A DNA stretch of 64,000 nucleotides from contig OZ024743.1 in NCBI GenBank assembly GCA_964016885.1, positions 5,642,001 through 5,706,000 of the forward strand, written 5' to 3'. Shown here piece by piece: positions 1-64,000 of this stretch (the stretch's first letter is position 1; each line of letters begins with the position of its first letter). Below the pieces are notes generated by a model. It did no database searches. It saw nothing but the letters and a program-made list of their open reading frames with translations, and was not told the DNA's origin. The translations under genes were made by a program, and so were the position numbers. The DNA is from Eledone cirrhosa (lineage: Eukaryota).

Positions 1-279
1 GATGTTGGAAAGGCAGAAATGGTAAAAAGCTATTTGAAATATGTTATAGTACTTAGTCTTGTTTCTTTACATTCTTGATTCTATCCTTACCAAAGTCAAC
101 TTTGTATTTCATTCTATTGGAGTCATACAATAAAGTTAATTTAATCAAATTTCCCATGGACACAAACCAAAGCTGAAGCATATACAGTATGCACCACCCC
201 ACCTCATCCACTCCCACACATCCTCCATGAAGACAGCCTGAAGTATACATCCAGTGAAGCCTCCAGCCTTCACTGTAAA

Positions 280-483
280 GTGGACATGTAGGTGTCACAA
301 CAAAAAGCACCCAGTACTCACTGTAAATGAGGTTAGCATTAGGAAGGGTATCCAGCTGTAGAAACCAAGCCCAAATCAGTTCTGTATGGCCAAGACATGG
401 TCACCTGACATGGCTCACAGCAGGATAACTCGTCTAACCCATGCCAGCATGGAAAAATGGACATTAAACAGTGATGATGATAA
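280..483 (+). mobile_element. SINE/RTE-type 3' tail (AGGAAGGGCATCCAGCTGTAGAAAC...CATGGAAAAATGGACATTAAA-(GAT)n)
   Basis: The same tail recurs at ~1954, 2690, 23160, 26345, 26745, 36965 (+) and ~2950, 39300 (-). Confidence 0.75.
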
Positions 484-529
484 AGATTCACAAAAAATTA
501 TTTATGATCTGCACACCATATCTTTATCC

Positions 530-851
530 TCTGTGACATCACAAACCATACACATTACAATCATATTTCTAACTCTACTAACATCACAACTATACTTTTG
601 ACTCCATCAGGATGTCGCAACTTTACTTTCAAATTCTAATATGACAAGACTAATTTTACTGTCACTGAAAATATACCACTGACCTTATTGTGACATCACA
701 ATTGTACCATAAGTTCTATTGTGACATCACAACTTTACCACTGGCCTTATCGTGACATCACAACTTTACCATTGACCCTATTGTGACATCACAACTGTAC
801 CACTGACTCTAATGTGACATCACAACTTTACCACTGACTCTATTGTCACAA
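530..851. repeat. Intronic minisatellite, ~31-bp unit (TATTGTGACATCACAACTTTACCACTGACC-like)
   Basis: At least 5 well-conserved units at 685-851, with more degenerate units from ~530. Confidence 0.85.
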
Positions 852-1039
852 TATTATAACTATCTATGACCTAACTATGCTATCATGATCAAACTTTTCA
901 CTCTGTTCTGCCATTTTTGTCCATAGCATTTCATTCATTTTTACCTCATGACCATTTCATTCTCTTTTACACACATCATTCTTAAAATATTTTCTGAATT
1001 CATTCTTTCTTTCCTTTTTATAATATTCCACTTTTTTAG

Positions 1040-1159
1040 GGGAATTGATTATTGACAAAGATGAATTCCCTCGGCCCAACTCCACAACAGAAACTCTGGC
1101 TAAACTGAAACCTTGCTTCTTAAAAGATAATGGAACTGTTACTGCTGGTAATGCTTCTG
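1040..1159 (+). CDS. ACAT2: Acetyl-CoA acetyltransferase (cytosolic thiolase), internal exon; the 5' exons lie upstream of the window
   Basis: ttttttAG acceptor and G|GTAAGT donor; translates [40 protein letters not shown], containing the thiolase DExPR and GTVTAGNAS motifs. Confidence 0.93.
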
Positions 1160-2430
1160 GTAAGTTTGGAATTCGTTTTTTCATTGATTGAAAGTATCAC
1201 TTTATGCCAAGGAAATAAATACTAAAAATGATCAATGTACCATTGCAAGCAGGAAAAAAGCGGACGTAAAATGAAATGATACTGTGTTCAAACCTTGCTA
1301 CAGCATTTTATGCTGTAGTTTGAGTTTGTCAGCCCTGATTTTACTGACTGGCTGTAAGCACTTCATTTTTATATCAAGAACTAAATTGTCCAATGTTTCC
1401 TTCCTTTTTTCAGTTGATAGAGTATGTTTAAGAGAAATTTAGCTGTTATTTCTAGCAGATCAAGTGACTGCATAGAGACTCTTTCATTCATTCAATCAAA
1501 AGCACTCCTTTTTTTTATTCTGTTATTCTGTATCTATCATTATATTATCTAATAGTCTTAGATATCATTTTGAAGATGATAGTGTGTGATTTAAGGGAAA
1601 TTTGTCTGCTATTTCTAGCATGTCAAGTAACCTTGTTGAAACTCTCTCTCATTGGCTCATACATTTGCCGTTGTTGCCTAAAGCAAAGTTCAAAGTTCAT
1701 AAACTCTAATTGCCTTTATTTACTTGATTAACAACTGGTACAACTACTTTTTCTCAGTTGGGTTGTTAGCAGTAAAAAGAAAATTCAAATTTAGAGAAAA
1801 TTTCTTTATTTTCCTTTTTTTACTGTTTGATGTTCTTTTTCTTACTTACTATTCAACTTCAAAATAAGGATAACACCTGTTGATAAGTAGGACAGCTGAT
1901 GTAAGCAGAGATGATTGCCCTACTCAGAGCCACATTAATTATTGTACCCAGCTAGGAAGGGCATCCAGCTGTAGAAACCTAGGCAAAAATATGAGTAAGA
2001 CACAGTCACCTGACCCAACTTGCCTCAAATGAGACAACCTGTCTTACCCATGCTAGCATGGAAAATGGACGTTAAACGATGATGATGAAATGTTGATGTA
2101 AAACAATTCTGTTCCACAAACATCCGGTGTGCAAATGTCCAAACTTTCAAAATCCATCCTATGCATACTAACAGTATGATGTATGACAATTTTTTTTTAA
2201 TCTCAAAATGACTTGTGATGTTGTTGTATAGCTCCAGTTCAATTCTGATGGAGCAAACCTATAATCAAAGGTATTCCATCTACAACAATCCTATCTATCT
2301 TCCAGATCTACACTATCAATTTTTTTCTTTTTTTTTAATACAATAGGGAATGATTTAAGGAAGATTTGGTTACTATTTCTTGCAGATTGAGTGACCACAT
2401 AGTAGTTCGCTCATTGGCGCCTGTCAATGA

Positions 2431-2685
<255 letters not shown>

Positions 2686-3099
2686 TGATTAGTGTTAGGA
2701 AAGGCATCCAGCTGTAAAATTTACAGTCCCATCAGAGCAAGGCACAGCATGACCAATCCTGGCCAGACATGTCTCTTGACACAGACGGCCCATCTGACCC
2801 ATGGAAAAAGAGACATTAAACAGTGATGATGATGATGCTGTTAGTTGTGTTCTATGTTTTCGTTTATTTTGTTTACTTTTAGAACAGAATTGGTGTTGTG
2901 CATAACTAAAAATAATGAAATTTCTCTATTTCCAAACACATCACCCATCCTCATCATCATTTTACATCCACTTTCCATGTTGACATAAGTTGGACTGATC
3001 ATCAAAATCTTAGACTAGGCTGGTTGAACTGCATCTTACTCATATGTTCCATATTTGACTTGGTTTCTACGGCTGGATGCCCTTTTTAACACTAACCAC

Positions 3100-3278
3100 A
3101 AGTGCCGTATTTACCATTGTGCTTAGGTGTGCTTAAGCACGGGGCCCTGTTGTCCAGGGGGAACCCATCTTCCTGCCAAAAAGATTTTTTTTTACCGGGC
3201 CAACCTCCTTCAGGACCCAAGTAAGGAGTCTCATAACTTAACTAGCACAGGGCCTCATTTGTCCTAAATCCAGCACTG
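3100..3278. mobile_element. hAT-type MITE inserted into a SINE tail
   Basis: TIRs AAGTGCCGTATTT / AAATCCAGCACTG; 8-bp TSD CTAACCAC/CCAACCAC. Confidence 0.7.
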
Positions 3279-3980
3279 CCAACCACTTTTTGAATACAGA
3301 GTGTACTGAATGTATTTTATTGTGGCACCAACACTAACACTTTACAAAATATACTAAGTGCAATTTATCATGTTACTAGCACTAGAGAGGTTATCATGTA
3401 CTTGACAAGACTGAAGATTCCTCTGTACCCTATATTGTTTCTGTTCAATCGTCAACTACTTTACAGAGTGTACTAAACACATTTTATTGAGGAGCCAACA
3501 CAAGAGATTTTTAAATTTTTGATAGAGCCAAAGAGTCCTCTGTCTCTTAGCTTGTAATTATAATTGCAGTAGATCAGTAATCCACTTATCTGATGTAATC
3601 TGAGAAAATTATTTCTCCATTTATTCTACTAATGCTAATTTCATATCACATTTTATTCAGCATAAATTAAAATTTTTCATTGAAATGTCAAATCTGGTCC
3701 TATTTTTAATTTTCTCACATAAGACCAAGACATATTTCTTCAGTCATTCATCCACATCTAATGTTCTCATGATTTACCAACCAACAGCATGGAGAACAAT
3801 TCCATAAACATTCCCTTGCTTTTTACCAACTAATTGTTTATACTTTTGGCACAAGGCCTACAATTATCCCAGTGTATTACTGGTACTTTATTTTATCAAC
3901 CCCAATGTTCTTATATTAGAATAGCATCTGTGGTGCTATGACAAAAGCCAATATTTCATGTAAAATTTAATATTTTATTC

Positions 3981-4446
3981 ATGTATGTGTGTATATACTG
4001 TATGTATATATATATATACTGTATGTATGTATGTATATACTGTATGTATATATATTTATATACTGTATGTATATATATATATACTGTATGTATGTATGTA
4101 TATACTGTATGTATATATATACTGTATGTATATATATATATACTGTATGTATATATATATATACTGTATGTATATATATATATATATATACTGTATGTAT
4201 ATATATATATACTGTATGTATATATATATATATATACTGTATGTATATATATATATACTGTATGTATATATATATATACTGTATGTATGTATGTATATAC
4301 TGTATGTATATATATATATATTGTATGTATATATATATATACTGTATGTATATATATATATACTGTATGTATGTATGTATATACTGTATGTATATATATA
4401 TATATACTGTATGTATATATATATATATACTGTATGTATATATATA
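3981..4446. repeat. Compound microsatellite (TA)n-CTGTATG
   Basis: Direct reading; explains the YI/CM-rich spurious ORFs. Confidence 0.97.
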
Positions 4447-4674
4447 ATGGCTGACTGAATACACATGTGTGTTTTTTCTCAATATCTCAAAAAAATGTTT
4501 CTTTCCTTTCCTTCCTCTTCTCACTGTCTATTTCATCTTTTATTCTTCATTCTATCTTCTGATGAAGGACTAGTGTCTAAAATGTAAAGACTCTTTTCCT
4601 ACTATATCAAACATTAAACTAATATATTTCTTCATTGTACTGTGTTGTTTGGTTTGTTATCTCTGTTTACTTTT

Positions 4675-4734
<60 letters not shown>

Positions 4735-4737
<3 letters not shown>

Positions 4738-4812
4738 GGTGTCCCCAAAAAATGTATACATACATCAACAGGATTCTAATGAAAGTATGTATACATTTTT
4801 TAGGCACCCCTG
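4735..4812. mobile_element. ~80-bp Tc1/mariner-like MITE (CAGGGTGTCCCCAAAAATGTATAC...GTATACATTTTTTAGGCACCCCTG)
   Basis: Self-complementary ends; two more copies form the arms of the 62.8-63.2 kb foldback. Confidence 0.75.
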
Positions 4813-4894
4813 TTTATATATGTGTGTCTAGTTATGCCCCTAAGTATACAGATACATATTACCTGTACATAATAAGTTTTCTTTTGTCATGTAG

Positions 4895-5011
<117 letters not shown>

Positions 5012-5070
5012 TGAAATGCAATTTATAATTTTAAAATTTAGTGTCAGCTATCTTTGCATAGTTACCTTAA

Positions 5071-5291
5071 CCCTTTAACATTTACATTACTCTGTATTTA
5101 CTATTGTATTTTCTTGATAAAGGTTTTACCTCACATTATTATCTCACATAATATCAAATCTATGAGATTTTGATATTATTTATTTTGAGAACAATACCTT
5201 AACATCAGTATGAGTGGCCAGTTACAGCTGGTTTGAACAGAAAGAGATGAGAAAATTCTGGCCGGATACAGCCAGTTTAAATGCTAAAGGG
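5071..5291. mobile_element. piggyBac-type MITE (~200 bp)
   Basis: TTAA-CCCTTTA(A/G)CATT ... AATGCTAAAGGG-TTAA; same family at 11298, 18719 and partial copies at ~35640, ~36320. Confidence 0.85.
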
Positions 5292-6009
5292 TTAAGAGTA
5301 TCAATTAAAGTACCAGTAACTGGCAGAATATTTAATAGGCAACTTATTTAAATCAGACAGAGAAGAAATATGGAGTAAATTACCCCAACTGTCTTGAGGA
5401 AAGGAGTAAATGTGGGTTATGATGTATGATTGTTACAAATATTGCAGTGAACCCTTGTTGCTAATGTTCACAAAATGTGATAAACAGTTAAATAAATCAG
5501 CTACATTTGAGATATATGAAGTGAAGTAGCTAAATAAAAGAGGGAGATCTTCCAAACTGGATCATATTGTTATAAAGTATTGAATAAATAGAAACATGTG
5601 AGACAGCATGTCTAATGCATGCTAATATTTCAAAATTATTGGAGACAGTAGTCAGCAAAGACTTCATTTATCCCTCTCCTTAGTGAACTGGTTATATAAC
5701 CCAGATATATTTGAGACTTTTTCTCCTATATTACTTACAATAGTCCCTTGACATGAAGAGCAGTATTAGATTTATGACATTTTAGAGATGGTTTGAGTAG
5801 AATATTTGGTTGAGCATTGGATTAAATGCCTTGGTACTTGTTTTGACTCACTGCATTCTGAGTTCAAATCCTACAACGGTCAACTTTATCTCTTATTTGG
5901 ATGAGGTTCTTTGCAGTGTCTGATCTGACTCTGAGTGTTCTGAGTTCAAATTCAATCTCTATCTGTTTCTTTGTACTGATCTGATATTATTGATAATTTT
6001 GTTTTCTAA

Positions 6010-6189
<180 letters not shown>

Positions 6190-8779
6190 GTTCTTTTCTT
6201 TTGATGTCAAAAGATGAATCTTTCCTAAAAGCCACCTAGTCTTAACCTGCATATACTATCTATAAAATGGTTTTATAAAAATATATATTTATTGCATATT
6301 ATTATTGATTTTAGACAAAATGCCTTACTGTATTACATTTCATCTTTTTTATTCTGAATTGAAGCTCCACCAATATCTACTCTGCTTTTTATCCCTCTGT
6401 CATTATTAGAAATAAATAGGGTGGCAGAATTGGTAGAGCAACAGACAAAAGGATTTACCAAACATATACTAGGGTTGATTTAGATAATTGTACACCTCCA
6501 CTACTAATTTGTGACAGTGTGCCAATCCAGAAGTTATATAATGTAAAATTTAGTTAACTAGGATTTTTTCGACACACTGACACATACATGTTTATGTATG
6601 TGCATATGCATAGATTTATATGTATGAGTATATAAATATAAACACGCAAACACAGGCACATATACAAAAATACACACTCACAGATATACATTCACACAAA
6701 TACACACACATTCACACAAACACATATGTACGCATACACTCACACACAGCGTAGCAAATGGAACACTAGCCACTGTTTTGCTATAGATTTTTCACCAACC
6801 CTTTCCTTCCTTTTACACACAAACACACATTGTGTGACAGAAGGACAGATGTCGCTCAAATTTATATATAGATAACTATGTATGTGTTTTTATACATTTT
6901 ACCCACCAGATACTATTGATACATTATATATAGCCATTCGTTATAACACTGTTTCAGTGTCAGTTTATTTCTTCCTTCTGCATCACACACACACAAACAT
7001 GCCCTTCCTTTATATTTTTTCATTTTTATTTCTACTTCTTTATCTATCATCTCGTCGAGTTTTTCCACTCAATGACCCTGTCATTTGCCGTCTCTTATTA
7101 TTTTTTCATATAGAATTGATTTTATTCCTCAAGCTATGTTAGTGGAGTGAGGGTCGATTTGTCACTACTTACTTACACATTACAAAAATTTCTTTTCTCC
7201 TTGGATAGTAAGTACCCTAAGCTCTCTTGGGTAACATTCCTGACAGTTAAGCAACAAAGGCATCTACCCATTCACTCGGTCTTGAGGGAATATTATCTTC
7301 TTTTTTTTTTTCATTTAACTTTGGAAATCTTAAGCCTAAAACTATCACTAAATTAAGTTGCCAATATACAATTCAAATTGCAGCAATGTGTAACATGTTA
7401 TACACATTTGAAATTATTTTATATATACCATCAGACTTGGTTATATTTTTTACTCTCAGTTTTTTATATCACTCCACTCAGTCATACACTAACTTATTAG
7501 ACATAAATCAAATGCAAAAACATGTTGAATATAGATAAAACTATTTCATATTTTAACTATAATTACATTCTTGTGTTGTTTTTTTGTCAGTCTTGGTTAT
7601 TATGTTACAACTTTCATGTATTTTCTCCTATTGTTTACTTGAGCAATGACTGGTACTTACTGCTTGATACGTGTGTGTTGGACTTCCACTGTTTCTGATA
7701 AGTGTTCCAGTTGTTTGATCAATTGAGCAGCTTCCCGGGAAAATTAATGTGCAAGTGATTGAGTGTTCCACAGACACATGAACCCTTAATGTAATCCTCA
7801 GGGAGATTCAGTGTGATATGGTTGGCCCTTTGAATCACAGGTACAACTCATTTTTGCCAGCTGAATGGGATGGAGAATTGAACTCACAGCCTTATGATGG
7901 CCAGCAGAACACCCTAACTACTAAGATATGACAAAAGTTGACTTCCTAGTCTTAGAGATCCAAATTTTGATCCTACTACCAACAACTCAAGTCAACCCAA
8001 ATTTATTAGTAAAATTAGGTAGACAGAAACTGTATGGAAGCCCATTGGATGGATTGTACTTATAATTCAAAGGTCCAGTCTTATTACATAGTGTCATGAT
8101 GAATTATGTTAAAGGTATACATATGGAATACCCAGCTATGTGCATGTTGATTGAGCAGTTAAATGCTTATTGTCAAACCATGACAAAGAAAAGAAATCTT
8201 TTGTGTGCTTCCTTATCATTATTGCTTTCATGTTGACTATTTTACATTTCATTTTTCTTTTGTTTTTTTGTCACCACTATGTTGTGTGTTTGTGTCGTCT
8301 ACAGTCAGTTCACATCTCTTTTCCATCTGCTACATTATGTCCAAGAACAATTTCCTTTCCTGCATTCATTCTTCACCTTCAGAATGTCCATAGGGAAATT
8401 AGAACTCAAATTCAAAACTACGTGCAACTGAAACAATAATCGATTTTACAAAGCTCTTTCTGTTTAAAGCAATGGTTTGTATCTGTCTCTCTGTGATACT
8501 TATCCTTAGTGAACCAAAAGCAAGCCTTTGCATGGTTACACGACCTGCTAGAAATAGAAGCCAAATTTATCCTGTCTTCCTTAAATCATACCCTATAATC
8601 ATAAAAAATTACTTGCTCAATAATGTAGTCTGAGCAACACTATATCTGAAAACAAAATGAGATAATCAATTCTGGAATGTCTTTCATAGGTCTGCTCAAC
8701 CAGGGCAGACATGGGGCTAAGCAATATGACTTATTTTGAGTTCAATGTACTATAATATCATGTTAATCCTTTGCCAAAG

Positions 8780-10060
8780 ACACTGCAGCTTCTTGAAACA
8801 TTCATTGATTAAAATTCTGCTTGCAGTCATGAGTTGTAAGTTGATTGGGGCAGATATAAAAAGTGTCTTTGAGAACACAGTATAAAGTTGGTGACAGACT
8901 ATAAGACATTGCTATCATGTGACACTTCATGTCATCAGCCTAAAATTTGCCGGATACAATACAGTGTTTTGAGGATACACCTTCAAATTTTGTTCACTGT
9001 TGATCCACTTCTTATTAATGAGGATAAAAATCAAGTTGAGCTCCCACTCCATTGGGGTGAATATGAGTCCAGAGCTTCCATACTTCTGGAACTGAATGTT
9101 TCAGCAGCATAAACCATTTTCAATCAAGAAATGTTCTAAGTGGCTGCCATTTCTATTGGTTTCTTTATACAGGGTATATTTGTTCAACTGGCTCCATCCA
9201 AGATACACATGGAAGTCTCCAGCTATTATCAAAACATTGTTTTGGAATAGTGAGATAAAGAAGATAATTTGTCATAGGAAACCATACCATCTTGTTCATC
9301 TGATATTTATAGGGCCGTAACAATAAATTACAGTGGTTACTGGGTTCCCTCTAAAGCTTTCAATTACTAATCAAAGTGAAATCTTCTCAACACTGGTATG
9401 GGAAGATGATGCTTGGGGGCTGAGTAGCAACCGTACCCCTCCAATGGGACTGTTTAATGCATTCTTCCACAAAGATGCTGTTATCAGAGTTCAGCCCTTC
9501 CCAAAGTCATGGTATTTCAGGTCGAGGTCATCATGGAAGTAATGATGTTCTTGAATGCAAGTGATATTGATTTTATGTTCAATAGCCAATGCTATTAATT
9601 CTGAGGGTTGACACTCATTGTTTAGAGTCCGAACATTGAAGGTAGATATAGAGGTCATCTTCGTGTCTTTTAGTTTGGTTCTGGTACTGGGTCAATAGTA
9701 TGGACAAAACACAAAGATTGGAGAACATGCTTGATGGGACATACACTTGAATGCTGAACAGGTCCTGGAAACAACATTCCGTGAAAGAAGAGCTATATGG
9801 ACAGATATCTCTTGTATCAGATTTAGTTAGGGAAAGAAGGATAAGATACGCTGGGCACTGGTACCGAAGCAAAGACAAGTCTGTTAGCAGTCTTCTTTTG
9901 TGGATGCTCTTGTATTGGGTGTCCTCAGATGACTTATATCGACCAACTGACTAAAGATGTTGATTTGACAATCGAAGATCTGAAAACAGCGATGGAGGAC
10001 AGCAACATCTGAAGAGGAAGAGTGGAGATAGCTCAGACAATTTGACCAATCCGAGTAGTA
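8780..10060 (+). mobile_element. Highly decayed RTE-like LINE RT/3' fragment
   Basis: Fragmentary LN.SWKQH...ELYG...RRIRYAGHWYR peptide (ORF 9751); many stops. Confidence 0.55.
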
Positions 10061-11297
10061 GTATTCTTCTACATAATTTCAATTTGTTACACATTCTCTG
10101 CATAATGTTTATGTTTGTCTCTTTTTATACTGACCTTCATGATCCCACTAAGCCAGTCTTTATATTTGCTTTCTGTAGCATTGAGCATATGAATGAGAAA
10201 TGTACCTCTTGATTTACAAGTTAACTTTCCTTCAATCCAACAAACCCCTCATCAATTTTATAGTGTACCGACTGTTTAAAGTTTTGAACTACACCAAGCT
10301 GTTGAAACCTGTATATTGTCACTTTATTTGCTGACAACCAAATTCTCCCCTACTGTCTTAAGTAGGGGAGAATTTGGACAATGTAGACTTAGATCTACAG
10401 AAAGATGGAATGTCTTTGATCATGAATCTGCTGGATTAGAGCTGACCTGGTGCTAAACAACAACACCCTATTCAGAGTTAGGTTAAGTCTTTTAGACACC
10501 AATCAAATATAGTGCTTATACCAAGATACAAGCTGCTGACCTTTCAGCTGTTTGTCTAGTGTCTTATTGATTTATTCATCTGCCCTCTCTAAATTTACTC
10601 TATTGGTGTTTAAATATTCAGCATTGATTCTATTTAGCAATGTTTAAGTTTAATTACTCAGTTCAATATCTCATTATATTCTATACTTCACTGCACACAC
10701 ACTTCTAGTGTAATGGTTCAGTTGTATTTATTGTTGATATCAGTGACAAATAGCCATAATGTGTTGACCTACTGACTAAACTCTACCTGTTACCAAGACA
10801 CTTCTTAGATCTCACTAACCCAATCCATTTTACTAGAACTAGGTTCCATTTGTTGGTGTTGAAATCAAATAACTGAGCAGATGTGATACTCTTCTACTGA
10901 TCAAAAGTTTAAGTTTGATGCAAGTATTTATTTGTGTTATATTTTATTCTATATTGCCCCCAGTTTATCTAGCTGTCAGAAATAGGTAACAGATTATCTG
11001 GAAATATTAATTGCAATGGACTGGCATTCTGTTGATTGGAAATTATGAAGTTGAAATTCTTCTATTTGTATCTGTGAGGCTAAATAGCCCTTGGATCACT
11101 ACATAAAGACAAAGTCTTCAATTGGTAATCCATGCAATTTAATGGGTTTGAAGCTGTTTAGTATTAACGCTAATAAGGGACATGAAATATACAAAGTGCC
11201 TTTTATTTTTATCCGACATGTATCACACATAATCTTGTGAGTGAATTAGTTATTCAGACAATCTATGGAAAAAAAAGACTTATAATCAGTTGTTTAA

Positions 11298-11488
11298 CCC
11301 TTTAGCATTTAAACTGACTATCCGGCCAGAATTCTCTCACCCCTTTGTTCAAACTGGTTGCTCATACTGACGTTAAGGTATTGTTCTCAAAATAAATATC
11401 AAAATCTCATAGATTCGATATTATATGAGACAAAGCCTTTACCACAAAAATACAATAGTAAATATAGAGTAATGCAAATGCTAAAGGG
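11298..11488. mobile_element. piggyBac-type MITE
   Basis: TTAACCCTTTAGCATT ... AATGCTAAAGGGTTA; internal similarity to the 5071 copy in reverse orientation. Confidence 0.85.
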
Positions 11489-12346
11489 TTATTTGTTTTT
11501 TTAATAAATGGTTTTCTGAGTAAGCTCTTTAAATTTTTGTTTGTTTTTCCTAGTTCACTATATACAAAAATAAATAAAATATTTAATGACTACTCAATAT
11601 CAACTACTTTTTTCACTTATATTGTGATACCTTCATCATGAAACAATTAATTATATATTTTTTTAATCAAATGCAAGAATACCATTTTTATAACTAATTT
11701 GGAAGATTTTAAATTATTCTTCATACATTTCTACTTCTATTCTTAATTATAAAAATGAACACTAGAGTTGATTAAAAGAAAAATGTGTAATTTCTATATT
11801 TTCGAAGTAAAGGTAATACCAATTCCTGTTGTTTTTAGTTATTATTTACTCTTTATTTAGCTGTCTGTAGTAGATGTGACTTATGAGCTTGTGAGTTTCA
11901 GAAAAAATTATGTAAAGAAGTGAAGAATCTTTTCTTGTGTTTTTCTCCCATTTGAGGGGAGAAAAAACTTTACCATTTTGAAATTTTTGTTGTCAGACAA
12001 TTTTTAAAAACTATTTTTTAAGCATGGTATCCACCAAATGGTAATATGATGAGGCTACTACAAATGTGGTAGTAACATTTACAAAACAAAAAAGGACAAA
12101 CTGAGATAGAAAATGACACACATTTCTAATAATGGCTTTGCTAACATGGCAACCCCCCCAAAAAAAACATTAGACATAGATTGACTCCAGGTACCAAAAA
12201 GACATGAAAGAGGTATGTTATAAGGGACACTATCTTCTTGCCCCAGGCATATACCTAGAAACACATGCATGCATGCCCTCATATGCTGCAAACAGCGCGT
12301 TGAGCCGGTGCTTATCCTAGTTTCATGATGGGAAGTGACTGAGAAT

Positions 12347-15300
12347 ATAATAATAATAATGAAATTATTGTGTACAGTGCTCAGGTGCACTACAACTCAT
12401 CAAAGGTGCATGTATAGTACATAGAATAATGTACAAATGTCAGGAAAATGAACAGTGTATGAGTCATGATATAATAACAATAACAATAATGAAATATTGT
12501 GTACAGTGCCCAGGTGCACCACAACTCATCAAAAAAGTGCATGTACAGTACATAGGGCAATGCACAAACATCAGTAAAATGAACAGTGCACGAGTCATGA
12601 TACACACGTGTGCATGTGTATGGAAGGGGTACATCAGGTGTAGTTTTGGCGTATTTCGGGAAGCATGAGTGTCTTAAAGGATGCAGTGTCTCGGCAGCTA
12701 ACAATTGACGCAGGCAATTGTTCCATGCTTCAGCAACTCTGAGCGTGAAAAAATGTCTGCGAAAGTCATGGGAGCTGTGCTGTTTTCTGATCTTGTAGGT
12801 ATGTCCACGTGTGTTAGACACATGGAGATCAAAGAGGCGCTCAGGGTTGCAGTTGGCGAGATGGTTAAAAACTTTGTGGGTATTCACCAAGTCCATTGCC
12901 AGACGTCGGAGCTTCAATGAATCCATGCCCAGGGAAGCAAGGCGTTCAGAGTATGGTAGGTGTCTGATGGAGGGTATGTGCTTGGTTGCACGTCTCTGAA
13001 CAGTTTCCAGGAGGTCAATGTTCCGAGCAAGATAGGGGTTCCAGACTGATGATGCGAATTCCAAGTGTGGTCGCACCATAGCTGTATACGGTTTTAAATA
13101 GATGGCTGGAGAGCGGCTAACAAAGGTCTTGCTGAGTGATGCCAAGACACCCTCGGCCTTCTTGACAATCTTAGAGACATGCTTTGTCCAACGCAAATCG
13201 TTGCTGACAGTAATGCCCAGGTCACGTTCACAAGAGGACTTTTTGATGTCAGTTGTGGAGGGAGTATGTGGACGCTGGATTTTTCCTTCCAAAATGCATG
13301 GTGGTACACTTGTCCACAGCCAGCTTCAGTTGCCAGTCTGTGATCCATTGCTGCATTGTGTCCAGGTCTGATTGTAGGAAAGAGTTGTAAATTTCAGGAT
13401 CAGTCCTTTTGATTTCAAGGTACAGCTTGATGTCATCTGCATATTTTAGTACCGTGGCATTCTGTAAGTTGGCATCTATGTCATTAATATATGCCACAAA
13501 CAAAAGAGGACCAAGAACAGATCCCTGTGGTACACCAGATGACATCTCATATGGTGAAGAATGCTGTCCTAGAACCGTGACTACTTCCTTTCGGCTGAGA
13601 ATGAAGGATTTCAGCCAGTCGAAAAGATCATCCCTCACACCCATTGCAGAGAGTTTTGCCATAAGTCTTTTGTGTGGCACAGAATTAAAAGCCTTAGCAA
13701 AGTCAAGGTAAACAACATCCACCCATGAGCCGTTGTCAGTGATCCGGGTGATGTCCTCAAGGAACTCGATAAGCTGATCACAGCAGCTGGAGTTAGGGAT
13801 AAATCCAAACTGTGAGGGCCGGATGAGGCTGTGAGAGCTCCAGAAGTTCCAAAGTGTTTCTCTGACACAGGATTCCATCAGTTTGGCCATACAGCTAGTA
13901 AGACTGACTGGACGATAGTTGACAGGTGACATGCGGTTGCCCTTTTTGAACAGGGGAATGACACTGGCAGTTTTCCACTACTCCGGAGTAGCACCATTGC
14001 TGAGACAGAATTGAAAGAAGAAAGAAAGCTGGTGCAAAAGGAAGTACCCGCCACGTTTGAGAAGCAGGTATGTCACACCATCAAGACCAGGGGAGGCATA
14101 GTTGCGCTTATTCTTAAGGTGACGTCGCAACATTGCAGGTGTAAATTCCATAGTTGTTATGGAATTTGATGTTAGAGATGGTGCAGATGGTACATTCTGG
14201 TTTTCAACCGTAAAAATACTTGCATAGCACTCAGCAATGAGTTCTGCGCATTCCTTGGGATCGTCAGTGATCTGGCTTGTGTGGGGATTGCGAAGAGGAC
14301 CAACTGGAGAGTGAGGTCTCTGCTTTGAATGAACATATTTCCAGAACACCTTACTGTCAGGATTGGTTGCGATGCACTGTTCAAATTCAAGCACTGCCTT
14401 CTTTGTCACTTGCTTGAGATGGTTAGAAGATTTATTCCGCTTTTTTCTGTTGGCATCTGAGCTATGCAGTTTATATTCCCGTTCAGCGTTCCGACGTTCT
14501 TTCCTGGCAAGTCGGACCGCTGAAGTTTCCCAGATTGCACTTTTGGGGTGGTTATTTTTCCGCTTCCGTGGCACTGATGCTGCACATGCTATCCATATTG
14601 AGTCCAGGATGCTCTGGAGTATAGAGTTCACATCTCCAGAGTTATACATCTCATGCCAGTTTGGGCGCTGTAGCTCAGTGCAGTACAAGTTCCAATCCGC
14701 CCTCTTCCAATCAAAGCAAGCAGATTGGAGATGGCTCTGGTTTTTGTTGCTGCCCTCAAGTGCCAGATTGGCAATGATCATAGCATGATCAGAGTCGCCT
14801 AGAGGTTCCTCAGTAGTACAACTGATAACCACTTCAGGAGTAGTGGTGAAGATCAGGTCCAAAGTGTTGTCACCTCTTGTTGGAGAGGTGACTACTTGTG
14901 ACCAGTTTGAGTCCAGCACTAGTTCAAGGAAATCGTTTGCACCCTGTGGCCAACGAAAGGTTTCCCAATCGATCTCAGGATGATTGAAGTCACCTGCAAT
15001 AAACACATAAGTGGCTGTTTTCTTGGCAGCAACTCTGAGGATATCGCAAAGCTGTGTGTCCTGATGGTAGTTTGGGGGGCGATAAACAACACCAAGCAGA
15101 AGTGTTGACATGGTCATACGTATGTCACAGAAAAAAACTTCTTCATGTGATTCGTTCAAATCAACGCAAGGAATTACCGAAAAGTTTGAACAAACGTAGA
15201 CCATCACACCACCACCACGGCGGTTAATGCGGTCCTTGCGGAAAAGGTTGTACCCAGTAATGGTGAAAACCCCATCACAGAGTAAGGAATGTGCCCATGT

Positions 15301-15488
15301 TTCCGTGACTGTGATGAAGTCAGGGTCGATGCTTCTGACGTAGGATTCGAACAGATGTATCTTGTTGCATAAACTGCAAGCATTTAAGGACAACAATTTG
15401 TACCCTGCTCGCAGTTTATGATGGTGTGTAGAGGGTGGCAGGTTGTTCTGGTTTAGAATACATGCCTTCTGGACAGTTCATTGCAGAG
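12347..15488 (-). mobile_element. CR1-clade LINE, nearly complete ORF2 (APE endonuclease + RT), one nonsense codon (13978) and one frameshift (~13250)
   Basis: APE motifs VTETW, GDFN, LDLIF, SDH; RT motifs QFGF, DFAKAF, GVPQGSVLGP, KYADD; CR1-type C-terminus TRGH..K...FF..RV..AWN; (ATT)n tail; 5' boundary approximate. Confidence 0.95.
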
Positions 15489-16970
15489 TTAAACCTTCAG
15501 ATACTCCTGGTACTCGTTTTTAGCTGAATATATATGAAGTGTTTTGCTCAAGAACACAACACCTAACCCAACTAACGATTGTAAGTCCAACACCCTTACC
15601 ATTAGGCCACCTGCCTTCACGGGAAACATACAAGGAGGAAAGTAACATAACTCTGTTTTGCCAAAAATGGATAGCACAAAAGAACAGTTGTAAGAATCCC
15701 TGGCATTTCTAATGACTGGGGAAATGCATATGGAAGCATATACCTGTTCTCTAGGATCAAGGTGACAGACGAAGTTGGTGTGTCTACAGGCTGGTGCCAT
15801 ATTAGAAGGGGTAATGAAATACAAGAGGCTAGGGAAGTTGATCATTCGTTTGTCCATACCTTTGCAGCATAATACAGGAAAATGGAGGTAACATGAAATA
15901 ACATGGTTAAATGGGGCTTGCATTACTTGATAATAGAGTGGGAAGCAGTAAGATTAGTGTGGCAAAGTAGAAAGCTCAGTTGCTTCTACATGTAGCTGTA
16001 AGAGCCACTGGAGCACTTTCTGCCCAGTAGAGTCAGAAAATCAGTGGAAAAAACAATAGATCTATAGCTGCAGCTCTGAAGCTAAATGAAAAATTCACCT
16101 TGTCCTCAGTGGCTTCCCAGATTGCAAAGCAGTTTGTCAGTGACAGTCAAATGTTGAGGAAAAGTGTTTGGAATGATTGTGGCATACTTTCCCTCATAAA
16201 TGTAGAGAAGAATATAGTTTGGAAAAGCTATTATAAGAATGTGTGAGAGAAAGACGGGCTACCCCAAGTAGACCCAACAGCTATGGAGGTTGACAGTTAT
16301 ACAAAATGACTATTAAGGATATAAAGATAGAGACAGTTGCTGAAATCTAAGTGGAGGGAAGCGACATTGGGCAGAAGTGATGAAAGCTGATGTCAGGATA
16401 CTAAACCTCACAAAGAATATGAAAAAGGAGCACAAGTGGTACTATATTTGAGAGGACCCATGTAAGTATAAAAAATGAACTTAAAAAAATATAGATGTTG
16501 CTTTTTCTACATAAAATTTCAAAAGGCATCTAATTCCTTTTGCTCTAATAGTAAGGCTAAGATTCTAATTCATTAGGAAAACTATTTCCCTAAGGGTAAG
16601 GACAGGTATTGCTGCAGATTGCTTATAAAACAACTCATGTTTTGTTGCTAGAAAAACATCTAAATTGTCATTTTAGACTTTAATTTTAATATTTTCTATC
16701 AATCTCCTTATAATATATAACCAGCAATTTCTCTGTCTGTCCGACAGTGGAAACACGTGCGCGCGTGGTTGCTATCTCTCTCTCTCTCCAGCTATCCCTC
16801 TCTTTTAGTCTGTCTGTTTCTCTCACTCTCACTCTTTCTCTTTGTAACACACTAACATTCCTCCCCTCTATCGCTGTGACGAATGGGGAGATGGAGGAGA
16901 GAGTCACTTCGTCACTTCACCTCTGCCTTTCTTTCTCTCACCTCTCACTCCCTCATTATGTACAGACATT

Positions 16971-17163
16971 AGGGCGGTGGATTGGCAGAATCTGTAGAGA
17001 GTCGGACACCATGCTTCATAGCATGGAGTTACGTCCCTTTACGGTCTGAGTTCAAATACCGCCGAGGTTAACTTTGCCTTTCATCCTCACGGGGTCGATA
17101 AAATAAAGTACCAGTAATGTACTGGGTAATTGCTGGCCTTGTGCCAAAAGTAGAAACAATTAT
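16971..17163 (+). mobile_element. tRNA-derived SINE (family A), full length
   Basis: A-box TGGCAGAATC, B-box GAGTTCAAATAC, core CTTTCATCC..GGGGTCGATAAAATAAAGTACCAG, tail GTAGAAACAATTATTA; more than 10 copies or fragments in the window. Confidence 0.85.
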
Positions 17164-17282
17164 TAGAAACATTGCTTCATTTTTACATATCCAAGCATTA
17201 GTAAAATAACTAATAATTTCAAAAGTAATTTTTCAATTCCAATTGTTATGAACAGCAAAACATTAATAATAATTTTGTTCTA

Positions 17283-17565
17283 AGAAATATATATACATTT
17301 CTGTGTGTGTAATATATATATATATATACACACAGAAATATATATACATTTCTGTGTGTGTAATATATATATATATACACACAGAAATATATATACATTT
17401 CTGTGTGTGTAATATATATATATATACACACAGAAATATATATACATTTCTGTGTGTGTAATATATATATACACACAGAAATATATATACATTTCTGTGT
17501 GTGTAATTTATATATATATATATATATACACACACAGAAATATATATACATTTCTGTGTGTGTAA
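17283..17565. repeat. ~48-bp palindromic minisatellite (CACACAGAAAT-ATATATAC-ATTTCTGTGTGTG-(TA)n), ~6 units
   Basis: Direct reading. Confidence 0.92.
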
Positions 17566-17703
17566 TCATCATCATCATCATCATCAACGTTTAACGTCCG
17601 TGTTCTACGCTTGCATGGGTTTGGACGGGGGTTTTCCCACTTGAGGCAAGAGTGATTGTCTTGCTCGCATAGGAAAACCGCCCACCGGGTGGTTTTCTGC
17701 TAG

Positions 17704-18499
17704 TCTATATACATAAATGGCAATTTCTGTCTGTTTGTTTGTGAACCTTAAACTCAAAAACTACCAAACAGATCTTGATGAAACTTGACACGTGTGTGGG
17801 GATCATGCCCATTTGATTTCTTATCTACATTTCATTTTAATCAAAGGGTTCGCCGGGGTTCGAACCCCCTCTTAATTTTTTCCCTTCGATTTATATGAAA
17901 TTTAAACCATAGGTAAATGACAAGATATGATGCCTATTCACAAACTTTCAGCAAATTTCAATAATATTAAGACACCCTAATGGGGGTTAAACCCCCTATA
18001 GTGAAAATTTTGGCCAATAAATGAAACAAGATTTCACAAACTCCTCCTATGGTTTTGGAGATAGACCCCCATAACCATATATATTCTGAAACTACATTGC
18101 CCAGGGTACTTGGATAAGTATATTTCATTTTAATGAAAGGGTTCCCCTGGGGCACAAAACCTCCGCTGGAAATTGTTTCCCTTCGATTTATATGAAATTT
18201 AAACCATAGGTTAATGACAAGATATGATGCCTATTCACAAACTTTCAGCAATGAAACCCCCTAATGGGGGTTCTATTTTTTTCCTTATAGCAACACTCAA
18301 CTTCTCTGACAAATATTTTTTCGCCTGACCAATCCAGTCAACAATATTTGTTTGTATTATTGTTGCGTAAATGAATTTGTCTTCGCTTTTCATTATCTGT
18401 CCTATATTTTGATTTCATTTTTGGTCTGAGAGGCATTGGGCATTTTAATGGGAACTGGGAATATCCCTGCTCCTGGGTATTACCGGGTACTTCAGCTAG
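17704..18499 (+). mobile_element. Non-autonomous Helitron with internal duplication
   Basis: Starts TCTATATAC...CTGTCTGTTTGTTTGT; ends with a GC hairpin CCTGGGTATTACCGGG + TACTTCAG-CTAG|T; 17881-17954 is repeated at 18178-18252. Confidence 0.75.
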
Positions 18500-18718
18500 T
18501 ATCTAAATTAAAACTATTTCTTACCTCTGACCACAGATTTGATTTGTAGAAGAGAATCATAGTAAAGTGAATTGAGCCCAAGTATATTTCTGGTATTTAT
18601 TTTGAGACTCTTGAATGATGAAAAGCAAAATAAAAATCTGGCTGAATTTGAACTGAATTTTCAGTACCTAAATAAATAACTTTAAAAAAAGCAAGTATTG
18701 TCATCAAACTAGATTTAA

Positions 18719-18926
18719 CCCTTTAGCATTTAAACCAGCTGTATCCGGCCAGAAATTTCTCACCTCAATCTGTTCAAACTGGCCATAATTGGCCACTCAT
18801 ACTGATGTAAAAGTATTGTTCTCAAAATAAATAATATCAATATCTCATACATTCGATATTATGTGAGATAAAATGTTTACCATGAAAATGCAATAGTATA
18901 TAGAGAGTAATGTAAATGGTAAAGGG
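18719..18926. mobile_element. piggyBac-type MITE just downstream of the stop codon of the Ig-like gene
   Basis: TTAA-CCCTTTAGCATT ... AATGGTAAAGGG-TTAA. Confidence 0.85.
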
Positions 18927-18936
18927 TTAAGATAAC

Positions 18937-19520
18937 CTAGTTTGGTGATAATGTATAGTGGAGAACTTCAGGGCATGACGCAGAATGGTTTTTTTCATAA
19001 TACTCATTGTAAGGGACAAGCGAATCCTTTTTCTTTTCAACATATTCTTCACTAAAATCACTGTCACTGGAAGCCAGAGTGAAACATGAGACTCCAGGGT
19101 CCCAGTTTTGTAGAGCATCTGTGTTATTAACAAAAGAAATTATTGGCTTATTAGACTTGTATGTAACTTTAGCAAATGGAGTGTCTCCTTCAAACAACAT
19201 TTCTCCATTTAAGAGAATACTTGGTCTGGTGTGTGGTTTATATTCTGCCTCTGCTTCCTCATCAATTAGCTTGTTAGTCTCCTTTTCAACATCGTCTGGT
19301 TTATTTTCTGTAACTGAAGATTTTCTTGCCCTCTTTTTACGGAACTTATTAAAGATGCAAATAATAATCTTCAAGGTTATAATAATGCCTAGCACACAAA
19401 GTATGAAAACCAAAATGCTTAAAACTTTTTTCAGGTGTTCCAATTTTTTTTTTGCATTACGAGTCTCTCCAAGCTCTTCGTATGTAGCAAAGAAATTGGT
19501 TGAGCATTCAACTGAGGTCT
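18937..19520 (-). CDS. Orphan type-I membrane protein, exon 3 (stalk, TM helix, Tyr-rich cytoplasmic tail, stop)
   Basis: Acceptor ttttgtttcAG, phase 1; open through ETSVECSTNFF...VLSILVFILCVLGIIITLKIIICIF-NKFRKKRARK (TM + basic stop-transfer) to TAG at 18937. Confidence 0.8.
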
Positions 19521-20380
19521 CTGAAACAAAATGAAATCATTAAGAGGATTATCAAAACAAATATAGAATAATCATTTCTAACTTTGGCACAAGGCCAATA
19601 ATTTGTGTGTGTCGGGGGGGGGGGGGGGAATAATTACATTGACCACCAGTAAATGACTGGTATTTTATTTTATGGACCCCATAATGAGGAAAGGTAAAGC
19701 TGACCTCAGCTGAATTTAGAACATACAAGGTCATAACTAAATGCTGCAAAGCATTTTGTCTGACGTTCTAACAATTCTGCAAATCCACAAGCCTCAAACA
19801 GATATAAAATGATATCAGTTTTTAAAATATGCACAAAATACAAACAAAAATAACTTAATAATAAACAAAAAACACAATACCAACAAAGAGTTGTTCTCAA
19901 TAATAGGCCAATCAAAGGACCCTACAGATTCTGAATTACCCAGATTACCAAGGACAAGTACTTACTCCCAATTGCCATTTATCATCCTTCTTACGCACTC
20001 TTCCTGTTCCCCTCTCCTCCATAATGTACAGAGGGCTCAATAATTGATAGACTCTTTAGTGCAGGCACCACAACAAAATGCACCCAAAATATTCTGTGAA
20101 GTGGTTGATGAGAGGAAGAGGATCCAGCAGTAGAAGCCCTGCCAAAAAAAGGTTTGAGAGAAATCTTCAGTTGTATCAGAGGCATAACAACCTCTTTAGT
20201 GCTCATGGCATTATGAAATGCACCAAGTGAACTATGTAGACTACAGGAACATATGTGAGATGAGATTTGGCTCCTAGCTCATCTGAGATCAGTAGCTCTA
20301 ATTAAGTACTGACTGGGTCTGGGACGACCTGTTCAACATTTACTAGCAGGGAAAATGGACATTAAATGATTATGTATGCA

Positions 20381-20427
<47 letters not shown>

Positions 20428-21750
20428 GCCAACTGTCTGAAACTGAAACTGGGGACAACTTACACTATCCCTATAGGTTAACCTAATGAAAACTAAGTAT
20501 GATCTCTCAATAACCTGCTGTGGTTTGTTCAGGTTCACATTGGTTAATTTGGAAAATCCAAGTGATACCTCTTAGACAATTGGAAATGGTTCAGCAGGTT
20601 TTCAAGACCTTTACATTTCTGTCTCCAACAGAATCACTGCATAAGTCTAAGATGCCATTCCAGTCACTCAATAACACTAATGAGTGAGATATTTCTAGGA
20701 GAGCTTTTAGACACATGAACAAATCTGGCCTTCCAGCCCTTGATTGGGTGTAAATGCTTATTTGTCTGTAAACTACAATATCCACAGGTGTTCACAAGGA
20801 CTACCATATAAACTCTGTAGATCCATACTTTTCTAAAACAGTACTGCCATGCTACTTAACCCAGGCTAGCTGAAAAATGCATAGATCTCCTTAAGTCAGA
20901 TAAGAAAATAAGCAGACGTTTCTCAGAAATGTCGGTTTCACTGATGGCTATCATATCTAGATTTAGTGACCTGAGATCTTTCAGCTTGTGTACTTGTCAA
21001 CCCCAGACCAGCTATATATATTCTTCTTACAAAGTGGATGATTGAGTAAATAGAATAGCAGACATCCAGCTGTGCTTAGCGCTCCATATACAATCATCAG
21101 AAGTAGATAGTGTCTGTAGCCAAGAGACTTAACTTTCAATAAATCGTTTTAGTGATCAACAGAAGCCCTCTAAAATCAAGGTTTTGAAGCTTTCAGTACA
21201 ATCATTAACTTCTTCTATGAATCTGGACAAGGTGATAGAGAAAAGAAAATCTGTCACAGTACTCAGCAAATCAGAAACCCTAATCATTTTCCTTAGCCCC
21301 TGCAGTGGATTTTTATTCCAGGCCAAATGTGCTGAGTGAAGGCACGTGGCTGGGTGGTTAGAGAATTAGATGCGCAATTGTGAGGTTGTGATTTCAATTC
21401 CCAGACCGGGTGATGCGTTATGTCCTTGAACAGGATACTTTATTTCATGTTGCTCCTTTTGCCTGGATTAGTATTAGCAATTGGAAAGATCAATGGAAAC
21501 ATTGTTTCCTCAGTCCGATTTGACAAGCTCCACCCCACTTGTTAAGCGAATGAGGTCTGGGATCTTGTCTGACAGGTGTGCAGTAGCCCATCCTCCATAA
21601 CATTTACCATGTTCTGCCATTGACCATTACTTTATTGATGAATTTCAGATTAATCGTTTTTTTATTCTGAAATTGATAACATTTAAAAATAGATAATTAC
21701 ATTTAATATTAAATTTAAAAAAATAAGATTTATTTCAAAATTATATTTAC

Positions 21751-22071
21751 CTTTTTTTATTGGAAGATGACAAGTGGCTGTAAATGTCTGCAAGTTGCAT
21801 AAAGCTCGGCAGCTAAAAACCTCTGCTGTGCCTTTGTTTCTAATATCTAGTTTGGAATAATATCCATTGTGAAATGTAGGTTTTTTACTGATGTCAATAA
21901 CTGCTTCTGTATGAGTATTTCCATTTATCTCTTGCACCCACCAGATATGTTGACATTTGAAATGTGTGTCAGTTAAGTTTGTTATTTTACAGTTTAAGGA
22001 TTGTATGCTACTATTGTTATTTCCAGAAGATTTTGTTACAGTAATCACTATTTGTATTTGTGCTTGTGCAT
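21751..22071 (-). CDS. Orphan type-I membrane protein, exon 2 (Ig-like domain)
   Basis: cattttTAG acceptor, G|GTAAAT donor, 321 nt, phase 1-1; LNC...IWW...YYSKLDI...FSCRA has Ig B/C/E/F-strand spacing. Confidence 0.78.
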
Positions 22072-23380
22072 CTAAAAATGATAAAAATAAAGAGCCATGT
22101 TTATTTGAATTTATAAAGAAATTTACTCAGTAACAAATGTTGGCTTTGCTTTATCTTTCAACATATTTTATTGAAGAAATATCTCACCTTCATTTCATTT
22201 TAGAACTTCTTTGATTTTTTTACATTAATTAACCTATATGGAATAGGCAATAACACTAAAGATATAAATCTATGATTTTAGTAAGGTATCCTAGATGCTC
22301 ATTGACACCGAACATATTAAAACCCAAAGATATATTTTTCATATCCCTAATTCCTGCCATAGAATTGAGTTGATATGATGTCAAACTGTAGCGAAATCTC
22401 AACACATTTTCCTATGATGGTTTTCTTAGACCACCACAAACAACTTTAAGATTGACCTACGACCTCAGAGCCACAAATTTAGATAACATTCTCTGGTGGC
22501 AGGACTGATAGTGCCAATTATATGCAGGGAGAACAATAGAAAAATTTCCCTTGTAAAGATCAGTCTGCTTTTCGTCTCTGGAAAAGAGAGTCTGCTGCCC
22601 GACTCTGAGAGAGACATCTTGTTCATTCATCCTTGCAATGTAGCCACATACACAATCGCATAAACTTGTTAGCCAGCCTTGCTGAGAAAATTTACCAACA
22701 CAGTTCAATCTAATATTACAACATTTGCACACGACACACTACAACTATATATGCATTATTTGTCTGTTGTTCATTGCTGCATATGATTTCAAAGTAAATC
22801 AATGTTACAAAAAAATATTAAAATTAATGGCGTCTTGTTCATTTGTTATTTTTTATTCAATGGATATGGGAAAATCAAATCCTCCCATGTTAATATCACT
22901 TCACACCACAGCAAGCAAGTACAACTTCTTGTTTCTTCAAACATGGCAAGGCTTCTCTCGATTCTCTCAGATCAATTTCACTTACTTCACTTGACCAAGC
23001 TACTCACTCATCAACTTCACCCTTCATCACTATTACTACTACAAATGAAAAAAAAACAATAGAACAAATCAACCAAACCAACAGTTAACACAACACCACT
23101 AAAAGACTACCAGTGAAAGAGTGCATAATCTGCTTCAGCACTGCATTGTATTCATGATTAATGTGGTTGGTGATAGGAAGGGCATCCAGCTGTAAAAACC
23201 GCAGCCAAATTTACAGTCCTTGTCGGAGCAAGGTATGGTGTGGCCAATTCTGGCCAGACTTGTCACCCTTCTAATCCATGCAAGCATGGAAAAATGGACA
23301 CTAATTGGTAATGGTGATGATGATGATTTATGTTTAAATAGGTACCATAAGGCCTTGTTTCAGTGGGTTACCAGGGACAA

Positions 23381-23411
<31 letters not shown>

Positions 23412-24247
23412 TTTTCAAACGTCTATGTTTTATTTTTTGTTTATTTGATATAATAAATTTCTTTTTAAGCTTTTTTTTTATATCTGAACTTCATTTGAAT
23501 ATATAAAATTTAATTAGTGTAAAATCTTATTTATGTGATAGGGTCCAGGAAAGGCTCCATAAGCAATACTAACATGCTCCTTTAAGAATCACAAATGTTG
23601 TTTTGTCCCCCTTACATTTTTAAGGCAAATGAGGCTCTGGTAGGGTAGTCTAGGTACAATTTGTTATTGTAAGCAGCAAAGTAGTAGGAACATGTTATAA
23701 CTCTTTAGTTGTGCTTCATGACATGACTAAATCAAACAGCATAACAAAAAACAAAAAACAAACGTTTCCTGTCATATAGTCAATAGTTAAAGTGATGATA
23801 AAATAAGGTGTGTTACTATGTGAGTTTAAGTTAAAGTGAGATAGAAATTTTATCCTCCCAATGTAAAATAATCCATAGAATTTAGTAATTTGAAACTAAA
23901 CCTTATCTCTCAGATATTAAAAAAAACTCTATTTCTACACCTGTTTGTGTGTGTGTGTCTTGGAAAGGAATATAAATTATCATATCACAAATGTAGTTTG
24001 AAATACTTCAAAACTGAAATTTGTGATCAGTGGTATCGAAGTAATTCAATCTTCATTCACATTGAATTTTTTCTTTACATCCCTTAAATTCCTTAGAATC
24101 AAACCACTCTGACCTGTCATTTCATGAGTGCCATGACAAAACAAATCTTTACATAAAAATCTTTCAGATTTTAGATCAACTTTTCTTCATTTTATATTTT
24201 TGTTGTAAAATAGTAGTAAATTCCTACAAAGCCATATTTAATAATAA

Positions 24248-24436
24248 TTGTTTATACTTTTGGCACAAGGCCAGCAATTATCCCAGTGTATTACTGGTAC
24301 TTTATTTTATCGACCCTGTAAGGATGAAAGGCATAGTTAACCTCGGCAGGATTAACTTTGCCTTACAGAGTCGATAAAATAAAGTACCAGTAATACACTG
24401 GGATAATTGCTGGCCTTGTGCAAAAAGTAGAAACAA
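24248..24436. mobile_element. Inverted pair of SINE-A 3' halves forming a ~190-nt palindrome
   Basis: TTGTTTATACTTTTGGCACAAGGCC...TCGACCCTGTAAGG mirrored by CCTTACAGAGTCGA...GGCCTTGTGCAAAAAGTAGAAACAA. Confidence 0.88.
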
Positions 24437-24729
24437 AATAATAATAATAATGAAAATTATTGTATACAGTACTCAGGTGCACTACAACTCATCATATAGT
24501 ATAGTACATAGAATAATGTGCAAATATCAGGAAAGTGAACAGTGTATACACAGATACATCATATACACAGATACATTGTGCAATTTCAATTTTTGTTTCA
24601 GCTAGATGTTGAAATCTTCTGAACAAGTAGAAGTCAAATAAATCACATGCATAATCAAGCAGGTAACACGTGATGGGGTCATACCAAAAGACTTGCACAG
24701 CAGTATACTTATTAGTTGTTACAATGAAA

Positions 24730-26110
24730 AAGGTGATGAACTAGAAAGGAGCAACTAGAGAGGCATAAAACTGACAGACCAAGTTATGAAAGTGACAGAA
24801 AGAGTTTTAGCACAACTAATTAGGGAAATAGTTAGATTAGATGAGATGCATTTGGTTTTATACCAAAGAAGATCACAGATACCCTTTTCTTTGGGAGACA
24901 ATTACAAGAGATGTTCCTAGTTAAGCGTAAACCATTATATCTAGCTTTCATGGATTTCGAGAGGCCTTTGACAGAGTATCGCAATCTGCCATCTAGTTGT
25001 CCTTAAGGAAACTAGACATAGAAAATGGCTTGTGCAGAGTTTTTTTTTCTTTCAGCTCACTTATGTTATGCCATTCATCCATACTAACATTACATATCTG
25101 CCAAAGCAATGTAATGAAATTATCCTTGGGTTAGATTTGCTGTAGTATGGAAATATAGTTTATTTTCGTATCATATGTCATATTTGTCAATTCTAACAAA
25201 CGTAACTGTGATGAGATCTAGTGACAGAAGAACAAGCCATGTTCAGAGGTGCTGTCAGCAAGGTTAAAGTTAATAATAACTATAGCGGGGAGTTTAGTGT
25301 GCAAGTCGGGGTCCACCAAGGCTCTGTCCTTAACCCTCTCCTGTTTATTATCATCCTCCAGGCTATAACAGAAGAGTTTAAAACAGGATGTCCATGAGAA
25401 CTCTTGTATGCTGATGATCTAACTCTCATAGCTGATTCTATGACAGAACTAGAGAAAAAATTCCTGACCTGAAAGCATAACCTGGGATCAAAAGTTCTTA
25501 AAGTCAATTTGTCAAAAACCAAAGTTCTAGTAAGTAATAAAGAAAACAAGGCCCTGATCCCTTCTGGAAGTAGCCCTGCTCAGTGTGTAGTACTGCATTG
25601 AAATTCCATCCTGTCTCAAATGCAAGCTGTGTGGACTGTGTACACAAGAGATGGAATGGGATCTTAGGTAGGCTAGCTAAGAACATAGGTTTTTACTTGT
25701 GGCCATTACAGAGGAGGCATAAGTAACAAACACCCACAAGAAACAAGTGCTATCAAATTTTTGGAAGGTTCCATAAAAGCAGTTTACAGTTTCTTTTACC
25801 TGGGTAACCAAATTAGCTGTGGAGGTGGGTGCACCAAAAGTACAGTAGCCAGAGTGAGAATGGGTGGAAAAAGTTCAAGGAACTACTACCGCTGCTAGCT
25901 ACAAAAGGATTTTCCCTCAAAATGAAGGGCAGATTGTATGATGCATGTATACGAACAGCAATGTTACATGGTAGGGAGTTCTGGGCACTGTGTGCAGAAG
26001 ACCTGCAAAGATTGGAAAGAAATGAAGCTTCCATGCTTTGATGGATGTGTAATAGTAAAATACAGGAACGGGAAAGCATAAATGAACTGAGAGAGAAACT
26101 GCTAGCACTC
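24730..26110 (+). mobile_element. Decayed RTE-clade LINE RT
   Basis: Fragments LIREIVRLDEM, FDRV, VGVHQGSVLNPLLFIIIL, LLYADDL, GWKKFKELLPLL, KGRLYDACIR; many frameshifts. Confidence 0.8.
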
Positions 26111-26157
26111 CAATCCTCATGCACCTACCCCACTCCAGCTCCAGTCAACACCATAAA

Positions 26158-26349
26158 GTCGTCGTTTTGGTGACACAACAAAAAACACCCAGTCCACACA
26201 GTAAAGTCGCTGTGTTGGCAACACAATAAAAATGCCCAACCTACACTGTAAAGTAGTCATGTGGGTGTCACAACAAAAAGCACCCTGTCAACACTATAGT
26301 GTGGTCATGTAGGTGTCACAATAAAAAGCATCCAGTATACACTGTAAAT
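26158..26349 (+). repeat. Four ~48-bp tandem copies of a SINE-tail segment (GTGGTCATGTGGGTGTCACAACAAAAAGCACCCAGT..CACTGTAAA)
   Basis: Direct reading; runs into the standard AGGAAGGGCATCCAG tail. Confidence 0.8.
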
Positions 26350-26509
26350 GTGCTTGGCATTAGGAAGGGCATCCAGTCATAGAAACATAGACAATAATCA
26401 GTTCTGTATGAGCAAGACAGTCACCTGATCTGACTTATCTCACAATGGGACAACTCATCTAACCCATGCTACATGGAAAAATGGATATTTAATGGTGATG
26501 AATGCATAC

Positions 26510-26541
<32 letters not shown>

Positions 26542-26878
26542 GGAGGCACATGGCTTAGTGGTTAGAGCATTGGCCTTGCAATCGAAAGGTTGTGAGTTCA
26601 ATTCTCAGACCGGGTGATGTGTTGTTTCCTTGAGCAAGGCACTTTATTTCACATTGCTCCAGTTTACTCAGCTGTAGAAATGAGATGATAGGGACTGGGG
26701 TCCCTATCATTCCACTGCAAAGTGGTCGTGGAGGTGCCACGGCAAAAAAGCACCCAGCACTCACTGTAAATGAGGTTGGTGTTAGGAAGGTCATCCAGCT
26801 GTAGAAATCAAGCCAGAATCAGTTCCCGTCCCACCCTTGCAAGCAGGGAAAAGTGGACATAAAATGAAATGATGATGA
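26542..26878 (+). mobile_element. tRNA-derived SINE (family B), full length, with RTE-type tail
   Basis: A-box TGGCTTAGTGG, B-box GAGTTCAATTC, CCTTGAGCAAGGCACTT core, (GAT)n end; related heads at ~21340 (+), ~15500 and ~33900 (-). Confidence 0.82.
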
Positions 26879-27063
26879 TATATATATATATATATATGAA
26901 TATAAAGTGACAATAAGAATTGCAGCTTTTTGTAAACTTTATTACATATTACAATTTGTTGTGATCAGATCCTGACTCTTAATCGACACTTCTTCAGATA
27001 TGAGAGTTTACATGGGTGGTCCCATCCGAAGTTACCCACCTAATAACCTATATATATGTATAG

Positions 27064-27097
<34 letters not shown>

Positions 27098-27503
27098 GTG
27101 TATATATATAGTTAAAACTTAGACGGGAACAAAAACACAAATAAGAGTTTATTAGGTTCACGCTTTTGAGAGTGTGTGTGTGTGGGGGGGGCTTATATAT
27201 ATATATATACATATATATATATACATGTATATATACACACACACACACATATATATATATGTACAAAAAGCAAACAGAAATAACAAAGCAAACGACACAC
27301 TACAATGAATGAATATATTATAGGTATCTAAATGTAAAAATGTGCAGCAACTTTATGAATATTGTGTTAAAAGTATATCTTAACTATTTTTTTTAATTGC
27401 GTGCATACACACTAACATATCATTCTTCAATTTTATATTTGATTAGTTACGTTAAATAGTGAACATAATATGATTTCAACCAAGTCCAAAATGTAAGACC
27501 TAC

Positions 27504-27552
27504 CTTTGATAAAATACAAACAATATAGAGAAAGGAAAGGAAAAATATTCAT
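27504..27552 (-). CDS. Orphan type-I membrane protein, exon 1 (signal peptide)
   Basis: aaacATG; MNIFPFLSLYCLYFIK + G|GTAGGT, phase 1; joined to exon 2 it gives ...YFIKDAQA-QIQ with an A-x-A signal peptidase site. Confidence 0.65.
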
Positions 27553-28760
27553 GTTTAAATAACTATTTGTCTTTTTCCTTTTACACAAAATGGTAATGAA
27601 TGTATTTCCAACTTCAGATTGTTAAAATAATTGTGACTTGCTTTCTTGATTAATAAATCATATATATATTCTTTTAACTTGGATATTTTATCAACATTAT
27701 ATCCTCATATAATGTTCAAAGCATGGATACCTGTTGTTTCTATAAATATTCTCTTTTTTGAACAACTTTATATATATACATTGGGGATTAGTGGGTCTGG
27801 TGGATAGATTTTGTCAACAAAATCACTTGATTCCTAGGTTTCTTGCATGACTAAACACAGCAAATACTTGTATTTGTTTTTTGTTCAAGTATTATGTTAC
27901 TAACCTGTTAACATTCAATACAAGTTCAAGCTCACTAAAAAGAAAGCTTTGTTGAAACTAAATCCTTCACATTAATTGATACCTTTCTTTCTTCTTTAGT
28001 TCATTATCAATGCATTTTTGGTTTGTTTTCCATGTAATAAATTCCAAAACAAAAGATATTTTGTTTTCTAGCTCAACAAATTTTATTTGATATTTATTGT
28101 ATTCTATTATTTCTTAAGGAATGTTCAGATTGTCTTTGTTTTATACCTGTTGTATTCTATTTCTAATAGTTGGAGGAGATATCTAATTTGTATCATTAAA
28201 TCAGAACAAGTAAGAAATAAGAATCAGCTTACAGAAGTATCCAAGTCTCAGGAAGTATTTAAATTCTATTTGTATCAGTTGTAAACCTAGAGGCTCTCAG
28301 TAGATTTACTTATATACACAGGGTAGTTGTTGTATCCTACTAAACATTGATTCAGGTTTTCAGTCTATGGCTCCCTTGGGTTTGCAACTTCTTATCAATA
28401 CCCACAATCTTATTGTATTACTCAACCCAGAAATGTGGGTCATAACCAGAAGTTTCAATGGTGTATCAACAAACCTAATACCTACGCAGGAACACTCCAC
28501 TCATAAAATCTATTCATTTTGGGAACTACATAAGTATTTCATACGGGACATTCAAATCAAAATATATATAACCATTATGTTGTCAGTGTTGCTTCTAATA
28601 ATGCCGATGATAATGATGTAGACATCCTCTCCATTCATAATTTGTATTCATAGAAGTCCAGTTGTCTCTTCTGTATATATAAAATCCATGTTTTTGTTAT
28701 CTATATAAGTGTGGAAGAGATATAGAGGTGATGAATAGATATAGATGGAGAGATATAATA

Positions 28761-28935
28761 ATAATTGTTTCTATTTTGGGCACAAGGCCAGCAATTATCG
28801 CAGTGCATTACTGGCACTTTATTTTATTGACCCCGTAAGGATGAAAGGCAAAGTTAACCACAGCAGGATTTGAACTCAAACCGTAAAGGGCCGTAACTCT
28901 AGGCTGCAAAGTATGGCGTCCGACTCTCTACCGAA
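28761..28935 (-). mobile_element. SINE family A
   Basis: Reverse complement of the 16971 consensus. Confidence 0.85.
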
Positions 28936-29339
28936 GACAAATTATTTGTAGTGCACCTGAGCACTGTACACAATAATTTTCATTATATTATATATGTCCG
29001 TATTTCCATGCAGGCATTGATTAAATAAAGTTTTTTGAAGCAGAACTGTACACCTGGATGCTTTTTTTTTTTTACACCAACTCTCTCTTTTAAAAATTAA
29101 GATATAGATCCTCACACATCTAACTGCTGAGCCACCATAAATAAACAAGTATCATGTCCTATGCTAGTGATGTCAAATGCAAAGACAAAGAAACAAACAC
29201 AAAAACACACATATATGATAGGTTTTGCAGTTTCCACCTGCCAATGTCACAACAATCTGCAGAGACATTTGATGTGAAAATGATTCAGCTACTTGGTATG
29301 TCTGCTGTATACAGTTGTCCATCTTACAGTTATAGAGAA

Positions 29340-30020
29340 GGACTGAATGTAGAACTACTTGGTAGACTTTCAGCTTGGTAATAATGATGATACCTATATG
29401 TTCCCAGAGTGAAGTGTGCTCTTCTAAAAGCTGGGTTTACTTTGGCTATCCTGGAATTGATCTTATCATCATTGCAGAAGTGTCTTGAGAGAAAGCCACC
29501 AAGGTAGATGAACTCCTCTGTTCATTATTTTCGGCTCTCTGTACTTGTGATCCGGTTAGTGCTGGTACATTACTTTAGTCTTTTTGGTGCTGATAGACCA
29601 AAGTTATCACTGGTTACAGAGAGCCTGTCTATGCTTTGTTGCAAGTCATTGGTATTGCTGGCATGCAGTGTAAAATCATCTGCAAAGAGGTCATGAATAT
29701 TGGAGGTTTGTATTTTAGTCACTATTAGGCATGTAAGGTTGTGAAGACCCCTATCCCTTCTGTAATAGATGTGAGCACCTGCAGGAGGGTTATCCTTGAA
29801 GGCATCTGTAAACATTGTCAAGAACATTATACTGAACAGCGCTAGTGCCAATAAACACTCATGTTTTACACCATTGTTGCCAGGAAAGTCTTCCAGGGCT
29901 TCACCAACATTAAGGGCAGGAGCCATCAGGCCATCATGAAATTATCTAACAATGTTGGTAAATTTATTTGAGCAGCCAAACTTAAATATAATCTTCCAGA
30001 GGTTTTCCCAATTTACAGGC
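29340..30020 (-). mobile_element. Decayed RTE/BovB-like RT fragment
   Basis: NGVK..C.LA..LFSI, DLFADD, DLQQSIDRLS...NFGL in ORF 29570..29926. Confidence 0.7.
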
Positions 30021-31699
30021 TGCAAAGTGTTACTTTTTTTTTTTAGAAAACTTAGCTTCTTATATAGCTTTTGTAGGTGGTCATGTAACGGGTGTAAGAT
30101 TTGATGTTTGTTAATCAAATCTATTGTTGTATGGTTGGTTAGATTTGTCAGTGGTTCATTGTAATGTGGCAGGAATGTGTAGCAGTAACTGTTGGTTTGA
30201 TGGGTGATTTCTAAAGTTGTTCTTTCTCGTATAAAGCACTGTGCGTATGTCTCAGGGAGTCAAGATGTATGGTTGCTAGAGCCAAGTGAATGAATGATAA
30301 CAAGTTGCTGCTACTTTCTTAATTTTATTAAATAACAACTTACTTTGAAGTTATTGTGATAACATAGGAAACTGACAAAGAGTACAGTATATTATGTCTG
30401 TAATGTGGTTTTGTGTAAATGCTTGTACTAGTAGTCTTAAAAGTTATATGTAACTAAACTTTGTTGATATCAAACGGAAAATTAACTGCCTTAGCTTGTT
30501 GTCCGAAAGGCCAATGGATTAGAGTGAGTCTGTTGATAACTACATTGTTCTGTGTCTTTCATGAACTACATTGGACAACCAAGGGCAGACTATTTATGAG
30601 GATCCTGTTATCAGATGGTTTCAAGAAAACTATTCCCCCAAGACAATTTGGCAACAGGTGTCCAAAAACAAAGGAAGTAAATATCTTTGAAGCCAAATGG
30701 TCAGCATGTGTGGTCGCAATGACTTATTTAGCCAACCGGGGACTAGAAGTTCAAATCTCTCTTCTTAGATTCACTGTAGACTCAGTTTTAAATGGAAAGT
30801 GAAATTGTTAGGTGAAAAGCGAAACTGTACTAGTGCAAAAACTGTTACTCAAATGTTAAATTTATAGAACATCAATTTCAATGAGAAATAATTTTTCCAA
30901 GGTTTTTCCATGTGGTATTAATTAATCTGACTCCGGAACATGTTGCAAAGAACTTTTTTCCGCAGAAAACGGGGGGGGGCATCCGCAGACTTTTCGCCCC
31001 CTGGTGTTTTCTTTACCATTTTCTTGTGCTACCAACTAACTTACTTCTGAATATGCCACAAAGGACTTTTTTCTAGGAAAATCGAGTGGGAAGGAGGGAC
31101 CCTCGTACCTGCTCCCGTCTTGGAGTTTTTTTTTCTTTACCTCCCAACTCTAACACCACCCCAACGCTAACTCTAGCCCTGATGTAGGGGGGGGGGGGGG
31201 TGCAAAGTCCGAGGGACCCCTCCGTTTTCTGGGAGGAGGGTTCTTTGTGGCATGTTCGGAGTTAAGAGTAGTTGGTAGCATACGAAAAAAAGAAGGAAAG
31301 GAAAACGAGAAAAAATAATTATTTCCCACTAAAATCGATGAAGGGTGTTCTATAATATTCAAATGTATTTTTGGAAAATTAATAAAACTGCACCATTTTC
31401 GCGTTCGATTGGGACATTTTTTCCCTATTCTTTTTTAATTTTTTTATCGTATTTTCAACGAACCTGATCTTCGACCGGTTTGGAGGTCAGATTCATTGAA
31501 AACAGGAAAACACTAGAGAAAAAATAATTTCCCATCGAGTTAGTGTAGATCTTAAAAATTACCATATTTTCCTCTATACTTCTATGTTGACGTAAGCAGG
31601 GACAAAAAAGAAATTACATCTTTAAAATTTGTATTACAGATAAAAGCAGAAAGATGTCGCTGCGGATCCACCGTAGACTCTTTCGGCTTCCACCCGCTG

Positions 31700-32150
31700 T
31701 CATGTCGTGACGGCCGCCTTCCACGCCATGCTGCTCTCAACGACATCATAAAGCAGGGCATGGATGCTGCAGGCTTCCTCTCCCAGCTCGAGGCGACATA
31801 ACCATATTCCTGTTCTGCGGTGGTAAACCCTTCATCTGGGATGCCACATACAGCGACACTTTCTCCAGCGGCAATCTGGTGCAGTCAGCGACTAATAAAG
31901 GTTTTGCTGCACTTCGGGTCGAGGGGGGTAAACACTCCAAATATCGCTCGCTTCCCGACATGTTTGCAGTTGAACCCGTAGCAGTGGAGACTTCCTGTGT
32001 CCTTGGCCCTAAGACCACCTTCATCGACACGAAGTTGGCTACCAGCAGGTCTCGCGAACTGGAATAGCTCTTCCAACACGTCTTCCCACCCCGGTGAAAC
32101 GCCTTCTCTATTTTGTCCGCCGGGGCCGCGGGACGGCAAGCGTGTAGGCC
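31700..32150 (+). mobile_element. Decayed 3' fragment of an RLE-type (CRE-like) non-LTR element
   Basis: GKP.IWDATYSDTFS, K.SKY, VEPVAVETS.VLGP motifs; homologous to 60020-60705. Confidence 0.65.
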
Positions 32151-32303
32151 CAATTTGCTTATAATAGAGATGGGGAGAGCGAGATAGACGGAGGCAGTGA
32201 CTATACCAGCATTGCTGAAGTATTTTGTAGAGTTAAAGGTTAAATGATTTTCCACCCATCTATTAGTCTACAAAATGTTAGAATCTTTATATATATATAT
32301 AGA

Positions 32304-32398
32304 AGAGCTTCTACAGCACTAGAACTGTTTCATTCGTGAGAAATCACCAGGTATATGATTTCTCACGAATGAAACAGTTCTAGTCTTGTAGAAGCTCT
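32304..32398. repeat. 43-bp inverted repeat (41/43) built from two hammerhead-like Penelope-type termini
   Basis: AGAGCTTCTACAGCACTAGAACTGTTTCATTCGTGAGAAATCA-ccaggtata-TGATTTCTCACGAATGAAACAGTTCTAGTCTTGTAGAAGCTCT. Confidence 0.85.
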
Positions 32399-32544
32399 GC
32401 TATGTATTGAGTACCTTACTTACTGTGGTTACCTCCGATTCAACCCGGAATAACTTACCTATATATATATATAATTAAGACTAGATTGGCAATTCATAAA
32501 ACAATGTTAACAGTTCATTTAGTACAATTTATGAGTAGAAGAGT

Positions 32545-32646
32545 TCCTATTCCGCTTCCCATAATTCTACATCCGGAATATAAACCCGGTGTGGTTTAAG
32601 GTTTTTTTTCAATAACGTGTTCAGATAATTTTACTTATTCGGATTT
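32545..32646 (+). promoter_or_regulatory. Candidate promoter and non-coding first exon of SF3A2
   Basis: ETS-like CGCTTCC/CCGGAA motifs and local CpGs, then T|GTAAGT donor at 32647; the ATG exon has its own acceptor at 35226, so an upstream exon is expected. Confidence 0.4.
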
Positions 32647-33177
32647 GTAAGTATTTTTCGATTGTGACATTAATTATTTTTCTTTTTAAAGTATTTCTAT
32701 AAATAAATTGAAATAGTAATGACGCAAAATGTTGATAGTTTGTCTGGTAAAAAATTTATGGCATATTAAAACTTTGTGATATTTATACAATAAAGAAACC
32801 CGCTTTTTGGTATAAATTACAAATTAAATGTCGATAATTATTTATTTGAAGACAATCAAAGCCTCATGAAATTCTATATTTTACTATGAAGTCTATTTCG
32901 TTATTGATGTGATTCTTAGAAATTGATGTTATAATCTATTACTTTATTCTCAAATTAAACACACTTGTAATAACAGTTAGTACTCCCAACCTCTATATGT
33001 ATTCCTATTGTGGCTTCTACTTTTACTTATGTTTAGTCTTGTGTTTCTATTATTAACAATTTCTAGTGATCCAAGTACTTTTGTTTTTCTGCGATTCTTC
33101 ATATTACGATCCTAAGCTCAAAATAAAATACAAATAACATGTAATATAAACATCAAAATTTTTAAAGAAACAAACAA

Positions 33178-33362
33178 TAATTGTTTCTACTTTTGGCACA
33201 AGGCGAGCAAAACCCAGTACATTACTGGTACTTTATTTTATCGACCCCGTAAGGATGAAAGGCAAAGTTAACCTCGGCGGGATTTGAACTCAGATCGTAA
33301 AGGGACGTAACTGTGTTGGAAAGCATGGCGTCCGACCCTCTACCGATACTGCCAATCCATGC
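33178..33362 (-). mobile_element. SINE family A, full length
   Basis: Reverse complement of the 16971 consensus including the A and B boxes. Confidence 0.85.
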
Positions 33363-35241
33363 TACGTATATTGAATCATATTCTTTAAATTATAGAATAT
33401 TTAACAAGGAATATATTGTTTGATATAGTAGTTACTTTTGGTTCTTCTAAAGACAAATGGAACAGGAAATCTCAAACAATTTAGTGGAGTCACTATTATG
33501 GAATGGACCTTCGTCGGTTTCGACGATGAGTGCTCCACTTGTTCGATCAACGGAGCAGCCAGTTCGTGAAATTGACGTGCAAGTGACACAGCATTTCATA
33601 GACACGTGTACCTTTACCGTAATTATCAAGAAGATTCAGTATAACATCGTGATAAGGCCAGCCCTTTGAATTATAGGTACAGTCCATCCGACGGGCTTTC
33701 AAACAGTTTCCGTCTACCCACAAAGTTTGGGTTAACCTAAAAAAATAATCTAAAGTCTGTCTCTAATTATAATACATAAGGCCAGTTCTTATCCCTGTTT
33801 CTGTGTGTGAAATGACTTGAGAATACAAGACTTCCTCCTGGACAGGACACCAGTCCATCGCAGGGTTAACCCTCCAGCTATTGCTGGTACTCATTTCCAG
33901 CTGAGTTTACTGCAGCAACGTGAAATGTAGTATTTTGCTCAAGAACACAACACACAACCCAGTCCAAGAATCGAACCCATGACTTAAGGCTATGGTAAAT
34001 GACACTTGCCCAAGATGGCACACAGTTGGATTGAACTCAGAACTTGATTGCAAAGCGAACTCTTCAACTGTTCAGCTATGCGTCCACAGTCCGTACTGTA
34101 TTTGACCACACAGGTGTGTGTATATATATATATATATAAATTAGTATTGGTGTTCCAACATAGCGTTATACACATGTATATATGTGTTGTATATTGAATA
34201 ATATACAGGATGTTTATGAAAAACATTTGACAGTATTTCGCTATGAATTTTCAGCAAAAGCAAGGGGAAAGTAACCAACAATGCGTTGTTTCTTGCTTGT
34301 TGATGGTTGTCAAGGTTACATATGCACCTAGCTTCCACAGAAACAAAAATAAGCTAGAATCTTGTAGATTTCTCGCTTGTGTATATGAGCTGATGAAACT
34401 CATTTGCATATGGAGCGACAGCTGGCTTGGCTTAAATTAAAAGATTAGTATTGGTGCTCCAACATAGCGTTACACTCCTTGCTTTTGCTGAGGCTAGGAT
34501 GTGTGATGGTGGTCACAGCCTTAAACATTCATAGTAAAAGGCTGTCAAATGTTTTTCATAAACATCCTGTATATTATTCGATATACAACATGTGTATAAT
34601 GCTCTGTTTTCTTTAGATAATTTAATGACTTTCGTGTACGATTGCATTTTGTTATTCTAGTTTTTGTTTGTATTTCTTTTTGAATTTATGCTCATATTAT
34701 GAAGGATCTGATAGAGCAGACTTAGATCACGCAGACAGTCGAATGGCTGGCCTAGCTTAACCCACAAATAAGCCTGTTGATTCTAATAAGAGCCACATCA
34801 AAGGCAGGCTATGGGGATTTGGTTAGAGTACAATAGTTGCTGTATTATTGATGATATACACCCCAGCATGGTGATTAGGAGCTCATGAAGGTATTGAAGC
34901 TGCTGCTATAGCATTGTTGGTCAACTGGATAAGCTGTTGGAAAACCAGCTGAAAGACTTTGATGATCAAACCCCACTAGATGCAAATAGGTACTGTAGGG
35001 TAGTGTAACTCTGTAGGCAACATAGATCAGGGATTAGTTTTGGCCTGCAATGTTATATTCAATTCTGCTAGTTGGAAAAGTTACTCATGATAAACTGCCA
35101 CCTTATTGTCTTTCTTCATTCTGCAGTTGATGAAAATGGTACCAGTAATTAAGAGTATCTTCTCTATGTATATAGAATGGTTTTGTTACTTTATCTTTCA
35201 ATCATTTTGGTTTATTTATTTTTCAGATACATTAAATAATT

Positions 35242-35367
35242 ATGGATTTACAACACCGTCCTGGTGGTAAGACTGGTTCTGGCGGAGTGGCATCCGCTTC
35301 AGAAACCAACCTTGATCGGCGAGAGCGGATGCGACAATTGGCCTTAGAGACTATAAATTTAAATAAG
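35242..35367 (+). CDS. SF3A2: Splicing factor 3A subunit 2, coding exon 1
   Basis: MDLQHRPGGKTGSGGVASASETNLDRRERMRQLALETINLNK|GTAAGA; matches the SF3a66 N-terminus. Confidence 0.97.
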
Positions 35368-36728
35368 GTAAGAAAATATTCCTTAGAAATATGTTTCTCT
35401 CTTCATCATTGGCTCTGTCAGTAATTTGTGTGGAGCCTAGAGTAGATATGAATGGAAAGCTATGAACATCTGATTGTAAGACTTTGTTATTCTACTTAAA
35501 AATAGGTTCCTTCTTATATTATGGTTAAGTAATTAATGTTAAGAAAATCATCTATGTGCAAGATACTATGCCCTACAAAATTGTATGATAATATAAAGTC
35601 TTTGAAATCTGAAATATGTTTTAAATTTTTTATGAAAATATAATAGTAAACATAGAGTAATGTAAATGCTAAAGAGTTAAACCTCCTTCAAAATTGGTTT
35701 ATCATCAGAACAAGTTTACCACACTTTTTCCAATAATATTTATTACTGTTATGTATCATCAGAAGTTCAGCTTTGCACAATGTTCTATGTGTACATAACA
35801 ATTATAAATATAAATCCTGTCATCAAGCAATTAAAGTAAGCAGAAATGCAGTTAAGCTTTTACTTTATTTTCACCTGAGCCTTTGTATTTATCTTGCAAA
35901 TCACTTGCTTCTTAAATACAAGATCTACAAACTGTCACCCATTTTGGCTCGGTCTTATTAGAGGAGTAGGGCAGCACCTATGAACTTTTTCCATGTCTCT
36001 GAAACTGAAAGGGAGGATGTTATCCTCAGACCAGAAACCTGGTCTGAAGTATAGCAGCAGAGTTGCCTTCACCAAAGGCTATGTGGTGGTGTTAAACAAG
36101 ACAGCTGATTAAATCTACCCACCCAAAACAGTTTCTATTCTCCAAATTTCGCTTGCGAGGCTTTGATCAATCTGAAGCTATAGTAGCAAATATTTGCCCT
36201 AGGTATCAAGTAGTAGGAGCAAGTGAAAGCCATGTCTTGGATTGTTTTTTCTATTTTTAAATTTAAGTTGAGAATTTTTTTATCGCTAGAGAAAAGAAAG
36301 GGCAAAAAAACTCACAGAAAATATTTATACCGGCTGTGTCTGGCCAGAATTCTCTCACCTCTTTCTGTTCAAACTAGTTATAACCGGCCGTTCATACTGA
36401 CATTAAAGTATTGCTCTCAAAATAAATAATATTAAAATCTCGTAGATTCAATATAATGTGAGATAAAGCCGTTATAGTGAAAATACAATAGCAAATATAG
36501 AGTAATGGAAATGGTCATGGGTTAAAGCCTTTTTCATTGTATTTACTCTAAAGCAAATATTTAAGAATGTATACTAATTTGCATTGTTATCAATTTACTA
36601 ACTCTTAAACAAAATTACAATTAGTTCTATATTTTTTTATGAATTGTTAAAAAATACTATTTTTCTTTTGTTTCTTTAATTTGTTATCAGAATAATAATT
36701 AAGTTTTCTTCATGTTGTTTCTTTTCAG

Positions 36729-36800
36729 GATCCTTATTTTATGAAGAATCATTTGGGATCTTATGAATGCAAATTATGTCTGACATTACACAACAATGAG
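36729..36800 (+). CDS. SF3A2: SF3A2 coding exon 2 (start of the U1C/matrin-type zinc finger)
   Basis: DPYFMKNHLGSYECKLCLTLHNNE, AG/GT. Confidence 0.97.
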
Positions 36801-37512
36801 GTAAATATTATGAACTGATTTTTCTTGAATCTATCCTCAATCTATTAACATTTAGTATATACTTTAAATACATAATATATTTGTAAAGCTTTGGAACTTA
36901 TCATTACATCAATTTAAAATCTCAATAGCTCCTGCAACTTTTCATCTTATAAAAAGTAATAAGATGTTGGTGTTAGGAAGGGCATCCAGCTGTAGAAATC
37001 AAGCCAGCATCAGTTCCCGTCCCACCCTTGCAAGCAGGGAAAAAGCGGACGTAAAAATGAAATAATGAATGATGAAATGATGATTCACTTTTATTTCTGA
37101 CTTGGCTTACAAAATACAGAAATTCATGTTGTTTTTCTTTCATTATCATGTGTTATTTATAGTTTACTACTGTATTTTTCATCGCACTCAAACTGACTGG
37201 GCTAAAGAATAAAAAAATATTATCAAACTCATAATGTATGAAAATAAGAAACATGTTTAGTGATGTTGTTTTCCCTAAGTGGAAAATATTACTAATCTCA
37301 CTTTATGGTGTTGACATTCTTAATGATAATGTAATCAGAACAAACTCAAACACTAATCTTTATACTCAAATTGAGTTACTCATTCACTACATGCCTGCTA
37401 ATAGTAGTTGTGAAGAATTAAAATATATGATCCTCATATCTTACTTCAAAACTTGCAATGCTTTATTTTTATAGCTATGGATAGTGACTTGTTATATTTT
37501 TATTTCTCACAG

Positions 37513-37559
37513 GGAAGTTACTTAGCTCATACTCAAGGAAAAAAGCATCAGGCTAACTT
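37513..37559 (+). CDS. SF3A2: SF3A2 coding exon 3
   Basis: GSYLAHTQGKKHQAN(L), AG/GT. Confidence 0.97.
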
Positions 37560-38481
37560 GTAAGTATTTTTATTTTATTTTTTAATTATTATGTTATAAT
37601 TAAAACAAAAATGTTCTAACTTTGGTGCTGTCCACACAACCTAACCTCACTGGCTCTATCTAAATCACATTTGACAATATTGTTGTGTGTGAGCAATATG
37701 ACAAATGGAATTTGTATCACTTGCAAATCCAAAGTGTAAGCCTGAGTGAGATGTTGACATGAAAACAGTTGTTATCCAACTGGGTACCAGTCAACCTCCA
37801 GGGTATAACATTCAGATATGTCCCCTTGTGAAGTTAAGAGGTAGAACTGAAACATGCCAATCGATGCTGATCAAACAAATGTACAAGGTTCTGTGAGACT
37901 GTCGCTGTTAATAATGAACTGATGGAGCATCCACAGGATTAAGACTGAGTCGCATCCAGATCACATAAGGGGTTTTGTATGCTCTGATCATGGTTGGTTC
38001 TGCTGTGCAGGGTAACCATATTGTTTTATGTTGAAGTGAAGAGGATCATCAGAACTCTTATTAACCAAAAGTGTTTTACATGAAACCATTCGAAAGTGGT
38101 GATTTTCAGAAGTAGAGAATCACTAGAGAAAGGGACAAACACTGAATTGCAGGGGATGATGGGAATAGAGCCAGTGATGAATGTTTTGAAGAGAAATAGA
38201 ATGAGATGGTTGGGTCTTGTGTTGAGGAAGGATGAAAGTAACTGGGTGAAAAAAAGGATGGAAATGAATGCGGAAGGAAGTAAAAGGCCAAGAAAGTTTT
38301 GACTAAAGATGATGGAAGAGGAAATGAAATCCGGGAGTTTGGTGAAGCAGTTAGAGAAAGTCGGAGAAAATGGAGAAGTTTGTCATGGGATCTGCAAATC
38401 TAATTTCTGCTTCAGCAGAGAACATGCTTTTAGAATGCTTATATAATTATTCTTTTCTTCTTTTTTTTAAATTTTTATTAG

Positions 38482-38591
38482 AGCTCGGCGAGCAGCAAAA
38501 GAAGCAAAGGAGGCCCCTGCACAACCAGCACCTGAGAAAGCCAAAGTAGAAATTAAAAAATTTGTTAAGATTGGCCGACCTGGTTACAAAG
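38482..38591 (+). CDS. SF3A2: SF3A2 coding exon 4
   Basis: ARRAAKEAKEAPAQPAPEKAKVEIKKFVKIGRPGYK, AG/GT. Confidence 0.97.
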
Positions 38592-39194
38592 GTGAGTTTC
38601 TTGTATTCATATAGTTCCATTTTATTATTTTGCTAACCAAGAACTGTAGAGAAAGCTAGAATAGATCATTATTGTTTCTAGTTCAGTACTATAATAATGA
38701 AAATATTGTGTACAGTGCTCAGGTGCACTACAACTCATCAAAAGTGTATGTATAGTACAAACGTCAGGGGGGGAAAAAAAAACGTAGGTCAGTTTAATCG
38801 ACTTTTTTTCTTTCCCTAAAATTACAGGCCTTTTGTCAATGTTAGAAAGGTTCTTACAGAAAATTAGAATAGAAGGTTTTTAGATAAATATAAACACTTT
38901 AAAATAAACAGCTTAGTATCATTGAACCAGGGGCAATTTGATATCAGAAGGGTTAAGGTCTGAATTATTTAAGGCACCCTATCTTTAACTATTATTTAAC
39001 ACATGCTTTTATTCTCTCTTTCATATTGATAATGTGATTTATGATATGAGCCACCACTTATTAAATGTATCTAGAATCTAGTCTACAAGTTAAAAATAAG
39101 ACACCAAATATGTTATTTTAAAAAGATATATGTAATTTGATTCTCTAATATGTTTTTTTAAATTTCTTTTTCTTTAATTTACCACATATTTTAG

Positions 39195-39244
39195 TCACAA
39201 AGCAAAGAGACCCAGAGACCATGCAACAAAGTTTATTGTTTCAG
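39195..39244 (+). CDS. SF3A2: SF3A2 coding exon 5
   Basis: (V)TKQRDPETMQQSLLFQ, AG/GT. Confidence 0.96.
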
Positions 39245-39539
39245 GTGAGTATGTATGCACACATACATGTGTGTGCGTATACGTTATACCTTTACATCAA
39301 CATCGTTATACATCCATTTTCCAGACTAGCATAGGTTGGATGGATTGTTGAACCAATCTCATCTTGCTCATTCATTCCATATTTGGCGTGGCCACTTTAC
39401 AGTGTGTACTGGGTGCATTTTATTGTGGTGCCAGCACAGAGTAAACTGGCATTAGAGAGACTGTCATATACTAACCAAACTGGAGAGTCCTCTCTACCCT
39501 ATATTATCTCTATGATTGCCATCCATTTAACATAGTTTT

Positions 39540-39800
39540 ATCCTCTTTTCTACTCACTAAAACTTTAGTCTTTGCTAGATTTACTTTGAAGTCTTTTGAT
39601 TCCAGGTTTTGCTAGCATGCCTGGAACTTCTCTAGCTCTTCTATTTCAATTCTGATATCTAGATCATCAACATTTAGGATCTCCAATGCACAACCAGTTT
39701 TAAATTCTTCTGATATAGCTTGAAGGACTATAATAAACAGGAGGGGGCTAAGGACTGAATCTTGGTGAACTTCTACATGCACACTAAAATCGCTGAATTT
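39540..39800 (-). mobile_element. RTE-clade RT fragment in an SF3A2 intron
   Basis: VHQDSVLSPLLFIIVLQAISEEFKTGC; homologous to 25300-25530. Confidence 0.75.
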
Positions 39801-40013
39801 TTTAAATTGTCTAATCTCGATAAACAAGTGTAGTCTTGAAGTATCTTGATTTATTAAAACATGATACTGAATTCTATGAGTTGTCTTTTTATTTTGCATG
39901 TTACTTCTTCATATTTTCCCAACTATCCCAAACATTTAGGAATGTGTCCATTTTGTAGTGATTCTTCATTTATATGTTGTATCAAATATGTTGAATTTTG
40001 TTATTTTCTGCAG

Positions 40014-40154
40014 ATTGATTATCCAGAGATAGCAGATGTAATTATTCCACGTCACAGATTCATGGCTGCCTATGAACAGAAAGTTGAACCACCAGACAGG
40101 AAATGGCAGTATTTACTCTTTGCAGCTGAGCCTTATGAAACTATTGCTTTTAAG
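40014..40154 (+). CDS. SF3A2: SF3A2 coding exon 6
   Basis: IDYPEIADVIIPRHRFMAAYEQKVEPPDRKWQYLLFAAEPYETIAFK, AG/GT. Confidence 0.97.
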
Positions 40155-40673
40155 GTATGCTAAAGTTTACTTTTAAGTTATCACTTCATGCTGGTTTATA
40201 ATGTATGATTGAAGTGACAAATCATTCAAAACAAACAAACAAAAAAAACCCCAGAAAAATAAACATTGTTAATATGATTTATTCTCCAGATAAGTTGATG
40301 CCTTATTAAAAGGAGCTGCTAATGTAGTCTGTAAATAGGAATTCAGCCATATTTTTAATCAAAACTTTAAGTCGTGTCTAATTTGATAATTCAATTTTTG
40401 CTGAGGAAAAGATCTTGTAACCTAGAATTATGTTGTGGATGAATAATTTAAGTGACTGAGTCATGTTTTGAAACACTAACATTATGTTGTACTTTTAAGT
40501 AAGATATGTTTGCTCGACCTAGCTGAAAATATTTATATTTCAAAGAGAAGTAGTTAGATTTTTAAATGTTAGGTTCTCAAATATTCTAGAAATTCGTGAA
40601 AATAGAATTTGCAAGTTAGATTTCTTATTGTCTTTAAAGAAAGATTGTCTAGTAACTTTGTTTACTTTTTTAG

Positions 40674-40742
40674 GTGCCCAGTCGAGAAGTTGATAAAGAT
40701 CCTAAGAAATTGTGGACTTATTGGAACAAGGAGACTAAGCAG
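40674..40742 (+). CDS. SF3A2: SF3A2 coding exon 7
   Basis: VPSREVDKDPKKLWTYWNKETKQ, AG/GT. Confidence 0.95.
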
Positions 40743-41750
40743 GTTGGTGGTTTTCATTGACATTTTCGACCTGAAGTGAGACTTCATGAGCTAATTTTTT
40801 TCCTGGAGTTAAGTTTATTGAATAATTTTGTAGCAGAGTGTAAATTATTGGCTATTACCTAATTTCTGAAGTCCACTCAAAATCCAGAGTCGGAGCCCCT
40901 AAGGCAGTTTGTTGTTGATTACAACTTCGTTCTGGCAGCTCCTGCAACAGCACTGCTGTCAAACTGGAGCAGCCTCACTGTTCCTTTGGATCCTGCAACA
41001 TTGTGGAGAGGAGGGACATGCTACATGGGCAACATCCTGTCCTCCAAATCACATCGCCCAGGCTTGTATTCAACCACTATGCATCACTCATCAACACAAC
41101 CTGCACCATACACCTGGAGAAGACACTCCAGCTTCGCCTACAGTGTGGACATAACACAGGGAGAAGCAGTTATCCATGCTGACCGAAGGAGGCCTTAGTA
41201 GTAGTACTCAAAGATAAGAAACACTTAGAGCTAAACAACAACACTGACATTGATATTTGACATACAGATTTTCAAACAGATGTGAACAGCTGATGAAAGA
41301 ATGAAGACAGATCTCACAGCAACCATATTGATATAAAATAATTGGAGAATATTTCTTTATCCTATTTATATTAGTATACAAAGGAGTGACAATGTAGAGT
41401 AGATAGGACCCTCCAATTATATCAAAGACATAACCTGTCTATTTCTAGTTCCACAAGAAAATACACCTAGTACATTCTGTAAAATGATTGACATTAGAAT
41501 GAGTATAAGTTCGGACTTGTATGATAATGATCTGTCCACCTATGCCAGCATAGAAAAATGGACATAAAACGATGAAGATAAGGAGAATTAATTGTGTGCT
41601 ATAACTGAACTGGCAAGCTCCTGATGATTGAAGACTATAATGCTGGTTTTAATTTTTAAGTCATAGCAATTCATCTATTCCAACAGTAACCCCCAAGAAA
41701 GACATATACATCACAATTTATAATTTTCATTCTTCCACCTCCTGAACTCA

Positions 41751-44548
41751 AAACATGGGCACATTCCTTACTCTGTGATGGGGTTTTCAGCATTACTGGG
41801 TACAACCTTTTCCGCAAGGACCGCATTAATCGCCGTGGTGGTGGTGTGATGGTCTACGTTCGTTCAAACTTTTCGGTAATTCCTTGCGTTGATTTGAACG
41901 AATCACAGGAAGAAGTTTTTTCTGTGACGTATGTATGACCATGTCAACACTTCTGCTTGGTGTTGTTTATCTACCCCCAAACTACCATCAGGACACACAG
42001 CTTTGCGATATCCTTAGAGTTGCTGCCAAGAAAACAGCCACTTATGTGTTTATTGCAGGTGACTTCAATCATCCTGAGATCGATTGGGAAACCTTTCGTT
42101 GGGCACAAGGTGCAAACGATTTCCTTGAACTAGTGCTGGACTCAAACTGGTCACAAGTAGTCACCTCCAACAAGAGGTGACAACACTTTGGACCTGATCT
42201 TCACCACTACTCCTGAAGTGGTTATCAGTTGTACTACTGAGGAACCTCTAGGCGACTCTGATCATGCTATGATCATTGCCAATCTGGCTCTTGCGGGCAG
42301 CAACAAAAACCAGAACCATCTCCAATCTGCTTGCTTTGATTGGAAGAAAGCAGATTGGAACTTGTACTGCACTGAGCTACAGCGCCCAAACTGGCATGAG
42401 ATTTATAACTCTGGAGATGTGAACACTATACTCCAGAGCATCCTGGACTCAATATGGATAGTGTGTGCAGCATCGGTGCCACGTAAGCAGAAAAAAAAAC
42501 ACCACAAAAGTGCAATTTGGGAAACTTCAGCGGTCCGACTTGCCAGGAAAGAATGTCGGAACGCTGAACGGGAATATAAACTGCATAAATCAGATGCCAA
42601 CAGAAAAAAGCGGAATAAATCTTCTAACCATCTCAAGCAAGTGACAAAGAAGGCAGTGCTTGAATTTGAACAGTGCATAGCAACCAATCCTGACAGTAAG
42701 GTGTTCTGGAAATATGTTCATTCAAAGCAGAGACCTCACTCTCCAGTTGGTCCTCTTCGCAATCCCCACACAAGCCAGATCACTGACGATCCCAAAGAAT
42801 GCACAGAACTCATTGCTGAGTGCTATGCAAGTATTTTTACTGTTGAAAACCAGAATGTACCATTTCCACCATCTCTAACATCAAATTCCATAACAACTAT
42901 GGAATTTACACCTGCAATGTTGCGACGTCACCTTAAGAATAAGCGCAACTATGCCTCCCCTGGTCTTGATGGTGTTACATACCTGCTTCTCAAACGTGGC
43001 GGGTACTTCCTTTTGCACCAGCTTTCTTTCTTCTTTCAATTCTGTCTCAACAATGGTGCTACTCCGGAGCAGTGGAAAACTGCCAGTGTCATTCCCCTGT
43101 TCAAAAAGGGCAACCGCATGTCACCTGTCAACTATCGTCCAGTCAGTCTTACTAGCTGTATGGCCAAACTGATGGAATCCTGTGTCAGAGAAACACTTTG
43201 GAACTTCTGGAGCTCTCACAGTTTGGATTTATCCCTAACTTCAGCTGCTGTGATCAGCTTATCGAGTTCCTTGAAGACATCACCCGGATCACTGACAGCG
43301 GCTCATGGGTGGATGTTGTTTACCTTGACTTTGCTAAGGCTTTTAATTCTGTGCCACACAAAAGACTTATGGCGAAACTCTCTGCAATGGGTGTGAGGGA
43401 TGATCTTTTCGACTGGTTGAAATCCTTCATTCTCAGCCGAAAAGAGGTAGTCACGGTTCTAGGACAGCATTCTTCACCATATGAGATGTCATCTGGTGTA
43501 CCACAGGGATCTGTTCTTGGTCCCCTTTTGTTTGTGGCATATATTAATGACATAGATGCCAACTTACAGAATGCCACGGTACTGAAATATGCAGATGACA
43601 TCAAGCTGTACCTTGAAATCAAAAGGACTGATCCTGAAATCTACAACTCTTTCCTACAATCAGACCTGGACACAATGCAGTAATGGATCATAGACTGACA
43701 ATTGAAGCTGGCTGTGGACAAGTGTACCACCATGCATTTTGGGAGGAAAAATCCAGCGTCCGCATACTCCCTCCGCAACACTGATATCAAGAAGTCCTCT
43801 TGTGAACGTGACCTGGGCATTACTGTCAGCAGCGATTTGCGTTGGACAAAGCATGTCTCCAAGATTGTCAAGAAGGCCGAGGGTGTCTTGGCATCACTCA
43901 GCAAGACCTTTGTTAGCCGCTCTCCAGCCATCTATTTAAAACTGTATACAGCTATGGTACGACCACACTTGGAATTCGCATCATCAGTCTGGAACCCCTA
44001 TCTTGCTCAGAACATTGACCTCCTGGAAACTGTTCAGAGATGCGCAACCAAGCGCATATCCTCCATCAGACACCTACCATACTCTGAACGCCTTGCTTCC
44101 CTGGGCATGGATTCATTGAAGCTCCGACGTCTGGCAATGGACTTGGTAAATACCCACAAAGTTATTAACCATCTTGCGAACAACAACCCTGAGTATCTTT
44201 TTGATCTCCATGTGTCTAACACATGTGGACATGCCTACAAAGTGAGAAAACAGCTCCCATGACTTTCGGAAACATTTTTTCACGCTCAGAGTTGCTGAAG
44301 CATGGAACAAACTGCCTGCGTCAGTTGTTAGCTGCCGAGACACTGCATCCTTTAAGACACTCATGCTTTCCGAAATACCCCAAAACTACACCTGATGTAC
44401 CCCTTCCATACACATGCACACGTGTATATCATGACTCATGCACTGTTCATTTTCCTGACGTTTGTACATTACCCTATGTACTATACATACACTTTTTGAT
44501 GAGTTGTAGTGCACCTGAGCACTGTACACAATATTTCATTATTATTAT
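41751..44548 (+). mobile_element. CR1-clade LINE, 5'-truncated, several frameshifts and stops, in the last SF3A2 intron (sense orientation)
   Basis: Very similar to the 12.3-15.5 kb copy; APE GDFN/SDH, RT YADD; (ATT)n tail. Confidence 0.95.
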
Positions 44549-44936
44549 AATGAAATGGAAGTAACCACCTCTGTTTTTTTGCACAAATGCATAGGATAAA
44601 TAAAAATCTTATTTTAAAATCATCTTTGCAGTGTTTGTAATCCCAGCATACATTGGGCGGCTCTGTAATACTGCAAATTGCCACTTTATTTTCTTATGTG
44701 GATGTCTGTTTGAAATGAGCATGGAGTGTGTATGTATATGTTGGTTTCTAAATGTGTGCAAATGTGTCTTTCTAATATGTGTTACATGTGTATATGTGTG
44801 CATATTATTTGTGATGTTTTCCTACATCACCAGTAACTTCCACATAGCACATTTCCAGGTTAACAATTATTCAATTACTTTATGTGATCAGCTCTGTATT
44901 AATTAATTAATGATTTTTTTTTCTGTTTTATTCCAG

Positions 44937-45371
44937 TTCTTTTTGCAGTTTGCTTTCAAACTGGATCAGAAGTTATCACAACCAACACTTCCACCTCCAC
45001 CCACCAACCAACCGAGAAGTTTACCATTAACACAGCGCATGCCACCACCTCCACCTCCGGTAGTTCCACCCATGTCCATGGCAGGGATGATGCCACCACG
45101 CCCTCCCCCACCAATGGGCCCACCACCTGTTGCACCACCTCCAATTCCTCCTCCTTCTTCTATTCCACCACACGGACCACCACACGGACCACCACACGGA
45201 CCACCACACGGACCACCACACGGACCACCACACGGACCACCACCTTCTGCTCCTCTACCAGCTGCCCCTCCTCCACCACCTGTACCCCCACCAGTCCGTC
45301 TGCCAACAGTTCCAAACATCCCACATCCATCTGTACCACCCCCACCACCTCCTCCCCCCATGCCAAATTAA
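44937..45371 (+). CDS. SF3A2: SF3A2 last exon, proline-rich tail with (PPHG)6
   Basis: ttccAG acceptor; FFLQFAFK then Pro-rich sequence to TAA; total CDS 1050 nt = 349 aa. Confidence 0.95.
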   Translation, partial: FFLQFAFKLDQKLSQPTLPPPPTNQPRSLPLTQRMPPPPPPVVPPMSMAGMMPPRPPPPMGPPPVAPPPIPPPSSIPPHGPPHGPPHGPPHGPPHGPPHGPPPSAPLPAAPPPPPVPPPVRLPTVPNIPHPSVPPPPPPPPMPN

Positions 45372-45444
45372 TCATCTTTATTTTACTTTACAAAAATCTC
45401 AATTTCACTCATTTTGTTTTGAACTGTAAAATTATAAAACTGAA

Positions 45445-45450
45445 AATAAA
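45445..45450 (+). terminator. Likely polyadenylation signal of SF3A2
   Basis: AATAAA ~75 nt after the stop, with a downstream GT/T-rich tract. Confidence 0.55.
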
Positions 45451-45990
45451 ATGTAAAAAAAGAATCATTTCTAAAATTAAAATGGTTTTGTTTTCAATTT
45501 ATTTTTAACATTTTTTTACTGCTTTTTCGTGCAAGCAGTCTTACATTTGGTTTGCTAATCTATATTATAATAATTGTATGGCCTTTTTGTCTGTCTATCA
45601 CACACAACCACTACAATCTGTCAAAATCGTTCTAAATTTTTTTTTTTGTAGAATTTATGGAACACAAAAATAGGAGGTGGAGGCAAATGTTCTAAAGTAT
45701 TCTCAGCTGAAGATATTTCTTCAGTGTTACAATCTGGGTCTTGTATGATGTTAAGGCTACAACTACTCTCTTTGCATGGAAACTATACCTGTCCACATCC
45801 CCATTGGTGTTGAGATTTCCAATAATGCTAAGCAGCCTGCAAGTTCCTATGATCTACCTCAAATTCTTGTGGTGACTAGTTTAGAAGGTGAAATGTGGGC
45901 ATTAGGGTAGACATTTTAAAGGTGTTTTGTACAATATAATCATTGTAGATTGAGAGCTCTTATGAATATATTTATTTTCTTGACTCCCTT

Positions 45991-46389
45991 CAAAATTACA
46001 CACTTGAATTCATCAAATTTGGAAAATTGGGTAATGAAGGCGAATTGCTTTTTGATGTGATTAATATTTGAGATCATCTACAAAGAAAAGCTGCCTGATA
46101 TTTCTGGATTAATTTCTGTGACCATTTCCTGTCCCTCTCATTATTAATGGGTCCATTATACATTATCATCTTGAGTAAGGTACCTGTAGTTATCACCTGA
46201 CTGCATAGGCTATATTAAGCTTTCCAGAGGAGGGAACAAGTTTACCATGTTTTATCACCAAAATTACACACTTGAATTCATCAAATTTGGAAAATTGGGT
46301 AATGAAGGCGAATTGCTTCTTGATGTGATTAATATTTGAGATCATCTACAAAGAAAAGCTGACTGATATTTCTGGATTAATTTCTGTGA
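45991..46389. repeat. 131-bp direct duplication (45991-46121 and 46259-46389)
   Basis: Near-identical copies, about 2 differences. Confidence 0.92.
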
Positions 46390-46417
46390 TCACTGTGTAT
46401 GCATCTATGGTCTGGAG

Positions 46418-46745
46418 TAGTGGTTCGCAGAAAAATTTGGATATTATTTGCAATTTTTATGTTTTATTAATAATAAAACAAAAATTATGTTCAGTTAGAC
46501 TATATTTTATAACACTCCTAAAAAATGTTTCTCCTCAGTAAAGAACTACCATCTATGAAAGAATTTTACACTTATGTATCAACTATCAACAATATGACAC
46601 ACGTACACTACAGTATTGTTTAATAAAATAGAAGTTCTCTGATCGTTATTTTACAAATGTATTTATCAAACTCACATTAGGGGTCTGCAGCATTTAAAAT
46701 TATGAATTTAGTGGTCCATGAGGTCCGAAAGTTTGGTGACAACTA
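46418..46745. mobile_element. hAT-type MITE
   Basis: Perfect 8-bp TSD GTCTGGAG on both sides; imperfect TIRs TAGTGGTTCGC / GGTGACAACTA. Confidence 0.72.
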
Positions 46746-47334
46746 GTCTGGAGGACTAAGGCCATAGCTCTGAATGAAACCTACCAGCATGATAAATTTG
46801 TCACTGAAATCATTGCTGATTACATAGTCATTCATCTACCTCTAGTCCCCCAACGTTAAGGGCCAGGTTCTATTAATAAGCCTTCTACCTCCAAAAACTG
46901 CCCAATTTAGTTGTACTTGTTGGCTATATGACCCCCAATGATATAGCCTTTTATGTCTTTATGTTTTTACAGCTTAAGTGTCGTTGATCAGAGTTCTTCT
47001 GGTCATGACCTTTTTGTTTTTTTACAGATGTGTCTAAGATTACATTATCCAAGATGATAGATTGAGATTTGGCTGCTATTTCTAGTAGGCTCCATCCTTA
47101 AATGAAAACAATGTACAAACTGAATGAGTTATGTCCCTTTCTCACTCTTGCTTAAATACTCTGGAAGCGAACACGAAAATGGAGATGCAATAACACAGAC
47201 AGAAGAAAACGATTTTTGTTTTTTTGTCTGGAAAAGATCAACATCTGCTCCAAACACCAAAGAATTGATGATTTAAAAAAGATGGATGAAAAAAGGTTTA
47301 AATGTGGTGCATTCAGATGGTTGATGGAAAGATT

Positions 47335-47657
47335 CTTACAAAATCAGAAAACAGCACAGCTCCCATGACTTTCAGAAACATTTTTTCACGCTCAGAGTTA
47401 CTGAAGCATGGAACAAACTACTTACATTAGTTATTAGCTGCCGAGACACTTCCATGCCTCCCGAAATTCGCGAACACTACACCTGATAGCCCCCCTCCAT
47501 ACACACGCACACATGTCTGTGTGTATATCATGACTCAAACACAGTTCCCTTTCCTGACATTTGTACATTATTCTATTACTATACATGCACATTTGAAGAG
47601 TTGTAGTGCACCTGAACACTGTACACAATCATTTAGATTATTATTATTATTATTATA
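47335..47657 (+). mobile_element. CR1 3'-end fragment
   Basis: Matches the LINE 3' end and (ATT)n tail; shorter tails at ~24437, ~28944, ~38690. Confidence 0.85.
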
Positions 47658-48339
47658 AGATTCATTAGATCTCAGGAATCCTCCATTCAGTTTCTGTTGT
47701 GGTAAAAGATAAGTGCTAATACCATCCATTCAACATACTCTATTGACCTCCTGGGCGTAAAGAACTAATAAACTATTGACAAGGATATCAAATTAAAATC
47801 TGATAGAGCCTATACCTCATGCTTTAGGTTCCACACTATCAGACATAATATCTACTAAAAAAATTATGCTTATGAGTGTATATACAAAATAATTTTATTT
47901 TTTATTTTCATTACATAAAATTAATGTAACAATACTACGTAGAAAAATAAAACGTATAAAATCCAACATTAATTACAATTAAAATAACTTAATGATGTAT
48001 GTAGTCATCACATTAAAGTATTTGTGTGTTGGAAAGAATCCATAACACAATAAATTATTGGTGGAAAGAACTCGCAAAGATACAAATCCAAGCAGCGTAG
48101 ATGCAGGAGAAATTCTGAAGATTCCTCAGCATCTTCAATAACAACACAACCATAAAAACAACAACAACAATAATAATACAAATATATAATCTTAATAGCA
48201 CCAAAAATAGCCACTATAATTAACACACGTCATGAACAATGACGTAAAAGAACAAGAATTATTCAAAGTTGTGTGTGGAATTCGCGTGGGTAATGTTTAA
48301 CAAAATTCTTGCTACAGTATGTAAAATTTCGCCCAAGTA

Positions 48340-48672
48340 CGTTATTTTATCGACTCCATAAGGATGAAAAGCAAAGCTAACTCAGCAGGATTTGAACTCA
48401 GACCGTAAAGGTACAAATAATTGATTCTACTTTTGGCACAAGGCCAGCAAATATCCAGTGCATTACTGGTACTTTATTTTATCGACCCCGTAAGGATGAA
48501 AGGCAAAGTTAACCTCGGCGGGATTTGGGGAAACATAACATTGAATTCCCAGTTTTTATTTTACCTAATAACTTTACTCGATGCAGTAGTAAGGCTTGAA
48601 TGTAAAGGACCGTAACTCTATGCTGCAAAGCATGTTGTCCAACGCTCTACCGACACTGCCAATCCACTGCCC
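48340..48672 (-). mobile_element. SINE family A: a fragment plus an interrupted full copy
   Basis: Consensus match with an ~70-bp insert at ~48527-48600. Confidence 0.75.
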
Positions 48673-49993
48673 CGAAGTTGAAACTAATAATAAAACGGAC
48701 CAGAAACAATATTTCCTCGATTCTAGAGACAGCCGGATTGTACAAGATCGATGGGAAGGGGCCCGATAGTTTATCTCATTGCCCTTAAGTTAGAGGTAGA
48801 TGCCTCAAATGTGATGCCAATGTGAGGAGGGGGTGTCACTGCACCCAAAACAGAATAGCATAAATTTGTGAAATACCATGATTTATCTCAAACTACGTTT
48901 TTCAGTATGTGGCATTCAGGGCCGCTGACAACGAAGTTTGTGTTATGCTGCCTTTGCCAAGCCATAACATGACAATTCTGTGAGTGTCTTGACTTGCCTG
49001 AAAAGTTTATAGAGGAAAACACCGGTATTCTCTGTTGTAGCGTGTAACTGAGTTTGCACGTCTTCATTTTCCTTTGTTTAATTTATATTACTTTTCCTTT
49101 TATAAACCACATTCGTTATATAAATTGCGCTTATATATGATAGGATGCCTTTAAACCAAAATGTAAAAAAATTATGCAGAGTTGCCTCCCCTGCATCATA
49201 TACACGCATATATTGTATCACCCAATCAATTTTCAGTGATTGCATATTAATTTTAGAGTTTTTTTTTTAAATAAACATGTCCAAATATATTTTCATATTA
49301 TTAAATTTGTGTTTCTTCTTACGTCCTTAGTTCAAATCCTGCCGATGTTCTTTCATCTTCTCGGAGTCGATAAAATAAAATACCAGTCCAGAGCATCTAA
49401 TTGGCGGAATTGTTAGTGCGTCGTATGAAACACCTTGCAGTATTTGTTCTTGTTCCTTGTATTCTGTGTTCAATTCTGCTTTGGCCTATTCGATGATATA
49501 CTTAGTCCGTAGACCAGTTTAATACCACCACCTGAACCTTGAGTTCATTTAACAAAATCCACTGTATTACATATTCGTGTCAGATCTTCGATTTAAGAAT
49601 GTATGTCTTCCTCGGTCCGCCAACCGCTCTCCGAATCTCTGGAAAGTGTCGTTCATCCCAGCCCACCTTGTCTGACTAAACAGTAAAAAAAATAATAAAA
49701 CCCCTACGATATGAAGGAGCCACAGCGAATAAAGATCTTTACAAGTCATGAAAAAAAAAAAAAAATTAAATCTGGCGGAGCTCACCCAGTTGAAAACAAC
49801 AGATTTCTTCCAGAGAAATAGTATCAAAGAAAATTAAGAAAGGGATATAGTGCAAGAATCGACTGCAGTATTAAACTGGTATTTTTTATTTTTGTTACTC
49901 TTCAAAGGGATTTGGACTTAGTGTGTAGAGACCCAGAACAAATATGGTAATACATTTGACCTGGCGCTTTAACAACCTCGCCAATTCGCCACC

Positions 49994-50203
<210 letters not shown>

Positions 50204-51300
50204 TGCTGTTTTATTCTTTATCAGTCAATTAAATTGGTTTAAATATTTTGTTCCGATCCAACTGATTTTATAGTGTTATATACATCTACTGAAGAAATTA
50301 GCAACATTCACTCATAACTCTAGCCTTCAGCCAAGAAAGAGCAGAAGCTGTTAAGTGGTAACTAAATTTCCTTACGTGTTTTAACCCTAAGCCACAACGT
50401 TCTCCTATTAGCGAGTCGGCAGTGATGGATAACCAGTCACTGCACATCTTCGCCTGGCTTCCAGGTAAAATCCTCTCGCTTGTTCCAGAGTCATCATTAG
50501 GCTTTTTTCTGCTACCCGCCTCAACATGCGACCAGCTATCTTCCCCAACAATGCAGCTATTTCCATGGACATGACACCCACACAGACAATGCCCAGTTGC
50601 GTAGCTAGAGAATGGCGACACCTTTGCGTCTGCTATAGGCTATAAGCGTTCTTTTAATGTTGCAGCATAATATTATAATTGTACACAGACTAGTTAATAT
50701 ATGTATATACAACTTTAAGCGTGAGTCACTGAGTAAATTTGTATTTTTTGTGTAGCCAACCTCACATAAAATTACATGTTTATTAGTAATTCAACTAATG
50801 CTTGAAAACCGAATGGTGAAACTAAAGTAATTGACTATGAAGTTCCAGCTTCAAACAAACAACCCCACTCCTCTCTCAATGTATATACGCACATGATATA
50901 AACGAAGCTTCTGGCTAAAGTGACATTTATACTTATGCGTATAAACATACATACATACATACATGTACTGGCAATCCCAGTTAACGTTGTTGAAAGGTTC
51001 TTGAGAAGTGTGACGTTAAGTGAATCGATGTAAAGCTATACAAATTCCAATACGAGACAAGAATATCCTGCAGTATTCTATTGTTTCTACTTTTTGGCAC
51101 AAGGCCAGCAAACACCCAGTACATTACTGGTACTTTATTTTATCTCCTTATGTTCAGAGTTCAAATCCCGCCGGGGTCAACTTTGCCTTTCATCCTTCCG
51201 GGGTCGATAAAATAAAAGTATCTTTATGTAAATATTAGTTTACTCATTATTCTTTCAGGATGAAAATATACATACAAATAATATATGCAATGCTTCATTA

Positions 51301-51473
51301 TGAAGAGTCAGCTGAAAAGTTCATAGGTTGACCAAGATACTCTCATGCAACATAGTACCTGGAAAGAAAGAATGTAGTTATTAATAAAGGAGTTGAAATT
51401 AATACTTGCAAGATTTCACAGCGCTAGCATCACTCCTTCATAGTCAGTCTATAAACTTTTCAGCCGACCCTAG
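51301..51473. mobile_element. Mariner-type MITE
   Basis: TA-flanked TIRs GAGTCAGCTGAAAAGTTCATAG / CTATAAACTTTTCAGCCGACCC. Confidence 0.7.
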
Positions 51474-51529
51474 TACATAAATATTTCACATAAAAAACAG
51501 AATCAAAACGAAACAAATATTGTGTCAAA

Positions 51530-51872
51530 CGTCACATACCACAAGCGGTGTCGGAGCCTCCTTCTAATACTTTTTTTGAGGCAAGCCAACACACTCGCAG
51601 CATTACCGCGGGTGATAGCGAGGTTAAGGTGCTAGAACAACCAAGCACCCTCATGGGCATCACCTGACACCTCGGTAAGGCCTGCCGCCAACGATGACAA
51701 GTACCTCGTTGTCAGTAGCCCAGCTCCCCCAAAACGTCACGAACGTCATAGGCTGGGATAAATAGTTTGCCGACAATTCCCAGTATTTTCGAATTTCATT
51801 CTGTTCGGCTACGGAAGCAGTGACCCTCACTTTTATCGCAGTCACTGACTATGGCGTCCCAAATGAGACATA
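51530..51872 (-). mobile_element. CRE-like RLE LINE, 3' part (split by the gypsy insertion)
   Basis: LIWDA.VSD..., ASVAEQNEIRKY, QPMTFVTFWG; continues at 58742; homologous to 60360-60705. Confidence 0.75.
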
Positions 51873-51885
51873 TTTAGAATGTTAG

Positions 51886-54456
51886 TATAGCGAGGATACT
51901 GGGTTGTATGAATGTAACAAAACGAGACATGGTTTGTGGGAATAATATTTAATTAACAATGGTAGATAGTATAGTTGATGTCAAAGAAATAGATGATAGA
52001 ATGAAACAAAGTTAGTCGTTACCGTTTTGATTGCCAGGCAAACGCGGCTGGCAGAAGACGCCTGGCGTAAGCCAGGCGCCGGAAGGCAAATGAGAGGCTC
52101 TTGGCCTGGTGCCGAAAGGGCAATGAGAGGCTGAGAACTTAAAGTTGTTAGTTTTATAGGGTTCTGACCGGAAGTTACAGAAAGGGTTCTACTTCCCGTC
52201 TAGATGTTAATCCAAACAAGGGAGACAACCGCTACATAACCTCCCGCCAGAATTTTAGGATATAAAAATCGAATGAAAATATGTAGCAAGTTGGCGAGAA
52301 TGTTGTAACAGGCATGAAAATTACGACAAAAGAATGTTTGCAAAAATCAATGATAGATATCAAGGTAGCCAACCGCTCTTGGCCAGAGAACGACTGGACA
52401 TCTATCTATCCATCACCCAAAGATACAATGTAATAAAGTAGGAGAAGGGCTCAAAGTTCAAATGTACAAAATATAGTTCACAGGTGTGCAATCACATGAC
52501 AGCAGGAAAGAAAGTGTGTTCCAGAGAATGAATGCAGGTGGTTTCAGTTCTGGTATATCGTGAAATTTCCAACCTCCGAATGGATTTTCTCACAGGAAGA
52601 GTGCTGCAAAAATAAATTCTCTGGCTTTGGTTGTTGGTGAAGCTGTTTTGATGTTGTTGTCTCGCTGAGTGAGCGTATTCGGTGTTTAAATTCACAGTAA
52701 AAAAAAAAATTTTCAGAAAAAATGAGTTGCGCAAAGTGCTAGAAATAGCAGCCGAAGTTGATGGTCGATGTTGAGAATGCGTTGACCTGGAAGGGTCAAG
52801 AGGCCAGCGACCAAAGAAATAAGCATTCTGAATAAATGCGCAGTTTTCAACGGCAAATTTACGTAGTAAATTTTTAAACCGGCAAATAGGAGAATATAGC
52901 TTAAGGCTGAAGAATCCTTGGCGAGAAACGTTATCTCTGGCGTGCGGCTATCTCTGTGAGTCGAGAATTTGTGCTGCCTACACGTGCCAATACAAGGTTG
53001 AAAAAATAATATTTCTAACGCGCGAGAAAATGATAGTGCAAGTGTGAAAGTGTGAAAGTGACAATGATGAAAAAGAAAGGCTTCACTCAGCATAATTATT
53101 GGTGTGAACTTTGGAAAAAAAACTTGAACGATGAAGAAAACGATGAAAAAAAAAGGCAATGGTTCATCGAAAATAAATGTTCCTGTTGAAATGTTTTTTA
53201 AAGAATATCAAATTTCTTTTTTTTTTTGTTTTGAAAGAGTTCGTTGTAAGAAACGAGAAACATATATATATATCGTGAAATGTTTTTTATTTTTTTTATT
53301 TTGAAAGTGTTCGTTGTAAGAAACGAGAATATATATCGTGAAATGCGACAGTTAGTTAATGCGTGAGAGAAAAAGTCTGTCTGAACGCGAATTCCACATG
53401 TGCGTGTGTCCGTTTCTTTGAGTATTTTCATAGTTTGTCGATAAATTTGCTGTGTATTCGTAATGTTCGTCACACAACACCAGATCTGCTATTTTTTTCT
53501 TTTTTCGGGGTGACCACTTATAGCGATGAACGGCTGCGTGTTCGTATCACGTCAGGGTTACCAATATGGCGAAGATACTGGGTTGTATGAATGTAACAAA
53601 ACGAGGCAGGGTTTGTGTGTATAATATTTAATTAACAATGGTAGATAGTATAGTTGATGTCAAAGAAATAGATGATAGAATGAAACAAAGTTAGTCGTTA
53701 CCGTTTTGATTGCCAGGCAAACGCGGCTGGCAGAGGACGCCTGGCTAAGGCCAGCCAGGCGCCGGAAGGCCAAATGAGAGGCTCTTGGCCTGGTGCCGAA
53801 AGGGCAATGAGAGAGAGGGAACCGAGAGCTATTCGTTTTATAGGGCTCTGCCGGAAGTTACAGAAAGGGTTCCACTTCCCGTCCAGATGTTAATCCAAAC
53901 AAGGGAGACAACCGCTACATAACCTCCCGCCAGAATTTTAGGACATAAAAATCGAATGAAAATATGTAGCAAGTTGGCGAGAATGTTGCAACAGGCATGA
54001 AAATTACGACAAAAGAATGTTTGCAAAAATCAATGATAGATATCAAGGTAGCCAACCGCTCTTGGTCAGAGAACGACTGGACATCTATCACGTCGGGGTC
54101 ACCAATATAGCGAGGATACTGGGTTGTATGAATGTAACAAAACGAGACATGGTTTGTGGGAATAATATTTAATTAACAATGGTAGATAGTATAGTTGATG
54201 TCAAAGAAATGGATGATAGAATGAAACAAAGTTAGTCGTTACCGTTTTGATTGCCAGGCAAACGCGGCTGGCAGAAGACGCCTGGCGAAAGCCAGGCGCC
54301 GGAAGGCAAATGAGAGGCTCTTGGCCTGGTGCCGAAAGGGCAATGAGAGGCTGAGAACTTAAAGTTGTTAGTTTTATAGGGTTCTGACCGGAAGTTACAG
54401 AAAGGGTTCTACTTCCCGTCTAGATGTTAATCCAAACAAGGGAGACAACCGCTACA
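51886..54456 (-). mobile_element. Non-coding three-LTR (TRIM-like) element with TTAG target-site duplication
   Basis: LTRs 54106-54456, 53565-53919, 51886-52236 (TGTAGCG...CGCTATA); PBS TGGTGACCCCGACGTGAT (tRNA-Trp) at 54087-54104 and a variant at 53546-53563; PPT GGCGGGAGG before LTR2 and LTR3; TTAG at 51882 and 54457. Confidence 0.9.
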
Positions 54457-57400
54457 TTAGTATCAGTGTATATACATTATTAAGAATGACAATAAATGCA
54501 GGTGAGTGTTGTGTCATAGTTTTACTTCACAGAAGTCAAATAAATTAATAGAAATAATTTTTACCACATGTTGATGGTGAGTTGGGCTCAACTCCCAGAC
54601 TAGAGTGTGTAGAGAAAGAGAGAGAGAGAAAGCAGAAATCTTCTCTTGGTAAGGTTCAAGTGGTTCTTTTGGCTGCCGGCGCAGGAAGTGAGAGTTAATG
54701 CCTTGATGTTCTCAAATATATAGTCCCCAGGGGGACGCAACTCCATTTGGTACATGGATCAGCCACTGGGAGTCGCGACCGTCACAAAGGGACGCAACTC
54801 CTATACGTATCTGCCACTGGGAGTCGCGACCGTCACAAAGGGACGCAACTCATATACGTATCTGAGTTCCAGCCGTAAGGTACTGAGTTCCGCTACAGTA
54901 CCCTCCTCCAGACGATAGGCGAAAAGCCCGAAGGTAACTGTAGCGAACCCACAAGTATGGGCTCCCAGCACAGGCATGAAATAGTAACGAAAAGGTACAA
55001 TACAATAAAGAGAAAAACAAAAGAGGCAATAGTGGCCAGTTCACATAAAAACAGTTTGGCAGAGTTTTTTGGGCCAGTGGATTCTTCGACCGGAACGGGT
55101 CGTGGTCTTGTATGTAGGTGAATGTGGGGCAGAAGGAGCAGGTGTATGCACAAGAGAGAAAGATTGGGGTATTTGTGGCTCGGGTGTATGAGCGTCATTG
55201 TATTCCCTTTTTAGTCTATCCACCGAAATTGTCTCTCTGGACCCCTTAATGTCTACTGTGAAATGTTTGCCCAATACGGGCTAACACACGGTAGGGTCCA
55301 GAGTACGGCTGTGTGAGGAGTGGAGTAACCGCGTCGTTTCTGACGAATACATGTGTCCACGAGGCAATATCCCTCGGGACTGCAGCTTTAATTGTTTGTT
55401 TCCTAGTATTCATGGGCGGTAAGTCTTGAAAATAGGAGCGCAAACGTAGATACGTAGGAAAGAGAGTCCTGAAAAGCAAGATCAACAGGGGCAAGCATTT
55501 GCCCAGGCAACGCTAGAGGAGCACCATACAGTAATTCGGCCGGGGAGAACCCAAGGTCCTCCTTTATTGATGACCGAATTCCTAATAACACAATAGGAAG
55601 GTACTCGTTCCAACGTTGAGAGTCTGGATAGGCGCGAAGAGCGGCCTTTAATTGGCGGTGGAATCGTTCCACCATTCCGTTCGAAGCAGTATGATAAGCT
55701 GTGGTCCGAATCCGTTGAGCACCAATGATCTTTGTCAGCTCAGAGAAGAGATGAGACTCAAATTGTCTACCACGGTCTGTGGTGACTGTAGTTAGTACCC
55801 CAAAGCGAGTAATCCACCCTGAAACCAGGGCACGCGCTATAGTCTCAGCGGTAATGTCTTTTAAGGGGATGGCTTCAGGCCATCGCGAAAAACGATTGAT
55901 GCAGGTCAAGAGGTAAGAATATCCACTACTAAATGGCCAAGGTCCAACTATATCAATGTGGATGTGTTGAAACCGAGCATCTGGAGTACTGAAAGTACCA
56001 AGTGGAGTCCGGGTGTGTCTGTGGACTTTAGATCTCTGACACTGTGTGCAGGAACGGCACCAGATAGTAATTTCTCGCCTCATATTGGGCCAGAAAAATC
56101 TAGCCGTTATAAGCTTTACTGTGGCAGAAATTCCTGGGTGAAAAAATGCTGTGCAAAGCAAGGAACACAATTCGACGGTGAGTCTCAGGAACATAAGGTC
56201 GTAGTGAATCCGTAGATACATCACATAGAATCTGCCTGTCGGTGGTCGACAAGGGCAGATATTTGAAGATACAAGTCGCAAACTCGGCAGAAAGAGTATC
56301 CAACGATTGGAGTACAGGTTGGTCTGCAGCTAAACGACTTAAGTCGATCTCCTGGGATAACGAGATGGAGCTTATTGGCAAACGTGACAATGCGTCTGCA
56401 GCTATGTTAAGCGAGCCAGCAATGTGCTGGATATCATTTGTAAATGGCGAAACGTAATCCAGGTGCCTTGTCTCTCTGGACGAATATCTGTCGGCTTTAG
56501 CCCTCAAAGCGAAGGTCAGAGGTTTGTGGTCAGTTAAAACAGTAAAATTTCACCCCTCAAGAATATGAGAGAAATATTTCACCGACAGATATATGGCTAA
56601 TAATTCCTGCCCAAACGGGCTGTAACGCGTTTCTGCTGGTTTCAGCTTCCTTGAGAAAAATGCCAAAGGTTGTTGGTTTCCAGCGTTATACTGCTGTAAA
56701 ACTGCTCCCACAGCGGTATCAGATGCATCAACACAAAGCGAAAGCTTGGCCTTTGGTACCGGGTGGGCTAGCAAAGATGAACTAGCAAGTGCTGTCTTGG
56801 CAGTCTGGAAGTCTTTAAGGTGTCCTTGTGTCAAGGAAATATCCTCATTCTTCTTACGACAATTTTTCAAAATCTCAGTAAGGGAAGATAGCAAATTAGC
56901 ACAATGAGGAAAGAAACGCCTATAGAAATTGATTAAACCTAAGAAGTGACGCAACTGGTGAAGTGTAGTAGGCGGAGGTAAATCCTGTATGGCTTGAACT
57001 CGCTGGGGAAGCGGCCTAATACCTTCGGCGTCGATGAGGTGGCCTAAAAAATTTAGCGAAGTGGAACCGAAAACACTTTGCGGGATTCACACGAACGCGG
57101 TAATCCTGAAATCGCCGAAATAAAAGATGCATGTGGCGCATATGCTCTTCCGGAGAGGAACTAGCGACGAGAAGATCGTCTATGTATGCATAAACAAAGT
57201 CCAGACCACGAGTGACTTCGTCTATGAACCGCTGAAAAGTGCTAGCGGCGTTCCTGAGTCCGAAAGGCATGGTAAAAAATTCGAAGGATCCGAAAGGAGT
57301 TGTAATCGTCGTTTTCGGAATATCCTCCTTCCTGACAGGGATTTGGTGGTAGGCTCGCACTAAATCTAGTTTTGAGAAAATCTTACACCCTTGCAATGAC

Positions 57401-58380
57401 GATGCAAAATCCTGGAGATGGGGGATGGGATACCTATCCGGGACGGTCATAGCATTTAACCTCCTATAATCCCCAGTGGGTCTCCAGTCGCCAGAAGTCT
57501 GGGGCACCATGTGTAACGGTGAAGCCCAAGGACTCGTAGATGGGCGAATAATGCAGCATATGCTCGAACTCGGACCGTGCTGCCTTTAATTTGTCCGCCG
57601 GTAAGCGGCGTGGACGCGAAAACACTGGAGCACCGGTGGTGGAAATGAAATGTTCAGTTGAGTGTGTTGGCTCAGTGACTCGAAAATTTCCATCGCTGAG
57701 CTCCGGGAAAGAACCTAACAACGAATGGTAGGCGTCTCCAGCGGCAGCGACGAAGAATATGGGTCTGACTGTTGGAGCATTGGCTTTCCGGCCACGAATT
57801 GAAAAACCGGTGATGTCATCCACCAGGCGTTGGCCACGGACATCCACAGTCAAAGAGACGTTGTGGAGGAAATCCGCTCCTAAGATAGGATATGGCAAAT
57901 CGGCAACCGTAAAAATCCACTTAAAATCCCTACGACGAGTTAGGAATTTGAGAGGAAGCGAGATTTGTCCGTACGTCTTTATAGACGAGTGATCAACGGT
58001 CTGCAGAGTAACGGATGACTCTACGGGAGTATCTTTCAGGTAATGGACCGGCCAAATACTACAGGAGGCTCCTGTATCCACGAGGAAACCTCTTCCCGAC
58101 ATAAGGTCCTTAATGAAGAAATGGCTGTTTGGTGGCTTTATGTTGAAGTCAACTGCCCCCATCAGCGTACCTCTTTGGCGTTTCCCGCCTTATGAAACGA
58201 GCAAGGTTGCACGCAGTGGTTCGCGCTCTCGGCAAAACGCTCATGGTACCAGCATAAAGAGGAAGCTGGTGACCTGGGGCAGCGTCTAAAAGATTGAGAT
58301 CTCCCTAATGTGAGCCAAAATTGCCTGTACGCTGGTCGGTAGGCGCGAGAAGAACAACTGCTTCAACATGGCAGATTCCG

Positions 58381-58741
58381 GAAGTCAAATAAATTAATAG
58401 AAATAATTTTTACCATATGTTGATGGTGAGTTAGGCTCAACTCCCAGACTGGAGCGTGTAGAGAAAGAGAGAGAGAGCGAAGACAGGAGTCATCTCTTGG
58501 TAAGGTTCAAGTGGTTCTTTCGGCTGCCGGCGCAGGAAGTGAGAGTTAATGCCTTGATGTTCTCAAATATATAGTCCCCAGGGGGACGCAACTCCATTTA
58601 GTACATGGATCAGCCACTGGGAGTCGCGACCGTCACAAAGGGACGCAACTCCTATACGTATCTGCCACTGGGAGTCGCGACCGTCACAAAGGGATGCAAT
58701 TCCTATACGCATCTGAGTTCCAGCCGTAAGGGGTCGCTACA
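58381..58741 (-). repeat. 5' LTR of the gypsy element (3'-truncated), with an internal ~51-bp tandem repeat
   Basis: Near-identical to 54532-54897. Confidence 0.92.
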
Positions 58742-59200
58742 CATCTATTTCTTACCCATTGACAGTAGTTAAGGTAATATGGTCTCTTCCCATCAACTCT
58801 GAACAATCCAGCCGGCTCCAGCATTGGTGGGGAGAGAATATTTACCTGGTCCAGAGCCCGCTTAATAATTAAGATTAGCTCGGTATAGCGAGCGAAGCGA
58901 CCAGCATTCAACCGGCAAGACAAACCACGAAAACCTATGGAATCATGGGCCCTACCACAGTAACATCTCAGTCCCCAACAAACATCGGCTCCCACTGAGT
59001 GTAATGGAGTTGCTGAGCTCATCCAGACTGAGTAGACCACCGATGTTGGCCACTCGTAGGGCATCAACCCAGTCCCTCGAGAATTTTGCGCTCGCGGAAT
59101 GTAAGCGACACCTTGAGTATCGATCAAAAGATGACTCTCGAATGCAGATTATCCTACGCTCTCTGCTTCAGTCTACCCTCCTCTGTATCAGGAACTGATA
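58742..59200 (-). mobile_element. CRE-like RLE LINE, upstream part (zinc knuckle + PD..D region)
   Basis: C.CG.......GLSC....GRFARY.EL..IIKRAL.....MLEPAGLFRVDGKRP in ORF 58684..59127. Confidence 0.75.
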
Positions 59201-59369
59201 AACCTATTCCCCCCCCCCCCCCCCCCCCACTGCAGTAGGGCTTTATCAATCTCCTTGTTGGAACTAGTCCATGTTGGAAAGAAAAGGATATAATCCACTC
59301 TTCTATTGATCCACACATTTTTTATTTGATCGCTATACAACAGGAAATGAACCTACACGTATATCTGGA

Positions 59370-59580
59370 CTTGACCAACCGTTTTCTTTTCGTGCAGGTT
59401 GCTTTCGAGACCTCCGGTGTCCTCAGTCACCAAACTGCCATTTTTCTCCGCATGATCGGGAGGGATGCAACCCACCCGAAAAAGAAGCTCCGTGAAGTTG
59501 AATGGCTGATACACCCTGTGTCACTGACTGTTTTCTGCGGCATTGCTTTCGTTATCTTGTTCGCGGGGCGCAGTTAAGAT
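59370..59580 (+). mobile_element. RLE LINE C-terminal fragment
   Basis: RFLFVQVAFETSGVL...FLRMIG...REVEWL. Confidence 0.55.
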
Positions 59581-60019
59581 AGACGTCTTGCAAAGAGAGC
59601 AGTCTGACCCTGCATTCCCCTTCTCCCTTTTCCCATTATTTAATTTTTTCTCTTCTTGTTTATTATATGAAATAAAGAATTTGAGTTTGTGGTATTATCA
59701 AGCTATCTAGCTTATTAAGGCTTATCCAGTAGCCTGTTATACTGAAGTTTCCTCGGAGCCCGCAAGGAAAACTTCACCGAAACAAAATACTGGATTCTTA
59801 ATAATCTCCATGGTATTGCAACCTCACGTTTGTCTCTCTTCGTTCCCTGTTTTCTTTCCTCCACCCACGTTGGCTCCCCTTTGGTGGGTAACATAGACTA
59901 GTTCCAACAGGGAGATGGATGAAGCTCTACTACAATGGAGGTAGATAGGTTTGCCAGTTCCTGATGCAGATGAAGATAGAATGATACCTTGAACTTTCTC
60001 TTTGATCAATCTTCAAGGT

Positions 60020-60705
60020 GTAACCTACTTTCCGCGAACGCAAAATTCTCGAAGGACTAAGTTGAAGTCTTGCCTGTCGCCAACACCAGTGGCCTACTCA
60101 GTCAGGATGAGCAAAGCATCACCATTGCATCAGAAAGGGAGTTGATGTCTGTGGAGGACTGAAATGTCGCTGTGGTAGGCCTCCATGGCTTGTCTTGCCG
60201 CCTGAATGCCGGTCGCTTCGTTCGCCATACCGAACTAAACCTGATCATTCAGTGGGCCCTAGTTCGGGTAAATATCCCCTCAGTTCTGGAGCCAGCTGGA
60301 TTATCCAGAATTGATGGGAAGAGTCAAGATGGTCTTACCCTTTGTCCTTGAGTAACAGGTAAATGTCTCATCTGGGACACCACAGTTAGTGACTCTTTTG
60401 CTCCTTCCCACATCCATGATACTGCGATAAATTTGAAGGTCACTGCTTCCGTCGCTGAACGGAATACAATTCTAAAGTACTGGGACTTATCGGTAATCTA
60501 TTTCTTACAGCCTGTGACGTTCGAGACGTTTAGTGGAGCTGGGCCGCTGAGAGTAAAGTTCTTGTCATCGTTGGCGGCTGGATTTACAGAGGCGCTTGGT
60601 TGTTTTAGCGCCTTAACCTTGCCATCATCCGCGGTAATACTGAGAGCGTGTTGGTTTGCCTCAAAAATATTAGATGGAGGTTCCGACAACCCTTGTGGTG
60701 TGTGA
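60020..60705 (+). mobile_element. CRE-like RLE LINE 3' fragment, inverted relative to the split copy
   Basis: RFVRHTELN, IPSVLEPAGLSRIDGK..DGLT, LIWDTTVSDSFA, QPVTFETFSG.GP. Confidence 0.75.
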
Positions 60706-60997
60706 CGGATTGACGCACTTGATGTTGAATTAATGGTTTTTTTTTTCGCTCTGATTGTATATATTTTTGTATTATATTTATAAAGTTCCATGAATTCTTT
60801 TTTTTGCGAAACATCATGTTTAAAATATATTTTCTTTCGTTTTGAATTTATATTTTAATGTGGAATATTTATGTAATTAAGATAACGGGGTTATTAAGCC
60901 CCAGGGGGCATTAAGCTCCACCACACTACAAATGCGTTATAAATATAATGCACTTGTAGTCCTGTGGATTTCATCTGAAGAGAACACGTTGGCAGAT

Positions 60998-62745
60998 AAT
61001 AATAATAATAATAATGAAATTATTGTGTACAGTGCTCAGGTGCACTACAACTCATCAAAGGTGCATGTATAGTACATAGAATAATGTACAAATGTCAGGA
61101 AAATAAACAGTGTATGAGTCATGATATAATAACAATAACGAAATATTGTGCACAGTGCCCAGGTGCACCACAACTCATCAAAAAAGTGCATGTACAGTAC
61201 ATAGGGCAATGCACAAACATCAGTAAAATGAACAGTGCACGAGTCATGATACACACATGTGTGCATGTGTATGGAAGGGGTACATCAGGTGTAGTTTTGG
61301 CGTATTTTGGGAAGCATGAGTGTCTTAAAGGATGCAGTGTCTCGGCAGCTAACAATTGACGCAGGCAGTTTGTTCCATGCTTCAGCAACTCTGAGCGTGA
61401 AAAAATGCCTGCGAAAGTCATGGGAGCTGTGCTGTTTTCTTATCTTGTAGGCATGTCCACGTGTGTTAGACACATGGAGATCAAAGAGGCGCTCAGGGTT
61501 GCAGTTGGCGAGATGGTTAAAAACTTTGTGGGTATTCACCAAGTCCATTGCCAGACGTCGGAGCTTCAATGAATCCATGCCCAGGGAAGCAAGGCGTTCA
61601 GAGTATGGTAGGTGTCTGATGGAGGGTATGCGCTTGGTTGCACGTCTCTGAACAGTTTCCAGGAGGTCAATGTTCCGAGCAAGATAGGGGTTCCAGACTG
61701 ATGATGCGAATTCCAAGTGTGGTCGCACCATAGCTGTATACAGTTTTAAATAGATGGCTGGAGAGCGGCTAACAAAGGTCTTGCTGAGTGATGCCAAGAC
61801 ACCCTCGGCCTTCTTGACAATCTTAGAGACATGCTTTGTCCAACGCAAATCGTTGCTGACAGTAATGCCCAGGTCACGTTCACAAGAGGACTTTTTGATG
61901 TCAGTGTTGTGGAGGGAGTATGTGGACGCTGGATTTTTCCTTCCAAAATGCATGGTGGTACACTTGTCCACAGCCAGCTTCAGTTGCCAGTCTGTGATCC
62001 ATTGCTGCATTGTGTCCAGGTCTGATTGTAGGAAAGAGTTGTAAATTTCAGGATCAGTCCTTTTGATTTCAAGGTACAGCTTGATGTCATCTGCATATTT
62101 TAGTACCGTGGCATTCTGTAAGTTGGCATCTATGTCATTAATATATGCCACAAACAAAAGAGGACCAAGAACAGATCCCTGTGGTACACCAGATGACATC
62201 TCATATGGTGAAGAATGCTGTCCTAGAACCGTGACTACTTCCTTTCGGCTGAGAATGAAGGATTTCAGCCAGTCGAAAAGATCATCCCTCACACCCATTG
62301 CAGAGAGTTTTGCCATAAGTCTTTTGTGTGGCACAGAATTAAAAGCCTTATCAAAGTCAAGGTAAACAACATCCACCCATGAGCCGCTGTCAGTGATCCG
62401 GGTGATGTCCTCAAGAAACTCGATAAGCTGATCACAGCAGCTGGAGTTAGGGATAAATCCAAACTGTGAGGGCCGGATGAGGCTGTGAGAGCTCCAGAAG
62501 TTCCAAAGTGTTTCTCTGACACAGGATTCCATCAGTTTGGCCATACAGCTAGTAAGACTGACTGGACGATAGTTGACAGGTGACATGCGGTTGCCCTTTT
62601 TGAACAGGGGAATGACACTGGCAGTTTTCCACTGCTCCGGAGTAGCACCATTGCTGGGACAGTATTGAAAGAAAAAAGAAAGCTGGCGCAAAAGGAAATC
62701 CCCGCCACGTTTGAGAAGCAGGTATGTCACACCATCAAGACCAGA
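60998..62745 (-). mobile_element. CR1-clade LINE, 5'-truncated, RT and C-terminus uninterrupted (481-aa ORF)
   Basis: ORF 61285..62730 with all RT motifs; duplicated 3' UTR; (ATT)n tail. Confidence 0.96.
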
Positions 62746-62820
62746 TGTTATACAAAAGCCATACGTCTTCGAAATACGTATAATAAAATAAATAGGGATG
62801 GACTAACGTAATCGTCTTAC

Positions 62821-63192
62821 AAGTACAGGATGTCCCCCAAAATGTATACACACTTCAAAATCATTCTAATAAAAGTGTGTATACAATTTTAGGGATACCC
62901 TGAATATATATATATATAGAGAGAGAGAGAGGGAGGGGGAGAAGCTATCGTCCGCTTAGCGCTGCAGTCAAGATATTACCTATCTCCGTACCCACAAGTG
63001 AATCCGAGATAGAGGTAATACCACCCTAACTGCGGCACTAAGCGGACAAGCTGAAACCGCTTGGCGCCGCGAACGGTGGACCCCCCTCTCTCTCTCTATA
63101 TATATATATTCAGGGTATCCCTAAAAATGCATGCACACTTTTATTAGAATGCTTTTGAAGTGTGTATACATTTTGGGGGACATCCTGTACTT
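62821..63192. repeat. ~370-nt nested foldback
   Basis: Outer arms 62821-62933 / 63084-63192 (MITE + (TA)n(GA)n); inner stems 62950-62968 / 63029-63047 and 62975-62987 / 63006-63020. Confidence 0.9.
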
Positions 63193-64000
63193 ATATATAG
63201 ATTGAAAGTCTGCTTTTTTTTAAAGAATTTATTTATTTGAGATATTAAAACATCAGATTACCAATTATTTTCAAAATATAATGCTAGAAACCGAGATGGT
63301 ATATTGAAAACCGAGACCGGGGTAGAGTGGAGGGCACGATTATCAAGCCTGGTTGTTTGTACATGTTCTTTGGGACGTTTAGTAGTCTTTAAAATAACGT
63401 AACAAAAGTAACTTTTACTGAGAAGTGAATAATTAATGGCTCGGAGTGAAAATCTTTTTCTATTAATGTTATAGAAGTTAAAAAACTGATAGAACAGTTA
63501 AATGATTAAAGGCGTTTCGGCCATGTCCATCTAATATTTTTGTTTATTCAAGACTATAATTTCCATCGTGTTTTTTTTAAGAGGCAAATCTGACTGCTAC
63601 TTTTAGCACATCGAACGATCGTGTAATTGCTTCCGTGTTGACTAGATTAACATTTTAATTCCGGTAAGGAGTATGGTATAAATTGTCAAAATAAATAAAC
63701 AAAATAAGTACAGATTATAGAATGTACATTCTGAAATAAAACTAAATTCTATCTTATTACTTCTTTTATTTTGCGGTTTATTTATTATTTTGCGCAACAG
63801 TTATTGAAAACGTGTTAGAGAAAATAAAAAAAATATATACATCGCGGATTTCCAATGCAGACAATTTGCAGAATCAAAGAACGAGAACTTACGTGAAGAC
63901 TTACGAAAGTTTACGAGATGTTGTGCAATGGAGGTTGTATGTAGTTTCCGGGAAGATTACCATCGTTTGTTTTTTGCTGGATTTACATGAGGAAGAGAAA

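What the first reader, a model, noticed from the sequence alone, without database searches (positions are those of the whole stretch)
18937..27552. Orphan single-Ig-domain receptor with a tyrosine-rich tail, assembled from three phase-1 exons
Seen: exons 27552-27504, 22071-21751 and 19520-18937 have canonical GT/AG sites, all phase 1, and join into a stop-free 317-aa protein. It reads: signal peptide MNIFPFLSLYCLYFIKDAQA, one ~105-aa domain with C..W..C Ig spacing, a ~25-aa TM helix, KFRKKRARK, and a ~135-aa tail with 7 Tyr and an acidic SSDSDFSEEY patch. Known: one domain per phase 1-1 exon is the usual IgSF layout. Inference: a lineage-specific immune, adhesion or recognition receptor. I recognise no orthologue, and the ORF track shows only pieces of it.
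Basis: partly seen in the sequence, partly recalled or inferred. Interest (0 to 1): 0.72.

Follow-up and report, generated by a model that had tools for sequence, protein, structure and literature searches.

The report
Cephalopod Ig receptor, novel conserved tail
This octopus gene, shared with other octopuses and cuttlefish, encodes a likely cell-surface protein with one predicted antibody-like domain outside the cell and, inside, a 50-residue stretch of no known family that is better conserved than that domain and likely docks a partner protein.

Summary
The three exons are real. They have GT/AG, phase-1 junctions and join to 317 aa without a stop. Full-length orthologues exist: Octopus sinensis LOC115209176 X1 (uncharacterized), O. 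bimaculoides, Argonauta and cuttlefish. A limpet (Lottia) protein shares the ectodomain and membrane helix, so the gene is not an orphan. Cuttlefish sequences place both introns at the same sites. Exon 2 is predicted as a seven-stranded Ig sandwich (pLDDT 84; Z 10.2 to Ig domains). The 'tyrosine-rich tail' does not hold as a family trait. Seven of 133 residues is not a significant excess, only 2 of the 7 are invariant, and no ITIM, ITSM, ITAM or YxxPhi motif occurs in 7 coleoid sequences. It has no family match and is absent from the limpet protein. A SASCP site follows, 14-3-3-like in 6 of 9 sequences but not in this one. One copy was found in this genome. Best reading: a single-Ig cell-recognition receptor that likely signals through a coleoid-specific docking module. 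Ligand, partner and tissue are unknown.

The parts
27504..27552 (-). Coding exon 1: ATG and most of the predicted signal peptide (residues 1-16); phase-1 GT donor
   Evidence: best match in the window to the O. sinensis N-terminus. The signal peptide is judged from hydropathy, orthologues and a predicted helix; no signal-peptide predictor was available.
22072..27503 (-). Intron 1 (GT...AG, phase 1), rich in high-copy repeats
   Evidence: same position in cuttlefish inferred from P0023 against P0015 and P0022
21751..22071 (-). Coding exon 2: end of the signal peptide and the single Ig domain (residues about 21-123), with Cys44, Cys56, Trp61, Cys104, Cys108, Cys117 and two N-glycosylation sequons
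   Evidence: AlphaFold2 pLDDT 83.8, seven strands; VIA Z 10.2, rmsd 2.2 A over 88 residues to IgM C2; profile match to VEGFR2 Ig domain E 0.0029; five Cys and the Trp invariant in 11 of 11 rows
19521..21750 (-). Intron 2 (GT...AG, phase 1)
   Evidence: same position in cuttlefish inferred from P0023 against P0015 and P0022
18937..19520 (-). Coding exon 3: stalk with conserved Cys129, membrane helix, whole cytoplasmic tail and TAG stop
   Evidence: 67-68% identical to Octopus orthologues; unique-sequence depth and no listed coding difference in three DNA runs of one sample
19351..19425 (-). Predicted membrane helix (residues 156-180), followed by the basic cluster at 19347-19321
   Evidence: Hydropathy, coordinates, predicted helix; only 3 of 27 columns invariant
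19075..19224 (-). Conserved cytoplasmic core (residues 223-272), with invariant Tyr244; no known family; likely docking module
   Evidence: 33 of 48 columns invariant across five full-length orthologues; no Pfam, PDB or Atlas feature match; modelled as four short strands at pLDDT below 50
18970..19008 (-). C-terminal conserved patch with invariant Tyr298 and the SASCP site (His at -3 here, Arg in 6 of 9 sequences)
   Evidence: mode I 14-3-3 consensus from PMC5670032 (passages)

Best explanation
The gene has three exons and encodes a 317-residue protein predicted to be a type I cell-surface receptor, whose single predicted Ig domain likely binds one of the animal's own surface proteins and whose conserved 50-residue tail core likely docks an intracellular partner. 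Shown: exon structure, open frame, orthologues across octopods and cuttlefish, six conserved ectodomain cysteines, one copy found in the genome, and a tail core better conserved than the Ig domain. Predicted: signal peptide, Ig fold, membrane helix. Inferred: Cys44-Cys104 is the usual B-F disulfide, Cys56-Cys108 a second one, and Cys117 and Cys129 pair within or between chains. Also inferred: ligand binding or cell contact clusters the receptor, the core binds a conserved scaffold or enzyme behind a variable, charged linker, and serine phosphorylation at SASCP (14-3-3 type where Arg is kept) and perhaps at the two invariant tyrosines tunes this. The tail module appears to have been added in the cephalopod line to an older molluscan Ig-plus-membrane unit.
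For: Full-length orthologue O. sinensis XP_036356738 has the same three parts. Seven 322-339 aa sequences run from signal peptide to tail on Logan contigs of 1.3-1.9 kb. A genomic read-through, P0023, agrees with the full-length P0015 for exactly 112 residues and departs at both intron positions, so the short contigs are inferred to be spliced transcripts. Ig fold. Identity of the window protein to two decapod-type proteins is 74-80% in the core against 43-47% in the Ig domain and 27% in the juxtamembrane linker. Invariant columns are 33 of 48 against 29 of 97 (Fisher p 1.4e-5; region chosen after seeing the alignment). One locus was found in four searches of the genome. The tree groups the window protein with octopods (94/98, drawn open). 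The Lottia protein aligns over ectodomain and membrane helix (hhalign probability 93%) but not over the tail (0.6%).
Against: No ligand, partner, tissue or phenotype is known. The function rests on architecture and conservation alone. The core has no confident model (pLDDT below 50), so it may be a set of linear motifs rather than a domain. The window's own SASCP site has His where 14-3-3 mode I needs Arg. No family member reaches a Pfam Ig cut-off (best Ig_3 23.4 bits against 30). Foldseek's top hits were superoxide reductase sandwiches, not IgSF proteins, and a pectate lyase scored Z 9.5, within 1 of the top Ig rows. Two RefSeq models (O. sinensis X2, O. bimaculoides) lack the signal peptide. 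The family sample is small: about seven independent coleoid sequences.
Confidence: 0.55

Rival explanations
1. It is an innate immune receptor on haemocytes or epithelia that recognises microbes or non-self cells and signals through tail tyrosines.
For: Single-Ig type I architecture. Atlas feature neighbours include PVRIG and V-set immune proteins (0.93 and 0.91). Structural ties include CD160, B7-1 and SIRP-gamma. Two tail tyrosines are invariant. The ectodomain evolves faster than the tail core.
Against: No ITIM, ITSM, ITAM or YxxPhi in 7 of 7 coleoid tails. The Lys in the hydrophobic stretch is not conserved (Asn, Ile or Ala in orthologues). One copy was found. The structural hits are ties among generic Ig domains and show no function.
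Confidence: 0.2
2. It is an auxiliary subunit or chaperone of a channel, transporter or larger receptor, working in cis as basigin or sodium-channel beta subunits do. The tail core binds the partner's cytoplasmic face.
For: Basigin domain 1 is among the tied top structural matches (Z 10.0, rmsd 2.6 A, 83 residues). There is a weak profile hit to sodium channel beta-4 (E 0.21). A single conserved copy with spare cysteines near the membrane would fit a disulfide link to a partner (inference).
Against: The membrane helix is poorly conserved (3 of 27 invariant) and has no conserved charged residue, whereas basigin-type chaperones act through a conserved helix (recalled). The beta-4 hit is not significant and covers mostly the membrane region.
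Confidence: 0.18
3. The frame is a chance join of open stretches, or a pseudogene in this species.
For: No direct junction evidence exists for this species. A high-copy repeat begins 3 nt behind the stop codon, and the last few residues differ from Octopus.
Against: All three exons are intact, with canonical splice sites, and match a full-length orthologue in order. The core is 88-90% identical to other octopods.
Confidence: 0.03

Closest known systems
Octopus sinensis LOC115209176 (XP_036356738.1 X1, XP_036356739.1 X2); O. bimaculoides LOC106867350; Argonauta hians GAB1599730.1; Sepia pharaonis CAE1321695.1
   Same: Likely orthologues: same architecture, six cysteines, tail core and SASCP site (the Sepia model covers only the N-terminal half). 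The window protein is 72% identical to X1 in the Ig domain and 88% in the core.
   Different: All are annotated as uncharacterized. The window protein has two more tail tyrosines than X1, His instead of Arg before SASCP, and its own last residues.
Lottia gigantea LOTGIDRAFT_152706 (UniRef 'Ig-like domain-containing protein')
   Same: Hydrophobic N-terminus, one Ig domain with all six cysteines and the C-strand Trp, stalk and membrane helix align (E 1.5e-7; probability 93%).
   Different: Its roughly 245-residue tail is unrelated, lacks the core and SASCP, and has two YxxPhi motifs. Orthologue or paralogue is not resolved (long branch).
Single-Ig type I receptors of vertebrates (PVRIG, CD160, CD79b, MPZ/P0, sodium-channel beta subunits)
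   Same: One Ig domain outside the cell; language-model features and fold agree. Most are single-pass with a short tail (recalled).
   Different: No significant sequence homology to these. No ITAM or ITIM here. The model has seven strands with no V-set extension. The tail core is absent from them as far as the searches reach.
Basigin / neuroplastin / embigin
   Same: Domain 1 of basigin is a tied top structural match (Z 10.0).
   Different: They have two or three Ig domains and a conserved membrane Glu (recalled); this family has one domain and a variable helix.

Membership tests
Immunoglobulin superfamily domain | Two-sheet beta-sandwich of about 100 residues | tested here: met
   Predicted model, pLDDT 83.8, pTM 0.75, seven strands; Z 10.2, rmsd 2.2 A, 88 aligned. 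A prediction, not a solved structure.
Immunoglobulin superfamily domain | Cys on strand B and Cys on strand F, 55-75 residues apart, with a Trp on strand C | tested here: met
   Cys44, Trp61 and Cys104 (60 apart) lie on the second, third and sixth predicted strands and are invariant in 11 of 11 rows. Disulfide geometry was not measured.
Immunoglobulin superfamily domain | D-x-G-x-Y-x-C motif before the F-strand Cys (motif recalled) | tested here: inconclusive
   Y-x-C in decapod-type, Lottia and P0026 rows; F-x-C in the window and Octopus; Asp and Gly not kept. The profile still matches VEGFR2 here (E 0.0029).
Immunoglobulin superfamily domain | Score above a Pfam Ig-family cut-off | tested here: not met
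   No row of alignment A4 (11 rows) passes; best Ig_3 E 8.4e-5, 23.4 bits against 30, for P0026. The window exon has no Ig_3 or I-set match.
Immunoglobulin superfamily domain | One domain per phase 1-1 exon (common layout, recalled) | tested here: met
   the sixth conserved Cys falls in the next exon.
ITIM/ITSM/ITAM immune receptors | ITIM, ITSM, ITAM or YxxPhi motif in the tail | tested here: not met
   0 of 7 coleoid tails (patterns recalled)
Adaptor-coupled activating receptors (DAP12/FcR-gamma type) | Conserved charged residue in the membrane helix | tested here: not met
   Lys174 of the window aligns with Asn, Ile or Ala
Expanded or diversified invertebrate immune IgSF families (FREP-like, Dscam-like) | Many paralogues or exon arrays | tested here: not met
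   One locus in four genome searches; the only other row was E 0.9 with a stop. The tool's counts are lower bounds.
V-set single-Ig proteins (MPZ, sodium-channel beta, PVRIG) | Nine-strand V-set domain with C' and C'' strands | tested here: inconclusive
   The model shows seven strands and constant-type domains lead the list, but MPZ and nectin-2 domain 1 score Z 8.7-8.9; Atlas features favour V-set.
Basigin family | Two or three Ig domains and a conserved membrane Glu (recalled) | tested here: not met
   One Ig domain; no Glu in the helix of any row
14-3-3 mode I clients | R-S-x-pS-x-P motif | tested here: inconclusive
   Present in 6 of 9 sequences; His replaces Arg in the window, O. bimaculoides and Argonauta. 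It occurs in 34-143 of 20,000 shuffled tails. Consensus from PMC5670032 (passages). Phosphorylation and binding were not testable here.
Cell-adhesion or recognition IgSF receptors | Binding in trans to itself or another surface protein | not testable with these tools
   Needs cell-aggregation or ectodomain binding assays

The most novel reading that the evidence does not exclude
The 50-residue tail core is a small folded signalling domain invented in the cephalopod line and grafted onto an old molluscan Ig ectodomain, defining a new receptor-to-cytoplasm coupling that octopuses and cuttlefish have kept almost unchanged and that serves a coleoid-specific cell type, for example in brain or skin.
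Probability: 0.3. Interest if true: 0.65.

Novelty: new member of a known kind. Interest (0 to 1): 0.4.

Why it matters
Single-Ig membrane proteins are a common kind, and orthologues are already in RefSeq as uncharacterized, so the gene itself is no surprise. What is new is the family description: an Ig domain that Pfam misses, a limpet relative, and a tail core that is the most conserved part of the protein, matches no known family and is missing from the limpet protein. That makes it a compact candidate for a signalling module gained in cephalopods. It is directly testable by looking up LOC115209176 in octopus cell atlases and by pull-down with a 50-residue bait. I found no paper naming the orthologue identifiers (supplements of two papers).

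Tried and rejected
RNA evidence for this species: no RNA holder listed. The three runs found are one sample of contigs that read as genomic DNA; they confirm the sequence but say nothing on splicing. Metagenome scan: 173 pattern matches, none confirmed. Pfam on exon 3 gave only sub-threshold membrane-helix matches. The tail core gave nothing usable in Pfam (1 weak row for 6 queries), PDB sequences (1 row, E 0.75) or the Atlas (no feature hit; structure rows at TM 0.48-0.57 under the naming bar). The weak UNC5 N-terminal match (6 of 11 rows, best E 0.011) is below cut-off and not taken as homology. Foldseek's YEATS and superoxide reductase rows are generic sandwiches. Complex prediction of a homodimer was not available, so dimer formation is untested. 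The Lottia protein as query found no match in this genome, not even the known locus, so that search shows nothing. Rfam: none of 29 rows reaches a gathering score or overlaps a coding exon, so no known RNA family explains the conserved core. Papers: two identifier searches gave 0 hits; five topical or atlas searches were seen as listings only. Supplements of PMC9712504 (3 files searched, one scanned file unreadable) and PMC11202624 (1 file) do not hold the identifier; larger tables not held may. Passages of PMC9795677, PMC10084454 and PMC9023564 did not bear on the gene. Earlier scan notes: nothing relevant. dN/dS could not be computed because no orthologue DNA was available. P0024's apparent sixth Cys appears to be intron read-through and was not counted.
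Full report
Observation. The three exons are at the stated coordinates on the minus strand, with GT donors and AG acceptors. They are 49, 321 and 584 nt long, both introns are phase 1, and the join gives 317 codons and a TAG. Exon 1 is too short to judge alone, but it is the best of 54,976 stop-free 16-mers in the window against the N-terminus of the O. sinensis orthologue (score 48, next 33). Two decapod-type signal peptides are too diverged to pick it out. No RNA test for this species was possible, so splicing here is inferred from relatives.

Relatives. Exon 3 found 7 proteins among 108 candidates, and a profile found 10 among 3,533. A word-free HMMER search of 1.84 billion representatives found 7, five of them strong. 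The named ones are O. sinensis LOC115209176, O. bimaculoides LOC106867350, an O. vulgaris fragment, Argonauta hians and Sepia pharaonis, all uncharacterized. O. sinensis isoform X1 (322 aa) has signal peptide, domain, membrane helix and tail in the same order. Seven proteins of 322-339 aa lie whole on Logan contigs of 1.3-1.9 kb. P0023 is identical to one of them, and to the Sepia model, for exactly 112 residues and departs on both sides where the window's introns lie. I infer that P0023 is a genomic read-through, that the whole ones are spliced transcripts, and that both introns are shared with cuttlefish. The tree places the window protein with octopods (94/98, not starred) apart from the decapod-type rows. 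Beyond cephalopods, Lottia gigantea LOTGIDRAFT_152706 (E 1.5e-7) and an unnamed 115-aa fragment (E 6.9e-5) were found. The Lottia protein aligns over ectodomain, stalk and membrane helix (probability 93%) but not over the tail (0.6%). The gene is therefore not an orphan. Four searches of this 3.0-Gb genome found one locus (lower bounds).

Ectodomain. Exon 2 folded with an 11-row alignment at pLDDT 83.8 into seven strands. Of 48,161 chains, the top structural rows are Ig domains: IgM C2 (Z 10.2, rmsd 2.2 A, 88 aligned), MILL2 (10.1) and basigin domain 1 (10.0). These are ties, and non-IgSF sandwiches reach 9.5. Foldseek ranked superoxide reductases first (E 4.3e-4), so the fold alone says only 'Ig-like'. 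Sequence tips it to the Ig superfamily. Cys44, Trp61 and Cys104 sit on strands B, C and F and are invariant. The family profile matches a VEGFR2 Ig domain at E 0.0029, and the Atlas neighbours are Ig clusters (leads only). No member passes a Pfam Ig cut-off, which fits the lack of annotation in coleoids. Four further cysteines (56, 108, 117, 129) are kept as far as Lottia. Their pairing is inferred from strand positions, not measured.

Membrane segment. One hydrophobic stretch (149-184) is followed by a basic cluster. It is poorly conserved (3 of 27 columns), and its Lys174 is not kept. This argues against coupling to a charged adaptor.

Tail. The seven tyrosines are not an excess (7 of 133; p about 0.11 against an assumed 3%), decapod-type tails have four, and only Tyr244 and Tyr298 are invariant in 8 of 8 orthologous sequences. 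No ITIM, ITSM, ITAM or YxxPhi motif occurs in the 7 coleoid tails scanned. After a variable charged linker (2 of 47 invariant) comes a core at residues 223-272, invariant at 33 of 48 columns against 29 of 97 in the Ig domain (Fisher p 1.4e-5; region picked after viewing the alignment, columns not independent). It is 74-80% identical between the window and decapod-type proteins, where the Ig domain is 43-47%; the octopod-decapod split is roughly 270 million years old (recalled). The core matches nothing usable in Pfam, the PDB or the Atlas. The full-length model draws four short strands and a helix there at pLDDT below 50, so whether it folds is open. Near the end, SASCP is present in 9 of 9 sequences. 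Six have Arg before it, which gives the 14-3-3 mode I consensus (PMC5670032, passages; 34-143 of 20,000 shuffled tails show it). The window, O. bimaculoides and Argonauta have His, so this is a lead for the family and weak for this protein.

Mechanism. I commit to a cell-surface recognition receptor. Its Ig domain likely binds an endogenous surface protein, and its tail core likely docks a conserved intracellular partner, tuned by serine and possibly tyrosine phosphorylation (0.55). The architecture is close to certain (about 0.95); everything about ligand and partner is inference. A single copy with the strongest constraint inside the cell fits a fixed partner better than a pathogen arms race. 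The rivals are an immune receptor (0.2), an auxiliary subunit acting in cis (0.18), and an artefact or pseudogene (0.03).

Comparison and novelty. It works like vertebrate single-Ig type I receptors in layout but is homologous to none that the searches could see. It fails the defining tests for ITIM/ITAM receptors, expanded immune families and basigin. It is a divergent Ig-superfamily member and a new member of a known kind. Searches for seven orthologue identifiers found no paper, nor did the readable supplements of two octopus transcriptome papers; unseen tables may list it. The boldest reading not excluded is a cephalopod-born cytoplasmic domain on an old molluscan ectodomain (0.3; interest 0.65 if true). 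It rests on one non-cephalopod full-length relative. Overall interest 0.4.

Noticed in passing
window 35251-45371, + strand: SF3A2 (Prp11) gene, head-to-head with the receptor gene: coding exons near 35251, 36768, 37528 and 40047 (Pfam SF3A2 E 9.9e-20) and a proline-rich last exon with PPHG repeats at 44907-45371.
   Followed up: partly
window 30001-34000: CpG observed/expected rises to 0.68-0.91 between the two divergent genes, against 0.1-0.5 elsewhere in the first 48 kb; possibly a shared promoter region or a repeat effect. It holds long inverted repeats at about 30870-31340 and 32295-32407.
   Followed up: no
window 18934 and below: A very high-copy repeat (contig depth about 600,000) begins 3 nt behind the stop codon, and the last residues of the protein differ from the Octopus orthologues; the insertion may have reshaped the C-terminus or 3' UTR.
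   Followed up: partly
window 19013-19534, + strand: A 173-codon stop-free frame lies antisense to exon 3; probably a by-product of the real frame.
   Followed up: no
window 22072-22080, - strand: O. sinensis X1 has two extra residues at the exon 1-2 junction, as if it used an acceptor 6 nt upstream; the window has CAT rather than an AG there, and its junction length matches the decapod-type proteins.
   Followed up: partly
window 12390-15477 (-), 41893-44564 (+), 61285-62802 (-): Three near-identical, partly broken LINE-type elements with endonuclease and reverse-transcriptase-like frames (named from recall, no family search).
   Followed up: no
window 55403-58189, - strand: A broken Gypsy-like LTR retrotransposon pol region with protease-, reverse-transcriptase-, RNase H- and integrase-like pieces in separate frames (named from recall, no family search).
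   Followed up: no
window 26551-26608: A tRNA-like match just under the Rfam cut-off (28.1 against 29 bits) inside a very high-copy repeat of intron 1; probably a tRNA-derived SINE.
   Followed up: no
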